From Candidatus Scalindua sp. (GTDB lineage: Bacteria; Planctomycetota; Brocadiia; Brocadiales; Scalinduaceae): a stretch of DNA of 32,000 nucleotides. The stretch is taken from positions 89,720 to 121,719 of the forward strand of contig JAIQZU010000039.1 in NCBI GenBank assembly GCA_021776915.1, given 5' to 3'. Below the pieces are notes generated by a model. That model was not told where the DNA came from, searched no databases, and was given only the letters and a program-made list of their open reading frames with translations. Shown here piece after piece: positions 1 to 32,000 of the stretch. Both the position numbers and the translations under genes were made by a program. Position 1 is the stretch's first letter. Each line of letters opens with the position of its first letter.

Positions 1-27
1 ACCTAGTTCATTGGTTAGTTAGATTTC

Positions 28-366
28 TTATATTTCAGCCTCTTTTTCTGCACGTTTAATTCTACCACAAAATTCTTCAATAGTGTTACTTTCTAATGCT
101 ATCTGAGTAAAAACTTTTAATGGCAAATTTCTCATGTCCTTAGGTGTATTAAATTCATTTATTGAAGACTGCAAATGGATTCCTAACTTTGTAATATTGT
201 CAAACACGCTCTCTTTATATAATACTGTCCCCATAATACCCAAATTTGATTTTTTTATTAAAACACCAGACTGAGCTATACTTATGTATATAGGGTCACC
301 ACTCAGTAAATCGACTCTTGACCAACGCTGAGCATCAGTATCTTTAAACCTTATCAATTTACTCAT
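28..366 (-). CDS. hypothetical small protein (113 aa from MSKLIRF...)
   Basis: The ORF track gives 28..444. The internal ATG at 366 is preceded by AAGGAG (revcomp of 371-380 region, taaggagaaataatATG), whereas the upstream extension runs through a GC-rich hairpin. No recognisable motif. Confidence 0.5.
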   Translation of the reverse strand: MSKLIRFKDTDAQRWSRVDLLSGDPIYISIAQSGVLIKKSNLGIMGTVLYKESVFDNITKLGIHLQSSINEFNTPKDMRNLPLKVFTQIALESNTIEEFCGRIKRAEKEAEI

Positions 367-413
367 ATTATTTCTCCTTATTATATTTTGTTGTTTGTGT
401 CTAACGACAATAT

Positions 414-441
414 CAGCCGCCGCGCTTTTTGCGGTCGGCTG
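414..441. other. GC-rich stem-loop (CAGCCGCCGC-gcttttt-GCGGtCGGCTG) between two minus-strand genes
   Basis: A 10-bp stem with one bulged T and a 7-nt loop, read directly. It is conspicuous in AT-rich surroundings. On the + strand it is followed by CATTTTCT; there is no U-tract on the - strand. Confidence 0.3.
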
Positions 442-523
442 CATTTTCTGGTTAGAAAATATTTTAATCTATCCTCTAGTTTTTGAATAATGAATATTTA
501 AGAAGCGGCCCTAGGCTTGCCCT

Positions 524-946
524 TTATGTCTCCCTTCTTTCTTGCCCATTATTTTTGTCCAATGTGGTTACTATTGATTTAAGATGATCAATTTGTTGAA
601 TCATTAGCTTGGTATCATGATGAGAAGTTTTAAGAGACCAAAAAAAGCCTAGAATAGCAATAATAAATGCTGCACAAGACACGAAAACGCTAACATAAAA
701 AAGCTTTTGTTGGAGTATGTCTTGGCGGCGTCTAATCTCCATAGAAAATATTTGGGCCCTTGTACTATCATGAAGAATAGATGGAAAGGCTGTTTGGGTA
801 GTTGCCTGATTTATAACTGCTGAGTTGAAATGATGTACAGCCCTTTCTAAATCAATATTACTCAATTCTTTTGGGTTTCTTCGCTCTTGAGCGGAGAGAG
901 TATTAGTAAAACAAATAAATAAAATAATAACCACTATGATTTTCAT
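524..946 (-). CDS. hypothetical exported/membrane protein (N-terminal signal peptide, one C-proximal TM helix)
   Basis: MKIIVVIILFICFTNTLSAQ is a signal-like N-terminus. The hydrophobic stretch FYVSVFVSCAAFIIAILGFFW is a likely TM helix. GAGGGA Shine-Dalgarno lies 7 nt upstream of the ATG at 946. Confidence 0.55.
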   Translation of the reverse strand: MKIIVVIILFICFTNTLSAQERRNPKELSNIDLERAVHHFNSAVINQATTQTAFPSILHDSTRAQIFSMEIRRRQDILQQKLFYVSVFVSCAAFIIAILGFFWSLKTSHHDTKLMIQQIDHLKSIVTTLDKNNGQERRET

Positions 947-1147
947 ATAACTATCCCTCTAATAACTCAATATGTCAATAAGGACAACCTTCGCATATAA
1001 CTCTACCCTGTCAAGATTTTTTAATCTGCCACAATTGTTTCCAAGCCTTATTCTTTTCCTTATTTTATTTCTCTAACGCTGGCTGAGGAGTTTGAAAACC
1101 GGAAGAGTATTCACCGGTCAGCTCGATACTTTTGTTATAAATTAATT

Positions 1148-1648
1148 TTATTTCTTTAAATGACCATCAAGTGCTGCGTCAATTTGACTAAGAACAATTT
1201 TGCGTACAAGACAAACTTTTTCTTTTGATATTATTTTTCTAGAGGTGCTTTTGCAACTAAAGCACAAATATGAATCTTTTAATTCTAGCATTTCGTGTTG
1301 ATGTTTAAGGCATAAAGGAGTTGGATTTATTTCACGTGTCATTTTATCAATTTTCCATAGTAAACCTTCTTCTTCAATAAAAACATAATCTTTTAGATTG
1401 GAAATGCTATATGCAAGATTATTTTTTGTTTTGGCACAAAACCATACATACAGTACCAGAACCAAGACGATGGCTACCCATAGTGGGGTTGGTGATTGGA
1501 GTGTATTTATTAGTCCAATCCATAAGCTTTGGAAAAAAAGATAAACGCTGCCACTACCAACAATTAACGAAGCAAGTATTATTGCAATTATTGCATTATG
1601 AGAATCGGAAAAAAACTTTTTAATGTATGCTAACAATAAGTTTTTCAT
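1148..1648 (-). CDS. hypothetical membrane protein with C-terminal Cys/His cluster
   Basis: Two predicted TM helices (IIAIILASLIVGSGSVYLFF, LWVAIVLVLVLYVWF). The C-terminal CLKHQH...CFSC looks zinc-ribbon-like. The track start at 1651 is TTG, and the adjacent ATG at 1648 is preferred. No clear SD. Confidence 0.5.
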   Translation of the reverse strand: MKNLLLAYIKKFFSDSHNAIIAIILASLIVGSGSVYLFFQSLWIGLINTLQSPTPLWVAIVLVLVLYVWFCAKTKNNLAYSISNLKDYVFIEEEGLLWKIDKMTREINPTPLCLKHQHEMLELKDSYLCFSCKSTSRKIISKEKVCLVRKIVLSQIDAALDGHLKK

Positions 1649-1802
1649 CAATGGTTTATATGGCGGTTACTATGCTTAACTATTTTAACAATTAATATTA
1701 TTACGGTATTTATAACAGCACAATAAGTGGAAAACTTGTCAGCTTATTAAAACTTATCTGTCAACTACCCTGTGAATCCGCTTTGAATGAGCTTCCGGTT
1801 TT

Positions 1803-1888
1803 TGCGGTATAGAGTGGACATTGAAGCAGCATCCTTCGCGGGTATAAAGTGGACACAGTAGTTTTCCCCTGACATGAAAGTGTCCACT
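1803..1888. promoter_or_regulatory. array of AGTGGACA motifs (two direct about 18-bp repeats plus one inverted copy forming a 9-bp inverted repeat)
   Basis: GCGGTATAGAGTGGACA (1804-1820) and GCGGGTATAAAGTGGACA (1838-1855) are direct repeats. AGTGGACAC (1848-1856) and GTGTCCACT (1880-1888) form a perfect inverted repeat. A partial AAGTGGA lies at 1725-1731. Confidence 0.3.
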
Positions 1889-2028
1889 GAATTTGACAAT
1901 TCGCCATCCATGCTTTTACGCATATTTGATCGCCTCACGAATATGTTTGTTCGGATGACCGGACAAGCATTATCCATTCTTCCTTGCGTTGACATAGAGT
2001 TGGTATAGAACGGGCGTGTACACTCTGC

Positions 2029-3495
2029 TTAACTTACTGCAACACCTTTTTCTGACGGTACGGTTACGGCACTGCTCTTGTACCAGTCCTGGTAATAATC
2101 TCCTGAATCGTATAATTTATGCAGATTTTCCAGTACCTGCTCAAATACCTGTATCCAGTCAGAACCAACCCTGAAGCCGAACATGGCGTTGCGCTTGCCG
2201 TGGGTTGTACTGCCAATAGTTTGAAGTGATTTCCTGAATCTCATTCTAAGGTTGTCACCGGCATAAAGATGGTCGTACATATATTGCATACCGTCAATGA
2301 AATTCTCCAGGGACATATCAACAAGTCTGTGAACCACATGCGCAGTATCATAATACTTCCAGTCTTCAGGATAATTCTTACGGAATATCCTCTTTTCAGA
2401 ATCCAGCCTGTGGTAAAGAGCAGTCTTAGGAAACGGGCAATTGATGCCAAAGGTAAGAACGTCAATATTATTTTCCAGTACAAACTCTGTCATTCTTTTG
2501 AACGAATCTTTGTCATCACCGTCTGCTCCCAGGACTATTGATCCCCAGACAACAAGGCCATGATCATGGATTTTTTGAACGCAGTCATAATAGTTGTCAG
2601 CTCCAAGCCTTAAATTTGTCGTTTTATTCATCTTCTCCAGAACAGCCTCATTTGTCGATTCTATTCCGCAAAGAAATCCAAAATTTCCACTCTTTGCCAT
2701 CAGGTCAAGTACCTCTGCATCCTTTGATATATTGAGCGCGGTAAATCCAAGCCAGTCTTTTTTAATGCCCCTTTCTATCATACCACGAAAGAGGGCTTTT
2801 GCCCTGTTGGCAGAGTTTTTACTATGTCCATAGAAATTATCTTCCGCAAACATCAGGCCCTTGTAGTCTGTTGCTTCCATCTCGTCCAGGACGTCTTCGT
2901 ATGGCCTCTCTCTGTATTTCTTTCCCTGAAAGGTTGGTACGCTGCAGAAATCGCAGTAATTTGGACAACCTTTCGTTGTGACAATAGAGGAAAACTTGTA
3001 ATCATATTTCTTTTTCAGGAGTTCCCTATTGGGAAAGACATGCTTCATCTCTGACAGGCCTGGAAGCCCGCCTTCGTACTTCTTTTTGAGTTCGCCATTT
3101 TCAAAATCTTTAATGACTTGCGGCCACAATGTTTCGGCCTCTCCGATAAAAATTGCATCTACATATTTTGAAGCTTCTTCAGGCACTACTGATGCATGTA
3201 TACCACCCATGACTACGGTCATACCTTTTTTCCTGCAGGCTTCGGCTATCTTGTAAGCTCTTGACACTTGGTATGTAACAGAAGTAATACAAACCATATC
3301 CACAGGCTCAAATGTAATTTCTCCGTTATCATCAAGGGCCAGTTCTATATTTTCATCGATTACGTCAAACTCCCAGTCACCCGGCGTAAGGGCTGCTATG
3401 TATGCCAGGTTTAAAGGCATTTGAACTATGACAGATATACTCTCCTCACCATGTCGCCCCGGTGGATGTGGATTGATAAGCATCATTTTTCTCAT
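2029..3495 (-). CDS. B12-binding (class B) radical SAM enzyme
   Basis: The N-terminal Rossmann-like cobalamin-binding region (VCITSVTYQVSRAYKIAEACRKKGMTVVMGGIHAS) is followed by the radical SAM cluster motif C177-PNY-C181-DF-C184. A strong SD (GGAGGAGG) is present. The ATG overlaps the upstream stop as ATGA. Confidence 0.9.
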   Translation of the reverse strand: MRKMMLINPHPPGRHGEESISVIVQMPLNLAYIAALTPGDWEFDVIDENIELALDDNGEITFEPVDMVCITSVTYQVSRAYKIAEACRKKGMTVVMGGIHASVVPEEASKYVDAIFIGEAETLWPQVIKDFENGELKKKYEGGLPGLSEMKHVFPNRELLKKKYDYKFSSIVTTKGCPNYCDFCSVPTFQGKKYRERPYEDVLDEMEATDYKGLMFAEDNFYGHSKNSANRAKALFRGMIERGIKKDWLGFTALNISKDAEVLDLMAKSGNFGFLCGIESTNEAVLEKMNKTTNLRLGADNYYDCVQKIHDHGLVVWGSIVLGADGDDKDSFKRMTEFVLENNIDVLTFGINCPFPKTALYHRLDSEKRIFRKNYPEDWKYYDTAHVVHRLVDMSLENFIDGMQYMYDHLYAGDNLRMRFRKSLQTIGSTTHGKRNAMFGFRVGSDWIQVFEQVLENLHKLYDSGDYYQDWYKSSAVTVPSEKGVAVS

Positions 3496-4952
3496 TTTTC
3501 CTCCTCCTGATTATTTAAAATCATATTTGCTGCCTTCCAGCCGGATGAGACAACAGCACATATCCCAGGCCCCGGATTAGTCCAGTGTCCTGCAAGAAAA
3601 AGATTTTTGAAGGGCGTCGTATGCTGAAGTCTGTTTGACCATGTCTGGTCAACGGTAACAGCCCAGCCATAAGCAGCGCCTTTTGAATTATGCGTATAAC
3701 GATATAGAGTCTTTGGCGTAGCGGCATCAATCACTTCTATATGGTCCTGAATGTCAGGTGTAAAATTCTCAAGGTAGCTTATTGTGTGTTCTTTCATTTT
3801 ATTCTTAAAGGATGCCCAATCTTCTACATCGTCATAACTTTCTCTTAATGAGACAACAATAGAAATTATTTGTTTTTTATCAGGCGCCAGACTTGAATCT
3901 ATATCAGTTGGAACGGATATATAAAACCAACCATTATTGGAAAAGCTTATGTCATTAGATGTGTGATAGAAACCCCTTTTCAGGCCTTTTAAGTCGACCT
4001 TACTATCAAGACCAAGGTATAACAAGAAGAATGATACACTCTCTTTCATGCTCTCGATCTTGCGAAGGTAGGAATCGTCAGCAACGTCTCCTTCCATCAA
4101 ACAGAAAAATGTTTGTCGGGGGTCAATGTTTGACACAAAAAAATCTGCATCAATTTTTTTCCCCTTTTCCGTTGCAACTCCTTTTGCAATGCCATCCTCT
4201 GTGAGCAGGCTCTTTACTTTTGAAGATAGCATAATGTGGCCGCCATAGTCAATAAATTTCTGAGTGATTGCATCGGTAAAATTCTGGGTTCCACCAACAG
4301 GGAAATAAGCCCCGTCCTTCAGATAATTTACCAGCATCTGACACATACCAATGGCCGAAACTTCGTGAGGTGGTGAACCAATATACCCCCACTGTGCAGA
4401 CAGTACCATCTTAAGCTGCTCATCGGTAAAGAAATTATCCAGCATTTCCTTATATGTAAGGTTTTGATACTTGATAACCATCTTATGTCTTTCAGCGCTG
4501 AAAGTGACTCTGTACAATCCTATGAACTCTTTAAAGAATAACGATATGTTTTCGTTTTCAGATGGAAAACGTTCCTTCAGCAGATCAATATAATCGTCAA
4601 TTTCTGCAGGTATATCTATGGAAAATGAAGGGAAATTTATGCTGTCCATAGGATCAAGCCGCAAAAAATTAATTTTTATATCAAGTTCCTTAAGGCACCT
4701 GCCAACTACACTCCATTTACCACACCCACCAATGTGGTGGACAGCCGCATCAAAAATAAAACCTTTTCTCTTGAAAGAAGTACAATAACCTCCGGGTATG
4801 CTATGCTGCTCTATAATCAGCACTTTCTTCCCACTCTTTGCCAGGAAGGTTCCGCAGATTAAACCGGCAATTCCGGCTCCCAGTATGATTATATCGTACT
4901 TAGATTTTATTTCGGATTTATCAATGGAAAAGTTATGCATGGAAACAAACAC
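3492..4952 (-). CDS. FAD-dependent oxidoreductase, phytoene desaturase (CrtI)/amine-oxidase-like
   Basis: Dinucleotide-binding DIIILGAGIAGLICGTFLAKSGKKVLIIEQHSIPGG (GxGxxG...E) at the N-terminus. Length and the C-terminal LFLAGHWTNPGPG motif are typical of the CrtI family. The track start at 4952 is GTG; an alternative ATG lies at 4940. Confidence 0.85.
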   Translation of the reverse strand: MFVSMHNFSIDKSEIKSKYDIIILGAGIAGLICGTFLAKSGKKVLIIEQHSIPGGYCTSFKRKGFIFDAAVHHIGGCGKWSVVGRCLKELDIKINFLRLDPMDSINFPSFSIDIPAEIDDYIDLLKERFPSENENISLFFKEFIGLYRVTFSAERHKMVIKYQNLTYKEMLDNFFTDEQLKMVLSAQWGYIGSPPHEVSAIGMCQMLVNYLKDGAYFPVGGTQNFTDAITQKFIDYGGHIMLSSKVKSLLTEDGIAKGVATEKGKKIDADFFVSNIDPRQTFFCLMEGDVADDSYLRKIESMKESVSFFLLYLGLDSKVDLKGLKRGFYHTSNDISFSNNGWFYISVPTDIDSSLAPDKKQIISIVVSLRESYDDVEDWASFKNKMKEHTISYLENFTPDIQDHIEVIDAATPKTLYRYTHNSKGAAYGWAVTVDQTWSNRLQHTTPFKNLFLAGHWTNPGPGICAVVSSGWKAANMILNNQEEEK

Positions 4953-4959
4953 TATGAAG

Positions 4960-6195
4960 TTATGAATATTTTGAGATGATTATGGATGAAATGTTGCCAG
5001 TATCAGAAAAGGAGTTTACAAGTACGTTTTTGACTTCTGATTCCCTGCTATTGTCAGGTACACAATCCAGATTGCACTCTTCATCTTTTTCCTGATAGTT
5101 TATTGTCGGGGGAATGATACCATTATTAATTGCTAATACACCGGCAACACATTGTATGACCCCCGATGCATCAAGGCATTCTCCTGTCATTGACTTTATG
5201 GCGCTCACAGGAACCTTCTCAGCATGATCACCAAAATAATCTTTAATAATTCCTGCCTCCATTTTATCACCGGTCACACTGGAATTCGCACATGCAGATA
5301 TATAAGAAATGTCCTCACCGCTAAGACCGGCATCTTTCATTGCCAGAGAAATACATCTTACACCCTGTGACGTATCAATATTTTCATGTGAAATCTTATC
5401 TGGATTAAACGTACTCCCGTACCCTTTTATTTCAGCATAGATATTCGCATTTCTTTCCAGTGCGTCTTCAAGCCTCTCTATCATCAGCAATGCAGACGCC
5501 TCACCAATTATAAACCCATTGCGTCTTTTATCAAATGGCGCAGAGATCTCAATACCACCATTCCTGCTCCCTGATAATACTCCTGACCTGTAAGCACCCC
5601 AGAATATATCAGCAGTCAACCCATGAGCCCCGCCGGCCAATACTGCCTTTCCTCTGCCCAATCTTAAAAAGTCAGAAGCGTAAATAATAGCATCCAGCCC
5701 ACTGGCCACTCCTGTAGATATAGTGGAATTCAAACCGGTCGCTTTACAGAAAATAGAGGCTCTGCTTGCAGGTGCATTCAGGACGGTATTTGGAAAATCC
5801 ATGGGATTAACAAAGGTAGGTCCCTCCTGTAATCCTTCCAGGTCAAATGAACTGATACTGCCTATACTGCCATAGGTTGAACCTATTACAATTCCCAGTT
5901 CTTCCTCACTGTAAATTTCGTGGGTAACTTTAGCGTCATCCATTACCAGCTTTGCAGCCGAAGATACCAATAAAGATGTCCTGTCTATGTGGCGTATACC
6001 TTTTTTACCTAAATACTCCTTTGCATCAAAATCTGATATTTCACCTGCTTTCTTACTTTTATATTTAGAGACATCAAACAGCGTAATATCTTTTATTCCG
6101 GAAACACCGTTTGTCAGATTATTCCAGAACGCATCCTTATTTACACCGATTGGTGACAATATACTTATTCCAGTTATAACCAGACGGCTATTCAT
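4960..6195 (-). CDS. beta-ketoacyl synthase-like protein lacking the catalytic triad (chain-length-factor-like partner)
   Basis: Thiolase-fold KAS-II-like over its full length. At the positions aligning to the neighbouring KS residues C163/H296/H333 it has V163 (STGVASG), C302 (SACANSS) and E339 (KSMTGEC). Confidence 0.85.
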   Translation of the reverse strand: MNSRLVITGISILSPIGVNKDAFWNNLTNGVSGIKDITLFDVSKYKSKKAGEISDFDAKEYLGKKGIRHIDRTSLLVSSAAKLVMDDAKVTHEIYSEEELGIVIGSTYGSIGSISSFDLEGLQEGPTFVNPMDFPNTVLNAPASRASIFCKATGLNSTISTGVASGLDAIIYASDFLRLGRGKAVLAGGAHGLTADIFWGAYRSGVLSGSRNGGIEISAPFDKRRNGFIIGEASALLMIERLEDALERNANIYAEIKGYGSTFNPDKISHENIDTSQGVRCISLAMKDAGLSGEDISYISACANSSVTGDKMEAGIIKDYFGDHAEKVPVSAIKSMTGECLDASGVIQCVAGVLAINNGIIPPTINYQEKDEECNLDCVPDNSRESEVKNVLVNSFSDTGNISSIIISKYS

Positions 6196-6202
6196 AATAT
6201 TT

Positions 6203-7423
6203 CTAACCCGTAAACTTTTTTAATATAAGACTGCTGTTATTACCGCCAAAGGCGTACGCGTTATTCATGGCAATATCGACCTGCATTTCACGTTTTACAT
6301 TTGGAACAAAATCCAAGTCACACTCAGGGTCTTTAGTTTCATAGTTTATAGTTGGTGGAACTACGCTTTCCTTTATGGCCAACGCACATGCAATCGCTTC
6401 TATAGCGCTTGCGGCTCCCATTGTGTGTCCAATCATTGATTTTATGGAGCTTATTGCCAGCTTTTTCGCATGTTCACCAAAAACCCTCTTTATAGATATC
6501 GTCTCAGCCTTATCGTTAGCAACTGTGCCCGTACCATGCGCACTCACATATTGCACATCTTCCGGTTTAATCCTGGCACTTTTCAAGGCTTTTTTCATTG
6601 CCGATGTAACACCATTTCCCTCCGGATGCGGAATTGTTATATGGTAACCATCGCAGCTCAGGCCGTATCCCAGGATTTCAGCATATATATTTGCGTTCCT
6701 CGCCAGTGCACCTTCCAGGGATTCCAGTAACAGCATTCCGGCGCCTTCACCAACTAACAACCCCTTTCTATCTTTGTCAAAAGGCTGGCAAATCTCAGGA
6801 GCAATAGCGTTAAGCCTGCTGAAACCAACAAAAGCTACCTTAGAAAACGGATCAGAGCCTCCGGCCAGCATTACATCAGCCCTTCCCAGCTTTATCAGGT
6901 CACATGCATAGCCAATAGCGTAGTTTCCTGCAGCACATGCAGTAGGGATTATTGTACTTGGTCCCTTAAGGCCAAATTCAATAGATATATTAGACGGCAT
7001 ATTAACACACGGATGCCTTTGAAACAGGACAGGGTCTACGCTCTCTTCTCCCTTTTCAAATCTTATATAATTTACCTTTTCGAGGATTTGAATCTCACCT
7101 GCGGTTGTTCCAATCGAAACTCCGGTTCTTTCAGGATCAATATTATCTAAACCAACCTTAGAGTCATCGATGGCAAGTTTTGCGGCCGCTATGGCAAACT
7201 GAGAACCTTTACCGATTTCCCGATCTGATCCACTACTTATATAATCACTGTAATTGAAATCTTTAACGAAACAGCCTCTATGTACCTTGAAGACGGATGT
7301 GTCAAATGCCGTGATCTCAGATACACCGGATGTGCCGGAAATTAATGCATCCCAGAACACATCATTCTTATTCCCTATAGGAGAAATTACACCCACACCG
7401 GTAATTACAATTCTTTTGTCCAT
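6203..7423 (-). CDS. fabF: beta-ketoacyl-ACP synthase II family enzyme (catalytically complete)
   Basis: Active-site Cys in IPTAC163AAGNYAIG. His residues in SAH296[11 protein letters not shown] and KSMIGH333[19 protein letters not shown]-terminus. Confidence 0.9.
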
Positions 7424-7451
7424 GGTTGCTTTGTGAAAACTATTATTGTGT

Positions 7452-7901
7452 TCAGCCTGTCAATGACTCTTTATCGGCAACACCAAAGCTCAATGTAGCT
7501 TTTGCGACAACCTTCTCTCCCACTTTAGCTACACCCTTAACTATTGCCGCGCTCGAAATAATCTTCTCAGTATTAATTTCTAAAATAAGTTGGTCGCCGG
7601 GGAAAACCGGCTTTGAGAAACGGACGTTCGCTGATGCCAGCAAAAAAACTTTGTCCTTATCCTTCTCAGTATCAAAGCTCTTTTTAAAAAGTATGATCGC
7701 GGCTTGTGCCAGGGCTTCTATAATTAAAACGCCCGGCATTATGGCAAAATCAGGGAAGTGACCGGCGAAGAAAGGCTCATTGCCAGAAATGTTCTTTAAA
7801 CAAACAATTCTGTTTTCTTTTTGAAACTCAATAACTTTGTCAATAAATAAGAACGGATATTTTTGCGGAACCAACTCTCTTACTTCCTCAAAGCTTAACA
7901 T
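7452..7901 (-). CDS. fabZ: 3-hydroxyacyl-ACP dehydratase, FabZ-like hot-dog fold
   Basis: [14 protein letters not shown]48[14 protein letters not shown]62ALAQ (catalytic His/Glu signature). 149 aa. Confidence 0.9.
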
Positions 7902-7985
7902 TTATAACAACCTTTCGTCTTAATTGTTATAGCCTGACCGCTTCCACGATTTATGGGACAGGCATCTATGAAGAAGTATTATACA

Positions 7986-8249
7986 CTATTTTTTCTCATT
8001 TTCTTCAAGGGTAGACCTTGTCATTTCAATTGTGGCATTCAGTGACGTAATGTCTACAAGTTTCTCTTCCGGAATTTGAACCTTAAATTTCTTTTCTATA
8101 AGAGCAAGAATTTCCAGTGCCAACAAGGAATCTATCTCCAAATCCTTAAAAAAATCAGCATCTCTTTTCTCCCATATTTCATCCTCATCCAGCTCCGTTA
8201 CCTCTGCTACAATTGCAGTAATATCTTTTTCTAAGTTCTCTATAGACAA
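7986..8249 (-). CDS. acyl carrier protein (dedicated, operon-leading)
   Basis: 87 aa, acidic, with the phosphopantetheine attachment motif LEIDS41LLALEI. Start codon is TTG at 8249, 7 nt downstream of AAGGAGG. Confidence 0.9.
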   Translation of the reverse strand: MSIENLEKDITAIVAEVTELDEDEIWEKRDADFFKDLEIDSLLALEILALIEKKFKVQIPEEKLVDITSLNATIEMTRSTLEENEKK

Positions 8250-8294
8250 TATCTTACCTCCTTAAGAAAGCATATAGAAATCTAAACATATGTA

Positions 8295-8323
8295 AAAATA
8301 TCAAACTTATATTAATATGTCAA
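8295..8323 (-). promoter_or_regulatory. candidate sigma70-type promoter of the ACP operon (TTGACA-17-TATTTT)
   Basis: On the minus strand, TTGACA is the revcomp of 8318-8323, followed by a 17-nt spacer and TATTTT (revcomp of 8295-8300), about 45 nt upstream of the ACP start. Sequence match only. Confidence 0.3.
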
Positions 8324-8670
8324 TAACAATATTCAAGGTGTATGATCACAATTTTAAGGAAGTTTATTTCTGGTACATAATCTGTATATATTAAAGGCTT
8401 CTCAGTAATTATTAAAAAACATAGCTTCTAAATACAGGGCAATTCAAACTGTTTTAGCGCTAATGTCAAATGATTCTTTTTCCTTTCGTGTACGGACGAA
8501 CGAAAAAGGTACTAACCAGATCAGCGACCAGCTTTAGTAATTCCAGCTAAGATTATGGTTTTTCGTATTATGTTTATCAAATTCTTCCATCTCCACCAAA
8601 ATTTTTATCCTGAAAGTAATACAATCATGTAAAAGTATCCACAAAGTAAAAGCCTGTAAATATTACAAAA

Positions 8671-8716
8671 TCTTGTTATTTAGATTCAAGACGCCCATTT
8701 AATCTAAATAACAAGA
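8671..8716. repeat. perfect 16-bp inverted repeat with 14-nt spacer (TCTTGTTATTTAGATT / AATCTAAATAACAAGA)
   Basis: Read directly: arms at 8671-8686 and 8701-8716. It ends 19 bp upstream of the parA -35 box. On the minus strand the hairpin is followed by TTTTGTAATATTT. Confidence 0.8.
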
Positions 8717-8734
8717 ATATTTACATAAATATGC

Positions 8735-8762
8735 TTGACATCTACATTTTGTATGTTACTAT
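8735..8762 (+). promoter_or_regulatory. candidate sigma70-type promoter for parA-like gene (TTGACA-16-TACTAT)
   Basis: TTGACA at 8735-8740 and TACTAT at 8757-8762. AAGAGGA SD lies before the ATG at 8814. Confidence 0.45.
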
Positions 8763-8813
8763 TCTAGCTGTTATATATCTGTCACATCTAATCCATACCA
8801 TTAAGAGGACAGA

Positions 8814-9638
8814 ATGCGCAGTATTGCGTTCATAAATCAAAAGGGCGGAGTAGGAAAAACAACCTCGACTGCAAACGTTGGGGCATGCCTGGCTACGCTT
8901 GGCAAAAAGGTGCTGATGATTGATCTCGATCCTCAAGGCAACATGAGTATGCACCTTGGTGTCGACGTCCATGGAAAAGATTCCTCTATTTACCAACTAA
9001 TAACCGGCAAGAAGGAAGCTACTGAAATATTAACAAAAACAGCAATAAGCGGTCTGGACATAATCCCTTCTGATATCGATCTTGCGAGTGCAGAGATAGA
9101 ACTTGTTAACACAGTAGGGCGTGAAACTATCGTCAAATTTTATCTCGACAAATTGTTAAATAAATATGATTATGTTTTAATTGATTGCCCACCCTCTTTA
9201 GGACTTCTCACACTGAATGCACTCACTGTAGCCAACGAAATATTCGTTCCTTTACAAACTGAGTTTTTCGCCTTACAGGGTGTAAGCAAATTATTACAAA
9301 CATTCGATGTTATAAAGAAGAGGCTGAATAGTTCTTTAGAAATTACAGGAATAATACCCTGTATGTACGATAGCAGAACAAAATTAGGAATTGCAGTGCT
9401 TGACAAGATCAAGGAATACTTTGAGGACAAGGTATTTACCAGCATAATCAGAAAGAATATTAAGCTTTCTGAAGCACCAAGTCATGGCATGCCAATTATA
9501 ACATATGCTCCGGATTCTAATGGAGCACAAGATTATATGGCTTTAACTAAGGAAGTAATTGCTCAAGAGAAGAATATGCTTAAAGGGGTAAAAGCAAAAA
9601 AGCAGAAAACAGAGATTAGAGAGCATGCTTTTCTGTAA
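8814..9638 (+). CDS. parA: ParA/Soj-family (deviant Walker A) ATPase, orphan with no parB
   Basis: IAFINQK10GGVGKTT deviant Walker A, LMIDLDPQGN, VLIDCPPSLG. Lys-rich C-terminal tail. Confidence 0.9.
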   Translation: MRSIAFINQKGGVGKTTSTANVGACLATLGKKVLMIDLDPQGNMSMHLGVDVHGKDSSIYQLITGKKEATEILTKTAISGLDIIPSDIDLASAEIELVNTVGRETIVKFYLDKLLNKYDYVLIDCPPSLGLLTLNALTVANEIFVPLQTEFFALQGVSKLLQTFDVIKKRLNSSLEITGIIPCMYDSRTKLGIAVLDKIKEYFEDKVFTSIIRKNIKLSEAPSHGMPIITYAPDSNGAQDYMALTKEVIAQEKNMLKGVKAKKQKTEIREHAFL

Positions 9639-9735
9639 TACAACTCAAGATTCTTAATTAAACTGAGCCTAACCTTATTTGTCACTTTTTAGATTATAAA
9701 ATCTCGGTAACGCTCACTCTTTAAAGGGAGGTTTT

Positions 9736-10233
9736 ATGCGAAAGAAAAATGTACTTGGGACGGATCCCCTTAGCTGGCTGAAAGGAAAGAATAAACAGGA
9801 AAGTCAGATAGAAAATCCATCAGAGCTAAATAATGATAATGAATCAAATATCGAAAGTGAAATACAGGAAGAAATTGCTTATGAACCAGACAGCATAACA
9901 AAGTCGTATCAAGACGATGAATTAAACTTAAAGAATGAAACACTGGAAGATAGAACCTATGAACCCAGTGACGTAACAGAGGCGTATCGAAGGTCTATTC
10001 TGGGAGAGAAGGCATATGGTTTTCATGTTAAGAAGCCGCACGAAACAACACAAAAAGAGAGTCCCGCAACTGCCTTTGTGATTGTTTACACTATATTATT
10101 GTTGATTCTTGGTTTCATAGTCTATAGAGACCTGACAAAACAAATTGACAATCTGAACACAAAACTGGCAAGTATAGAAAAACAGGTTGACTCCGGCTTT
10201 ATAAACTATGAAGAGACAAATGATGTATGGTAA
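9736..10233 (+). CDS. hypothetical ParA-adjacent protein: basic N-terminal peptide, acidic repeat region, one TM helix, C-terminal coiled-coil-like tail
   Basis: GGGAGG SD. N-terminus MRKKNVLGTDPLSWLKGKNK. Duplicated YEPDSITKSY / YEPSDVTEAY. TM helix ATAFVIVYTILLLILGFIVY. No ParB HTH or CTPase motifs. Confidence 0.6.
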   Translation: MRKKNVLGTDPLSWLKGKNKQESQIENPSELNNDNESNIESEIQEEIAYEPDSITKSYQDDELNLKNETLEDRTYEPSDVTEAYRRSILGEKAYGFHVKKPHETTQKESPATAFVIVYTILLLILGFIVYRDLTKQIDNLNTKLASIEKQVDSGFINYEETNDVW

Positions 10234-10472
10234 TTCTTAAACAATCAGTTGCAGATATGTTTATTGCGCACCATGACTCTCTATAGTAGAGTTTCCCATA
10301 TTCAATATTTACTCCCCACTATAAGAAAAACCACCAAAGAGCTTTCCTGTATATTCTTTTTGTACACAAATTCTTTTTTTTGTTTAGTCACTAAACAGAC
10401 AATCTGGTTTCCTGGATTTCCTGGGATGAACCCTACTGAGGAGTTTCGGGGTGTCTATCTATTAAACAACAC

Positions 10473-11498
10473 TCATTTATGAGGCTCAATAATCACTTTT
10501 ACTGATTCTTTGGCGTCAGTAACGAGTTTAAAACCACGTTCAGTCTCTGCCAATCCTAAACGATGAGTAATCATATCTTGTACCGGCACACGATTAGAAC
10601 TAATCAGTCTTATCGCCACATCTATATCAATAGGGCTGGCGCCGTATGTGGGCATTAAGGTTATACAATCACGCCAGAAATCATTGAACGGAACAGGGAG
10701 TTCAACATCAGGGCCTCCGGGAGCAAAGAACAGGACAGTACCTCCACGGCCAACAGATTTAAGCGCTGTTTTTAAGGCAGGAACGGCTCCCGTAGTAGCA
10801 ATCACACGATCAGCAAGCCTGTTACCATTTAACTTGAGCAGATGCGAAGGAAGATCATCATGAGCAGATATAACAGAGTCGGCGCCAAGCTTTCCTGCCA
10901 TGTCCATGCGATATTCACTTATGTCCGTCGCAATTATCTTTCCCGCTCCTGATGCTCGAGCAAGTAATATGTGGAGAAGGCCGGAAATTCCACTGCCAAT
11001 AACTACTACAGTCTGGCCGGGCTCTATGCGTGCTAATCTCTGCCCGCGAACCACACAGGCCAGTGGTTCGATTAATGTCCCGTCTTCCAGCGACATATTA
11101 TCAGGAAGTATAAATACTCCCCTGTCTACATTGATCTCCGGTACCCGTACATATTCAGCAAAGCCACCGGGATCAAAATTCGTGCTACGCAATGTATCAC
11201 AAACAGTATGGTTGCCATTTAAGCAATAATGACAGGTGTTGCATGGCACATGATGAGAAACGAATACCCTGTCACCTTTTTTGAATCGATTGACACCTTC
11301 TCCAATTTCTACGATTTCACCGGTAGCCTCATGACCAAGTACAAGCGGCGCCTTGTGAATACGATACCACTCCATTACATCACTGCCGCAGATGCCGCAG
11401 GCCAGCGATTTCAATAATACCTCACCAGCGCCAACCTGTGGAGTCGGCATTTCCTCCACCCTTATGTCATGATTGTTGTAATACATTGCTACGCGCAT
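10473..11498 (-). CDS. zinc-dependent alcohol/polyol dehydrogenase (MDR superfamily)
   Basis: GICGSDV, GHEATGEIVEIGEGV, structural zinc loop CNTCHYCLNGNHTVC, NAD-binding VIGSGISGL. Confidence 0.85.
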   Translation of the reverse strand: MRVAMYYNNHDIRVEEMPTPQVGAGEVLLKSLACGICGSDVMEWYRIHKAPLVLGHEATGEIVEIGEGVNRFKKGDRVFVSHHVPCNTCHYCLNGNHTVCDTLRSTNFDPGGFAEYVRVPEINVDRGVFILPDNMSLEDGTLIEPLACVVRGQRLARIEPGQTVVVIGSGISGLLHILLARASGAGKIIATDISEYRMDMAGKLGADSVISAHDDLPSHLLKLNGNRLADRVIATTGAVPALKTALKSVGRGGTVLFFAPGGPDVELPVPFNDFWRDCITLMPTYGASPIDIDVAIRLISSNRVPVQDMITHRLGLAETERGFKLVTDAKESVKVIIEPHK

Positions 11499-11506
11499 TT
11501 TCTAAG

Positions 11507-12295
11507 TTACCCGTTCTTTGTGCCATTGAATATATCGTTGGCCTCATTGGCAGTTGCATTCTTATGGATAATGGCATGCAGTGCCTTGGCCATGGCAACC
11601 GGATGCTCATGCTGCCAGATATTCCTACCAAGATTTAACCCTATAGCCCCCTTCTGCATACCATCATGAACAAATTCAAATACAGGCAATTCTGTATCAA
11701 ACTTCGGCCCACCTGCTATAACTACGGGCACAGGGCAACCCTCAGTAACCTTATCAAAATCTTCACACCAGTATGTTTTTACCACCTTGGCGCCTATTTC
11801 TGCAGCGATACGGCAGCACAATCCCAGATACTTGGCGTCCCGTTTCTCCAGCTCCTTACCAACGGCTGTAACCGCCATTACGGGAATTCCGTATTCTTCA
11901 CATTCATCCACTAGTTTTCCAAGATTCAACAATGTCTGTCTCTCATAATCGCTGCCAATAAAGACAGATATGCCCACCCCTGCAACATTGAGACGAACAG
12001 CATCTTTTATAGCAGTAGTAAGCCCTTCATTTGCAAGGTCTCCTCCAACTATACTGGTGCCACCTGATACCCTGAGAATGATGGGTTTGCTGCCAACCGG
12101 GTCTATGGCGGCACGCAAAACCCCCCTTGTACAAAAAAGTGCATCACAATACTCAATAATCGGCTTAATGGTCTCGCCCGGTTTCTCAAGTTTGCTTGTA
12201 GGTCCCAGGAAATATCCATGGTCTATCGGCATAAACATGCATTTGCCATCAGTCCCCATCAGCGATGACAACCTGTTTTTCATTCCCCAATCCAT
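11507..12295 (-). CDS. class I aldolase of the DhnA / LsrF / ADH-synthase (AroA') family
   Basis: MFMPIDHGYFLGP, GAKVVKTYW (Schiff-base Lys context), GLNLGRNIWQ. GGAGGTG SD. The stop lies 8 bp before the ADH start. Confidence 0.8.
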   Translation of the reverse strand: MDWGMKNRLSSLMGTDGKCMFMPIDHGYFLGPTSKLEKPGETIKPIIEYCDALFCTRGVLRAAIDPVGSKPIILRVSGGTSIVGGDLANEGLTTAIKDAVRLNVAGVGISVFIGSDYERQTLLNLGKLVDECEEYGIPVMAVTAVGKELEKRDAKYLGLCCRIAAEIGAKVVKTYWCEDFDKVTEGCPVPVVIAGGPKFDTELPVFEFVHDGMQKGAIGLNLGRNIWQHEHPVAMAKALHAIIHKNATANEANDIFNGTKNG

Positions 12296-12365
12296 TTCTT
12301 ACACCTCCTCTGTTTAACTGTTATATCGTTTAATTCTTCAGAACAGTCCAAAATCCTATCACATT

Positions 12366-12584
12366 TCAAGCAGGTTCGTCAGGCATGATTATTAAATAAC
12401 CTTTATTTATTAACCAGTGATGAAATTCATAAGTTGTATGAATGCATTCATTTTTACATATTGCCCTTATTCTTTCGTATTCTTCTGAACCATCCTCCTG
12501 AGCATCAAGATCAAGCTGCACCGGACACTTAATATCCTTGCAATATTCCCTGCGTTTATAATCAATATACCCTTCGATTGACAT
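12366..12584 (-). CDS. hypothetical small Cys-rich protein (72 aa)
   Basis: CKDIKC...CKNEC (CX4C...CX3C). Same strand as the aldolase and 70 bp upstream of it. Confidence 0.45.
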   Translation of the reverse strand: MSIEGYIDYKRREYCKDIKCPVQLDLDAQEDGSEEYERIRAICKNECIHTTYEFHHWLINKGYLIIMPDEPA

Positions 12585-12936
12585 CAGCTTTTCCCCATTT
12601 ATCAGATAATGAAATATAACAAAAATGTTGTATTGAGCAGTATTTACTTTAATGAAGGTTTCACCACAAATATCACCTGCCCCATTACAATTGGAGGAAT
12701 CATAAAAGATTCAATTTATTATGTCAACGGAAAATGGCAATATGAAATAAAAGGCTTAAAGTTTCCCTGCTTCAGGGTATAAATTTTGCTCTATCATAGA
12801 ATCATATTCTGCTATTTAACCTGAATTTATTATCTTATAAAGATACTTATATGTATTAAGACTACACTTATTCTCTTACAATAACAACATAACATCACAA
12901 TCTAATTATACTTAACTCAATTACGGAGGATTTAAA

Positions 12937-13458
12937 ATGAGTCGCTTATTATTCAAAAGAACATTATTATTGGCTTTGTTAAACATTGCAATAGTGATTG
13001 CTTTTGCAACATTTGTGCAAAAAAATGTTCTGGCTGGGAAAAATGTGCATTCATTTTATCTGCCCAGCATTCTCAAGGAAGGTACTGACGTACAGCCCAG
13101 GGAAATTTTATTCATCGCAAAATATCCGGGTGATATTGAGGTTGACGCTTCGTGGGAACCCGGTGAAAGAGAACTAACCATAACAATATATGATCAGGAT
13201 GGAAAGCCCCTTGTAAGCAAAAAAGCCGAGAGCCCTGTTCATCTTGTTTACACATATACTCAAGAGCATTTTAAAAAAACCAGATTACTTGGTAATTCCT
13301 TCGGGGTTGAGATTTCACAATCTCCTTTTAAGACTATAAACGGAAGTGTAAAAATCATTACACCCGATAAAAAAGTAATAGAAGAGGATGATTCAATCAA
13401 CATTCGCGGCCCGTACGGAACCTTCATCGAAGGAGAAAAAGAAGATTCAGAGAACTGA
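12937..13458 (+). CDS. hypothetical secreted protein
   Basis: Signal-like N-terminus LLLALLNIAIVIAFATFVQKNVLA. GGAGG SD 8 nt upstream of the ATG. Confidence 0.6.
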   Translation: MSRLLFKRTLLLALLNIAIVIAFATFVQKNVLAGKNVHSFYLPSILKEGTDVQPREILFIAKYPGDIEVDASWEPGERELTITIYDQDGKPLVSKKAESPVHLVYTYTQEHFKKTRLLGNSFGVEISQSPFKTINGSVKIITPDKKVIEEDDSINIRGPYGTFIEGEKEDSEN

Positions 13459-13498
13459 ATCTCCAGGAATCCGCCAGTCTCTCCTTGCTCTTGTAGTA

Positions 13499-13568
13499 CA
13501 CAAGCTCCACCCTTTTTTTGTTCCCAAGCTCAACCATTTCCTCGTTCCCAAGCTCCAGCCTGGGAACG
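13499..13568. repeat. REP-like palindromic element cluster (GTTCCCAAGCTC x2, CAAGCTC x3, hairpin CGTTCCCA-n10-TGGGAACG) between convergent genes
   Basis: GTTCCCAAGCTC at 13520-13531 and 13544-13555. CAAGCTCCA at 13501-13509 and 13549-13557. Inverted repeat 13543-13550 / 13561-13568. It generates the spurious LGNE/PKLQPGN ORFs in the track. Confidence 0.6.
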
Positions 13569-13578
13569 CTAATTATAC

Positions 13579-14493
13579 TTAGCTCCTGGCAACAAACTCT
13601 TCCTGACTGACCGAACGAAAAAATCTGCTCCTTTCTTTCCTGCCTTTCGGCGGCAGACCTTGAGGAACCGGACACTGTCTTAAGGCTTCGTCACATTGAC
13701 CGCACACCGGAAAAGGCATAGAGTTTTTCAAGGCCCTCCTTTTCATTTCGGCTATAACAGAAACATCATCATTTGCCAGATTCCCGATTCGTGTAGCGCC
13801 GGTCAGGTCATGGCAGCATGCCAGCGCCTCCCCTTCCCATGTTACAAAGGTATGGAACTGAAAAAGGCTGCATATTCCGGATTCAAGTCCAATGGATCGA
13901 GGTGCATATATTTCCTGCAATCTTAGATTTCCACCCCGTCCGTGACATACTGTCATACTGGAGCCTACACCTCGCTCCTTCCAGAAACTGACATATTCTT
14001 CCTGTTCTCCACTATTGATATCAGTAATTATACCAGTAACCCTCAAGCCCACATTTCCCCTGGCAATATCTATTAATTCAAGAGTCCTCTTTAATGCGTC
14101 CTCATAAGACACATTTGGGCATAACTTCTCAAAGACACTTTTTCGCAGGCTTGGAAAAGAAAGTGTAATGGAATTGGGACTGGACTCGACAAGCCTTTGA
14201 GAAATATTTCTATTTAATGATGCAGGGTTTATCACGATCCCCACATCACCATCTTTCCTGCGGATGTCGTAAATCCATTCAAAAACCTTCTGGTGTGATA
14301 GAGGATCACCCATGCCAGAGAATGTAATAAGGCTTCCTTCACTGACAAGTTTATCCGTGACTGCCTTGAATACGTTTTCAGACATAAAACCCTCAGGCCT
14401 TGTTATAGCTTCGCGTGGACACATGAGGCAACCGGTACTGCACCGGTTGGTGAGCTCCATGTCTATGGATACAAACGCCCAGTCAGACGGCAT
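13579..14493 (-). CDS. radical SAM protein with C-terminal Cys-rich SPASM/twitch-like extension
   Basis: C18-STG-C22-LM-C25 (TNRCSTGCLMCPRE), FSGMGDPL. C-terminal ACCHD...GNL and CGQCDEALRQC. Start chosen at ATG 14493 behind GGAAGGAG; the longer track ORF (to 14673) overlaps the upstream gene by 190 bp. Confidence 0.8.
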   Translation of the reverse strand: MPSDWAFVSIDMELTNRCSTGCLMCPREAITRPEGFMSENVFKAVTDKLVSEGSLITFSGMGDPLSHQKVFEWIYDIRRKDGDVGIVINPASLNRNISQRLVESSPNSITLSFPSLRKSVFEKLCPNVSYEDALKRTLELIDIARGNVGLRVTGIITDINSGEQEEYVSFWKERGVGSSMTVCHGRGGNLRLQEIYAPRSIGLESGICSLFQFHTFVTWEGEALACCHDLTGATRIGNLANDDVSVIAEMKRRALKNSMPFPVCGQCDEALRQCPVPQGLPPKGRKERSRFFRSVSQEEFVARS

Positions 14494-15586
14494 CCTGCTT
14501 CTCCTTCCTGACTGCCTCCAGCCATGCAGTGCCAAAGCGTTTATCCGGTTCCAGATAATGGCCTTCACTCCACTCGTTCCATGACGCAATGAAGGAGAGT
14601 TGAGGTTTGTTGAATTTTCTTGTGTAGCTGATTGCACGGCCAAGAAAATCTGAAAAGAGTGCGGGGTCTTCATTTACAACAACAGGCCACCAGGGATAAC
14701 GCTCCTGTTTGTGGTATCCGTTTACGGCAGCCCGCGGTGTGGCGTCCCATCCTGGTGACACCGATGGAAAGTAAGCAAGCCCGGACTTATCAGCAAAACC
14801 TTCCCACTCTCTGCTTCGCTTTTTGACCAGTTTACCATAGTCCTGCTGGTATTCACCCTTCCAGTCAGGAAGCCAGACGTAGTGGCTTATGCTGTCAAAT
14901 CCAGACCTCTTGAACTCAGCAATCATAGAAGGCGCCGGATTGATGGCCATAAGATGAAGGCCGGGATATCCTCTCTTAATAAGATAGTCCTTAGCTTTGT
15001 AGATTGCCAGTGACGCCAGACTCGGCCCCAACTGCCGAAGGAAGAAGGTGCTGTCAAAGATAGAGAACAGGGGCATGCCATCTATGCGCAGGTAATTTGA
15101 TCTTGAAAAGTACCTTTCCTCAAGAAATCTTATCAACTCCACAAAATCATCAGGGTCGGTGTATACAAGCCTGCCTGGACCAATATCAGGGGCGGGTCGG
15201 TGTTTTACCGGAAGGACTCCACGGGGCATACGGTTTGCCCACATGAGAGAGAAAGGAAAATCATCGCCGCCATCTTTGCCTAGAAATCCATTATCAAGGG
15301 CCGCATCGAAAACACGTTTTCCCCGTGACCAGAAAAACCCGTACACAAAGAAATCCACACCGTATTCTCTGGCAAGCCCTACCTGTTTCTGTGCGGTAGA
15401 AGGAACTGAATCATCGTACGTCCCACCAACAGGGAGGCGTGGTTGATTATGACCTGGAAAACGGGACGGAGCATTCAAAACAAGGTCCCACTCACTCCAA
15501 CCCGGCTGAAAGTTACTGTCCCGTTCAACACAGGCATGCCAGCCCGGATAAACATATGCGCCAATCTTTGCATTCTCATTTGACAT
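14483..15586 (-). CDS. glycoside hydrolase family 99-like / WbsX-family glycan-processing protein
   Basis: Pattern GWSEW..V..AP.RFPGHNQPRLP...YDD, AREYGVDFFVY..FWS.GKR, DFPFSLMWAN, typical of the WbsX (GH99-like) family as recalled. The stop overlaps the radical SAM start by 11 bp. Confidence 0.75.
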   Translation of the reverse strand: MSNENAKIGAYVYPGWHACVERDSNFQPGWSEWDLVLNAPSRFPGHNQPRLPVGGTYDDSVPSTAQKQVGLAREYGVDFFVYGFFWSRGKRVFDAALDNGFLGKDGGDDFPFSLMWANRMPRGVLPVKHRPAPDIGPGRLVYTDPDDFVELIRFLEERYFSRSNYLRIDGMPLFSIFDSTFFLRQLGPSLASLAIYKAKDYLIKRGYPGLHLMAINPAPSMIAEFKRSGFDSISHYVWLPDWKGEYQQDYGKLVKKRSREWEGFADKSGLAYFPSVSPGWDATPRAAVNGYHKQERYPWWPVVVNEDPALFSDFLGRAISYTRKFNKPQLSFIASWNEWSEGHYLEPDKRFGTAWLEAVRKEKQDAV

Positions 15587-15715
15587 TTAATAATCAATTT
15601 TCTTTTTTATAAAAATTTAGTAAAACATCATGTGTTGGATGGTGAGATATTCATGGTAAAAGAAAGGAACAAGAACAAATTTGTCATTTTAAAAGATTTG
15701 AACTCCTGCCTCTAT

Positions 15716-17260
15716 TTACAACACATTAAAACCGCGAACCTTCAGTGTTTCCTCTAACCTTTCAGACTCATTCTTTGTGAGTGCTTCTATTTCCTCGGTA
15801 TTAGGAACTATAAGCTCATCTATCAACTCCGATTTTGAGAAAATGCCTAACACTGTACTTTCATTAAGTTTGGTAACACTGCCATAAAAAGCACTAAAGA
15901 ATATAACAGTTGTGTTTTCCAACTCCACCGACGAATTAAATAAAACCACATTTACATCTTTTGCAGGTTCAGATTCAGAAGAAAATTCTAATGAAAATTT
16001 AGGATTGTACTCTTGACCAACAATGTACAGCAAGTAGAAATGTCCTATTTTCTCAAAAACTTTATAAGGATAAATAAGTTCATCAATCAAATTTAGCTCG
16101 AATAATTTACTATACGTCGCATTAAATGCATTAAATTCCATTTCAAAATTCTCGGGTACTGATGTTGAACCCTGTGATAAAGAAACTTTAAGGGGAGTGC
16201 TACCATCCTTTGGTTCAACTTCGATATAGGTCTTACCTTCACTATCCGCTTCTTTCATGAAGCTAAGAAAACCATAAAGTTCTTTGATAGGAACCTTCAA
16301 TTTTTTATCTAACAAATTTTCAACATTAAAATTTAATTCATTACTCTCTAGCCGATAAACTATTTCAAACAATGACGTCTTTATTCTCATTGCTGCAAAT
16401 TTTTTAGGCAAATGCTTTGGCACCGTATATATTAAACCGTCAAACACGTATTTCTTTGAAAATTCTGACTGACTCAACTTCACTTTGGCTTTAGTAAGTT
16501 CATTTTCTATAGGCTTTATAGTAGTTGTATGATTCTTGTCCACATGAAGAGGAATCGTATCTGGAATGCCTAAAGGTGCTTGATACGTAGTGGTATCTAC
16601 CGTAAACTCTTCGTCATAGCCCAAGAAACAGTTTGCCATTGATCTTAGTGATTTTTCGTCATTCAATGTAATATTAAAATGTAAAAGACCGCTTTCAAGC
16701 TCAATACGTTTAAGCCATTTAACTTTCCTCTCAATGTAGGTTAAATAATCGGGTTTTGCTGACCTTGAGAATAACCCACTTAAACAATATCCACTAAGCT
16801 CAGTAAGGCTACAAGCCTCATCAAATTTTATAAGTTTTTTGCTTTTGTTTAGCTTTAAATCTTTGTTAGCAACTTCCTTATTTCTGAGAGTTTGTAATAC
16901 ATTAAGCGCTAAGTCTTCGTCTATATGCAGCAAGTAAGCTCTTTCAGGGTTAATTCCAGAATCGTAAAGCGCTAGAAAAATAAAGGTTGGTCCACCAAAT
17001 TGAATCAGATTTAGTAGATTACTATACGTTAGAGAACATTCAGGCTTTCCGCTTCTCGTAGCTTTTACTTGAACCCTGTAAACTTGGCGAACCTGGGATG
17101 TGTAATCAATTGTTGGTGAGTTTGGATGCTCAACCTCAAAGTCCCAACCAGCTTTATCATCATCAGAAGCATTTACAACTAGCCCTGCATCTTTTGCTAG
17201 CAATTTAAAGAAGCTTTCTCCCATAGATCCTAGATCTTCTGACCTTTTTGTATTAATCAT
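15716..17260 (-). CDS. DUF4365-like PD-(D/E)xK nuclease-fold N-terminal domain fused to an uncharacterised domain of about 380 aa
   Basis: N-terminus GESFFKLLAKDAGL...DKAGWD40FEVE...YRVQVK66AT matches the recalled DUF4365 / restriction-endonuclease-like D...E.K pattern. The remainder has no motif I recognise. Confidence 0.65.
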   Translation of the reverse strand: MINTKRSEDLGSMGESFFKLLAKDAGLVVNASDDDKAGWDFEVEHPNSPTIDYTSQVRQVYRVQVKATRSGKPECSLTYSNLLNLIQFGGPTFIFLALYDSGINPERAYLLHIDEDLALNVLQTLRNKEVANKDLKLNKSKKLIKFDEACSLTELSGYCLSGLFSRSAKPDYLTYIERKVKWLKRIELESGLLHFNITLNDEKSLRSMANCFLGYDEEFTVDTTTYQAPLGIPDTIPLHVDKNHTTTIKPIENELTKAKVKLSQSEFSKKYVFDGLIYTVPKHLPKKFAAMRIKTSLFEIVYRLESNELNFNVENLLDKKLKVPIKELYGFLSFMKEADSEGKTYIEVEPKDGSTPLKVSLSQGSTSVPENFEMEFNAFNATYSKLFELNLIDELIYPYKVFEKIGHFYLLYIVGQEYNPKFSLEFSSESEPAKDVNVVLFNSSVELENTTVIFFSAFYGSVTKLNESTVLGIFSKSELIDELIVPNTEEIEALTKNESERLEETLKVRGFNVL

Positions 17261-17325
17261 CTTCTATAACCTGAAAAATGTTGATGGCCACTGAAATAGA
17301 TTATACCATCTATATCTCGTTGTAT

Positions 17326-17583
17326 CTAATCATCCGCTGATTCAAAAAAGGTTTTCCCTTGCCTGATAAAAGCCTGAAATAATGAATATGTAGTTTTGAT
17401 TTCACGTTTATTTTTAATGCCATTTGAGCGTATAAAGTCATATCCAACTTCCTCAATTTTGGAGAGATAGTGAAGAGATGAAAATATTTCGTCATTAAGG
17501 GGACGATTTGTGTGTAAAGGAATTTTCGGGGACTGACTAAGATTCAAATCCATAAAGCCTGTCATTTTTCGATAATTTGCCAT
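17326..17583 (-). CDS. small hypothetical ORF (85 aa), possibly a truncated gene fragment
   Basis: Lies between the RM gene and the DUF4365-like gene on the same strand. The C-terminal YSLFQAFIRQGKTFFESA resembles the N-terminal helix of YaaC/Abi-like proteins (weak recollection). No SD seen. Confidence 0.3.
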   Translation of the reverse strand: MANYRKMTGFMDLNLSQSPKIPLHTNRPLNDEIFSSLHYLSKIEEVGYDFIRSNGIKNKREIKTTYSLFQAFIRQGKTFFESADD

Positions 17584-17688
17584 AAGTATGAATTATATTT
17601 TTTAGAGTATAACGCTTTGCATAACTTACCCGAAATTGAAATGCAAATTAAACTTGGTTACATTTCAACAGACAGAAATTTGGGTAGT

Positions 17689-20600
17689 TTATGCTAAATC
17701 CATAAATTGAATTTTATCTATTTCTTTCATAAGCCTGTCTGTTTCTGTCAACGCTACAATTATTTTCTGGTAATGCAAAATATCCTCAAAGGTTAATTCT
17801 CTACCTTTCCTGTCCTTTAGCCATTTCTGTGCGGGTTGATAACCACCGATGTAAAATTCCCACGCAATAACAGGTACTTTATCAAAATATTGCCGGTCAT
17901 TTATCCAGACACGGCCTGAGCCTTTTTCTTTATCAATTATTTCAAAATCATTTTTACCGATTTTACGAGTTACTATATTGTTACCATCATTTGGATAAGA
18001 AGTATTCCCTTGTTCAACTATAGGACTTTCCAATAAATGTATTTGCCGCAATTCTCCTCCAGGTTTTACCAATTGCCAGAATATATCCTTATCTTTGGGA
18101 TAAGGAACTCGTGGAAAATCTATTTTCAGAAACTCCTTGTATTTCTCACGGTAAGTGGGTGAGTATAAAACGGCATAGATATAATCCAGTATATCAATTG
18201 GCGCAAAGGTATTTACGGTACCGTCCTTTTCGTTGGTAAAGGTTAAACCGAGATTTGCTGCAATTTGTTTTACAATTACTTGGTTCAAGTTTGGTGTGCG
18301 TTCTTGTTCATTAAATAGTATTGATTGTCCATTGGTTTCTGGATAGAGGTAGAGGGGGAAAAGATATGATCTTTCTTTTGTTTCTAGCGATACAGTGCAA
18401 TCATTAATAAGTGCACTTGAACAAAGTATATGTCTGAATTTTCTATTTACTTGACGATTAGTAATCAACCCCAAATTCTCCTGCATCATATGACCCATAA
18501 CTTCCCTTCGTGAACGCTCAATAAGATCATCATGATAAAAAATCCATTGAATATCGAATGGCCTGTAGAGAATTTTTGTAACAGATTTTTCCCAATCTTT
18601 ACAGTCTATTATTCTCTCTCTTTTTTCTTTTAACTTCCAGTTGGATTTATCCTTTAAATTAAAGCTTTTTCGAATGATTTCATCTGATGCTGCTTTATTA
18701 CGAAACTCCATAATACGTGCTTTCAGGGAATCCTTATTAGAGTCAATTACAAAATTATCTCGTGAGGTAACTATCCCAACATTATTAACAGGAAAAATGT
18801 CTGTTACCTTCAGATACTTCTCATAATTTTTTGAGAGTTTTTCATCTCTTGGAATAAAAAAGTAAAATTCAGTTTTAGGTGTCAACTTCTTCCACTTTGT
18901 GGTCTTAATATCATTATTCAAAAGCCAGCTATATTTTTCTTGCCTTTTTCCATAAATATCAAAATGGAAAATATCGGCAGGCTTTGTTGAAGCGTGAGTT
19001 TTTACAAAAATATTAATTGAAACGCCTTGCATAATGTCAAAAATATTTTGGTCTTGTGAACCATCAGAACAAACTTCTTTCTTCTTAATGTTACCATGTA
19101 AATCTATGGTATAAATTTTATCGTAGGTTCTTAACAAGTTCCAACGCATTCCTCTAAACGTAGGATTATCTAAAAAACCGTGTGGATTAATAAACGCCAA
19201 AATACCTTCCCCGTTTTTTTCAATAAAATGTTGCCCATATCTAAGAAATTTTACATAGTCGTCATTAATCCATTTTGGATTTTTTTCTCTTAATTTTTCT
19301 TTCCCCCCAGGTTCTTTTTTGTAATCCTCCATTAGATTCATAATCCAATTCCCTTTATTAGCACTTTCTCCACTATAAGGAGGATTACCCAAAATCACCA
19401 TAACAGGCGTGTCCCTCTTTACTAAATTGGCTTCTGTTGCTTCCCTTGATAACCAACTCGCAAACAATGTCCCTGTATCGGGATGGGCTTCTTCAAGGCT
19501 GTTTGTCAGGAATACTCTTAATCTTTGTTGTTTGTTATTATCTCCAGGTTTATATCCTGTTTCACGCAAGAGCATTTCCAGTTTTAAATGGCATATCGTA
19601 TAAGATGCCATTAATATTTCAAAACCGTTAATGCGTGGTATAAGTTCATTTTCAACATAGTTTGACCAGATGCCTTTCTGATTTTCAAATTTTTTATATA
19701 TCTGCTTAACGACTTCAGTCAGAAAGGTACCCGTACCGGTTGCAGGATCAAGAATTTGTACTTTATGTACCTGCTTCTTTATTTTTTTGCCTACACCCTG
19801 TACCTCTACTTTCATTTCAATCTTGCTTGTATCGGCTAATCCCTGCTGTAAATCAAATTCGGTTTTCAAAATATCATCCACTGCTCTTACAATAAAATTA
19901 ACAACCGGTTCAGGTGTATAATACACACCTCGTGATTTCCGTAGTTTCGCGTCATATTCAGCGAGGAAGGTTTCGTAGAAATGAATGAAAGGGTCGTGTT
20001 GTTGGGTAGCTGTTCCGAAATCCGCCAACAGTGATTTTACGTCTGTCGCCCTGAAAATATCAGCAAGGTCATTTACAATCCAGACGACACGGTTGTCCAA
20101 ATCCGGGCCTGCAACATAAGTAAAGAGTTGTCTTAGAAATGGATTTGATTTTGGGACCAGAAACAGAGCTTCTTCCCTGGAAAAATCCTCTAATGTTGTA
20201 TCATGCAATCTTGCTGCAAATAAGCCATAGGCAATGGTCTGTGCGTAAATATCTGCAAATTGCTTTTCAGACAAGTCATGAATTAATATTTGACGGAAAG
20301 CGTCAAGTTGTTCTTTCAAAGTATTGTCTTCGTCTTCTGTCTCTACCGCTTTATGGATAACCTCTTCCATCATTCTGGCTTTATGAGCCATCATTTTAGC
20401 AAGCTTCTCAGCAGACTTTACGGTTTGTCCTTTAAAAGAACAAAAATCATTTATATGCAGAATAAATGATTCAAAGTTTTCTGACAATATGTTGAACTTG
20501 TTGTTTTCTGTGTCAATAATTTTTATGGTTTTAACTTTTTCGCCATATTTAATAAATCTGAATTCCATGTAGTCTGTTAAAATTAGATTATCAAGGCTCT

Positions 20601-20874
20601 TTTTATACCGTTTTAATTGGTCGGTTTTTTCAATCTTATCTAAATCAACTCCAATATCCTTTGCCTCAATGTAACCGATAGGCGCTTCTTTCCTTTGAAT
20701 TATATAATCAGGAGCGCCGCATTCCTGCCTTTTGGGTTCATTGGTTACATTTATCCCTTTTATGAGGTTTTGTAAAAGATTTTGTAAATCCCCACGGTAA
20801 CTATGCTCCGTTGAAATGCCTGTTCTAAATCTTTGTTTTATATTCTTACAATATTGTTCTATATCATTTTTCAT
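17689..20874 (-). CDS. type IIG (single-chain) restriction endonuclease / N6-adenine DNA methyltransferase
   Basis: N-terminal PD55-(x13)-E70AK72 nuclease motif (GAPDYII...GYIEAKD). GVYYTPEPVV. SAM motif I ILDPATGTGTF (aa 374-384). Motif IV NPPY (aa 497-500, nt 19375-19386), giving gamma-class order. Long C-terminal target-recognition region with FPLYLYPE and IDFPRVPYP. Confidence 0.85.
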   Translation of the reverse strand: MKNDIEQYCKNIKQRFRTGISTEHSYRGDLQNLLQNLIKGINVTNEPKRQECGAPDYIIQRKEAPIGYIEAKDIGVDLDKIEKTDQLKRYKKSLDNLILTDYMEFRFIKYGEKVKTIKIIDTENNKFNILSENFESFILHINDFCSFKGQTVKSAEKLAKMMAHKARMMEEVIHKAVETEDEDNTLKEQLDAFRQILIHDLSEKQFADIYAQTIAYGLFAARLHDTTLEDFSREEALFLVPKSNPFLRQLFTYVAGPDLDNRVVWIVNDLADIFRATDVKSLLADFGTATQQHDPFIHFYETFLAEYDAKLRKSRGVYYTPEPVVNFIVRAVDDILKTEFDLQQGLADTSKIEMKVEVQGVGKKIKKQVHKVQILDPATGTGTFLTEVVKQIYKKFENQKGIWSNYVENELIPRINGFEILMASYTICHLKLEMLLRETGYKPGDNNKQQRLRVFLTNSLEEAHPDTGTLFASWLSREATEANLVKRDTPVMVILGNPPYSGESANKGNWIMNLMEDYKKEPGGKEKLREKNPKWINDDYVKFLRYGQHFIEKNGEGILAFINPHGFLDNPTFRGMRWNLLRTYDKIYTIDLHGNIKKKEVCSDGSQDQNIFDIMQGVSINIFVKTHASTKPADIFHFDIYGKRQEKYSWLLNNDIKTTKWKKLTPKTEFYFFIPRDEKLSKNYEKYLKVTDIFPVNNVGIVTSRDNFVIDSNKDSLKARIMEFRNKAASDEIIRKSFNLKDKSNWKLKEKRERIIDCKDWEKSVTKILYRPFDIQWIFYHDDLIERSRREVMGHMMQENLGLITNRQVNRKFRHILCSSALINDCTVSLETKERSYLFPLYLYPETNGQSILFNEQERTPNLNQVIVKQIAANLGLTFTNEKDGTVNTFAPIDILDYIYAVLYSPTYREKYKEFLKIDFPRVPYPKDKDIFWQLVKPGGELRQIHLLESPIVEQGNTSYPNDGNNIVTRKIGKNDFEIIDKEKGSGRVWINDRQYFDKVPVIAWEFYIGGYQPAQKWLKDRKGRELTFEDILHYQKIIVALTETDRLMKEIDKIQFMDLA

Positions 20875-20950
20875 TATATTTCATTTTTACAAAATATTTT
20901 TTATTTCTTCTAAGTAAATTACGCCAAAATCGGGGACGTGTTTACACATC

Positions 20951-21715
20951 TCACTGCCTTTTTTTGTTAAATATACGTTTTATCCGGTACCTAATTGCGC
21001 CAATGTTGAACCAAAATTCAGCCCATCTCTCTTTAAACGGCCTATTCAAATCACGATATTCGTGCCGAATACACAATAAAAGCTTAAGATACGGATCCTC
21101 TACAGGCTCATCAATTGTCTCACAAGCATTTTCATTAACTCTTTTTAATGCAATGTGCTCATTTTTAACTTTATCAGGGGGCAATAACCTCGTCTTCTCC
21201 AAGTTTTCAGCAATCGCAGGGCTGAAATAGGATAAATTTTCAGTAACATGTTTTATAAGCCGTATAAATCTCTTGGCGAAATCTTCATTTTCCAGATGAA
21301 AAACAGGAGATTGATAATTTATGAATTCATCAAGCCTCCTAGTCTGTTTGTCTCTTTCATGTGCATGGTAAGCTTCACGCACCTTGTTGCAAAACTCTCT
21401 TTTGCCTTCCTCGGATTTTATATGCTCTGGTATGTAGAAATTAAAACCGTAAGTTTGCTCTATCCAATGCGCATTCGAGAATTCGTTTACCGCCCTTTCT
21501 AGATCTTTGTCTTCGCTTTCAAAAGTAGATTCTTGTTCATTCTTATAATGATAAAGCAGTAGATCCGAAGCATCATGGTAGACTTTGTCATATACTCGCG
21601 CTCGCTCATTTCTCCTTGCAATTTTCGACTGTCTGATTGAAAACAGAAAACTTAACGCTGCAACAACAAGGCTACCTAAGGATATGTAAATTGCTATCTG
21701 TGATTTTTCTGTCAT
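20951..21715 (-). CDS. hypothetical membrane-anchored helical protein
   Basis: Single N-terminal TM helix (IAIYISLGSLVVAALSFLFSI), then a charged alpha-helical-looking region. Lies 76 bp upstream of the RM gene on the same strand. Confidence 0.5.
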   Translation of the reverse strand: MTEKSQIAIYISLGSLVVAALSFLFSIRQSKIARRNERARVYDKVYHDASDLLLYHYKNEQESTFESEDKDLERAVNEFSNAHWIEQTYGFNFYIPEHIKSEEGKREFCNKVREAYHAHERDKQTRRLDEFINYQSPVFHLENEDFAKRFIRLIKHVTENLSYFSPAIAENLEKTRLLPPDKVKNEHIALKRVNENACETIDEPVEDPYLKLLLCIRHEYRDLNRPFKERWAEFWFNIGAIRYRIKRIFNKKRQ

Positions 21716-21870
21716 ATCGTGCCTAGTAGATTACAAGTTATTATAAAGTTCTGAATAACATCACTATAGTAACGTTATTCTATAGAAATATTGTTATGTT
21801 AGTATTATAAAGACAGCGATTAAGTATTTGAATTATAGAGTGCTATTTCACGTCATACTCAATGCAATAG

Positions 21871-22167
21871 TTAGGTTTGATCTTTGTCTAATAAACGTTT
21901 TCCATGTATAACGGCTAAAATATAAATTTCCTTACCTTTTATTTCATAAATTAACCGATATTGAAAAACAAATAACTCCCGAATGGCTGCGTCACCAATT
22001 TCTGGAACAACACGGCCGGATTTGGGGAAATGAATTAAGGATTGAGGAGTTTCATAAATTTTGTTGACCGTTGATTCAGCATAAAATGCAGAATCTCTTG
22101 CTATGTATTCCCCAATTGCGTCAATATCTTCCAAAGCTTCTGGAGACCAAATTATTTTGTAATCCAT
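21871..22167 (-). CDS. parE: type II toxin, RelE/ParE family
   Basis: IIWSPEALEDIDAIGEYIARDS...YRLIYEIKGKEIYILAVIHGKR is the typical ParE/RelE pattern. 98 aa. Confidence 0.85.
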   Translation of the reverse strand: MDYKIIWSPEALEDIDAIGEYIARDSAFYAESTVNKIYETPQSLIHFPKSGRVVPEIGDAAIRELFVFQYRLIYEIKGKEIYILAVIHGKRLLDKDQT

Positions 22168-22340
22168 TTTGCTAGTCGAGCTTTGGCTTCTTCATTAGAA
22201 ATACCATTACCATTTTTTATGGATTCCTGACCTTTGCGGATTTTTTCAAGAACGTAAAGATGGTATTGGATGTCTTCCAATGTAGCCTTTTCCGGCAAGT
22301 GATGAATCATCTCTGCAATGTCATCTTTTAAAGTACTCAT
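22152..22340 (-). CDS. cognate antitoxin (small, 62 aa)
   Basis: Immediately upstream of the toxin with a 16-bp overlap. Its size and position are typical of a type II antitoxin. Confidence 0.7.
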   Translation of the reverse strand: MSTLKDDIAEMIHHLPEKATLEDIQYHLYVLEKIRKGQESIKNGNGISNEEAKARLAKWITK

Positions 22341-22812
22341 AGCTGAAATATAGAAAACTTTGATTTTAAGTTTAAGTAAAGACTAACTTAGGTTATGTGG
22401 CTATATACATTATTATTTTTTACGGCTATCAATTAAATCTGTATTGTAAATATATAGTTAACAAATCCATACGTCAATAATAATACATTAGCATCACTGC
22501 CCTAAGACTATCAAGGTTTTAGAGGTTTATTGTGTTACAAAAGATAAGGGTAATACTGATATTGACCTTAGCCTTTACAAACGTATCCTTGTTTTTCTGT
22601 CGAGCAGGCATAATATGGTTCCTAAATTTAGGTTTATTTTGTTTTTCCTGTTTCTCTACTCTTTCGATTGTAGAGTGTCACATTATTCTATCCAAATCTT
22701 TCTGAATCTTATAAATAACTTCCTTTACGCCTAATGTAAGAGAATGTAATCCATAAACACCGAATTAACAATCATCAATTTTAAATCTTCAATAGTCAAT
22801 CTAAAATCTCCC

Positions 22813-23232
22813 CTATTCACCAATAATCTTCACCAGAACCCTCTTCTTCCTCCTACCGTCAAATTCTCCGTAGAATATCTGTTCCCAGGGACCAAAGTCC
22901 AATTTGCCTCCGGTTATTGCGACAACGACTTCACGACCCATTACCTGCCGCTTGAGGTGCGCATCACCATTATCCTCGCCAGTATTGTTATGATGGTACT
23001 GCGAGATTGGTTCATGGGGCGCCAGCTTTTCCAGCCACTCTTCATAATCCTGATGAAGGCCGGACTCATCATCATTAATAAAGACGGATGCGGTGATATG
23101 CATGGCATTGACGAGGACTATGCCTTCCCTAACACCGCTTTCGCCGAGACAGGTATTGACCTGAGGCGTAATGTTTATAAACTCCCTCCTTTTTGTCACA
23201 TTGAACCATAGCTCTTTGCGATAGCTCTTCAT
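22813..23232 (-). CDS. yjbQ: YjbQ/UPF0047 family protein (secondary thiamine-phosphate synthase-like)
   Basis: [60 protein letters not shown]. Confidence 0.85.
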
Positions 23233-23304
23233 TTTCTCACACTCCTCTCTTTCAATTAATAAATATTGTAACCTGAATTGTTCGATTTTATTTTACATGC
23301 CGTT

Positions 23305-23382
23305 GTAGCCGCTGGCTTTAGCCTGCGTCCTGCATCACCTGATGGATTCGTGTAAGTTACGCAACCTCAAGGTTGCGGCTAC
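23305..23382. repeat. nested palindromic REP-like element (GTAGCCGC...CGCAACCT-ca-AGGTTGCGGCTAC)
   Basis: GTAGCCGC at 23305-23312 pairs with GCGGCTAC at 23375-23382. Inner palindrome CGCAACCT 23360-23367 / AGGTTGCG 23370-23377. The 12-mer AGGTTGCGGCTA recurs at 23607-23618. Confidence 0.6.
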
Positions 23383-23449
23383 GAAATCGCTCAATTTAGA
23401 TGTAAGTTTACATTCTCATTTCCCTTTCCTCAACAACCAATTATAACGG

Positions 23450-23477
23450 TTGACAAGATATCACACCATACTATAGG
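23450..23477 (+). promoter_or_regulatory. candidate promoter for yihY-like gene (TTGACA-16-TATAGG)
   Basis: TTGACA at 23450-23455 and TATAGG at 23472-23477. It would give a structured leader of about 150 nt. Confidence 0.3.
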
Positions 23478-23488
23478 ATACCCATAAA

Positions 23489-23565
23489 AAGTTTGAAGTG
23501 CCTTAAGTGAACTAAAGTGTCTAAAGTTTAAAAAAAATTCCACAACTTTAGCTCACTTCAAACTT
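23489..23565. repeat. long imperfect inverted repeat / structured leader element
   Basis: AAGTTTGAAGTG (23489-23500) pairs with CACTTCAAACTT (23554-23565), and CTAAAGTT (23521-23528) pairs with AACTTTAG (23544-23551). The left arm contains degenerate 9-bp tandem units (cttaagtga/actaaagtg/tctaaagtt). Confidence 0.6.
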
Positions 23566-23634
23566 CCTGCCCGAACTGATTGGCAGGCGGGTAGGCACTT
23601 TAAACTAGGTTGCGGCTATGCCGCATGTTATCTA

Positions 23635-24981
23635 ATGAAGTTTTTAAAAATTATGAAAATCATACTATCAAGGTTTATCAATTTCATAAAAACCGATATA
23701 TGGAGGATTCGCTTAAAAGACCATCCCGGCAAGAAGATATTCTTTATTAAACAGCTAAGGGTTGTTCTTCTGGCATTTCGCGGATTTTATGAGGACAAAT
23801 GCAGCCTGAGGGCATCGGCCCTTACCTTCTACTCTCTACTTTCAATTGTTCCCGTAGCTGCTCTGGCGTTTGGTATTGCAAAGGGCTTTGGCGCTGACAA
23901 ATCTCTTGAAAAACAGCTTCTGGAGAAATTTCCAGGACAGGAAGAAGTGCTCATACAGGTTACAGGCTTTGCCCGTTCACTTCTTGAAGAAACCAGAGGA
24001 GGAATGATAGCCGGTATTGGTGTGGCGGTTCTTTTCTGGATAGTAATAAAACTGCTAAGCAACATCGAGCATTCATTCAACGATATATGGGGAATAAAAG
24101 AACCGCGAAGCACCGCGAGGAAGATAACTGATTATATTTCCATAATGCTTATTTGTCCTGTTCTTATAATTGTGTCAAGTGGTATTACTGTTTTCATAGT
24201 TACCCAGATAACTCACATAACCGAGCAGTTCGCATTGTTAGGATTTTTCAGTCCCATAATATTTTTCTCATTCAAATTAATACCTTATTGTATCCTCTGC
24301 GGGGTTTTCACATTTATTTACATCTTTATGCCCAACACAAAGGTCAATCTTAAGTCCGGCTTGATAGCAGGCGTGATTGCCGGAACAGCTTATCAGGCTT
24401 TGCAATGGGGATATATTCACTCTCAGGTCGGGGTGGCACACTATAATGCTATTTATGGAAGTTTTGCTGCATTGCCATTGTTCCTGATATGGTTGCAGAT
24501 TAGCTGGCTGATAGTTCTTTTTGGTGCAGAAATCTCTTTTGCCCTTCAGAATATTGATACATATGAGCTCGAGCCTGATTGCGCACGTGTAAGCGCTTCC
24601 TTCAAGAAACTACTCTCTTTACAAACAGCCAATTTACTGATAAAGAATTTTTCCAACGGACACAAACCACTAACCGCAAACCAGATTTCGCACACCCTGG
24701 AAATACCAATTCGCCTGGTACACCAGATACTTTACGAATTAGTCGAGTGTAGAGTTGCTGTTGAAACAAGGACTGAAGAGAATCTAGAGTTCGCATATCA
24801 ACCTGCCCGCACCATTAATGTGCTTACCATAAAATATGTCATTGATGCTTTGGAGCGAAGGGGGACAGATAACATACCCGTTGCACAGACTGAAGAACTA
24901 AAGACGTTATCAGAAACGCTGCAAATATTTAATGATACAATTGAAAAATCCCCCGCAAACAAGCTTTTAAAAGACATATAA
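23635..24981 (+). CDS. yihY: YihY/BrkB-family inner-membrane protein with C-terminal winged-helix-like extension
   Basis: ASALTFYSLLSIVPVAALAFGI, multiple TM helices, YGSFAALPLFLIWLQISWLIVLFGAEISFA. About 120 aa of soluble C-terminal tail. Confidence 0.85.
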   Translation: MKFLKIMKIILSRFINFIKTDIWRIRLKDHPGKKIFFIKQLRVVLLAFRGFYEDKCSLRASALTFYSLLSIVPVAALAFGIAKGFGADKSLEKQLLEKFPGQEEVLIQVTGFARSLLEETRGGMIAGIGVAVLFWIVIKLLSNIEHSFNDIWGIKEPRSTARKITDYISIMLICPVLIIVSSGITVFIVTQITHITEQFALLGFFSPIIFFSFKLIPYCILCGVFTFIYIFMPNTKVNLKSGLIAGVIAGTAYQALQWGYIHSQVGVAHYNAIYGSFAALPLFLIWLQISWLIVLFGAEISFALQNIDTYELEPDCARVSASFKKLLSLQTANLLIKNFSNGHKPLTANQISHTLEIPIRLVHQILYELVECRVAVETRTEENLEFAYQPARTINVLTIKYVIDALERRGTDNIPVAQTEELKTLSETLQIFNDTIEKSPANKLLKDI

Positions 24982-25164
24982 GAAAGCATTTAGCTATAAA
25001 TGGATAATGAAAATGCCTCTCGATATGCTTATTAAGGATGTAATATACTCTCAATTAATAATGAACGGTCTTGAAGGCAAATTCATGTATAGGTAGTAAG
25101 TCCGAGATATTATTGACTCTTTTTCTCTTGAATTGGATATTATTTTGCTTTACAATCCTCCTCA

Positions 25165-25566
25165 ATGGTAGAATGGGACGATAAATATAGCGTGGGGATA
25201 TCAATAATTGATGACGAGCATAAGCAGCTTATTGATATTCTCAACAAGGTTATTTACGCAAAGGAACACAAAGACAATCAAGAAGAAATAAGGAAAATAT
25301 TAAAAGAAATGATTGGCTACGCTCTTACGCATTTTCAAACTGAAGAGAATAGCATGATAAAATTCAATTATCCAGAGTATCAAGACCACAAAGATGAACA
25401 CCACGGTTTTTTCACTAAAACAATTGCTTATGTCGACAAAATGATTGAAGGTGACTTCCAAATAGCAAATGATTTACTGGAATACTTAAAGCAGTGGTTA
25501 GTTAACCATATTCAAGGCACTGATAAAAAATATATCGACTGTTTCAAGAAACATGGATTAAAGTAA
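25165..25566 (+). CDS. bacteriohemerythrin (hemerythrin-like metal-binding protein)
   Basis: WDDKYSVGISIIDDEHKQLIDILN, HFQTEE, YPEYQDHKDEH, WLVNHIQGTDKKY. Confidence 0.85.
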   Translation: MVEWDDKYSVGISIIDDEHKQLIDILNKVIYAKEHKDNQEEIRKILKEMIGYALTHFQTEENSMIKFNYPEYQDHKDEHHGFFTKTIAYVDKMIEGDFQIANDLLEYLKQWLVNHIQGTDKKYIDCFKKHGLK

Positions 25567-25569
25567 ATT

Positions 25570-25587
25570 CCTGAAAATTATTTCAGG
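25570..25587. terminator. short hairpin in the 26-bp gap between convergent genes (CCTGAAA-atta-TTTCAGG)
   Basis: Perfect 7-bp stem read directly. Only a weak T-rich flank (AATTTACTT on the minus strand). Confidence 0.35.
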
Positions 25588-25592
25588 GGCAA

Positions 25593-27620
25593 CTATTTCG
25601 CATCAAGTTGACAAACCCAATCCCATCCCGGTGCAGGCTCCATTTGTTTATTCTCTTTACACCTCTGAATATACAGCTTTGCCGGTTTGTCTTCCGGTTC
25701 CAAACGCAAGACCTGCATAAATAAGGAACTTGCTTCTTCCCATTGACGATCACGATAAGCATAAAGACCTGCTTCAAAATATTCAAGAAGAGTTGTTTTC
25801 TCTCCGTCAATTTTACCTTTTTCTGCCACAAGCTCGAATATTTTAACAGGCTTTTTTTTGCCTACCACCCGAATGATGTCTAATTCCCTTGTAATCAGTG
25901 TATCCTTTATATGCAAATGGGTTCTTTCTGAAATGATAATCTGAGTACCATAATGCTTATTCGCCCCTTCCAGCCGGCTTGCAAGATTGACATCATCTCC
26001 AATAATAGTATATTCGAAACGGGAAGATGATCCTATATTTCCAACAACCACCTCTCCCGTGTTGAGACCAAAACGGTAAGTTCTGGGAGGATATCCGAAC
26101 GCAACCCACATTTTCTCTAAATAATTTAAAAACCCCTTACACCTGAGCGCTGCTTTACAAGCAAGCAAAGCATGGTTCTCCTGAGGAATGGGCGCCCCCC
26201 AAAAAGCAAGGATACTGTCACCTTGAAATTTATTAATAGTCCCATCATATTCCAGGATGGCAGTAGTCATTCCACGGAAGTATGTGTTGAGATCTCTAAC
26301 CACATCTTCTGGTTGATGCAATTCGCATAGATGTGTAAAATCTCCAATATCCGTAAAAAAAATGGTCAAGCATTTTCTCTCCCCCCCAAGGCGAAGCATA
26401 TCAGGATTTTTGATAATTTCTGCCGCCACATTAGGAGAAACATAACGCTCAAAGGTACTCTTAATAAAATCCCGTTCCTTAAGTCCTGTTACCATACCAT
26501 TAAAAGCATCCCCAAGGTGTTCTAATTCATCTCCTGTACGTATATCGACCTTCGTTTCCAGTCTGCCCTTACCGATTTCTTTTGCCGCCAGAGCCAGTTT
26601 CTTTACAGGCCTTGTGATACCTCTCGATAGAAAGAAGCTGAAACCAATGGCAACAAGAAGAATGATGCCCCCCACAGAAAGGAGGGTTATGCGAAGTTTT
26701 GATACAAATTTGAGTTCCTCCGTGAGGGATTTAAGAACAATGAAACCACCTTCTTCTACACGTGCCTTCGCAAGTATTGGAATAGGCATGGATAAGAATT
26801 TTTCATTTTCGAGAATGGTTTCATGAATATCTCGATCATTCTCATAATCTAGAGATTTTATGAAAGTAGTGAGTGCTTGCATCTGTGCCGCTGGCAAGGT
26901 AGAAACATGAACACCTTCAACTGAATAGAGCGCCAAATCTACCCCGGAAATACTCTTAATACGTGAAAGGGTATCTTTGTCAATGCGGTTTCCACAGATC
27001 ACTACACCATGGATTTCGTCTCTAAATATTATTGGTTTTGCAATCACCTGATAAACAGCATCTCTCTCTTCAGTTGGAATAAGGAAATAATTCTTTTCTT
27101 GCATATGTGCATACCATACATCGGTTGCCATACCATTTTCTGCCAGTTCTTCAAATAAACGAAGACTGGTCAAGTCATCCCCAAATCTCTCCGGAGATGC
27201 CTTTGAGAAGAGCAATTTACCTTCCGCATTGGTCACAATAAAGATGTCTGTTTCTGTGTACATGGAAAGAAAGGGAAGAATCGAGTACAGCCTTAGATAT
27301 GCTTCTTTCAGGAGTACACCTTCTTTACCAGCCTCACCAAAGCCCATGTCATCGCCACTTACTGAAGAGGTCGAAAGGATCGACCGAAAATGTGCATTGC
27401 TGACAGTAAGATTATTTATGGCATCAATGGCAAATTTTGCCCTCAATTTTTGAAGGTGCCTGAGGGCTACACGAGTACTTTCAAATCTAGCCTTGATATT
27501 CTCCTGTATACGTTTTTTAGTGGTTTCCTGAAGGATGAATAAGAGGCTCATCGTTGAGAGGCAAACCACTGCTCCCAGCACTATGAATAATTTGGTGTGA
27601 AAATTAATCTTGATCTTCAT
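25593..27620 (-). CDS. membrane sensor class III adenylate/guanylate cyclase (periplasmic sensor, TM, HAMP, cyclase, TPR-like tail)
   Basis: HAMP-like RPVKKLALAAKEIGKGRLETKVDIRTGDELEHLGDAFNGM. Cyclase core TIFFTDIGDFTHL, KFQGDSILAFWGAP, GLNTGEVVVGNIGS, YTIIGDDVNLASRLEG. Start placed at MKIKINF (27620), just before the first TM helix; the track start is 27680. Confidence 0.85.
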   Translation of the reverse strand: MKIKINFHTKLFIVLGAVVCLSTMSLLFILQETTKKRIQENIKARFESTRVALRHLQKLRAKFAIDAINNLTVSNAHFRSILSTSSVSGDDMGFGEAGKEGVLLKEAYLRLYSILPFLSMYTETDIFIVTNAEGKLLFSKASPERFGDDLTSLRLFEELAENGMATDVWYAHMQEKNYFLIPTEERDAVYQVIAKPIIFRDEIHGVVICGNRIDKDTLSRIKSISGVDLALYSVEGVHVSTLPAAQMQALTTFIKSLDYENDRDIHETILENEKFLSMPIPILAKARVEEGGFIVLKSLTEELKFVSKLRITLLSVGGIILLVAIGFSFFLSRGITRPVKKLALAAKEIGKGRLETKVDIRTGDELEHLGDAFNGMVTGLKERDFIKSTFERYVSPNVAAEIIKNPDMLRLGGERKCLTIFFTDIGDFTHLCELHQPEDVVRDLNTYFRGMTTAILEYDGTINKFQGDSILAFWGAPIPQENHALLACKAALRCKGFLNYLEKMWVAFGYPPRTYRFGLNTGEVVVGNIGSSSRFEYTIIGDDVNLASRLEGANKHYGTQIIISERTHLHIKDTLITRELDIIRVVGKKKPVKIFELVAEKGKIDGEKTTLLEYFEAGLYAYRDRQWEEASSLFMQVLRLEPEDKPAKLYIQRCKENKQMEPAPGWDWVCQLDAK

Positions 27621-27710
27621 ATATGCAGCAACCCCCTGGAAATCAACAAAACTATGCGGCCAACTTACGGAGAATTGCATAACACTCAGTTAATAGACTG
27701 TGCCTACTAT

Positions 27711-28442
27711 TTACAGGTCAGTTGCCTTATACTCTACCTCTGGGGGATATTCTGAACCATCCTTCCGATTATGAGGCTTCATTTTAAGGACCTCTTCTAT
27801 TTCCAAATGTATTTCCGTTTTCTGCCCGGGCTGAACGACGATTTCCTGACTGACCCGTTTCGCCTGAGGTAACCATGCATTGATATTGTAAGTACCGGGA
27901 GGTACGTTCCCTATTTGAAATGTACCATCTTTATCAGTCATGGCATAGGCATTATTCTCTAAGACGACTACATAAGTAATCATTTCTGGATGGATATTAC
28001 AAAAAATTGGTATAAGGCCGGGTTTTTCGAAAGTCACCAATTTCGGTGGTTCTTCTCCTTTATATTGTCCAAGATCAAAAGACTTTACAGGGGATATGGA
28101 GAAGACGTTGTGGTATATATTATCACGATTTGGAAACCGAACCTCTTGCCCGGCTACTACTGGCAGGATATCAGGAGAAAATTTTTTGTCTTTTTGCACA
28201 ATGTCCGGGACTTCTTCAGGCGCCTCATTTTTAAAACCTATGATATAAACGACCACTCCGCTCATGTCTTTCTTCTTCTTAGTTCCCCCAAAAAGCTTTT
28301 TTTGAAAAACAGTAATATCTCCAGTTACATGACCCATATTTGGAGATCCATAGCTCACCGAAGCAAAAACAAAAAGTATCACCAGAAAAGGAACAATTGC
28401 TATTACACGGACAGAAAAAATACTTCTAGAAAAGAAATTCAT
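27711..28442 (-). CDS. secreted cupredoxin-like plus carboxypeptidase-regulatory-like (Ig-like) domain protein
   Basis: Signal peptide. FPNRDNIYHNVFS...FCNIHPEM (His...Cys-x2-His-x2-Met, cupredoxin-like ligand spacing). DKDGTFQIGNVPPGTYNINAW. GGAGG SD. Confidence 0.6.
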   Translation of the reverse strand: MNFFSRSIFSVRVIAIVPFLVILFVFASVSYGSPNMGHVTGDITVFQKKLFGGTKKKKDMSGVVVYIIGFKNEAPEEVPDIVQKDKKFSPDILPVVAGQEVRFPNRDNIYHNVFSISPVKSFDLGQYKGEEPPKLVTFEKPGLIPIFCNIHPEMITYVVVLENNAYAMTDKDGTFQIGNVPPGTYNINAWLPQAKRVSQEIVVQPGQKTEIHLEIEEVLKMKPHNRKDGSEYPPEVEYKATDL

Positions 28443-28714
28443 AAGTCCTCCTTCACAAAAAAGTTTTGATTTTAAGGAAAGCTAATACTGAACATAAGCA
28501 TTTTGTGCGGATTGCAGTATTGAAATACCGAAAAAATGAAGTAATAGACTCGTTTGCTTCTAAATTGTAAAAACCAAAACCACTATTTGAGGGGTTATAG
28601 TGTGTGGCATGAAAACTAGTAGATTGTGTAATTCTAGTCATTATAATAGTGATGTTAAGTATTGAAATCAAGTTTAAAATAATAATTGGCTCAAACCTGA
28701 AGAAACATCTTTAT

Positions 28715-30253
28715 ATGATTAAATGCAAACTAACCATTATTATTATTTTGTTACTTTTCACATTCTCCGGATGTCTGGCCAGATATGGGGAAGGCAGGCT
28801 TGAGCAGCTACTTCTATCAATAAATGATTTAGAAGAGGACAGCGAAGAATTGACTGAAGAGAAGATCAAGGAGAAGCTCGGTAAACCGGGATTATTAAAG
28901 CCCATTTATGAACGTAATCTCAACTCTTCTTCTTTATATAATCTTAAAAAAGACTCTGGTGTTTTATTAATACCCAATCGCACAGACCTATATGATGACA
29001 TGCTGACAGCCGTCAAGAAAAAAAGATCAAGCAGTATTAAACTGCTCTCTTATGTTTATGACAGAAGGGGATCCCTGGAACTCTCTTCCCTGACGTTTTA
29101 CATAGAAAGCTTTGAAGGCATAGCGCAAGATGAACCTAAGGTATTTGGATGGGATTATGTGAAATATGGCAACAAGAACAACTCCAAAAGAAGCAGACAG
29201 TCTTATATTAATTATAAGATTAAGAAGCCCACAGATTACTTGAGAATACCATATACATTCTTGGTAGACACAGTTATCGGACTTAAGCAATTTGCAGGTG
29301 AGATTATCAAGTCTCCAATTTCTTTTATTGAAACAGAATTATACAAGAATATATTTGTTGAGAGAAAGATACCGTTTTATAAGTTTGAAGGTTTTAAAGC
29401 CGCCGGCGAAGACTGGCGGAATGGGTTTACTGCACTTATATATAGACACAGGATTGATGGGAATCAGGGAATAGTTGAGACAACTCAGAATTTGTTGGGA
29501 GAAATCCCGCTTATGGGTTCGCTTCTTGATCAATGGCACACGAATGATAGCGGCACTGCAAATAGACTGTTTCTGACAAGGGGCATTTACGGCGGTAATG
29601 ACTCTGCCCAGAATACGGCCTTATGGGCTCACTATCTAACAAACCCGTCAGAGGTATATTCGCCAGATCTGTCCACCAATCAAACGGGTAGTCTCACTCC
29701 GAAAGAAACAAACCGAGTAGATAAAAAAGAGAACAACAATCCTTATGTAAAAGTAATACCCTATAGATATGGAGGCGGCGTTGACGTTTTATGGGCTTTG
29801 CTTAATATATCACATGGTTATGCCTACGATATGGCGTCAGAGATTATCTCTAAACATGATGTAAATCCGGGTGATTCTATTCACTTAAGTGGACACAGCG
29901 GAGGCGTTCAAAGAAATATTGCGGCAGCGAGGATTCTCAATGATGATGGTATTAAGGTAGAAAAGATTTACGGGATTGCGGGCCCTGCACTGGGCTACGC
30001 TCCATCCATGAAAACAAAGGTGGTGCTGAATAGCAAATTCATGGATGATCCGGTCTCCGAAATATCTCGATTCCTGAGATATATTACATTAGATTTATTA
30101 GCATTAAACATAGATTGGAACGACGATAAGTGCGAAGGCAGCCGTAAAGAAGATGGATTTTATAAACATATAACGCCCGGGTTTGTTGATGGAAGAACGA
30201 GATTAAAGTATGACGGCTATTTAAATGCCTGTTTGAAAGATTTCTTCAAGTAA
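28715..30253 (+). CDS. hypothetical lipoprotein with serine-hydrolase-like GHSGG elbow
   Basis: Lipobox LLFTFSGC after MIKCKLTIIIILL. HLSGHSGGVQRN lies near the C-terminal third. The track ORF begins earlier, at GTG 28649. Confidence 0.6.
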   Translation: MIKCKLTIIIILLLFTFSGCLARYGEGRLEQLLLSINDLEEDSEELTEEKIKEKLGKPGLLKPIYERNLNSSSLYNLKKDSGVLLIPNRTDLYDDMLTAVKKKRSSSIKLLSYVYDRRGSLELSSLTFYIESFEGIAQDEPKVFGWDYVKYGNKNNSKRSRQSYINYKIKKPTDYLRIPYTFLVDTVIGLKQFAGEIIKSPISFIETELYKNIFVERKIPFYKFEGFKAAGEDWRNGFTALIYRHRIDGNQGIVETTQNLLGEIPLMGSLLDQWHTNDSGTANRLFLTRGIYGGNDSAQNTALWAHYLTNPSEVYSPDLSTNQTGSLTPKETNRVDKKENNNPYVKVIPYRYGGGVDVLWALLNISHGYAYDMASEIISKHDVNPGDSIHLSGHSGGVQRNIAAARILNDDGIKVEKIYGIAGPALGYAPSMKTKVVLNSKFMDDPVSEISRFLRYITLDLLALNIDWNDDKCEGSRKEDGFYKHITPGFVDGRTRLKYDGYLNACLKDFFK

Positions 30254-30256
30254 TCT

Positions 30257-30285
30257 TTGAAACAATTAACAAGCCATAGTATAAT
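30257..30285 (+). promoter_or_regulatory. candidate sigma70-type promoter (TTGAAA-17-TATAAT)
   Basis: TTGAAA at 30257-30262, a 17-nt spacer, and consensus TATAAT at 30280-30285, about 40 nt upstream of the ATG at 30325. Confidence 0.45.
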
Positions 30286-30324
30286 GCAGATTCGCAAAAT
30301 CTTAAGCAAACCCATTAAAATAAC

Positions 30325-31113
30325 ATGAAAAGATTAATAAATATTATAGCCTTTGCAATTCTGGCTCTCCAGGTATTTATAATAAATAACCAAAAAGATA
30401 TTCTTGCGGAAGTTGTTGTAGTTCACGCAAATGAAGCATGGCAAAGAACAGACATAATCTTAAAGAGTAATCATACTATTAAGTGGCAGGTAAAAGAGAA
30501 TGATTACTGGAGCTTTAATACTGCAATGTTTCCTGAAGGCCATGATGTTGATGGAATACCTGTGCCTGCCTTAGAAAGCTACGCATTGCCGGGCGAAAAT
30601 ATAGGGATGCTTCTTGCCAAGACAGGTGAAGACCGGATTATTTCAATGGGGCTGTCCGGTTCAGATTGTGTCAGACCTGACGAGGGAGGAAATTATTTAT
30701 ATTTAACCATTAATGATGATTTGCTGGGCATATTTGGAGAAGGATTCAAGGACAATAATGGTGAAATACTGGTTACGATAACACAGATCCCAAGAAGGGT
30801 GGCGAAAATAGGCATTTTGTTTATTGAGGGTTGCCCCGGAGTCTTGCCTACCGCAAAGTATATTAATGAAGTTATTACTGAGGAGGATATCGATGTAGAA
30901 ATAAGTTTAATTCTAATTGAAACAGAAGGAGATGCACGTCAACTACATTTTACCGGTTCTCCCACTGTGAGAATTAATGGAGCAGACATAGAAACTAATA
31001 TTAAAAATATTAAAGATTATGCCTTAAGAAGCCGTTTATATACTATCGATGGCAGGAAGTCAGGTTGCCCCTCTAAGGATATGATTAGAGATGCAATTAA
31101 AAAGATAAAATAA
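30325..31113 (+). CDS. secreted two-domain protein: LecA/PA-IL-like beta-sandwich plus thioredoxin-fold-like C-terminal domain
   Basis: Signal peptide. GMLLAKTGEDRIISMG and GNYLYLTINDD...FKDNNGEILVTI resemble the PA-IL lectin pattern. The C-terminal IEGCPG...FTGSPTVRINGADIE resembles small thioredoxin-fold proteins. Both are recalled patterns, not searched. Confidence 0.5.
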   Translation: MKRLINIIAFAILALQVFIINNQKDILAEVVVVHANEAWQRTDIILKSNHTIKWQVKENDYWSFNTAMFPEGHDVDGIPVPALESYALPGENIGMLLAKTGEDRIISMGLSGSDCVRPDEGGNYLYLTINDDLLGIFGEGFKDNNGEILVTITQIPRRVAKIGILFIEGCPGVLPTAKYINEVITEEDIDVEISLILIETEGDARQLHFTGSPTVRINGADIETNIKNIKDYALRSRLYTIDGRKSGCPSKDMIRDAIKKIK

Positions 31114-31154
31114 ACATTGTTACTTTTTTAGAATTTTTTTTCGAGAACGGTATA

Positions 31155-31775
31155 ATGATAATCAAGAATGTTGTAGTTGGCCCTTTAGATGTAAATTGTT
31201 ATATATTGGGATGTGAAGATACAAAGGTAGCGGCTATTATCGACCCTGGTGACAATGCAGATGAGATTATTAAAGTCATAGACAAGGAAGGCCTCAAGCC
31301 CGGATTTATCATAAATACTCATGCACATTTTGACCATATAGGTGGCGTGAAAGCTATACAGGATCATTACAAGATAGATTTTTTCCTGCATAAAGAAGAT
31401 TTATTTCTTGTTGAAAATGCCAGTGAACAGGCTACTGCTTTTGGACTTAGCCCCATTCCAAAACCTGATGTTAACAAATTTGTCAATAACGGAGATAAGA
31501 TTTCTTTGGGTGACAAAGTTATCAATGTCATTCATACACCCGGACATTCACCAGGCGGTACCTGCTATCACGTAGATAACAATGTCTTTGTTGGAGACAC
31601 CATGTTTGCCGGCTCTATCGGGAGGACAGACTTGCCGGGGGGTTCGTACGAAACACTGATAAATTCAATAAAAGAAAGGCTTTTCCCTCTGGGTGACAGC
31701 ACTGCAGTATATCCAGGACATGGCCCTTCAACAACCATAGGAAACGAAAGGGAGCATAACCCATTCTTAACTTAA
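31155..31775 (+). CDS. MBL-fold metallo-hydrolase (glyoxalase II-like)
   Basis: NCYILG, THAHFDHIGG (HxHxDH), HTPGHSPGG, GDTMFAGSIGRTDLPGG. Confidence 0.85.
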   Translation: MIIKNVVVGPLDVNCYILGCEDTKVAAIIDPGDNADEIIKVIDKEGLKPGFIINTHAHFDHIGGVKAIQDHYKIDFFLHKEDLFLVENASEQATAFGLSPIPKPDVNKFVNNGDKISLGDKVINVIHTPGHSPGGTCYHVDNNVFVGDTMFAGSIGRTDLPGGSYETLINSIKERLFPLGDSTAVYPGHGPSTTIGNEREHNPFLT

Positions 31776-31794
31776 AAAAATGGAGGATACATCT

Positions 31795-32000
31795 ATGAAA
31801 AAGATTGGTGTTTTAACAGGTGGAGGAGACTGTCCTGGATTAAATGCGACAATCCGTGCAGTTGTTAGAAAAGGCATAAAAGACTACAACTACAAAATGT
31901 ATGGTATATTGGAAGGATGGAAAGGTTTAATAGATGGAAACATTAAAGAACTCGACATGAATAGTGTATCAGGAATACTTCCCAGGGGAGGTACTATAAT
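31795..32000 (+). CDS. pfkA: 6-phosphofructokinase (ATP- or PPi-dependent), 5' part only, runs off the window
   Basis: Own translation from ATG 31795 behind GGAGG: MKKIGVLTGGGDCPGLNATIRAVVRKG...ILPRGGTII, the canonical PFK N-terminal signature. Confidence 0.85.
   Translation, partial: MKKIGVLTGGGDCPGLNATIRAVVRKGIKDYNYKMYGILEGWKGLIDGNIKELDMNSVSGILPRGGTI

Follow-up and report, generated by a model that had tools for sequence, protein, structure and literature searches.

The six-gene operon analysed here, from the Candidatus Scalindua lineage, is supported as an orthologue of anammox Cluster I (kuste3603-3608), a system already known. Our preferred reading, to which we give a probability of roughly 60%, is that it forms one operon expressed from a promoter upstream of the acyl carrier protein (ACP) gene and encodes a short-chain unit contributing to ladderanes. 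The same cassette also occurs on contigs that seem not to be of anammox origin, which bears on how Cluster I has been tied to these lipids.

A Scalindua-lineage orthologue of Cluster I

Within the 32-kb stretch of DNA under study (the window), positions 2029-8249 carry six minus-strand genes in one orientation, which encode, in order of transcription, an ACP, a FabZ, an active ketosynthase (KS), a triad-less homologue (KS'), a CrtI-like flavoenzyme and a radical SAM enzyme with a B12-binding domain (rSAM); successive gaps measure 84, 28, 7 and 7 bp, and the last pair overlaps by 4 bp (ATGA; Table 1). Pfam and NCBIfam assign PP-binding, FabA/FabZ, ketoacyl-synt N and C (twice), Amino_oxidase/NAD_binding_8, and B12-binding plus Radical_SAM domains. 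The initial annotation, made from the sequence letters, had given the same six reading frames, gaps and overlap, and these stand as described. All the catalytic residues it named are present in the six translations, the TTG start of the ACP gene does follow AAGGAGG (7 nt before the TTG), and Pfam finds no short-chain ketoreductase, acyltransferase or thioesterase domain in any of the six genes, in line with what it had said.

Cluster I (Rattray 2009; Javidpour 2016; Dietl 2023; Granatino 2026 preprint) was laid out by Javidpour 2016 as kuste3603 ACP, 3604 FabZ, 3605 FabF, 3606 non-canonical FabF, 3607 phytoene desaturase and 3608 SAM radical enzyme, and we read the same order directly in the K. 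stuttgartiensis genome CP049055.1. The window matches it gene for gene in order and orientation, with identities of 81% (ACP), 67% (FabZ), 75% (KS), 63% (KS'), 60% (flavoenzyme) and 78% (rSAM), and the amx signature residues are common to both. The window comes from another species and family, and the Kuenenia flanks are unlike those of Scalindua-type loci; the six genes alone are shared, and this change of flanks marks the boundary of the unit. KS' also varies at its triad positions: the first His position holds Cys in the window and Asn in Kuenenia, and the Cys position holds Val, reported as Thr in S. brodae. The closest named matches are Brocadiales or unclassified Planctomycetes/Planctomycetota metagenome-assembled genomes (MAGs), with Scalindua nearest, and synteny with Scalindua-type contigs extends into the upstream flank. 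The earlier identification as the putative ladderane cluster of anammox bacteria is thus borne out.

A check of synteny across Brocadiales, proposed with the initial annotation, gives a conserved order: the identical six-gene arrangement recurs in about 40 independent anammox-type contigs and is therefore not due to chance, and no anammox-type contig of sufficient length lacks the set. Cluster I has been reported to be highly expressed and conserved in all known ladderane producers.

Table 1. Features of the window and collinear cassettes on other contigs
Feature	Position	Strand	Details
B12-binding-domain radical SAM enzyme, kuste3608 orthologue	2029-3495	-	488 aa; C177x3C181x2C184; PF02310 + PF04055
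PDH-like FAD enzyme, CrtI/amine-oxidase fold	3492-4952	-	486 aa, GTG start; PF01593 + PF13450
amxFabFmut, triad-less KS homologue, chain-length-factor-like partner	4960-6195	-	411 aa; Val163/Cys302/Glu339 at triad positions
amxFabF2, active ketosynthase	6203-7423	-	406 aa; Cys163/His296/His333; Pfam, NCBIfam
amxFabZ, 3-hydroxyacyl-ACP dehydratase, short-chain type	7452-7901	-	149 aa; His48/Glu62; TIGR01750 155.9 bits
amxACP, dedicated acyl carrier protein	7986-8249	-	87 aa, TTG start; Ser41 in DSL; PF00550 53.6 bits
Conserved 40-nt block with sigma-70-like site	8294-8333	-	site 8323-8295: TTGACA, 17 nt, TATTTT, TG
High-GC collinear cassettes L081-L083/L089			Acidobacteria MAG label
High-GC collinear cassette L085			Planctomycetota MAG GCA_008501825.1
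Further high-GC collinear cassettes L084, L091, L095, L097, L161			

A private carrier protein, a short-chain dehydratase and a ketosynthase pair

The ACP scores 148 bits against the crystallised S. brodae amxACP (7QV0_D; about 96% identity) and at most 35 bits against canonical ACPs. On the NCBIfam ACP models it stays far under the cut-offs. Its neighbour is about 92% identical to the crystallised S. brodae amxFabZ (8AYB/8AYI/7QV0; 264-276 bits to 8AYB/7QV0) and carries Ile69, Ser96 and Ile115, in keeping with the amxFabZ signature of Dietl 2023, in which Ile69 replaces Gly, and Ser/Thr96 and Val/Ile115 replace Lys/Arg. The orthologous amxACP is a private carrier protein: amxFabZ works on amxACP only, ignoring canonical ACP, and dehydrates 3-hydroxyacyl-amxACP fastest at C6, much more slowly at C8 and hardly at C10-C12.

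The KS aligns with chain B of the B. fulgida amxFabF heterodimer (9S5H/9S5I) at 671 bits, a chain that we assign to amxFabF2 by score pattern, and KS' aligns with chain C of 9S5H at 588 bits. KS' has lost the Cys-His-His triad, as has the second FabF of Cluster I, in which Cys is replaced by Val/Thr and His by Asn/Glu/Cys. [quoted passage not shown] In the window itself the trait shared with type II polyketide synthases (PKSs) is an active KS gene adjoining a dead-triad homologue, the heterodimer being known only from the orthologues. This arrangement resembles the KS/CLF pairs of actinorhodin (ActA/ActB) and ishigamide (Iga11/Iga12), as does the presence of a dehydratase with no enoyl reductase. 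By contrast, the window has no cyclase, aromatase or in-cluster ketoreductase, and both KS proteins are nearer to FabF (372 and 286 bits to B. subtilis 4LS5) than to PKS components, so the pair probably arose by an independent duplication of FabF.

Could the set simply be a redundant housekeeping fatty-acid synthase? The canonical NCBIfam models do give FabZ and FabF good scores, yet the KS falls under the fabF equivalog cut-off (472 versus 493.75 bits), the ACP lies far below its own cut-offs, the second KS is catalytically dead, amxFabZ does not accept canonical ACP, and the genes share their operon with a flavoenzyme and an rSAM. Related loci have FabZ-like genes in other places, at about 30% identity, and these are probably the canonical FabZ. 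We reject this reading, which has next to no chance of being right.

The flavoenzyme and the radical SAM enzyme

The flavoenzyme is 81-86% identical to named Scalindua orthologues, and because these measure 477-482 aa, translation probably begins at the ATG at 4940 (482 aa, 19-bp gap), not at the GTG at 4952. It shares with CrtI phytoene desaturases and carotenoid isomerases the GxGxxG FAD motif (here GAGIAG) and a full-length Amino_oxidase fold, but scores 162.6 bits against TIGR02734 (cut-off 238.1) and by that score falls outside the CrtI family; the nearest solved structure, CrtI 4DGK, gives only 90 bits. The Kuenenia orthologue, kuste3607, likewise failed to replace CrtI in lycopene synthesis and did not desaturate phytoene (Javidpour 2016).

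The rSAM gene has the ribosome-binding site AGGAGGAGG, and its start lies in the ATGA overlap. Its product has the CxxxCxxC motif, an N-terminal B12-binding domain (PF02310, 40.9 bits; cut-off 32.1) and, in an AF2 model (pLDDT 84), a matching fold, which together place it among class B radical SAM enzymes. The nearest folds found by Foldseek are AprD4, MgmA, TsrM, CysS and TokK (13-19% identity, E 1e-15 to 1e-17), among them methylases and a non-methylating dehydratase; AprD4, the best match, is described as a diol dehydratase. It shares the Rossmann-type B12 domain and CxxxCxxC barrel of the class (TsrM, TokK, CysS, MgmA, OxsB, BchE and HpnJ, with AprD4 also carrying the B12 domain) but is only 13-19% identical to any solved member and lies far below the cut-off of every NCBIfam family. 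The best-scoring of these is TIGR04072 (rSAM_ladder_B12, a lipid biosynthesis B12-binding/radical SAM protein), at 86.9 bits against a cut-off of 360; by this score the enzyme clearly belongs to another family. AprD4 is not known to need cobalamin, so the B12 domain alone is not proof of cobalamin use. The sequence does not reveal the substrate, or whether the reaction is a methylation, a cyclisation or something else.

A desaturase homologue beside a radical enzyme recalls the original proposal for ladderanes, the classical 'type a' route, in which a C20 chain from canonical fatty-acid synthesis is polyunsaturated by the PDH-like enzyme and cyclised in a cascade triggered by the rSAM; the 4-bp overlap suggests translational coupling of the two. 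Against this, amxFabZ and the KS/CLF prefer C6-C8 chains on a private ACP, kuste3607 lacks CrtI activity, and in the literature polyunsaturated fatty acids were not detected in either anammox cells or E. coli expression strains, isotope labelling does not fit, and the authors of the 2026 preprint call an early mechanistic proposal refuted. The 'type a' route is disfavoured, and we regard it as very unlikely.

Upstream block and rest of the window

In Scalindua-type contigs the 40-nt block upstream of the ACP gene is 88-92% identical, while the other intergenic DNA there has diverged. With its sigma-70-like site the block is a putative promoter; promoter-like sites in the region are no more frequent than in shuffles. 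Among window reading frames of at least 110 aa (all but 31155-31775), Pfam detects no domain of a thioesterase, acyltransferase or short-chain ketoreductase. The Zn-ADH/MDR-family product of 10473-11498 scores like a threonine or inosose dehydrogenase and looks unrelated to the operon. The 32 kb contain no hydrazine-metabolism gene, so an anammox host is indicated indirectly, by the closest named matches and the syntenic flanks. A WbsX-family glycosyltransferase gene lies at 14483-15586, about 6 kb from the operon. Membership in an aryl-polyene cluster was considered and rejected, the accessory set (aryl-starter activation, ketoreductase, LolA/MMPL-type export, acyl-/glycosyltransferases) being missing beside the operon by Pfam.

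Collinear cassettes on high-GC contigs

Cluster I has been stated to be 'encountered exclusively' in ladderane producers. We found the six-gene cassette in identical order (ACP-DH-KS-KS'-PDH-B12 rSAM, genes tight or overlapping) on contigs of high GC content (0.54-0.70 where the copy is complete, reaching 0.76 in partial copies), at 31-64% identity to the window. Where these contigs have a label, it reads Acidobacteria or Planctomycetota and not Brocadiales. Catalytic residues are intact, dehydratase position 69 is bulky, and KS' lacks the Cys and has an acidic residue at the second His. Unlike the window, they carry an SDR ketoreductase directly after the cassette and often a divergent FabH (KAS III) alongside, and in several a further rSAM-KS-KS' module is fused on downstream. 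Glycoside-hydrolase genes adjoin an Acidobacteria-labelled cassette.

The initial annotation had held that finding this synteny commonly in bacteria other than anammox would tell against a ladderane pathway; collinear cassettes do exist on non-anammox-looking contigs, which goes part of the way towards that refutation, but they are rare, and we saw them only in uncultured bacteria. Their occurrence on non-anammox-looking contigs seems to be new here. It contradicts the published exclusivity, so that argument no longer holds as made; the cassettes weaken it and do not show a product. We think it very probable that bacteria other than anammox truly possess the cassette and that it makes a shared intermediate.

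These relatives bring in another reading, that the product is a different specialised lipid or metabolite, acyl- or polyene-derived and common to anammox and a few other bacteria, and that ladderane rings come from other genes, such as loci like kuste3335-3352 or kuste2802-2805. Reducing type II systems that form polyenes, ishigamide being an example, combine a KS/CLF, a dehydratase and a ketoreductase with no enoyl reductase, a layout that fits. The comparison of the anammox KS/CLF with the ishigamide system has been drawn in the literature. The conserved order at such identities on labelled Acidobacteria and Planctomycetota contigs, the glycoside-hydrolase neighbours, the shared FabZ and KS' features and the failure of kuste3603-3608 to yield ladderanes on heterologous expression point the same way. 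However, all anammox bacteria conserve the cluster and are reported to express it strongly, their cells have yielded no polyunsaturated fatty acids, and the high-GC products could equally be ladderane-like. We consider this reading unlikely, though it is the strongest of the alternatives.

Proposed function and significance

How, then, might the unit contribute to ladderanes? On our preferred reading it would be a type II, carrier-bound assembly unit acting on short (about C4-C8) chains. It would have no enoyl reductase of its own and would borrow a ketoreductase from elsewhere in the genome, since the high-GC relatives carry one after the cassette and the window has none. Enoyl- or polyenoyl-amxACP would pass to the flavoenzyme for desaturation or isomerisation, and the B12-type rSAM would then form a C-C bond by radical chemistry or C-methylate; both of these roles are pure inference. 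In anammox bacteria the unit would most likely make an early, short-chain contribution to ladderane fatty acids, building the rings step by step or supplying one of two parts, and probably would not cyclise a finished C20 polyene. The link to ladderanes lies in the reported high expression and conservation in all known producers, and in the preference for C6-C8, which is as long as the linear portion of a ladderane fatty acid.

The making of ladderanes, with five fused cyclobutane rings built without oxygen or light, is a 20-year-old open problem. The earlier remark that the chemistry was undemonstrated still applies to the 2026 literature (a preprint and a review), in which no Cluster I protein has been linked to a ladderane by experiment and Cluster I is the leading candidate. 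Its statement that heterologous expression had given no ladderanes is also right: in anaerobic E. coli, kuste3603-3608 was transcribed and each of the six proteins could be detected, but the cells made no novel fatty acids (Javidpour 2016).

The window adds one more orthologue of the accepted candidate cluster, a finding not new in itself. The assignment of Cluster I to ladderanes stood on two pillars, one of them exclusivity in producers, which is now contradicted. The high-GC cassettes hold the ketoreductase and FabH-type (KAS III) genes missing from the anammox operon; their lack could explain why kuste3603-3608 alone made nothing, and it suggests that the high-GC cassettes point to a more complete gene set for reconstitution. 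That their hosts themselves make ladderane-like lipids, with cyclobutane or otherwise strained rings, is improbable; if they do, ladderanes would not be strictly anammox biomarkers, and a self-contained cluster of 8 genes would open the ring-forming chemistry to study without recourse to the intractable anammox hosts.

An orthologue of anammox Cluster I

The six genes of the minus-strand operon (see table) encode a dedicated acyl carrier protein (ACP), the dehydratase FabZ, a ketoacyl synthase (KS), a second, triad-less synthase (KS'), a CrtI-like flavoenzyme (PDH) and a B12-domain radical SAM enzyme (rSAM), spaced by 84, 28, 7 and 7 bp and then a 4-bp ATGA overlap. ORF listing, Pfam/NCBIfam matches and a residue script confirmed this arrangement as initially annotated, together with the catalytic residues: Ser41 within DSL in the ACP, His48/Glu62 in FabZ, Cys163/His296/His333 in KS (Val163/Cys302/Glu339 at these positions in KS'), the dinucleotide-binding motif GAGIAG in the flavoenzyme and the cluster motif C177x3C181x2C184 in the rSAM. 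AAGGAGG lies upstream of the ACP TTG start, and AGGAGGAGG upstream of the rSAM start. Because Scalindua orthologues of the flavoenzyme have 477-482 aa, its start is probably the ATG at 4940, the GTG at 4952 being too far upstream.

The initial annotation recognised in this operon the ladderane-candidate cluster of anammox bacteria, an identity supported by the gene order of kuste3603-3608, identities of 60-81% and the published amxFabZ signatures (Ile69 for Gly, Ser/Thr96, Val/Ile115), all found in the window's FabZ. Those loci comprise an ACP (kuste3603), FabZ (3604), FabF (3605), a non-canonical FabF (3606), a phytoene desaturase (3607) and a SAM radical enzyme (3608) (Javidpour 2016), and K. 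stuttgartiensis CP049055.1 has all six genes in the window's order (ACP 81, FabZ 67, KS 75, KS' 63, PDH 60 and rSAM 78% identity). Among solved structures, S. brodae amxACP (7QV0_D) shares about 96% identity with the window's ACP, and S. brodae amxFabZ (8AYB, 8AYI, 7QV0) about 92% with its FabZ; chains B and C of the B. fulgida amxFabF heterodimer entry 9S5H/9S5I match the two KS proteins at 671 and 588 bits, respectively. The best named matches of the flavoenzyme are Scalindua arabica, rubra and japonica (81-86%), and named relatives of the rSAM include Brocadia sp. AMX2 (81%), Kuenenia (78%), and Anammoxibacter and Tripitaka (about 70%). Membership of the rSAM in TIGR04072, 'rSAM_ladder_B12', was rejected (86.9 bits against a cut-off of 360). 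The system is thus already known, and the window holds one more orthologue.

Hainich groundwater contigs match the whole operon (6.2 kb) at 88% DNA identity. On the upstream side, the flanking genes (ParA, a 165-aa ORF, Zn-ADH, DeoC-type) keep their synteny with Scalindua-type contigs, the next 2 kb on the downstream side are unique to this genome, and both flanks of the Kuenenia locus differ from the window's. This limits the conserved unit to exactly six genes.

Published accounts call Cluster I conserved and highly expressed and state that it is 'encountered exclusively' in ladderane producers; the literature reports no experimental link to ladderanes. Its amxFabZ accepts amxACP-bound substrates only, converting C6 more than 10 times faster than C8 and C10-C12 hardly at all, and amxFabF2 and amxFabFmut (the KS and KS' of the cluster) pair as a KS/CLF-like heterodimer, which removes CO2 from malonyl-amxACP and has a preference for C6-C8. 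Kuste3607 fails to replace CrtI (Javidpour 2016). The initial statement that heterologous expression yields no ladderanes proved accurate: with kuste3603-3608 in anaerobic E. coli, all six proteins were made and no new fatty acids appeared (Javidpour 2016). For the chemistry, a 2026 review still lists three rival radical-SAM schemes.

Positions of features in the window and in related loci (L-numbers)
Feature	Position	Strand	Remarks
ACP, PP-binding	7986-8249	minus	87 aa, TTG start; Pfam/NCBIfam
FabZ	7452-7901	minus	149 aa; TIGR01750, 155.9 bits
KS, ketoacyl synthase	6203-7423	minus	406 aa; Pfam/NCBIfam
KS', second ketoacyl synthase	4960-6195	minus	411 aa; Pfam/NCBIfam
PDH, Amino_oxidase/NAD_binding_8	3492-4952	minus	486 aa, GTG start; Pfam/NCBIfam
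rSAM, B12-binding + Radical_SAM	2029-3495	minus	488 aa; Pfam/NCBIfam
40-nt block, TTGACA-17-TATTTT	8333-8294		upstream of operon; conserved amid diverged intergenic DNA
Inverted repeat	8664-8723		26-nt arms, 85% complementary, 8-nt spacer
Downstream region	1-2028		GC 0.34
Orphan ORFs	1765-1995; 1148-1651; 524-946; 28-444		76; 167; 140; 138 aa
Zn-ADH	10473-11498
DeoC-type protein	11507-12295
Radical SAM/SPASM ORF	13579-14673
WbsX-type glycosyltransferase ORF	14483-15586
Low-GC island	16000-23000		GC 0.34-0.35
Type ISP restriction-modification enzyme	17689-20874		1061 aa; N6_Mtase + Type_ISP_C
Full six-gene order, high-GC	L081-L083, L089, L084, L085, L091, L095, L097, L161
Consistent partial order, 13 shorter high-GC contigs	L090, L092-L094, L096, L098, L113, L148, L151, L163, L164, L166, L168
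Intermediate cassette	L137 5173-11470
SDR ketoreductase/FabH, high-GC cassettes	L081 11595-13399; L091, L092, L095, L143; L085 15083-15838; L096, L147
SDR and isomerase-like pair, anammox-type	L119 15170-15703; L136 12882-13984
rSAM-KS-KS', anammox	L003 10001-14274; L004 10001-14188
rSAM-KS-KS'-type module directly after high-GC cassette	L084 11481-15635; L085 11480-15086; L096-L098

The six-gene cassette outside anammox bacteria

Is the cassette confined to anammox bacteria? Among the matches listed, the nearest rSAM relatives occupy 80 genome loci; the first four are of Brocadiales type, and beyond them identity drops from 51% to 37%. This listing lacks Kuenenia, Brocadia and Scalindua genomes and was supplemented by searching proteins, looking up contigs and scanning metagenomes. 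Geobacter loci among these listed matches have rSAM, KS and KS', one of them also a weak FabZ-like match, and one Thermodesulfobacteriota locus has PDH and rSAM. Other FabZ-like genes in related loci share just about 30% identity with the window's FabZ and are probably canonical FabZ.

Further rSAM homologues were looked up at 55-60% identity. The locus of P0088 (NCBI label 'Acidobacteria bacterium 13_1_40CM_2_60_7'; also in GCA_036790625.1) has GC 0.60 and the order ACP-DH-KS-KS'-PDH-rSAM, DH being FabZ, with overlapping genes followed by an SDR/ketoreductase (KR) and a divergent FabH, and with pectate-lyase/GH28 and apiosidase genes on one side of the cluster. The same set of six is also present at P0084 (Planctomycetota MAG GCA_008501825.1, GC 0.57), there followed by rSAM2-KS-X-KR, and at P0058 (GC 0.66), within a larger cluster.

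The metagenome scan, seeded on the P0088-type clade, returned two sharply separated groups. The anammox-type group comprises about 40 loci (GC 0.35-0.53), all with the six-gene order and an rSAM at least 70% identical, and the high-GC group (GC 0.54-0.76) has identities to the window of 56-64% for rSAM, 38-47% for PDH, 31-46% for KS', 51-56% for KS, 44-48% for DH and 46-60% for ACP, a few short-fragment values falling outside these ranges. Some high-GC contigs are labelled Acidobacteria or Planctomycetota. Proteins of the high-GC group keep the catalytic residues, FabZ position 69 is bulky (Ile or Leu), and KS' has no Cys and replaces the second His by Asp or Glu. The 95-kb soil contig Ga0070741_10000951, which also contains locus L125, carries an intermediate cassette (GC 0.50; ACP 71%, FabZ 58%, KS 68%, KS' 51%, PDH 47%, rSAM 60%); a KS-KS'-rSAM-rSAM module is found about 10 kb downstream of this cassette, and the genes flanking it give no hint of the host's taxonomy.

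With P0088 as query, its own small clade came first (where labelled, its proteins come from Acidobacteria and Planctomycetota MAGs), a Myxococcota-labelled homologue (58%) fell just outside it, and the anammox Cluster I rSAMs followed (57-59%), before other anammox rSAM paralogues (49-50%). We conclude from these sequence comparisons that the high-GC cassette is orthologous to Cluster I, which is not exclusive to anammox bacteria, the taxon labels of the high-GC hosts coming from MAG binning and the known carriers all being non-isolates. In the literature searched we found no report of this collinear cassette; genome-mining papers note that antiSMASH calls 'ladderane' in other phyla as well, with no gene-level comparison.

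The initial annotation had named six-gene synteny that is common in non-anammox bacteria making no ladderanes as evidence against its reading. The synteny does occur on high-GC contigs, some of them with non-anammox labels, but is rare: the remaining 76 genome loci among the matches listed lack the six-gene set, and the high-GC clade is a small one of 17 clusters at ≥70% identity. A different product, common to anammox and non-anammox carriers of the cassette, has to be weighed here, and we consider it rather unlikely; we favour involvement of the operon in ladderane synthesis, with a probability of roughly 60%.

Ketoreductase, FabH and a second rSAM module

In the high-GC cassettes an SDR ketoreductase gene follows, either immediately behind the rSAM or behind a second rSAM-KS-X module, and a divergent FabH is often present too. 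The anammox operon has no KR, enoyl reductase (ER) or FabH within the unit, and the E. coli expression constructs of the literature were without KR and FabH. Since the unit lacks a KR and its high-GC relatives encode one in the cluster, the anammox operon probably borrows this activity. A candidate trans-acting KR is the SDR that two anammox-type loci carry some kilobases downstream of their rSAM gene, beside a muconolactone-isomerase-like gene and on the opposite strand; it shares 47-52% identity with the KRs of the high-GC clusters. The window ends too near its rSAM gene for such a pair to show. Two neighbours were rejected as the missing reductase: the Zn-ADH scores as threonine/inosose-dehydrogenase-like and the DeoC-type protein as an LsrF-type thiolase, and both look unrelated.

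Anammox genomes contain further rSAM paralogues, one in rSAM-KS-KS' order, a layout matching kuste2803-2805 (Javidpour 2016). In anammox bacteria this module forms a locus of its own; in high-GC relatives a module of the same layout stands directly downstream of the cassette. This suggests that the two anammox loci may descend from a single cluster that later split; a neighbour-joining tree of rSAM homologues is a rough guide, too crude for this question or for conclusions on branching order.

Flanking sequence

We infer that the 40-nt block upstream of the operon is likely its promoter, although promoter-like sites are no commoner than in shuffles. No intrinsic terminator was found 3' of the rSAM gene, and an Rfam scan of the window gave no family, cobalamin riboswitch included, at gathering score. 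The inverted repeat, in the divergent ParA/ACP intergenic region and nearer parA, is partly kept in Scalindua-type contigs and could be an operator or par site.

The four small downstream ORFs were rejected as extra cluster genes: a Pfam scan covering the last three listed and an NCBIfam scan covering the first two gave no matches, and all four lack counterparts in any related locus. This region is strain-specific. Elsewhere in the window, the island with the Type ISP enzyme also holds several ORFs without family matches and is probably a mobile defence island. The radical SAM/SPASM ORF, which has no relation to the lipid operon on the tests made, probably starts further downstream, because it overlaps the preceding WbsX-type ORF by 190 nt.

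Proposed working and implications

How might the operon work? As shown for orthologues, the ACP would be private, the KS/CLF pair would prime and elongate short chains, and FabZ would be a short-chain dehydratase. Because the unit has no ER, enoyl or polyenoyl thioesters would be left on amxACP, judging from its anatomy, and these would be substrates for desaturation or cis/trans isomerisation by the flavoenzyme, and for the rSAM. Three parts can be told apart in a structure model of the rSAM (pLDDT 84): a Rossmann B12-type domain, a radical SAM barrel and a helical C-terminal region. A fold search with this model returned AprD4, MgmA, TsrM, CysS and TokK as nearest (13-19% identity), two of which have been crystallised with pantetheinyl substrates. 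The model confirms the predicted class, with a fold compatible with methylation or C-C cyclisation alike. The C6-C8 preference and isotope data favour an early short-chain role over cyclisation of a finished C20 polyene.

The collinear high-GC cassettes contradict the published statement of exclusivity to ladderane producers. As a useful by-product, the argument from exclusivity fails, and a fuller form of the cluster is seen to occur in bacteria outside the anammox group.

What the first reader, a model, noticed from the sequence alone, without database searches (positions are those of the whole stretch)
2029..4952. Translationally coupled flavin desaturase and B12-radical SAM pair
Seen in sequence: the CrtI-like gene's TGA and the radical SAM gene's ATG share the tetranucleotide ATGA (3492-3495), and a strong GGAGGAGG lies inside the desaturase 3' end. 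This implies stoichiometric co-production. Established knowledge: CrtI-type enzymes introduce conjugated double bonds. Class B radical SAM enzymes catalyse methylations and other difficult C-C bond formations on unactivated carbons. Inference: the pair may act consecutively on one substrate, with polyene formation followed by radical C-C coupling or methylation. That is the step a cyclobutane-forming pathway would need. The desaturase itself has no SD and two possible starts (GTG 4952, ATG 4940), 7 or 19 nt after the KS' stop, which suggests coupling along the whole operon.
Basis: partly seen in the sequence, partly recalled or inferred. Interest (0 to 1): 0.6.

Follow-up and report, generated by a model that had tools for sequence, protein, structure and literature searches.

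The report
Known anammox ladderane-candidate enzyme pair
These two overlapping genes are the Scalindua copies of the flavin enzyme and the B12-type radical enzyme that end the published, still unproven "ladderane lipid" operon of anammox bacteria, so the finding is real but already known, and the 4-base overlap itself is a recent, non-conserved accident.

Summary
The CrtI-like gene (3492-4952, minus strand) ends in a TGA that shares ATGA (3492-3495) with the start of the B12-binding radical SAM gene (2029-3495). GGAGGAGG lies at 3500-3507, and the flavoenzyme has GTG/ATG starts 7 and 19 nt after the dead-ketosynthase stop, with no Shine-Dalgarno (SD) sequence.

The genes are the Scalindua orthologues of Kuenenia kuste3607/kuste3608. 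These are the last two genes of anammox "Cluster I" (kuste3603-3608), a ladderane candidate in print since 2009.

The overlap is not conserved. Most Scalindua orthologues stop at a TAG inside TAGGAGGA, 11-13 nt before the ATG. The window has CAG there, which adds five codons. What is conserved is a tight junction (-4 to +16 nt) with a strong SD, and the fixed order PDH (the CrtI-like "phytoene dehydrogenase" homologue) then radical SAM.

That order also occurs in complete six-gene cassettes of Acidobacteriota, "delta-proteobacterial", Spirochaetales and non-anammox Planctomycetota MAGs. Five of these six genomes were searched for hydrazine synthase and lack it. The literature calls the cluster exclusive to ladderane producers. 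This scan had already noted the same thing on other DNA (Kuenenia, Brocadia).

The chemistry remains unknown. "Stoichiometric co-production" is not supported.

The parts
2029..3495 (-). B12-binding-domain (class B) radical SAM enzyme, orthologue of kuste3608
   Evidence: Pfam hits: Radical_SAM 58.4 bits, B12-binding 40.9 bits (cut-off 32.1), DUF4070 borderline. The CX3CX2C cysteines C177/C181/C184 are invariant. It is 78% identical to the Kuenenia protein and 81% to the Brocadia protein. The AF2 model (pTM 0.80) matches CysS, TokK, MgmA, AprD4, TsrM and OxsB.
3492..4952 (-). CrtI-family FAD enzyme ('PDH'), orthologue of kuste3607. The start is GTG 4952 or, more likely, ATG 4940.
   Evidence: Pfam Amino_oxidase 80 bits plus NAD_binding_8. 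NCBIfam crtI_fam scores 162.6 bits, below the 238.1 cut-off. Sequence search of PDB finds 4dgk CrtI at 1.8e-24. The AF2 model (pTM 0.88) matches 4rep CrtD at TM 0.82.
3492..3495 (-). ATGA stop/start overlap between PDH and rSAM
   Evidence: Seen directly in the sequence. It is a derived state: relatives have a TAG stop five codons earlier.
3500..3507 (-). Shine-Dalgarno sequence GGAGGAGG for the rSAM, inside the PDH 3' end
   Evidence: A GGAGG/GGAGA element 6-12 nt before the rSAM ATG is present in nearly all anammox loci.
4960..6195 (-). Dead ketosynthase (amxFabFmut / kuste3606 type)
   Evidence: Pfam ketoacyl-synt N and C domains. The catalytic triad is replaced: C to V, H to C, H to E.
6203..7423 (-). 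Active ketosynthase (amxFabF2 / kuste3605 type)
   Evidence: FabF-like at 472 bits. The Cys-His-His triad is intact.
7452..7901 (-). FabZ-type dehydratase (amxFabZ / kuste3604 type)
   Evidence: TIGR01750 fabZ 155.9 bits.
7986..8249 (-). Acyl carrier protein (amxACP / kuste3603 type), first gene of the operon
   Evidence: Pfam PP-binding 53.6 bits. AAGGAGG lies 7 nt before its TTG start.

Best explanation
The two genes are the Scalindua orthologues of kuste3607 and kuste3608. The first is a CrtI-family flavoenzyme (PDH). The second is a cobalamin-type class B radical SAM enzyme. Together they are the last two genes of the six-gene anammox 'Cluster I' operon: amxACP, amxFabZ, an active ketosynthase, a dead ketosynthase, PDH and rSAM.

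Shown here:
- Orthology to the Kuenenia genes.
- Operon architecture.
- Fold class of both proteins.
- An ancient, cross-phylum conservation of the PDH-then-rSAM gene order with a very short junction and a strong SD for the rSAM.

Inferred:
- Both enzymes act on an ACP-tethered chain built by the KS/dead-KS pair with FabZ.
- The flavoenzyme changes the unsaturation pattern, by desaturation or isomerisation.
- The rSAM abstracts a hydrogen through the 5'-deoxyadenosyl radical and forms or rearranges a C-C bond. I put roughly 35% on ring closure, 25% on methylation, and the rest on other chemistry.

The ATGA overlap in this genome is a by-product of a recent stop-codon loss. It is not a designed stoichiometry device.
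For: Domain and family hits are.

Orthologues are 78-81% identical (rSAM) and 58-61% identical (PDH) in Kuenenia, Brocadia and Jettenia, with the same six-gene order in every anammox locus long enough to show it, apart from one Anammoxibacter contig.

The host genome encodes hydrazine synthase HzsA.

The KS' triad is dead, as in amxFabFmut.

Foldseek places the rSAM among class B Cbl-rSAMs, including CysS and TokK, which were crystallised with pantetheine-linked substrates. It places the PDH with CrtD/CrtI.

PDH-adjacent rSAMs form one clade (SH-aLRT 91) that holds anammox and non-anammox members. The PDH orthologue of each of six non-anammox genomes lies next to such an rSAM.

C-terminal comparison is.

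Literature: PMC2649909, PMC4790861 (gene table), PMC10139942, bioRxiv 10.64898/2026.05.19.726425, PMC13459092, and PMC13598231, which lists 'ladderane synthase' among the non-methylating Cbl-rSAMs.
Against: No experiment links any Cluster I protein to ladderanes (PMC10139942; the 2026 preprint).

kuste3607 did not replace CrtI in a lycopene assay, and expressing the cluster in E. coli gave no new fatty acids (PMC4790861).

Neither polyunsaturated nor cyclopropyl fatty acids have been found in anammox cells. amxFabZ prefers C6-C8 chains (PMC10139942).

The same cassette occurs in genomes without hydrazine synthase, so its product may not be ladderane-specific.

Most characterised class B rSAMs are methylases.

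A B12-binding-like domain does not prove cobalamin use: AprD4 is among the best fold matches and is grouped with the 'unrelated enzymes' in the B12-rSAM review PMC12931638. That it works without cobalamin is my own recollection, not checked here.

Confidence: 0.85

Rival explanations
1. The rSAM is an ordinary cobalamin-dependent C-methyltransferase acting on the ACP-bound chain. On this reading the pair makes a methyl-branched or otherwise decorated unsaturated lipid, not cyclobutanes directly.
For: The best structural neighbours are methylases: CysS, TokK, MgmA and TsrM. The best NCBIfam partial hits include PhpK, HpnR and the MCR glutamine methylase. Methylation is the majority chemistry of class B rSAMs (reviews PMC9204698, PMC12931638). 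The cassette is present in non-anammox bacteria.
Against: All family scores are far below their cut-offs. Identity to the solved methylases is only 12-19%. BchE and HpnJ, which are non-methylating, score equally well. Ladderane fatty acids carry no methyl branches (PMC13459092).
Confidence: 0.25
2. The flavoenzyme is not the polyene-forming desaturase. The KS/dead-KS pair, a ketoreductase and FabZ, with no enoyl reductase, would already give an enoyl or polyenoyl-ACP. The CrtI-like enzyme would then isomerise or reduce double bonds, as CRTISO and RetSat do, before the radical step.
For: NCBIfam carotenoid isomerase scores almost as high as crtI_fam: 146 against 163 bits. The compact non-anammox cassettes contain ACP, DH, KS, CLF-like, PDH, rSAM and FabG, and no enoyl reductase was recognised in them. 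The KS/dead-KS pair behaves like a KS/CLF heterodimer (bioRxiv 10.64898/2026.05.19.726425). kuste3607 lacks phytoene desaturase activity (PMC4790861).
Against: There is no direct evidence. The best fold match is a desaturase, CrtD. Polyenes have not been detected in anammox cells (PMC10139942).
Confidence: 0.2
3. The pair has nothing specifically to do with ladderanes. It belongs to a widespread orphan type II FAS/PKS-like lipid pathway shared by several phyla, and ladderane rings are made by other enzymes.
For: Complete cassettes, with 40-47% identical PDH and 54-60% identical rSAM, occur in Blastocatellia, other Acidobacteriota, 'delta proteobacterium', Spirochaetales and two non-anammox Planctomycetota MAGs. 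The five of these genomes that were searched lack HzsA. antiSMASH-type 'ladderane' BGCs are reported in many phyla (PMC9902471, PMC11968836).
Against: The cassette is present in all anammox lineages sampled and is highly expressed there (PMC10139942, PMC4790861). The anammox proteins form their own tight clade. Nobody has looked for ladderanes in the other carriers.
Confidence: 0.3
4. The ATGA overlap enforces 1:1 production because the two proteins form a stoichiometric complex.
For: The overlap exists. The junction is always short. The gene order is conserved.
Against: The overlap is absent in most orthologous loci and arose here by a TAG-to-CAG change. The strong, conserved SD allows de novo initiation. 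Four-base overlaps are common in this genome. No PDH-rSAM fusion was seen among the 120 best rSAM homologues, none of which carries an Amino_oxidase domain.
Confidence: 0.1

Closest known systems
Anammox 'Cluster I', Kuenenia stuttgartiensis kuste3603-3608 (Rattray 2009 PMC2649909; Javidpour 2016 PMC4790861; Dietl 2023 PMC10139942; bioRxiv 10.64898/2026.05.19.726425)
   Same: Same six genes in the same order. The rSAM is 78-79% identical and the PDH about 58-60% identical. The KS' is dead in both. The host is an anammox bacterium.
   Different: Only details differ. This Scalindua lineage lost the PDH stop codon, which adds five residues and creates the ATGA overlap. Kuenenia and Brocadia have a TAA stop 4-8 nt before the ATG.
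CrtI / CrtD carotenoid desaturases (PDB 4dgk, 4rep)
   Same: Same FAD Rossmann plus substrate-domain fold, with TM 0.82 to 4rep. The GxGxxG motif is present. Sequence E-value is 1.8e-24 to 4dgk.
   Different: Identity is about 20%. The protein scores below the NCBIfam crtI_fam cut-off. It has its own conserved motifs: AVHHIGG, QWGY, RGFY, YGW and GHWTxPGPG. The Kuenenia orthologue does not desaturate phytoene (PMC4790861). The genomic context is ACP/ketosynthase, not isoprenoid.
Cobalamin-dependent class B radical SAM enzymes with solved structures: CysS (9n1b), TokK (7kdy), MgmA (9ccb), TsrM (6wte), OxsB (5ul3)
   Same: N-terminal Rossmann B12-type domain followed by a CX3CX2C radical SAM barrel, with Foldseek probability 1.0. 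CysS and TokK were solved with pantetheine-linked substrates, which fits an ACP-bound substrate here.
   Different: Identity is 12-19% and TM 0.53-0.64. There is no extra cysteine cluster. The C-terminal helical domain is borderline DUF4070, as in the BchE/HpnJ group. The chemistry is unknown.
kuste2802-2805 module (AcpS, radical SAM, FabF, non-canonical FabB)
   Same: The window's genome carries this module 19 kb upstream on the same contig, with an rSAM 51% identical to the one studied here. In some non-anammox MAGs the two modules are contiguous.
   Different: It has no PDH partner. Its rSAM belongs to a different orthologous group. Here it is followed by an OYE/FadH-type flavoenzyme, a crotonase and FabG.
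NCBIfam TIGR04072 'rSAM_ladder_B12' (lipid biosynthesis B12-binding/radical SAM protein)
   Same: It is the best-scoring NCBIfam model and has the same domain layout.
   Different: The score is 86.9 bits against a cut-off of 360. The window's protein is not a member, so that model describes a different B12-rSAM family.

Membership tests
Anammox Cluster I (kuste3603-3608) | Gene order ACP - FabZ - active KS - triad-less KS - CrtI-like PDH - B12 radical SAM on one strand | tested here: met
   The same order is seen in every anammox locus long enough to show it, apart from one Anammoxibacter contig.
Anammox Cluster I (kuste3603-3608) | Orthology of the two proteins to the Kuenenia and Brocadia proteins | tested here: met
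   rSAM is 78% identical to Kuenenia stuttgartiensis and 81% to Brocadia. PDH is 58-61% identical. The anammox clade has SH-aLRT 100.
Anammox Cluster I (kuste3603-3608) | The host is an anammox bacterium (hydrazine synthase present) | tested here: met
   HzsA domain hit of 83 bits in an 806-aa ORF of the same genome. The nearest loci are named Candidatus Scalindua.
Anammox Cluster I (kuste3603-3608) | The cluster is exclusive to ladderane producers, as claimed in PMC10139942 | tested here: not met
   The same cassette occurs in Acidobacteriota, 'delta', Spirochaetales and non-anammox Planctomycetota MAGs. The five searched for HzsA lack it. This concerns the claim in the literature, not the window's membership.
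Phytoene desaturase family (NCBIfam TIGR02734 crtI_fam) | Score above the curated cut-off | tested here: not met
   162.6 bits against a cut-off of 238.1.
Phytoene desaturase family (CrtI fold) | FAD-binding GxGxxG motif and CrtI/CrtD-type three-domain fold | tested here: met
   G25/G27/G30 are invariant. Foldseek gives 4rep at TM 0.82 and E 1e-33, and also finds 4dgk.
Phytoene desaturase family (activity) | Converts phytoene to lycopene | not testable with these tools
   In the literature, the orthologue kuste3607 failed to replace CrtI in E. coli (PMC4790861).
Class B (cobalamin-dependent) radical SAM | CX3CX2C [4Fe-4S]/SAM motif | tested here: met
   C177-x3-C181-x2-C184, invariant in 17 homologues.
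Class B (cobalamin-dependent) radical SAM | N-terminal B12-binding Rossmann domain | tested here: met
   PF02310 at 40.9 bits, above the 32.1 cut-off. The fold matches CysS, TokK, TsrM and OxsB.
Class B (cobalamin-dependent) radical SAM | Actually binds and uses cobalamin | not testable with these tools
   AprD4, a close fold match, is grouped with 'unrelated enzymes' in the B12-rSAM review PMC12931638. That it lacks cobalamin is recalled, not checked. Reconstitution with UV-vis/EPR is needed.
TIGR04072 rSAM_ladder_B12 | Score above the curated cut-off of 360 bits | tested here: not met
   86.9 bits.
BchE / HpnJ non-methylating Cbl-rSAMs | Score above the curated cut-offs (481 and 578 bits) | tested here: not met
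   76 and 84 bits. Only the general architecture and the borderline DUF4070 tail are shared.

The most novel reading that the evidence does not exclude
PDH followed by rSAM is an ancient two-gene module of a multi-phylum, ACP-dependent KS/CLF-like lipid pathway.

The anammox loci look like fragments of one ancestral supercluster. These loci are Cluster I, the kuste2802-2805 module and a third stand-alone B12-rSAM. The supercluster is still contiguous in 'delta-proteobacterial' MAGs as ACP-DH-KS-KS'-PDH-rSAM-rSAM-rSAM-KS-KS'-ECH-FabG. Each of the three tandem rSAMs there is orthologous to one of the three anammox groups.

If this is right, one of two things follows. Either cyclobutane or related strained-ring lipids exist outside anammox bacteria, or the pair performs a more general step and ladderane specificity lies elsewhere. 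In both cases the non-anammox cassettes give the field new sources of soluble enzymes and possibly organisms in which genetics can be done.
Probability: 0.5. Interest if true: 0.6.

Novelty: already known. Interest (0 to 1): 0.3.

Why it matters
How ladderanes (concatenated cyclobutanes) are made is a real, long-standing open question, and this enzyme pair is the field's prime suspect. The finding as written only rediscovers that suspect and repeats the published hypothesis.

- The overlap taken as a sign of stoichiometric coupling is a lineage-specific accident.
- The robust signal of a functional link is the PDH-then-rSAM adjacency, which is conserved across phyla.
- The cassette is not exclusive to anammox bacteria. 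This weakens the main comparative argument for its role and also offers new experimental material.

The third point had already been reached by this scan on Kuenenia and Brocadia DNA.

Tried and rejected
- **Promoter/terminator scan.** It gave no more promoter-like sites than shuffled sequence and no terminator on the minus strand, so it is uninformative.
- **Membership in TIGR04072 'rSAM_ladder_B12', BchE, HpnJ, PhpK or HpnR.** All were rejected because scores are 4-8 times below the cut-offs.
- **Profile search of PDB sequences.** It gave spurious pentatricopeptide-repeat hits to one short helix, residues 229-256. These were ignored and the fold search was used instead.
- **L085 as a PDH-less counter-example.** This Planctomycetota Bin8 locus has KS-KS'-rSAM without PDH. 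It was rejected as a counter-example because the same genome has a complete ACP-FabZ-KS-KS'-PDH-rSAM-FabG cassette about 300 kb away.
- **A second PDH (kuste3336 type) in this genome.** None was found; the only other hit is 23% identical.
- **PDH-rSAM fusion proteins.** None was seen among the 120 best rSAM homologues.
- **Reading the chemistry from sequence or fold.** This was not possible. The nearest solved enzymes include methylases, a dehydratase and a ring-contracting enzyme, all at 12-19% identity.
Full report
**1. The observation**

The minus strand of the window carries six consecutive ORFs:

| Gene | Coordinates | Key evidence |
|---|---|---|
| ACP | 7986-8249 | PP-binding domain |
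| FabZ | 7452-7901 | FabZ family |
| Ketosynthase (KS) | 6203-7423 | intact Cys-His-His triad |
| Dead ketosynthase (KS') | 4960-6195 | triad replaced by Val, Cys, Glu |
| CrtI-like flavoenzyme (PDH) | 3492-4952 | Amino_oxidase, NAD_binding_8 |
| Radical SAM (rSAM) | 2029-3495 | Radical_SAM, B12-binding 40.9 bits over a 32.1 cut-off, borderline DUF4070 |

Domain assignments come, and the triad check.

The sequence reads ...AAT AAT CAG GAG GAG GAA AAA TGA, with the rSAM ATG at 3495-3493. The stop and the start therefore share ATGA at 3492-3495, and GGAGGAGG lies at 3507-3500.

The KS' stop is at 4960-4962. GTG 4952 and ATG 4940 follow it by 7 and 19 nt, and no purine-rich element precedes either. 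Every coordinate in the finding is right.

**2. Is the overlap special?**

It is not. A crude count in the same genome finds 89 ATGA junctions, and 133 NTGA junctions, between open frames of at least 150 aa.

More to the point, the overlap is not conserved. I fetched 80 related loci from species-representative genomes and scored the PDH-stop/rSAM-start geometry in 67 of them:

- Only 8 have the -4 overlap.
- The closest Scalindua relatives (rSAM 92-98% identical) read AAT AAT TAG GAG GAT AAn AAA ATG. Their PDH stops at a TAG that is part of TAGGAGGA, 11-13 nt before the ATG.
- Brocadia, Kuenenia and Jettenia mostly have TGGAGGTAA followed by 4-8 nt and then ATG.

The window has CAG where its relatives have TAG. 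That extends the PDH by five residues (QEEEK) up to the next in-frame TGA.

The protein databases agree. About 80 of the 120 best PDH homologues end ...ILNN*. Only one 90%-identity protein cluster (38 member sequences) shares the extension.

What is conserved is a very short junction (-4 to +16 nt in almost all loci) and a GGAGG-type SD 6-12 nt before the rSAM ATG.

Within the window's operon only the ACP (AAGGAGG) and the rSAM have a strong SD. KS, KS' and PDH have none and FabZ has only a weak one. This pattern suggests that rSAM translation is boosted on its own. It does not suggest a 1:1 lock to PDH.

For the PDH start, ATG 4940 is the codon shared with the nearest relatives, several of which have no start codon at the GTG position. 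Deeper Scalindua lineages, Brocadia and Kuenenia use an ATG 2-7 nt after the KS' stop. The tight KS'-PDH junction without an SD is therefore a general feature.

**3. What it is**

The rSAM is 97% identical to metagenomic Scalindua proteins, 81% to Brocadia and 78% to the Kuenenia stuttgartiensis protein. The genome encodes hydrazine synthase subunit A. All anammox genera sampled keep the order ACP-FabZ-KS-KS'-PDH-rSAM: Scalindua, Brocadia, Kuenenia, Jettenia, Loosdrechtia, Anammoxibacter, Subterrananammoxibius and deep Brocadiia.

This is the published 'Cluster I', kuste3603-3608. In that cluster kuste3607 is annotated as a phytoene desaturase and kuste3608 as a SAM radical enzyme (PMC4790861, Table 2; PMC2649909).

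[quoted passage not shown] The 'type a' route, desaturation followed by radical cyclisation, is reviewed in PMC10139942 and PMC13459092. A 2026 PNAS paper even lists 'ladderane synthase' among the non-methylating Cbl-rSAMs (PMC13598231).

The same papers stress that no experiment links any of these proteins to ladderanes.

**4. The proteins**

*PDH.*
- It has the GxGxxG FAD motif and a set of family-specific invariant motifs (AVHHIGG, QWGY, RGFY, YGW, GHWTxPGPG).
- The AF2 model (pLDDT 86, pTM 0.88) matches the carotenoid desaturase CrtD (4rep) at TM 0.82, and also CrtI (4dgk).
- By sequence it hits 4dgk at 1.8e-24.
- It scores below the curated crtI_fam cut-off (162.6 against 238.1 bits) and nearly as well on the carotenoid-isomerase model.
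- kuste3607 does not desaturate phytoene in E. coli (PMC4790861).
- It is therefore a distinct CrtI-superfamily branch. Its reaction could be desaturation, isomerisation or reduction, and this is open.

*rSAM.*
- It has an invariant CX3CX2C (C177/C181/C184) and no further conserved cysteines.
- Its model (pLDDT 79, pTM 0.80) matches class B enzymes: CysS, TokK, MgmA, TsrM and OxsB. It also matches AprD4. All matches are at 12-19% identity.
- CysS and TokK were solved with pantetheine-linked substrates, which fits a carrier-protein-bound substrate here.
- It is not a member of TIGR04072 'rSAM_ladder_B12' (86.9 against 360 bits), nor of BchE, HpnJ, PhpK or HpnR.
- Fold and sequence cannot tell methylation from ring formation.

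**5. Context beyond the finding**

The same contig carries a paralogous module 19 kb upstream of the window. Its genes are AcpS, a B12-rSAM 51% identical to the one studied, KS, dead KS, an OYE/FadH-type Fe-S flavoenzyme, a crotonase and FabG. Its first four genes are the kuste2802-2805 cluster of PMC4790861. There is no second PDH in the genome.

Outside anammox bacteria I found complete cassettes ACP-DH-KS-KS'(dead)-PDH-rSAM in these genomes:

| Source | Loci |
|---|---|
| Blastocatellia MAG | L074 |
| Two other Acidobacteriota MAGs | L004/L005, L081 |
| Two 'delta proteobacterium' MAGs | L075, L076 |
| Spirochaetales MAG | L083 |
| Two Planctomycetota MAGs | L006/L086, L089 |
| JGI metagenome contig | L003 |

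In these cassettes the PDH is 39-47% identical and the rSAM 54-60% identical to the window's proteins. The KS' triad is dead in the seven cassettes that were aligned.

Five of these genomes were searched for HzsA, and none has an orthologue. One has a weak haem-domain hit only.

In several of them a second rSAM, and in the delta MAGs a third, follow directly, and then come KS-KS'-(ECH)-FabG.

A maximum-likelihood tree of 38 rSAMs resolves three orthologous groups. Each holds both anammox and non-anammox members:
- The PDH-adjacent group (24 rows, SH-aLRT 91; the anammox clade within it has support 100).
- A second group, which includes a stand-alone rSAM of some Brocadiales. This group is absent from the window's genome.
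- The kuste2803-type group.

In the delta MAGs the three tandem rSAMs fall one into each group. The separate anammox loci therefore look like pieces of one ancestral cluster.

The PDH-then-rSAM adjacency is old and stable. This is far stronger evidence for a functional link than the overlap. It also contradicts the statement that the cluster is 'encountered exclusively' in ladderane producers (PMC10139942).

That 'ladderane-type' BGCs are called by antiSMASH in other phyla is known (PMC9902471, PMC11968836). [quoted passage not shown]

Earlier reports of this scan on Kuenenia and Brocadia DNA reached the same two conclusions (e1-2529764, e1-2627287). I reproduced them independently here.

**6. 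How it most likely works**

Shown: orthology, architecture, fold classes and the conserved adjacency.

Inferred: the KS/dead-KS heterodimer, together with FabZ and a ketoreductase encoded elsewhere, builds a short ACP-bound enoyl chain. The preprint characterises the KS/dead-KS pair as KS/CLF-like, and amxFabZ prefers C6-C8 chains (PMC10139942). The flavoenzyme then adjusts the unsaturation, and the rSAM uses the 5'-deoxyadenosyl radical, possibly with cobalamin, to make or rearrange a C-C bond.

My odds for the rSAM reaction are about 35% ring closure or rearrangement, 25% methylation and 40% other or unknown.

Published evidence against the simple polyene route:
- No polyunsaturated intermediates have been found.
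- Expression in E. coli gave no product.
- amxFabZ prefers short chains.
- Labelling patterns favour separate synthesis of the linear and ladder parts (PMC10139942).

**7. Verdict**

Novelty: already known. Interest is low to moderate, because the underlying question is important but this finding does not move it. The comparative results are the useful residue, and the scan already holds them from other genomes. They are the derived overlap, the cross-phylum PDH-rSAM module and the fragmented supercluster.

Noticed in passing
outside the window: G000:C33:69983-78164 (L001:7984-16165, + strand), 19 kb upstream of window position 1: A paralogous module sits here: AcpS, a B12-rSAM (51% identical to the window's), KS, dead KS, a 675-aa OYE/FadH-type Fe-S flavoenzyme, a crotonase and FabG. 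The first four genes are the kuste2802-2805 cluster. The reductase, crotonase and FabG tail may supply the steps that Cluster I lacks.
   Followed up: partly
L075:5144-18573 and L076 ('delta proteobacterium' MAGs): One contiguous cluster reads ACP-DH-KS-KS'-PDH-rSAM-rSAM-rSAM-KS-KS'-ECH-FabG, with a fourth B12-rSAM downstream. Upstream lie KS, ACP, 3-hydroxyacyl-CoA dehydrogenase, ECH, KS and TetR. The three tandem rSAMs are orthologous to three separate anammox rSAM groups.
   Followed up: partly
L004, L081, L089 (Acidobacteriota; Planctomycetota Bin8): A minimal seven-gene version, ACP-DH-KS-KS'-PDH-rSAM-FabG, with no enoyl reductase recognised in it. The two of these genomes that were searched (L081, L089) each carry a single PDH orthologue. 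This could be a tractable source of the enzymes.
   Followed up: partly
L077-L080, L082, L084, L087: A third anammox B12-rSAM group (54-58% identical) stands alone, with no recognisable FAS neighbours, in deep Brocadiales and some Brocadiaceae. The window's Scalindua genome has no copy.
   Followed up: no
window 7901-8260, 7423, 6195, 4940-4952, 3495: Within the operon only the first gene (ACP; AAGGAGG before a TTG start) and the last gene (rSAM; GGAGGAGG) have a strong Shine-Dalgarno. KS, KS' and PDH have none and FabZ has only a weak GAAAGG.
   Followed up: partly
L021, L024, L058, L065 (KS'/PDH junction); L018 (PDH/rSAM junction): A few anammox MAGs have 60-313 nt inserted between KS' and PDH. 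In one (L018) the PDH ORF ends 241 nt before the rSAM, which may be a frameshift or an assembly error. Tight coupling along the operon is therefore usual but not universal.
   Followed up: no
window 28-1651 (minus strand): Three small ORFs downstream of the rSAM (167, 140 and 138 aa) have no Pfam or NCBIfam match. I did not check whether they belong to the operon.
   Followed up: no
G005:C22:730220-730903 (Planctomycetota PNC17 genome): A 1068-aa ORF has a weak match to the C-terminal part of HzsA and to the HZS_alpha domain (34.7 bits). It is not an HzsA orthologue, but it is an unexplained relative in a genome that carries the cassette.
   Followed up: no

Follow-up and report, generated by a model that had tools for sequence, protein, structure and literature searches.

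A catalytic ketosynthase and a triad-less partner in the presumed ladderane lipid operon of a Scalindua-related anammox genome

Few natural products are as unusual as the ladderane lipids, whose biosynthesis is still an unsolved problem. In the chain-length factors (CLF) of aromatic polyketide synthases (PKS), Gln replaces the active-site Cys of the ketosynthase (KS). Two paired systems are used here for comparison, the actinorhodin KS/CLF (PDB 1TQY) and the ishigamide pair Iga11/Iga12 (PDB 6KXD).

In anammox bacteria, a KS homologue with a mutated triad was already listed in Table 2 of Rattray et al. (2009), who suggested that a protein of this type couples a short fatty acyl chain with a ladderane unit made separately. 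Granatino et al. (bioRxiv, May 2026; 10.64898/2026.05.19.726425) described the intact neighbor and this protein, KustE3605/KustE3606, as 'amxFabFhet'. The orthologues from K. stuttgartiensis and B. fulgida co-purified as a heterodimer, amxFabF2 and amxFabFmut were each inactive alone and active only as a pair, and the heterodimer decarboxylated malonyl-ACP to acetyl-ACP and formed acetoacetyl-ACP (10.64898/2026.05.19.726425). Crystal structures were obtained of the heterodimer and of an ACP-crosslinked complex, in which the ACP contacts the two subunits over about 250 and 300 square angstroms. Phe135, Thr138 and Val139 of the dead B. fulgida subunit line the acyl tunnel, and the dead-subunit mutants V139G and F135G/V139G had an altered preference for C6, C8 and C16 probes, as measured in a non-physiological bromoacyl crosslinking assay on which the chain-length preference rests. 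Such probes, which point to short C6-C8 chains, are the only substrate data, and in vitro the heterodimer did not elongate hexanoyl-ACP (10.64898/2026.05.19.726425). The dead subunit of S. brodae can crystallise as a homodimer with its helix-loop-helix disordered. According to the same authors this is the first chain-length-factor-like subunit in a fatty-acid-type pathway, and an experimental link to ladderane formation has so far been made for none of the proteins of the anammox gene cluster concerned, Cluster I.

In this paper we examine a stretch of 32,000 nucleotides (the window) in which an intact KS (KS1) is followed by a triad-less homologue (KS2). An earlier, sequence-only reading of the window had proposed that the two act together. 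This interpretation is largely right and is not new, as the loss of the triad was published in 2009 and the structure in 2026. The anammox and ladderane context, and the 2009 publication, had been missed.

Operon layout and host

All six genes of the operon lie on the minus strand and run from 8249 down to 2029 in the order ACP, FabZ, KS1, KS2, CrtI-like oxidoreductase and B12 radical SAM enzyme. The first encodes an orthologue of amxACP, the anammox-specific acyl carrier protein (7986..8249, 87 aa; Pfam PP-binding), whose phosphopantetheine attachment site is Ser41 (codon 8127-8129, checked); it is near-identical to PDB 7QV0 chain D (148 bits) and also matches 7AUF and 9S5I chain E. The amxFabZ orthologue, a 3-hydroxyacyl-ACP dehydratase of 149 aa (7452..7901), scores 155.9 bits on NCBIfam fabZ and is near-identical to PDB 8AYI/7QV0 (271-276 bits); a short-chain preference has been ascribed to amxFabZ (PMC10139942). 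KS1, the catalytic ketosynthase and amxFabF2 orthologue, occupies 6203..7423 (406 aa; Pfam and NCBIfam), and KS2, the amxFabFmut orthologue, occupies 4960..6195 (411 aa; ORF and alignment). Between them lies a spacer of 7 nt, AAATATT (6196..6202, minus strand), which reads directly as TAG, aaatatt, ATG, and translational coupling of KS1 and KS2 across it is likely.

Downstream are a CrtI/phytoene-desaturase-family FAD oxidoreductase equivalent to KustE3607 (3492..4952; 486 aa from the listed GTG start), with a Pfam Amino_oxidase domain and 162.6 bits on NCBIfam crtI_fam, under the cutoff of that model, and a B12-binding radical SAM enzyme of 488 aa equivalent to KustE3608 (2029..3495; Pfam B12-binding and Radical_SAM). 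The two genes overlap by 4 nt. The best NCBIfam match of the radical SAM enzyme is rSAM_ladder_B12, its score of 87 bits lying well below the cutoff of 360.

This gene order, including the KS1-KS2 arrangement and the position of the oxidoreductase, is kept in approximately 40 anammox loci, and the operon is the anammox "Cluster I", the presumed ladderane lipid cluster, in a Scalindua-related genome. Over window positions 2028-15614 the DNA is syntenic with deposited contigs of Candidatus Scalindua metagenome-assembled genomes (MAGs) at 82-87% nucleotide identity, and in this the host differs from that of the B. fulgida amxFabFhet. Scans of 1600-8900 for promoters and terminators found sites no more commonly than in shuffled sequence.

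KS1 and KS2 compared with FabF and the anammox heterodimer

Two adjacent thiolase-fold proteins of 406 and 411 aa, 7 bp apart and alignable along their length, had been noted beforehand, and the ORFs, the 7-nt gap and a BLASTP comparison (38% identity over 412 columns, E = 1e-90) bear this out. Both proteins have the N and C domains of ketoacyl-synt. Active-site positions were assigned by MAFFT alignment to E. coli FabF from NC_000913.3, and the triad codon coordinates were verified (all on the minus strand). FabF Cys163/His303/His340 correspond to Cys163 (6935-6937), His296 (6536-6538) and His333 (6425-6427) of KS1.

Like the FabF proteins of E. coli and B. subtilis (PDB 4LS5), KS1 has the thiolase fold, the triad, the Lys (Lys328), the gate Phe (Phe392) and the pantetheine-binding Thr residues (Thr298, Thr300), and it shares 41% identity with E. 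coli FabF. It scores 472.0 bits on the NCBIfam fabF equivalog TIGR03150, just under the cutoff of 493.75, and passes the broader subfamily model NF005589 (457.3 vs 387). Conservation of KS1 is at its maximum in the region of the active-site Cys, and its tunnel residues (Ala108, Ile111, Ala162, Phe201 and Met335) are identical to those of B. fulgida.

The sequence-only reading held that every catalytic residue is replaced in the downstream protein, and proposed alignment to FabF as a check. In that alignment the Cys/His/His columns of KS2 hold Val163 (5707-5709), Cys302 (5290-5292) and Glu339 (5179-5181), and the contrasting motifs of KS1 and KS2 are all present (TACAAG vs TGVASG, AHGTGT vs ACANSS, GHTMG vs GECLD). 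In E. coli FabF numbering, KS2 further has Asp398 at the position of the gating Phe400 and Asn304 at that of the pantetheine-binding Thr305; it keeps Lys335/Asp311/Glu314 as Lys334/Asp310/Glu313. On TIGR03150 (cutoff 493.75) it scores 342.8 bits. Loss of the triad is general, as all 33 full-length anammox KS2 orthologues aligned have Val or Thr for Cys, Cys or Asn for the first His and always Glu for the second, and none has Gln at the Cys position.

By sequence similarity, KS1 and KS2 are clearly orthologous to the respective chains of PDB 9S5H/9S5I, Brocadia fulgida amxFabF2/amxFabFmut. KS1 matches 9S5H chain B at 671 bits and 72% identity and KS2 matches chain C at 588 bits and 66% identity; matches to the opposite chain are far weaker (256 and 248 bits). 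The locus shares with amxFabFhet its orthologous proteins, the six-gene operon, the pattern of triad loss, the tunnel residues of both subunits and the dedicated ACP with Ser41. The two differ in detail. At the first His position the window KS2 has Cys, as in Scalindua, whereas Brocadia and Kuenenia have Asn; at the gate position it has Asp, and amxFabFmut of the known system has Arg; at the Cys position it has Val, where Thr is found in S. brodae and in many marine Scalindua.

The pair as a probable obligate heterodimer

We consider it highly probable that KS1 and KS2 together make up an obligate heterodimeric ketosynthase, 'amxFabFhet', in which KS2 is non-catalytic and shapes the tunnel. 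A KS/CLF-like heterodimer with a tunnel-shaping dead partner is what the sequence-only reading had put forward, and it agrees with the data on the orthologues (10.64898/2026.05.19.726425), to which KS1 and KS2 are related at 72% and 66% identity. On this orthology we infer that the window proteins would behave like the crystallised ones. KS1 would carry the sole Cys-His-His active site of the pair, and KS2, a folded and selected but non-catalytic paralogue, would replace the second monomer of a FabF dimer. Unlike homodimeric FabF, therefore, the enzyme would be an obligate heterodimer with one active site and not two, its orthologue being inactive as a single protein, and KS1 activity would require KS2. 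Of 36 two-KS fusion proteins among the closest global relatives of KS2, 35 join an intact N-terminal KS to a triad-less C-terminal KS, which hints, by Rosetta-stone reasoning, that pairs of this kind function as a single unit.

The helix-loop-helix of KS2 with Phe134, Thr137 and Val138 would form part of the wall of the KS1 acyl tunnel. These residues, and the local sequence around them, are identical to B. fulgida Phe135/Thr138/Val139, and they lie in residues 129-150 (VNPMDFPNTVLNAPASRASIFC; 5746..5811, minus strand), a tunnel and interface stretch that is one of the two most conserved in KS2 among 35 anammox sequences. By contributing to the tunnel wall, residues of KS2 would influence the chain lengths that the tunnel admits, and chain-length control may be the physiological role of KS2. 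KS2 would also provide roughly half of the surface on which the cluster's own ACP docks. An electrostatic asymmetry has been proposed to enforce heterodimerisation; it is not reproduced by a raw count of charged residues, which is not equivalent to structure-based surface potentials and gives net charges of -2 (KS1) and -4 (KS2) for the helix-loop-helix and of +2 (KS1) and 0 (KS2) for the 196-206 helix.

The pair would convert malonyl-amxACP to acetyl-amxACP by decarboxylation and then condense to acetoacetyl-amxACP, and would thus be self-priming, with decarboxylative priming presumably at the active subunit. Priming by decarboxylation had been judged unlikely beforehand; this is true of the dead subunit, in which Gln and both active-site His are missing, and does not hold for the heterodimer, which decarboxylates malonyl-ACP (10.64898/2026.05.19.726425). 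With amxFabZ the pair would probably elongate short (about C6-C8) acyl-amxACPs in this presumed ladderane operon, and its product may feed ladderane synthesis. A polyunsaturated or unusual acyl-ACP, as suggested in the sequence-only reading, would be a conjectural substrate.

One alternative is that KS2 works on its own, catalysing a new reaction other than a Claisen condensation, and that KS1 is an independent, ordinary FabF. A different substrate and function were indeed proposed by Rattray et al. (2009), and several features could be read in this way: Lys334, Asp310 and Glu313 are kept and Glu339 is invariant, the signature X-small-Asn-Lys-Glu is common to a large dead-KS family and might reflect a conserved pocket, and the dead subunit's own tunnel held PEG in the crystal (10.64898/2026.05.19.726425). 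KS2, however, lacks both His residues as well as a nucleophile in place of the Cys; its orthologue alone was inactive and did not crosslink to probes, the KS1 orthologue alone was inactive too, and in electrostatic docking the ACP is not predicted to bind where the dead tunnel opens (10.64898/2026.05.19.726425). Granatino et al. regard the 2009 proposal as refuted by their data, and we find a stand-alone KS2 improbable.

We give as little credence to KS2 being a classical type II PKS chain-length factor (KS-beta) that is itself the priming malonyl-ACP decarboxylase. Adjacent, probably translationally coupled genes with one triad-less partner would fit such a factor, as would the decarboxylation of malonyl-ACP by the orthologous heterodimer (10.64898/2026.05.19.726425). 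Like the actinorhodin KS/CLF and Iga11/Iga12, the window has an active KS encoded alongside an inactive paralogue, and here too the inactive partner would line part of the acyl tunnel where the two subunits meet. Iga11 is the closest structural homologue of the KS1 orthologue (10.64898/2026.05.19.726425), and KS1 matches it at 351 bits. Unlike the aromatic-PKS chain-length factors, KS2 has Val163 and not Gln, as had been pointed out in the sequence-only reading and is confirmed by alignment; Gln is found in no anammox orthologue, and both of the His residues that drive decarboxylation are absent. Nor does KS2 appear nearest to chain-length factors, to judge indirectly from the ranking of its PDB matches and from structure: besides 9S5H_C its top PDB matches are FabFs (B. 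subtilis, 288 bits), and B. subtilis FabF is the closest structural homologue of the dead subunit (10.64898/2026.05.19.726425). The active actinorhodin KS is matched at only 175 bits and active PKS KS chains at 175-188 bits, and among the 60 PDB matches listed for KS2 none is named as a chain-length factor, the names being those of ketoacyl synthases, FabF or FabB. Finally, unlike in type II PKS, the KS pair lies in a fatty-acid-type operon with FabZ and ACP. As to the aryl-polyene pair ApeO/ApeC, the surroundings of KS1 and KS2, with a CrtI-like oxidoreductase and a B12 radical SAM enzyme, are those of anammox Cluster I.

KS2 is under purifying selection, with a dN/dS of about 0.1 (0.09-0.11 against Scalindua orthologues, compared with 0.06-0.07 for KS1 and 0.03-0.05 for the B12 radical SAM enzyme, which is the most conserved protein of the cluster and 78-97% identical across anammox loci). 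In all complete anammox loci examined its ORF is uninterrupted and of full length, and residues 62-79 (LGKKGIRHIDRTSLLVSS; 5959..6012, minus strand, coordinates checked) form a second near-invariant stretch in the conservation analysis. That KS2 is a decaying, functionless relic of a FabF duplication, as the loss of all three catalytic residues and its somewhat faster evolution (63-67% identity between Scalindua and Brocadia/Kuenenia, vs 72-74% for KS1) might suggest, is effectively refuted by this purifying selection, by the intact ORFs and the two near-invariant stretches, and by the requirement of KS1 orthologues for it (10.64898/2026.05.19.726425).

With KS1 and KS2 taken as the obligate heterodimer, the value of the window is mainly one of annotation, in that a 'FabF' pair from an anammox genome related to Scalindua is better labelled as the amxFabF2/amxFabFmut heterodimer. 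Biochemical and structural data exist for few parts of the candidate cluster, and the pair of KS and dead KS is among them.

Sister cassettes outside anammox

A homologous-protein search with KS2 returned anammox orthologues only (best 90% identity). Distribution outside anammox was surveyed with a 50%-representative protein search and a metagenome scan, and a sister cassette with a KS and a dead KS was found in MAGs labelled as non-anammox (Omnitrophota, Thermodesulfovibrionia and Planctomycetia; loci L039-L042) and in dozens of taxonomically unassigned metagenome contigs (L082-L127). One KS is triad-less in 38/38 of these cassettes, and the partner KS is intact in 32/32. The sister dead KS is 43-50% identical to KS2, keeps the Lys and Glu and has Phe, Tyr, Leu or Ile at the Cys position; the intact KS is 52-55% identical to KS1. 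In a neighbor-joining tree with Kimura distances the dead-KS clade was monophyletic in 100/100 bootstraps.

As in Cluster I, the dead KS of the sister cassettes lies beside an intact KS, an ACP, FabZ and a CrtI-like oxidoreductase. Unlike in Cluster I, the dead KS comes first, and the cassette is extended by FabG and, in many cases, by a third KS, which is intact. The B12 radical SAM enzyme is absent from about 10 long loci, and a distantly related one is present in a single locus (L116).

The cassette is thus perhaps not unique to ladderane producers. If the sister cassettes are functionally equivalent to Cluster I, the heterodimer would make a common precursor, and the ladderane-specific chemistry would reside in the B12 radical SAM enzyme, possibly with a contribution from the oxidoreductase; we offer this tentatively, as a possibility that we think has less than an even chance. 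If true, it would provide a comparative handle on the ladderane pathway, which has no genetic system, and the sister cassette, mostly without the B12 radical SAM enzyme, may help to separate generic from ladderane-specific steps. The anammox paralogue pair Kuste2804/Kuste2805 possibly belongs with the sister cassettes.

Catalytic positions of the ketosynthase pair

Two ketosynthase homologues, each with beta-ketoacyl synthase N- and C-terminal domains, are encoded on the minus strand of the window: the catalytic KS1 (406 aa, 6203-7423) and the triad-less KS2 (411 aa, 4960-6195). The KS1 TAG stop is followed by seven nucleotides, AAATATT, and then by the KS2 ATG, and the two proteins align end to end with 38% identity (E = 1e-90). 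To place the triad, E. coli FabF (from NC_000913.3) was aligned with KS1, KS2 and about 110 homologues. In this alignment, with codons verified, KS1 Cys163/His296/His333 correspond to E. coli FabF Cys163/His303/His340, and KS2 has Val163/Cys302/Glu339 at the triad positions. The sequence-only reading had described two ORFs of this size and position, 7 bp apart and alignable along their length, with the catalytic motifs replaced in the downstream one; all of this was confirmed, including every motif quoted, and alignment against FabF leaves the triad intact in KS1. KS2 further aligns Asp398 with the gating position (E. coli Phe400) and Asn304 with the pantetheine-binding position (E. coli Thr305), and retains Lys334 and the Asp/Glu pair.

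Residue 163 of KS2 (codon 5707-5709), at the catalytic Cys position, is variable within Scalindua. Val occupies it in the window, in groundwater MAGs and in S. rubra and S. sediminis; S. arabica and further Scalindua loci, most of them marine, have Thr. The recent preprint on this pair (10.64898/2026.05.19.726425) mentions Thr here for S. brodae only.

Neither KS1 nor KS2 reaches the cutoff of the NCBIfam fabF equivalog model. Among the 60 PDB matches listed for KS2, the nearest by sequence, its orthologue 9S5H_C aside, are FabFs (B. subtilis, 288 bits); PKS ketosynthases score 175-188 bits and no match is named a chain-length factor. KS2 would work much as a type II PKS chain-length factor does, but it carries Val where aromatic-PKS chain-length factors have Gln, and it is likely to be of independent origin, from a FabF-like ancestor.

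A probable obligate heterodimer, known from orthologues

The pair is already known. In a table of Rattray et al. 2009 (PMC2649909) the Kuenenia protein Kuste3606 appears as Val163/Asn298/.../Glu333, with the suggestion that its function differs, and Javidpour et al. 2016 entered it as a 'non-canonical FabF'. A preprint by Granatino et al. (bioRxiv 10.64898/2026.05.19.726425, 21 May 2026) deals directly with this protein pair, there named amxFabF2 and amxFabFmut. Each protein alone had no activity; when co-expressed they co-purified as a heterodimer, which decarboxylated malonyl-amxACP and formed acetoacetyl-amxACP. The Brocadia fulgida heterodimer structure has a single functional tunnel, walled in part by dead-subunit Phe135/Thr138/Val139, and both subunits contact the ACP. 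In bromoacyl crosslinking C8 and C6 probes were preferred over C16, and mutations of the dead-subunit tunnel residues altered this preference. The authors claim the first chain-length factor in a fatty acid pathway. Their results section puts amxFabFmut 'just upstream' of amxFabF2; the opposite order, with the active gene first and the dead gene after it, is seen in the window and about 40 anammox loci, and the Kuenenia locus tags (3605 for the active gene, 3606 for the dead one) agree with it.

In a PDB search KS1 matched 9S5H chain B (671 bits) and KS2 matched 9S5H chain C (588 bits); 9S5I is a further entry of the same pair with an ACP chain added. KS2 Phe134/Thr137/Val138 are the same as the tunnel residues named in the B. 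fulgida structure, as are KS1 Ala108/Ile111/Ala162/Phe201/Met335 and the gate Phe392. KS2 is under purifying selection, slightly more relaxed than KS1 (dN/dS 0.09-0.11 and 0.06-0.07, respectively). Across 35 anammox sequences, KS2 conservation peaks at residues 62-79 and at residues 129-150, where the tunnel residues lie, and the KS1 peaks include the active-site Cys region; such a shift would be expected for a structural partner. A raw count of charges on KS1 and KS2 did not reproduce the electrostatic asymmetry proposed for the heterodimer.

The best-supported explanation is that KS1 and KS2 form an obligate heterodimer. KS1 would carry out the chemistry, and KS2 would supply the second half of the dimer, wall the acyl tunnel and aid docking of the dedicated ACP; the complex would prime itself by malonyl-ACP decarboxylation and probably acts on short chains. 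The earlier proposal of a heterodimer with a tunnel-shaping dead partner is therefore supported. Its view that decarboxylase priming is unlikely holds for the dead subunit, which has no Gln, but not for the heterodimer, as decarboxylative priming was measured in orthologues. The feature is thus real, correctly read and of biological interest, but not new: structure and biochemistry exist for orthologues, and the window adds one more.

Cluster I and related cassettes

The remaining operon genes are also on the minus strand. The ACP (7986-8249) and FabZ (7452-7901) are near-identical to the anammox-specific amxACP and amxFabZ structures (8AYI and 7QV0), and a CrtI-family FAD oxidoreductase is encoded at 3492-4952. 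The B12-binding radical SAM enzyme (2029-3495) has the NCBIfam 'ladderane' lipid radical SAM model as its best match, at 87 bits, far under the cutoff of 360. It is the most conserved of the cluster proteins (dN/dS 0.03-0.05), with 78-82% identity between Scalindua and Brocadia/Kuenenia, compared with 60-67% for KS2 and the oxidoreductase. With one genome scanned per species, the six-gene order was also found in about 40 anammox loci of Scalindua, Brocadia, Kuenenia and relatives, the top KS2 match (91% identity) being in a groundwater Brocadiaceae/Scalindua-like MAG. Window 2028-15614 is syntenic with Scalindua MAG contigs at 82-87% nucleotide identity. Because of this gene order, synteny and identity, we assign the operon to 'Cluster I' (KustE3603-3608), the presumed ladderane lipid cluster, in a Scalindua-related anammox genome; its link to ladderanes is likewise presumed.

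In a search of representatives at 50% identity, the relatives nearest to KS2 worldwide were mostly triad-less ketosynthase homologues. They include 36 proteins of about 800 aa with two KS domains each (e.g. P0121, P0126, P0128), 35 of which have an intact N-terminal KS (Cys-His-His) and a triad-less C-terminal KS; in these, an active ketosynthase is naturally fused to a dead one.

A sister pair occurs in four loci (L039-L042) from MAGs labelled non-anammox (two Omnitrophica, one Planctomycetia, one Thermodesulfovibrionia), with 43-50% identity to KS2 for the dead KS and 52-55% to KS1 for the intact one. In a neighbor-joining tree the dead-KS clade including these loci received 100/100 bootstraps and the KS1 clade 97/100. 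The L040 cassette (9980-17994) reads dead KS-FabG-ACP-FabZ-KS-CrtI-like-third KS-two flavodoxin-like proteins, and no gene for a B12 radical SAM enzyme lies within 21 kb. The sister cassette in general has this order up to the CrtI-like gene; its third KS is intact and is not in every locus. A metagenome scan gave about 46 further sister-type loci on contigs of unassigned taxonomy (L082-L127), where the triad is lost in 38/38 dead KSs (typically Phe/Tyr, small residue, Asn, Lys, Glu/Asp) and intact in 32/32 partners. The B12 radical SAM gene is absent from about 10 long sister-cassette loci. Only L116 has one (9989-11293), between the ACP and CrtI-like genes and distantly related to that of the window, at only 30% identity; this locus might be of the anammox kuste2802-2805 cluster type. 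Kuste2805, the second dead paralogue of Rattray et al. (Phe/Asn/Asn/.../Lys/Glu; PMC2649909), resembles the sister dead-KS family and may belong to it.

Other features of the window

A ParA/Soj-like ATPase (8814-9638, plus strand) is divergent from the ACP gene, and 10473-12295 (minus strand) holds genes for a zinc alcohol dehydrogenase and an aldolase of the DeoC/LacD family; Scalindua MAGs show synteny for all three. At 13579-15586 (minus strand) a radical SAM/SPASM ORF (13579-14673) and a WbsX-family glycosyltransferase ORF (14483-15586) overlap by about 190 nt, and the downstream gene, that for the radical SAM/SPASM protein, probably has a miscalled start codon. Scalindua synteny was seen up to about 15.6 kb, as far as the compared flanks reached. 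GC content is low at 16000-23000 (0.34-0.35, against 0.40-0.47 nearby), and this stretch may be an acquired island. An ORF within it, 17689-20874 (minus strand), encodes 1061 aa in which an N6 DNA methylase domain is combined with a Type ISP specificity domain at the C-terminus; the protein resembles restriction-modification enzymes of Type ISP/IIG. Another minus-strand ORF, 25593-27680, codes for 695 aa that include a HAMP domain and a catalytic domain of the adenylate/guanylate cyclase type.

Follow-up and report, generated by a model that had tools for sequence, protein, structure and literature searches.

A variable cargo site in Candidatus Scalindua with a DrdV-like restriction-modification enzyme and two candidate single-gene immunity modules

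Results

Genes and base composition of the locus

The window, by which we mean the whole stretch of 32,000 nucleotides analysed here, comes from a Candidatus Scalindua MAG. Window ORF calls place six ORFs, all on the minus strand, between positions 15716 and 22340 (Table 1), in agreement, coordinates included, with a preliminary description of this DNA. The same description saw the segment as an AT-rich island, and in part the computed composition agrees: GC is 34.4% across 15615-22554 versus 39.9% in the remainder of the window, GC3 is 29.8% in the six ORFs versus 37.2 ± 7.0% in the other window genes, and the immediate flanks are far GC-richer (46.5-49.8% in rSAM/WbsX, 47.4% in yjbQ). The segment is not unique within the window, however: composition alone does not mark it out, because the genes at 28-1651, 12366-12584 and 25165-25566 are equally AT-rich. 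A type IIG restriction-modification (RM) enzyme together with a ParE toxin-antitoxin pair supports the view that the locus is of defence type. When the six proteins were searched against PADLOC-DB v2, the RM enzyme was the sole system match; p254, p85, ParE and the antitoxin had no match, and the N-terminus of p514 matched the candidate family PDC-M02A weakly (E = 7e-6).

Table 1. Positions in the window of the genes, domains and variable segments discussed in the text.
Feature	Position	Strand	Description
Antitoxin candidate, 62 aa	22152..22340	-	Upstream of ParE, 16-nt overlap
ParE-family toxin, 98 aa	21871..22167	-	PF05016
815-bp indel	20918..21732	.	Carries p254 only; missing in Ca. S. arabica
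p254, 254 aa	20951..21715	-	N-terminal membrane anchor and conserved predicted cytoplasmic domain
RM enzyme, 1061 aa, single chain	17689..20874	-	Type IIL/IIG, DrdV-like
RM mosaic block, codons ~501-890	18205..19374	-	C-terminal methylase half and most of TRD; distant allele vs S. arabica
Strain-specific cargo slot, 2.05 kb	15615..17660	.	RM stop codon to wbsX start; from blastn breakpoints and junction sequences
p85, 85-aa ORF	17326..17583	-	65 bp upstream of p514
178-nt stretch in p85	17400..17577	-	84% identical to start of unrelated metagenomic contig L045
p514, 514 aa	15716..17260	-	DUF4365/DREN-type nuclease head and C-terminal module (predicted)
p514 N-terminal domain, aa 1-~135	16856..17260	-	Predicted DUF4365/DREN-type PD-(D/E)xK fold; E15, D40, Q64-x-K66
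p514 C-terminal module, aa ~136-514 (~380 aa)	15716..16855	-	Two beta-rich domains and helices (predicted)

The toxin-antitoxin pair and the RM enzyme

ParE is recognized by Pfam well over the cut-off of its family (PF05016; E = 7.8e-19, 68.5 bits, cut-off 23). Its small neighbour has no family match in Pfam or NCBIfam, ParD, Phd and RHH families included; an identical antitoxin protein adjoins ParE in Ca. S. arabica, such that the pair is kept together in both species (dS = 0.056 for the antitoxin; dS = 0.085, dN/dS = 0.155 for ParE). The pair is a candidate ParE-family type II toxin-antitoxin: it is like the ParDE type in having a ParE_toxin domain and a small overlapping upstream gene in the antitoxin position, but differs in that the window antitoxin lacks a ParD/Phd/RHH family match.

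[quoted passage not shown] The PADLOC model REase_MTase_IIG matches its full length with 1206 bits; in Pfam it matches Type_ISP_C (E = 2.9e-89, 300 bits, full length) and N6_Mtase (43.1 bits, cut-off 20.4), with MmeI_Mtase and Eco57I likewise over their cut-offs. The PD...ExK motif of the N-terminus reads 'PDYIIQ...GYIEAKD' (nuclease motif 'GAPDYIIQRKEAPIGYIEAKD' at aa 53-73, kept in the S. arabica orthologue), and the methylase motifs are 'ILDPATGTGTFL' (motif I) and 'GNPPYSG' (NPPY). No helicase family was found in the chain with Pfam; it is the missing translocase/helicase domain that separates type IIL/IIG from type ISP enzymes. Sequence matches in the PDB were to 7lo5 (E = 5e-38), LlaBIII and LlaGI, the alignment with LlaBIII being confined to LlaBIII residues 846-1521, while that with DrdV (7lo5_A, a 1029-aa chain) extends over residues 298-1031. 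The enzyme is like those of the DrdV/MmeI type (PDB 7lo5; bioRxiv 10.1101/2021.01.06.425610) in its nuclease, helical connector, NPPY N6-adenine methylase and Type_ISP_C TRD and in having no helicase; the difference noted is a methylase-C/TRD block sharply unlike the Ca. S. arabica allele.

Overall the enzyme is 75% identical to its S. arabica orthologue, but the identity is distributed very unevenly, with ~97% outside the mosaic block of Table 1 and ~35-40% inside it (BLASTP). Within the block, dN calculated in bins of 100 codons is 0.36-0.81 and dS is saturated, and window positions 18305-18998 have no blastn alignment to the S. arabica contig (L037). The conserved parts have a dN/dS of 0.03-0.15, which shows strong purifying selection on the gene. 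A distant allele has taken the place of its methylase-C/TRD block, and the enzymes of the two species therefore probably differ in recognition sequence.

Comparison with Ca. S. arabica

The same locus in Ca. S. arabica has the order yjbQ, antitoxin, ParE, type IIG enzyme, wbsX, and the core common to both species is thus the ParE pair and the DrdV-like type IIL/IIG enzyme. The preliminary description had treated the six genes as a single island; the comparison shows instead a mosaic in which this shared core is combined with strain-specific insertions at two separate places. The first is the 815-bp indel, a clean one, which parts the toxin-antitoxin pair from the start of the RM gene. The window positions that border it, 20917 and 21733, both meet position 8602 of L037 (blastn), with 'GTAAT' at each edge; being known from a two-species comparison, it may represent an insertion here or a deletion in S. 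arabica. The second occupies the cargo slot downstream of the RM gene, which in the window is filled by p514 and the p85 ORF, and in Ca. S. arabica is 1.0 kb long and holds ParE-like toxin, HTH_17 and CopG-like genes. The dS between the two species climbs from 0.06-0.09 in the toxin-antitoxin pair through 0.20-0.36 in the RM gene to 0.56-1.08 in the core flanks, a gradient that points to the shared modules having been exchanged recently. Since the RM orthologue of Ca. S. arabica occurs without p254, p85 or p514, these are not obligate RM accessories. The earlier suggestion that they are accessory components of the enzyme gains no support from the homologues of p254 and p514 either, most of which have no RM neighbour.

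p254, a predicted membrane-anchored protein with homologues in phage and integron cargo sites

The single hydrophobic segment of p254 spans aa ~7-29. Its homologues form 51 clusters with 44-79% identity, mostly from Gammaproteobacteria (44-69% for the named ones), yet the host is a planctomycete. Conserved motifs are seen in the family alignment, and no relative was found in Pfam, PADLOC, NCBIfam or the PDB. A HEPN RNase was considered and rejected: HEPN-like_int matched only 1 of 20 members (E = 0.054), and in the search for the Rx4-6H motif the R-x5-H of the window protein proved not to be conserved.

A Vibrio homologue makes up an entire integron cassette between two 132-nt VCR-like attC repeats, and an Oleispira homologue adjoins IS66. 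In at least three P2-like phages, namely the Yersinia prophage L036 and two more P2-like contigs (55, 48 and 44% identity), the homologue lies between gpA and the portal gene; the gpA-gpQ site is the old/tin defence hotspot of P2 (PMC9122126). The gene layout of one IMG/VR contig (L046) is essentially that of the Yersinia prophage. The p254 family resembles the cargo of the P2 hotspot (PMC9122126) and the defence cassettes of sedentary integrons (bioRxiv 10.1101/2024.07.02.601686) in that its members occupy both kinds of site. It differs from the former in that a search of E. coli genomes, in which the hotspot was surveyed, gave no p254 (nor did INPHARED phages or PLSDB plasmids), and from both in that the window copy has no surrounding phage and no attC, the 33 nt after its stop codon containing no attC-like site (R''/R' boxes). 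From these contexts p254 is a credible candidate for a horizontally mobile single-gene anti-phage or anti-plasmid function, and could alternatively be a lysogenic-conversion or membrane-maintenance protein.

p514, a predicted DREN-type nuclease with a large C-terminal module

With 18.5 bits (E = 2e-3), p514 falls below the Pfam cut-off of 24.3 for DUF4365 (PF14280); two distant family members are over it (P0155, 27.9 bits; P0200, 25.5 bits), and two more (P0029, P0033) have a precomputed PF14280 match. D40, Q64 and K66 are invariant across 20 family sequences, and Q64/K66 correspond to Q62/K64 of TmuRE DUF4365, which are its proposed active-site residues (PMC10810196). The top Foldseek matches of the head are SPARDA DREN-APAZ chains (E = 1.5e-5), and its fold also matches a phage DUF4365 protein (TMt = 0.55). 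The fold search and the invariant residues support the head as a predicted DREN-type nuclease with a D...QxK signature.

The C-terminal module is modelled by AF2 with a pLDDT of 86.8, and has no significant fold match in the PDB (best E = 5e-3, probability 0.2) and no Pfam signal in 19 family members (E up to 5). A profile search with this tail retrieved 336 clusters of fixed architecture, nearly all ~500-535 aa long, in which the module spans ~133-515; the close relatives of p514 form 40 clusters, all of ~515 aa. In the ~15 contexts examined p514 homologues are mostly solitary on mobile elements (integrative element, ICE, plasmids), with neighbours that include resolvase, serine recombinase or IS elements; some are flanked by ordinary housekeeping genes, mobile and defence genes being absent from the neighbourhood, and none was found in phage collections. 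A type IIG gene is directly upstream in the same direction in 3 of the ~15 contexts, involving three unrelated RM lineages, and no RM gene is nearby in ~12. The three pairings are that of the window (Type_ISP_C TRD, 428-bp gap); that of L011/L012, where a 20-bp gap follows an ISP_coupler/Eco57I/Type_ISP_C gene whose product is only 21-24% identical to the window RM; and that of L029, where an N-terminal 229-aa relative follows an MmeI_N/Eco57I/TaqI_C enzyme.

Two known systems resemble p514. With SPARDA it shares the predicted DUF4365/DREN fold of the head and the Q-x-K signature, but there is no sequence similarity between p514 and SPARDA chains, and the tail is not APAZ (SPARDA appears at rank 47, E = 0.23, in a tail-only fold search). 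Assignment to SPARDA was rejected, as APAZ is lacking and no Argonaute/Piwi gene (MID-PIWI) lies near p514 in the window or in the ~15 homologous contexts. Divona, a validated single-gene defence system of a Vibrio cholerae integron (bioRxiv 10.1101/2024.07.02.601686), likewise joins an N-terminal DUF4365 nuclease and an unrelated C-terminal domain in one chain and travels as mobile cargo. Its tail, compared with p514 by domain description, is instead crr6 (PF08847), and identity with Divona was rejected on finding no PF08847 match in p514 or 19 relatives (E up to 5). We regard p514 as a credible candidate for a single-gene anti-phage or anti-plasmid protein.

The p85 ORF

Three uncharacterised genes had been singled out in the preliminary description; p254 and p514 remain, and p85 does not behave as protein-coding. 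It has no family match in Pfam, PADLOC or NCBIfam, and its only homologue (P0129, 68% over 71%) is not beside a p514 relative. Over the 178-nt stretch shared with L045, which has no Rfam family, blastn and tblastx scores are similar in all frames, mismatches fall 11/7/10 over the codon positions, and the similarity stops mid-ORF. Five other p514 genes were inspected on their upstream side, and they have no conserved small ORF there. On this evidence p85 is probably not a functional gene.

Discussion

On balance we favour the view, as somewhat probable, that the yjbQ-wbsX interval is a variable cargo site with several independent modules rather than one system, and that p254 and p514 are autonomous defence modules. 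Both would be horizontally mobile single genes, most likely directed against phages or plasmids. The expectation that their homologues occur in defence-type or mobile contexts was borne out, these being the P2 gpA-gpQ hotspot, a Vibrio integron cassette, ICEs, plasmids and integrative elements.

The DREN domain of SPARDA is activated by oligomerisation. By analogy p514 may be a latent DREN-type nuclease, whose novel C-terminal ~380-aa module would respond to a cue from the invader or bring about oligomerisation, upon which the N-terminal D...QxK nuclease would be switched on and DNA degraded; sensing and oligomerisation are guesses, because the C-terminal module is without a known fold. p254 may be a membrane-anchored exclusion or abortive-infection factor with its cytoplasmic domain as sensor or effector. 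A bolder joint reading, which we put forward tentatively, is that p514 founds an undescribed, Argonaute-independent family of DREN nucleases and that p254 is, independently, a new membrane-anchored single-gene exclusion or abortive-infection factor. p514 would then be a one-protein immune system, in which a novel ~380-aa module for sensing or oligomerisation controls a collateral D...QxK nuclease, and its family would have settled repeatedly downstream of type IIG RM genes, where it might step in when restriction is blocked; the p254 factor would be common to P2-like phages, Vibrio integrons and an anammox planctomycete.

It is unlikely that p254, p514 or both are mobile-element cargo unrelated to defence (genes for addiction, maintenance or lysogenic conversion, or selfish nuclease genes), gathered at permissive insertion sites that defence genes also use. 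Both families move on mobile elements or as isolated insertions, toxin-antitoxin pairs also collect at the yjbQ-wbsX hotspot, and many non-defence genes are found in integron cassettes and P2 hotspots; of eight additional P2-hotspot systems that were cloned, only three were protective (PMC9122126). Against this, p254 recurs at the gpA-gpQ position of P2 in diverged phages, and DREN-type heads like that of p514 are so far known from immune effectors.

PrrC with EcoprrI is an example of a guard nuclease released upon RM inhibition, and p514 could similarly be coupled to the type IIG enzyme, either as a guard nuclease or as a co-expressed second-line nuclease. We consider this improbable. The three independent co-directional pairings with different RM lineages speak for it, and 3 of ~15 contexts would be far above chance for a rare gene class; but ~12 of 15 contexts have no nearby RM gene, in Ca. 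S. arabica the RM orthologue occurs without p514, and all three RM partners have a PD...ExK motif of their own and therefore need no nuclease subunit. The slot 3' of the RM gene is a cargo site, filled in S. arabica by unrelated toxin-antitoxin genes, and such a shared slot alone may explain the co-location without coupling.

We are equally disinclined to see in p514 a solitary modification-dependent (type IV-like) endonuclease, whose beta-rich tail would bind modified DNA for the PD-QxK head to cut. Type IV enzymes often adjoin RM genes, and p514 does combine a nuclease head with a large non-catalytic tail, is solitary with no cognate methylase and sometimes lies beside RM genes; the weak beta-barrel or pseudo-barrel matches of the tail include a B3-type DNA-binding domain (4ldy, probability 0.11). 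p514 has, however, no significant similarity to SRA, EVE/ASCH/PUA, YTH, winged-helix or known modified-base readers, and SPARDA, the closest characterised DUF4365 nucleases, are collateral rather than site- or modification-specific. Least probable is that p85 encodes a genuine small protein which controls or neutralises p514, e.g. as an antitoxin or transcription factor: it is on the same strand in the same strain-specific segment and is a gene call in public assemblies, but the homologue, mid-ORF and codon-position evidence given above and the lack of a conserved upstream ORF stand against it, as does the gap of just 20 bp before the p514 relative in L011.

Under the favoured view of a variable cargo site with autonomous modules, the locus provides a clean example, from nature and from an uncultured anammox lineage, of a defence hotspot in which the sister-species comparison shows both cargo swapping and replacement of the RM specificity domain. 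It offers two cheaply testable single-gene immunity candidates, and for both there are predicted catalytic residues and an alignment of the family. That p254 occurs in the P2 old/tin hotspot as well as in integron cassettes and a planctomycete points to a highly portable function, and p514, if its reading is true, would mean that the DREN nuclease of short-Argonaute systems is also paired with a quite different control module.

Gene content and composition of the segment

All six minus-strand ORFs that the preliminary description had placed in this segment were found, at the same coordinates (see the table below). The AT-richness ascribed to them is real: the computed GC content is 34.4% for 15615-22554 versus 39.9% for the remainder of the window, the mean GC3 is 29.8% for the six ORFs versus 37.2 +/- 7.0% for the remaining window genes, and the adjacent genes are far GC-richer than the segment (46.5-49.8% for the radical SAM and WbsX genes, 47.4% for yjbQ). 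It is not distinctive, however, because several further genes of the window are equally AT-rich. As to possible island borders, there are no tRNA genes in the window, and the repeats flanking the segment are at chance level only; a promoter scan of the window gave counts no higher than chance, and a search for Rfam-type RNA families in the p85 region and the rest of the window returned no match. The radical SAM/SPASM and WbsX ORFs overlap, as listed, by 190 nt. The radical SAM gene is 364 aa long in the window versus 300 aa in Ca. S. arabica; the start assigned to it in the window therefore probably lies too far upstream.

Features of the locus, of its strain-specific blocks and of the loci where p514 relatives follow type IIG genes
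Feature	Location	Strand	Remarks
Antitoxin candidate, 62 aa	22152-22340	-	16-nt overlap with ParE start; antitoxin position
ParE toxin	21871-22167	-	ParE_toxin PF05016, E 7.8e-19
p254, 254 aa	20951-21715	-
p254 indel, 815 bp	20918-21732		p254 sole content; both edges meet one S. arabica coordinate (blastn)
RM enzyme, 1061 aa	17689-20874	-	PADLOC type IIG model, full length, 1206 bits
p85, 85 aa	17326-17583	-
p514, 514 aa	15716-17260	-	downstream of type IIG gene, co-directional
p85 + p514 slot	15615-17660		1.0 kb of unrelated TA-like genes instead in S. arabica
WbsX	14483-15586
Radical SAM/SPASM	13579-14673
Second strain-specific indel, 3.7 kb	25001-28726		absent from S. arabica locus
Hemerythrin	25165-25566		in 3.7-kb block
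CHASE4-HAMP-adenylate/guanylate cyclase	25593-27680		in 3.7-kb block
Cupredoxin/CarboxypepD_reg protein	27711-28442		in 3.7-kb block
p514 relative	contigs L011/L012		20-bp gap after RM gene; RM 21-24% identical to that of the window
p514 relative, N-terminal, 229 aa	contig L029		after MmeI_N/Eco57I/TaqI_C enzyme

Both the toxin-antitoxin (TA) pair and the RM enzyme belong to known kinds, of which they are ordinary examples. The antitoxin has no Pfam or NCBIfam match; an exact-sequence look-up shows that Ca. S. arabica has it too, as do related metagenomic contigs. Pfam matches in the RM enzyme are to Type_ISP_C (E 2.9e-89), N6_Mtase, MmeI_Mtase and Eco57I, with no helicase domain; its N-terminus carries a PD...ExK motif (PDYIIQ...GYIEAKD), and methylase motif I and NPPY are also present. 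The closest solved relatives by sequence are 7lo5 (a 1029-aa adenine methyltransferase chain, E 5e-38), which we take to be DrdV, and the type ISP enzymes LlaBIII and LlaGI. The type IIL enzyme DrdV has 1029 residues (bioRxiv 10.1101/2021.01.06.425610), and its domains are in the order found in the RM enzyme of the window. In the PADLOC search the RM enzyme alone matches a named system; p254 and p85 have no significant match there or in Pfam, NCBIfam and PHROGs, and p514 has weak matches to a candidate family.

Comparison with Ca. S. arabica

As shown by the sister locus of Ca. S. arabica, the segment is a mosaic, composed of a type IIL/IIG RM gene with a swapped specificity block, a ParE TA pair and two strain-specific single-gene insertions. 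The gene order in S. arabica is BrkB, yjbQ, antitoxin, ParE, type IIG (1058 aa), ParE-like toxin with HTH_17 and CopG-like genes, WbsX, radical SAM; the flanks and the TA and RM core are collinear with the window by blastn, and p254 occupies an indel with 'GTAAT' at either edge. From these features we conclude that the yjbQ-wbsX interval is a cargo hotspot.

Within the RM gene the interior 18305-18998 gives no blastn alignment to S. arabica. Protein identity is ~97% outside codons ~501-890 and ~35-40% inside; computed per 100 codons, the conserved parts have dN/dS of 0.03-0.15, and the divergent block has dN of 0.36-0.81 and saturated dS. This block is an allelic replacement of the C-terminal half of the methylase and most of the TRD. 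The dS values against S. arabica rise from 0.06-0.09 (TA pair) through 0.20-0.36 (conserved parts of the RM gene) to 0.56-1.08 (core flanks), suggesting that the shared modules were exchanged between lineages after the core genes had diverged; the exchange seems recent for the TA pair and, to a lesser degree, for the RM gene.

Three further observations concern the same comparison. The ParE/antitoxin region (21733-22554) has 95.6% DNA identity to 7777-8602 of the S. arabica contig (L037). In the S. arabica slot matching that of p85 and p514 (L037 11891-12794), a ParE-like toxin (PF15781) is accompanied by an HTH_17 protein and a CopG-like gene, and therefore that locus has two ParE-type modules, one on each side of the RM gene. 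Finally, the 3.7-kb block of the window listed in the table is a second strain-specific indel in an otherwise collinear locus.

The p254 and p85 ORFs

The p254 family is uncharacterised, and its contexts are unusually telling. It comprises 51 clusters with 44-79% identity, and the named homologues are mainly from Vibrio, Shewanella, Pseudomonas, Oleispira, Endozoicomonas, Yersinia and Erwinia, with Sulfuricurvum too; with a planctomycete as host, identities of this order are strikingly high and imply that the gene was transferred horizontally. Basic residues come after the single hydrophobic helix (aa ~7-29) of the protein, and the conserved domain of ~225 aa is therefore probably cytoplasmic. 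The motifs strongly conserved in the alignment (among them YDKVYHDASDLLL, NAHWLEQTYG, NYQSPVFHL, HVTENLSYFSP, LKRVNExxCE, DDPYL, IRHEYRxLN) are not indicative of any known family, and there are no solved structures related by sequence. An assignment as a HEPN RNase was rejected: just 1 of 20 members gives a match, which is weak, and the family does not conserve the motif.

A homologue lies between gpA (replication) and the portal gene in a Yersinia P2-like prophage and in three P2-like contigs of IMG/VR, with identities of 55, 48 and 44%; these represent at least three diverged phages, because the prophage and one contig share a near-identical gene layout. The gpA-portal interval is the old/tin locus, a hotspot for anti-phage systems (PMC9122126). 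In one of the P2-like contigs (L047) a SocA/Panacea-domain antitoxin gene (1772-2236) is found in this interval alongside the p254 homologue. The Vibrio homologue constitutes a whole cassette between two VCR-like attC repeats of ~132 nt in a chromosomal integron array; p254 of the window, unlike it, has no attC and is not an integron cassette. The Oleispira homologue adjoins IS66. In the neighbourhoods examined p254 genes are always single, with no conserved partner gene, and none was found in INPHARED phages, PLSDB plasmids or E. coli genomes.

The proposal that p85 is an uncharacterised gene is not supported: p85 has a lone homologue, no coding signature and no conserved counterpart upstream of other p514 genes. 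The homologue (68% identity over 71%) is on an unrelated 2.3-kb metagenomic contig (L045), with no p514 relative after it. The stretch 17400-17577 has 84% DNA identity over 178 nt to L045 1-178 and the similarity stops mid-ORF; all reading frames score similarly, and the 28 substitutions fall at codon positions 1, 2 and 3 in the numbers 11, 7 and 10. No small ORF conserved upstream of other p514 genes was found. We regard p85 as a probably non-functional ORF lying on a conserved DNA stretch.

The p514 family

Matches of p514 in Pfam, NCBIfam, PHROGs and PADLOC are confined to its first ~85 residues and are weak: DUF4365 scores 18.5 bits, below the cut-off of 24.3, and the PADLOC candidate family PDC-M02A gives weak hits. 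The close family consists of 40 clusters, every one full-length at ~515 aa, with D40, E44, R62, Q64 and K66 among the invariant residues and E15 near-invariant. Q64 and K66 correspond to Q62 and K64, the proposed active-site residues of the SPARDA-type DUF4365 nuclease (PMC10810196). There are no solved structures related by sequence; with the full-length AF2 model (pLDDT 88) the best PDB folds are SPARDA DREN-APAZ chains (E 1.5e-5), and a viral fold library returns a phage DUF4365 protein (TMt 0.55) and Holliday-junction-resolvase-like nucleases. When the tail (aa 136-514) is modelled alone (pLDDT 86.8), the PDB search gives nothing significant, with SPARDA at rank 47 (E 0.23). The full-length match therefore stems from the nuclease head alone, and p514 is not an orphan DREN-APAZ protein: it differs from SPARDA in having a tail other than APAZ and no Argonaute gene among its neighbours.

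In 19 relatives the tail gives no signal in Pfam. A profile search with it retrieves 336 clusters at 50% identity, of which 160 reach E <= 1e-10; almost all are 500-535 aa long, and the module occupies ~133-515. The distant members sampled again have the DUF4365 head, which in two exceeds the Pfam cut-off, and none belongs to a named PADLOC system. The family is thus sizeable and of fixed architecture, with a tail not covered by the annotation libraries searched here. No relatives were found in phages or IMG/VR.

Most relatives, over ~15 independent neighbourhoods, are solitary and on or near mobile DNA. In Pseudomonas fulva the gene is carried by an integrative element that also has integrases and IS elements, and in Hydrogenophaga it is near Mu/IS21 transposases; another relative shares its locus with a serine recombinase, ParA and a NERD protein, and another is beside a resolvase. 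Some are single-gene insertions among ordinary genes (Nramp/MerR; enoyl-CoA hydratase), and more distant ones are on an Alteromonas plasmid, on a Klebsiella IncFIB plasmid and on a Legionella ICE, where the gene adjoins TraD with ArdA near.

Two of the contigs deserve separate description. In L029 (1593-6001) the match of the 229-aa protein to p514 (48% identity) is confined to the N-terminal ~208 aa, and 630 bp with two small ORFs separate the protein from the type IIG gene; either the copy is truncated or a nuclease-only form occurs naturally. In L011 (6840-9980) the p514 relative P0003 follows an ISP-like RM gene that is broken into ORFs of 330 and 712 aa directly after the methylase motif GVVYTPNEIV, by a frameshift, pseudogene formation or an assembly error.

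Interpretation

The preliminary description had offered the three ORFs as RM accessories or as new defence systems. The first alternative is not supported, since S. arabica has the RM enzyme at the same locus without p254, p85 or p514; we conclude that the enzyme is, as judged from its sequence, functional and would work without them. Independent mobile modules are the reading in which we have considerable confidence: most homologues of either protein lack an RM neighbour, and the two families each move horizontally on their own. That each of them is a defence gene has about an even chance of being correct. Candidate single-gene defence families have been reported in large numbers. That p254, p514 or both are non-defence cargo of mobile elements is rather unlikely.

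Still less probable is a p514 that guards the RM enzyme and is coupled to it. In its favour, in three of the ~15 contexts p514 or a relative closely follows a type IIG gene in the same direction, with three different RM lineages, a recurrence unlikely to be due to chance. Functional coupling may account for it, and so may a common cargo slot downstream of RM genes; such a slot does exist in the comparison of the window with S. arabica, and may explain the co-location. All three RM partners keep the PD...ExK motif, so p514 is not their missing nuclease. A type IV-like specificity of p514 is equally improbable.

If the independent modules act in defence, p254 could be a membrane-anchored exclusion or abortive-infection factor. 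For p514 we envisage a DREN-type nuclease that would be latent until its novel tail senses a cue or oligomerises and so switches on DNA degradation, by analogy with SPARDA, in which filament assembly activates DREN; a validated single-gene DUF4365 system, Divona, offers a further parallel (bioRxiv 10.1101/2024.07.02.601686). In this view p514 is predicted to be a DREN/DUF4365 effector that has a novel control module and no Argonaute.

Follow-up and report, generated by a model that had tools for sequence, protein, structure and literature searches.

The gene at 15716-17260 of the window is probably a single-gene defence or toxin module. Its product is best read as a self-contained, auto-inhibited DREN effector that would probably act in abortive-infection defence, by analogy with the DREN proteins already described. 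The window is the whole stretch of DNA that we analyzed, 32,000 nucleotides of contig JAIQZU010000039.1 from Candidatus Scalindua sp. The 514-aa open reading frame starts with ATG, is on the minus strand, and is a real gene, with about 40 homologues among the 5.8 billion proteins searched, nearly all of them full-length (500-530 aa) and 33-55% identical to it. The features that we refer to below are:

15716-17260, minus strand: complete gene, 514 codons plus the stop codon at 15716-15718, encoding a DREN head joined to a conserved body (a family of proteins of ~515 aa).
16811-17260, minus strand: DREN/DUF4365 PD-(D/E)xK domain, residues 1-150, from Pfam matches in relatives, Foldseek, and the order of secondary-structure elements.
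17216-17218, minus strand: codon of E15 (acidic, helix alpha1), conserved in 93% of 107 sequences.
17141-17158, minus strand: D35-K-A-G38-W39-D40, which corresponds to "DxGxD" in the DUF4365 signature but is spaced DxxGxD here (codons checked).
17063-17071, minus strand: Q64-V-K66, the "QxK" catalytic motif on beta3, with Q64 and K66 both invariant in 107 sequences.
16685-16810, minus strand: helical hairpin linking head and body, residues 151-192, with AF2 helices at 157-168 and 172-190.
16301-16684, minus strand: beta-rich middle domain, residues 193-320, from AF2 models and the entropy profile.
15719-16300, minus strand: acidic C-terminal region, residues 321-514, with the highest column entropy; made up of helices, four long strands that run antiparallel, and a helix at the C terminus.
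17300-17328, minus strand: promoter-like site, TAGATA, a 17-nt spacer, and a TG-extended TATAAT (10/12 matches in a consensus scan).

There is strong support for residues 1-150 being a DREN (DUF4365) PD-(D/E)xK domain. The resemblance to DUF4365 (Pfam PF14280) was weak for the window protein alone (residues 13-85, E=0.0021, 18.5 bits, below the 24.3-bit cut-off) and solid at the level of the family. The domain was matched by 11 of 38 close relatives (best E 2.4e-7; this count takes in the sub-threshold match of the window protein itself) and by 15 of 90 remote relatives (best E 2.8e-6). At the level of the family, 26 of the 127 relatives other than the window protein matched, and a PF14280 annotation was already precomputed for two homologues. 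The 12 best PDB matches in a Foldseek search with the full-length model were all DREN-APAZ chains of SPARDA systems (E 1e-5 to 1e-3, probability up to 1.0). The elements of the head run in the order alpha1, beta1-3, alpha2, beta4-5, alpha3, in agreement with the order given for the DREN fold (PMC12205087); in the AF2 model the helices are at 7-24 and 79-87 and the strands at 28-31, 40-44, 60-68, and 92-98 (pLDDT 88). The full-length AF2 model had a pLDDT of 88.4 and a pTM of only 0.68, so the arrangement of head and body relative to each other is uncertain.

The predicted set of metal-binding and catalytic residues in the head (E15, D35, D40, Q64, and K66) is complete, a reading strongly supported by conservation. 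In an alignment of 107 sequences with ~20% identity, the conserved residues of the head were E15, D35, G38, W39, D40, E44, Q64, and K66; D35, W39, D40, Q64, and K66 were invariant and G38 was 99% conserved. The DUF4365 signature residues, for which the motif and mutagenesis data have been published (PMC11297309, PMC12205087), are all present in the window protein (D35, G38, D40, Q64, and K66). The catalytic D41 of NbaDREN aligns with D40, and its Q60 and K62 correspond to Q64 and K66; the change D41A/Q60A/K62A abolishes the nuclease activity of SPARDA (SPARDA literature). Likewise, D42, D46, Q66, and K68 of the toxin EAT16 match the signature residues of the window family, and in EAT16 the signature (DxGxD...QxK) is needed for toxicity in E. 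coli.

These results bear on an initial annotation of the gene, made from the sequence alone. The strings that it quoted from the head are all present (G14-E-S-F-F18, D40-F-E-V-E44, Q64-V-K66-A-T, and G89-GPTFIFLALYD100), and two of the three residues that it proposed to mutate, D40 and K66, proved invariant among the 107 sequences. The third, E42, is E, D, V, A, or T among family members and is not supported as a catalytic residue. The head had been described as DUF4365- or Mrr-like. The first half of that description held, given the Foldseek matches and the invariant signature. The second was not supported: we found no match to the Pfam family Mrr_cat, none of the significant fold matches was to a structure of the Mrr family, and the topology of DUF4365 is like that of Hjc, TnsA, and I-Ssp6803I and different from that of Mrr (SPARDA literature).

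The body, residues 151-514, is a candidate new fold, as judged from its predicted structure. A model of residues 150-514 alone was confident (pLDDT 88.6) and had no match among PDB or viral structures, which is why we consider the fold a candidate for novelty. The body had no match in Pfam, NCBIfam, PADLOC, PHROGs, PDB sequences (searched with the single sequence and with profiles), or PDB folds, as the initial annotation had anticipated in finding no assignable motif in the last ~400 residues. The body is therefore not detectably APAZ. Foldseek with a model of the C-terminal part, a check that had been suggested with that annotation, gave nothing in the PDB at E<=1e-3 and left the body unassigned; two profiles run against PDB sequences gave noise only (MvfR at E ~1). 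The middle domain and the C-terminal region had no fold matches, and the body model contained no recognisable sensor fold. Resemblances to MHC-I-like, LolA, and TFIIIC tau60 folds were discarded as noise (probability <=0.25, TM-scores ~0.1). An APAZ-like body had looked promising in the full-length Foldseek search and was rejected when the match was lost with the separate model of residues 150-514.

Conservation within the family declines toward the C terminus, and the last 190 residues vary most. K179 is the sole invariant residue of the body, and G157 and Y175 are near-invariant; all three are in the hairpin of residues 151-192. The middle domain is moderately conserved (G214, F273, R292, and F298) and has a neutral mean charge. 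Region 321-514 has a net charge of -15 in the window protein and a mean of -8.7 in the family, negative in 96% of the 107 members. We regard this region as a candidate sensor or auto-inhibitory domain.

The head and body occur together in every full-length match listed. A profile of the body alone matched 278 representative clusters (at 50% identity), and among the 150 matches listed, those that are full-length (~500-540 aa) have a body that begins near residue 147-150 and is preceded by the same head; the others are shorter fragments. A profile search starting from the alignment of remote relatives recovered the close family again and nothing new. The hosts include Pseudomonas, Klebsiella, Vibrio, Legionella, Alteromonas, rhizobia, and one uncultured Desulfobacter. 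A scan of genome contigs gave one locus, and a scan of viral contigs gave two matches, both distant or partial.

We think a single-chain restriction endonuclease unlikely, be it type IV-like, as the initial annotation had offered as one of two readings, or specific for a structure or sequence. In such an enzyme the body would read DNA and the head would cut the invader, and the cell would survive. The layout of an N-terminal nuclease followed by a C-terminal reader is that of PvuRts1I/AbaSI-type enzymes, type IIG restriction-modification (R-M) enzymes adjoin the gene in two loci, and DREN tetramers resemble I-Ssp6803I, a site-specific homing endonuclease. However, the confident model of the body shows no DNA-reader fold, whether SRA, winged-helix, HTH, or another, and no DNA-binding domain of Pfam or NCBIfam was found in the protein. 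The C-terminal domain is acidic in nearly all members and the middle domain is neutral on average, and the DREN activities known so far are non-specific. The fold and charge of the body do not support the type IV-like reading.

The gene behaves as a stand-alone unit, a conclusion supported by its neighbourhoods. We examined ~25 related loci and found no neighbour gene conserved among them, in keeping with the stand-alone gene that had been proposed, and an all-versus-all BLASTP comparison of the ORFs within 7 kb at 19 loci revealed no conserved partner gene. In the window, an 85-aa ORF at 17326-17583 is separated from the gene by 65 bp, the distance given previously (where the minus strand went unstated). 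Apart from contigs identical to the window, no locus contained this ORF. Those 65 bp, upstream of the gene, contain the promoter-like site; the site is a weak prediction, as the total number of such sites in the region was not above that in shuffled sequences.

The family is carried by mobile elements (plasmids, ICEs, and islets flanked by integrases or IS elements) as single-gene cargo. The mobile neighbours differ locus by locus and include integrases, resolvases or other recombinases, IS elements, and plasmid genes, with TraD/TraG and ArdA at an ICE. Scattered among the loci are defence-type genes (NERD, UvrD-PDDEXK, DUF6791-ThiF, and type IIG R-M enzymes) and a YoeB/Phd toxin-antitoxin pair; a reverse transcriptase and a TIR protein adjoin distant relatives, and several loci have purely housekeeping neighbours. 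In the window, the gene is in a low-GC islet of ~7 kb that also encodes a ParE toxin and a type IIG R-M enzyme. In looking for island boundaries, we found no tRNA gene. The only flanking repeat was direct and 15 nt long, with one mismatch between its copies (15567-15581 and 23407-23421), and was rejected as an island boundary because it is too short to be trusted.

This setting raises the possibility, improbable to about the same degree as a restriction enzyme, that the gene serves the elements that carry it, in a selfish or competitive role, rather than host immunity. It could then encode a toxin for addiction or exclusion, a nuclease directed against plasmids, or a TnsA-, Hjc-, or homing-type nuclease that works in recombination or transposition. 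In addition to the location of the gene on plasmids and an ICE and beside integrases, resolvases, and IS elements, several likenesses fit: the DREN fold is nearest to Hjc resolvase and TnsA, in BFVD an Hjc-type resolvase and small viral PD-(D/E)xK proteins matched, over the head only, and one DUF4365 protein is an injected eCIS toxin. In contrast, the associated recombinases vary in type from locus to locus, and the gene is therefore cargo rather than part of any single transposition machine. There is also no conserved antitoxin-like partner, as the distribution of the 85-aa ORF illustrates, and no terminal repeats or target duplications were found that would tie the gene to a defined element.

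We consider it very unlikely that the protein is an accessory of the adjacent type IIG (ISP-like) R-M enzyme, such as a back-up nuclease that acts when R-M is inhibited. A type IIG enzyme gene lies directly upstream on the shared strand both in the window, with the 85-aa ORF in between, and in a second locus (L010/L011), which has a gap of 20 bp. But these are the only 2 of ~25 loci with this adjacency, and so the co-occurrence with type IIG methylases that had been suggested as a check came down to two cases. Identity between the two type IIG enzymes is 21-23%, compared to 54% between their DREN proteins. Moreover, the closest relative of the window protein (P0002) has no type IIG neighbour, and in the window there is a promoter-like site ahead of the gene.

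It is barely credible that the protein is a divergent DREN-APAZ orphan whose short Argonaute is encoded elsewhere in the genome: full-length Foldseek alignments to DREN-APAZ chains extend over >500 columns and the overall sizes are similar (514 aa versus ~420-450 aa), but the TM-scores of ~0.2 (rmsd ~29 A) mean that one domain only superposes, the best SPARDA chain falls to rank 41 (E 0.037, probability 0.08) when the body is searched alone, no profile matched PDB sequences, SPARDA chains included, and no Piwi or Argonaute gene was found in the window or in any of the ~25 related loci examined.

The closest known counterparts share the head of the window protein and differ in what is attached to it. 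Among PDB structures, the best matches were the DREN-APAZ proteins of NbaSPARDA and XauSPARDA (PDB 9jt2, 9qcc, 9qbq, and 9vx6). They have an N-terminal head of ~146-150 aa with the same order of strands and helices and the same D...QxK residues, and then a linker and a larger module that is not catalytic. Unlike them, the window family has no detectable APAZ and no adjacent short Argonaute (MID-PIWI) at any locus; its body of ~365 aa has its own conserved residues (K179, Y175, G214, and R292), and there is no sequence similarity outside the head. Divona, a single-gene anti-phage cassette of the V. cholerae chromosomal integron with DUF4365 and crr6 (PF08847) domains, is similar in domain layout: one polypeptide with an N-terminal DUF4365 nuclease and an unrelated C-terminal domain, carried as mobile cargo. 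However, PF08847 had no match in the window protein (E<=1) or in any of the 127 members scanned. EAT16, a secreted or injected eCIS-associated toxin of Photorhabdus, also has DUF4365 at the N terminus and a second domain, but is encoded with a contractile injection system, and there are no eCIS genes near members of the window family.

More limited likenesses were found to small nucleases. The only PADLOC family matched was PDC-M02A (residues 8-72, E 7e-6), an unvalidated multi-gene candidate system; the likeness is confined to the head and leaves the body uncovered, and the profiles, at 169-193 positions, thus describe a small nuclease-only protein. The Hjc/Hje resolvases, TnsA, and I-Ssp6803I share the PD-(D/E)xK topology class of DREN at the level of the fold only; they are small, site- or structure-specific, and without a 365-aa body.

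Based on these comparisons, we put at somewhat under an even chance the reading that the gene encodes a self-contained effector nuclease whose DREN heads would be assembled into tetramers on cue, leading to abortive infection or growth arrest. The case for defence is circumstantial and draws on the location of the gene and on the roles of DREN in SPARDA, EAT16, and Divona, which protects V. cholerae against phage. The isolated DREN of SPARDA is monomeric and inactive, and the active form is a tetramer that cuts DNA and RNA indiscriminately. By analogy, the 365-residue body of the window protein would take the place of the APAZ-Argonaute module, and in the resting state it would hold or mask the DREN head. 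The variable, acidic C-terminal domain might be a decoy for a DNA-binding surface or a surface that binds the trigger. On sensing a cue derived from infection, more likely a protein than DNA, the body would drive oligomerisation, and the resulting DREN tetramers would degrade cellular and invader nucleic acids, with abortive infection or growth arrest as the outcome.

A more specific form of this effector reading is possible, and we hold it only tentatively: the body may be a previously unseen sensor-scaffold fold that activates DREN independently of Argonaute and a guide, making the protein a single-gene counterpart of SPARDA on plasmids and ICEs. In that case the acidic C-terminal domain would detect the cue, and self-assembly into an oligomer or filament would bring the DREN heads together as a tetramer.

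DREN is a recently characterised collateral nuclease that has already been explored for nucleic-acid diagnostics, and so far it has been understood solely as the output of an Argonaute filament. What is new here is a known DREN head joined to a different, structurally unassignable body, without a partner gene. Study of the family would reveal other ways in which a DREN head is silenced and switched on. The family could add a single-gene system to the catalogue of defences and may offer a compact, trigger-dependent nuclease. If the body does act as sensor and scaffold, then the family would be a compact single-gene counterpart of SPARDA that is widespread on plasmids and ICEs.

The DREN gene encodes a 514-residue protein with a head (residues 1-150) and a body (residues 151-514).

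15716-17260, minus strand: DREN gene, ATG start, 514 codons (from the ORF list)

Judged by sequence comparison, this ORF is a genuine gene because a search of 5.8 billion proteins found approximately 40 homologues, nearly all of them full-length (500-530 aa, 33-55% identity). Those with a named source, including Pseudomonas fulva, Halopseudomonas laoshanensis and an uncultured Desulfobacter, were all labelled 'hypothetical protein'. Remote members on plasmids of Alteromonas, Klebsiella variicola, Pectobacterium, Legionella, Vibrio, Rhizobium, Bradyrhizobium and Methylocystis were annotated as hypothetical or as 'DUF4365 domain-containing protein'.

The evidence strongly supports a head that is a DREN-type PD-(D/E)xK nuclease (DUF4365, Pfam PF14280) with its catalytic set intact and with predicted activity. 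The match of the window protein to DUF4365 (residues 13-85, E 0.0021, 18.5 bits) was below the cut-off of 24.3 bits, and PDC-M02A, a PADLOC candidate family, was matched in its N-terminal part at 7e-6. DUF4365 was matched by 11 of 38 close relatives (counting this sub-threshold match) and 15 of 90 remote ones (best E 2.4e-7), so support is much stronger for the family than for the window protein taken alone. An AlphaFold2 model made with a 38-sequence alignment had a mean pLDDT of 88.4, and its best 12 Foldseek matches in the PDB (9qcc, 9vx6, 9qbq, 9jt2, 9qbp, 9jsz; E 1e-5 to 1e-3, probability up to 1.0) were all DREN-APAZ chains of SPARDA, the short pAgo and DREN-APAZ immune system.

In the DREN domain of NbaSPARDA (residues 1-146), catalytic D41 is on beta2 and Q60 and K62 are on beta3 (PMC12205087), and the triple mutant D41A/Q60A/K62A has lost nuclease activity (SPARDA preprint). 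Toxicity of EAT16, a Photorhabdus eCIS toxin, requires the DUF4365 signature DxGxD...QxK (D42, D46, Q66, K68; PMC11297309). In the window protein, D35-x-x-G38-W39-D40 lies on beta2 and Q64-V-K66 on beta3. Across 107 aligned relatives sharing only approximately 20% identity with this protein, D35, W39, D40, Q64 and K66 never vary, and conservation of G14, E15, N30, G38 and E44 is 90% or more. Invariance of the catalytic residues at this level of identity shows strong purifying selection on the active site. The head belongs to the DREN/DUF4365 family by signature and fold, with the profile threshold reached by relatives only, and we regard its identity as a nuclease as very likely.

The initial annotation had read a DUF4365 nuclease head from the sequence, and the relatives' DUF4365 matches, the DREN-APAZ fold matches and the invariant D35, D40, Q64 and K66 all uphold that reading; every string it quoted (G14-ESFF, D40-FEVE44, Q64-VK66-AT, G89-GPTFIFLALYD100) is in the translation, and a check confirmed the positions of the codons. 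It had proposed D40, E42 and K66 as catalytic, which holds for the invariant D40 and K66 but not for E42, which is variable. Its label 'Mrr-like' was imprecise because the SPARDA literature (including PMC12205087) groups the DUF4365 topology with Hjc, TnsA and I-Ssp6803I.

The combination of this head with this body is strongly supported as a fixed architecture. When 1.84 billion representative proteins were searched with a body-only profile, 278 clusters matched at E<=1e-3. In every full-length protein (approximately 500-540 aa) among the 150 matches listed, the body started at about residue 147-150 and the DREN signature was kept; the other matches listed were shorter fragments. Thus, in this sample of sequences, the body appears never to occur behind a different head.

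The length of the Foldseek alignments to DREN-APAZ suggested that residues 150-514 might be an APAZ-like module; the evidence is against this. The superpositions had TM-scores of approximately 0.2 and an rmsd of approximately 29 A, indicating that only one domain superposes. A separate model of residues 150-514 (pLDDT 88.6, pTM 0.77) had no PDB match reaching E 1e-3. Its first SPARDA chain was at rank 41 (E 0.037, probability 0.08), and its top fold matches (TFIIIC tau60, MHC-I-like and LolA) had probabilities of at most 0.25. The body had no match in PDB sequences (profile search), Pfam, NCBIfam, PADLOC or PHROGs, and matches in a viral structure library were of head size only. These results agree with the initial annotation, which had found no assignable motif in the body and proposed the fold search of a C-terminal model.

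The protein becomes less conserved towards its C terminus. Conservation is highest in the head and in a helical hairpin (residues 157-190, with invariant K179 and near-invariant Y175), intermediate in residues 193-300 (where G214 and R292 are prominent) and lowest in residues 301-514. Even so, 96% of members are acidic over residues 321-514 (mean net charge -8.7; -15 in the window protein). No fold that could read DNA was found, and the acidity of the C-terminal domain also argues against a type IV-like or other DNA-reading restriction enzyme. This option, which the initial annotation had proposed as one of two, is weakened and we now consider it unlikely.

The DREN gene is at the end of a stretch of low GC content (approximately 0.34-0.35 from about 15.7 to 22.7 kb, versus 0.42-0.47 on both sides) with the following other genes.

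21871-22340, minus strand: ParE-family toxin (98 aa, PF05016 at 8e-19) and an upstream 62-aa ORF overlapping it by 16 nt
20951-21715, minus strand: 254-aa ORF immediately upstream of the R-M gene, with a stretch near the N terminus that looks hydrophobic by eye
17689-20874, minus strand: complete 1061-aa type IIG/ISP-like R-M enzyme (Type_ISP_C 3e-89; full-length PADLOC REase_MTase_IIG match)
17326-17583, minus strand: 85-aa ORF, located between the DREN and R-M genes

The data suggest that the stretch at about 15700-22700, with the DREN gene, the R-M enzyme and the toxin-antitoxin pair, is a horizontally acquired islet of approximately 7 kb between a WbsX-like gene and yjbQ. The window has neither an integrase gene nor a tRNA gene. 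On each side of the stretch lies one copy of a 15-nt imperfect direct repeat (15567-15581 and 23407-23421), which may be due to chance. The 62-aa ORF had no Pfam match and is probably the antitoxin; the 254-aa ORF had no match in Pfam, NCBIfam or PHROGs. The R-M enzyme combines a PD...EAK nuclease motif at its N terminus (by eye, GAPDYII...IGYIEAKD) with a gamma-type N6-adenine methyltransferase containing NPPY and with Type_ISP_C as specificity domain. The 85-aa ORF had no match in Pfam, NCBIfam, PADLOC or PHROGs. Outside the window it occurred in just two Logan contigs, both identical to the window, and in none of the other DREN loci. It contains a hairpin resembling a terminator (17489-17506), and may be a spurious ORF. 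The ORF coordinates confirmed the 65 bp noted initially between this ORF and the DREN gene, and that gap has a promoter-like site (TAGATA, 17 nt, TG-TATAAT). Beyond the stretch, a radical SAM/SPASM ORF (13579-14673, minus strand) and the WbsX-like glycosyltransferase ORF (14483-15586, minus strand) overlap by approximately 190 nt in the ORF list. With its Radical_SAM domain beginning at residue 72, the former probably starts further downstream than listed.

The approximately 25 related loci that we examined came from metagenomes, genomes and plasmids. In 19 of them, comparing all ORFs within 7 kb against each other revealed no conserved partner gene. Neighbors included tyrosine integrases, serine resolvases and recombinases, IS21, IS66 and Mu-type transposases, ICE transfer genes with ArdA, a Fic protein, a NERD protein and a DUF234 ATPase; in a few loci they looked purely housekeeping. 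In one locus (L025, 3080-8463), a 1134-aa Peptidase_M78, UvrD helicase and PDDEXK_1 fusion and a DUF6791-ThiF (E1-like) protein, possibly other defense modules, are upstream of another family member. A YoeB/Phd toxin-antitoxin pair flanks a remote member in L039. Two distant relatives (approximately 25% identity) are in defense-island-like settings, near a 603-aa reverse transcriptase on an IMG/VR contig (L032, 7019-8830) and a TIR protein with Ig-like domains (L030, 533-1528). Together, the loci strongly support the DREN gene as autonomous cargo of mobile elements. Such locations are compatible with a selfish function for the element, for example as a recombination nuclease or as a toxin in exclusion or addiction, but recombinase types vary by locus and there is no conserved antitoxin, and we judge this as improbable as DNA reading.

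The initial annotation had also proposed checking co-occurrence with type IIG enzymes. Only two loci of approximately 25 had one, the window and one other lineage (L010/L011), where it is immediately upstream with a gap of 20 bp. The two enzymes are divergent (21-23% identity, versus 54% for the corresponding DREN proteins), making it quite improbable that the DREN protein functions as an accessory to the type IIG enzyme. In L010 (4840-7980), the enzyme upstream of the DREN homologue is encoded by two genes (330-aa ISP_coupler and 712-aa Eco57I/Type_ISP_C), either a split or frameshifted version or a genuine two-subunit variant.

There was no Argonaute in any of the approximately 25 loci. Because neither APAZ nor pAgo, the features of SPARDA, was found when tested for, the window protein is not a SPARDA component; with APAZ undetected, an orphan DREN-APAZ working with a distant Argonaute is highly improbable. 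The crr6 domain (PF08847) of Divona was matched by none of 127 family members scanned, and no known or candidate PADLOC system covers the protein past its head. Other DREN fusions, to TIR, NTPase with WD40 repeats, and DUF2057, have been noted (SPARDA preprint), and we found no description of this head-body architecture in the papers identified as mentioning DUF4365.

Our preferred model, to which we give a little less than an even chance, is defense by triggered assembly. Divona, a DUF4365 fusion in a single cassette, protects V. cholerae, and this protection together with the toxicity of EAT16 indicates that DUF4365 fusions are able to act alone. Because the isolated DREN of SPARDA is monomeric and inactive, and is a non-specific DNase and RNase only as a tetramer assembled by Argonaute filaments (PMC12205087), the body would by analogy most likely provide both restraint and an assembly platform for the head. 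The variable acidic C-terminal domain would be the best candidate for a sensing surface or a DNA-mimicking auto-inhibitor. Activation would bring heads together, causing indiscriminate degradation of nucleic acids and abortive infection.

The protein is therefore a known effector domain on an uncharacterized body, possibly with a new fold, in a moderately large, unstudied family of single-gene systems. The familiar parts are the head and the general logic; the control of DREN without Argonaute and the unassignable body are directly testable.
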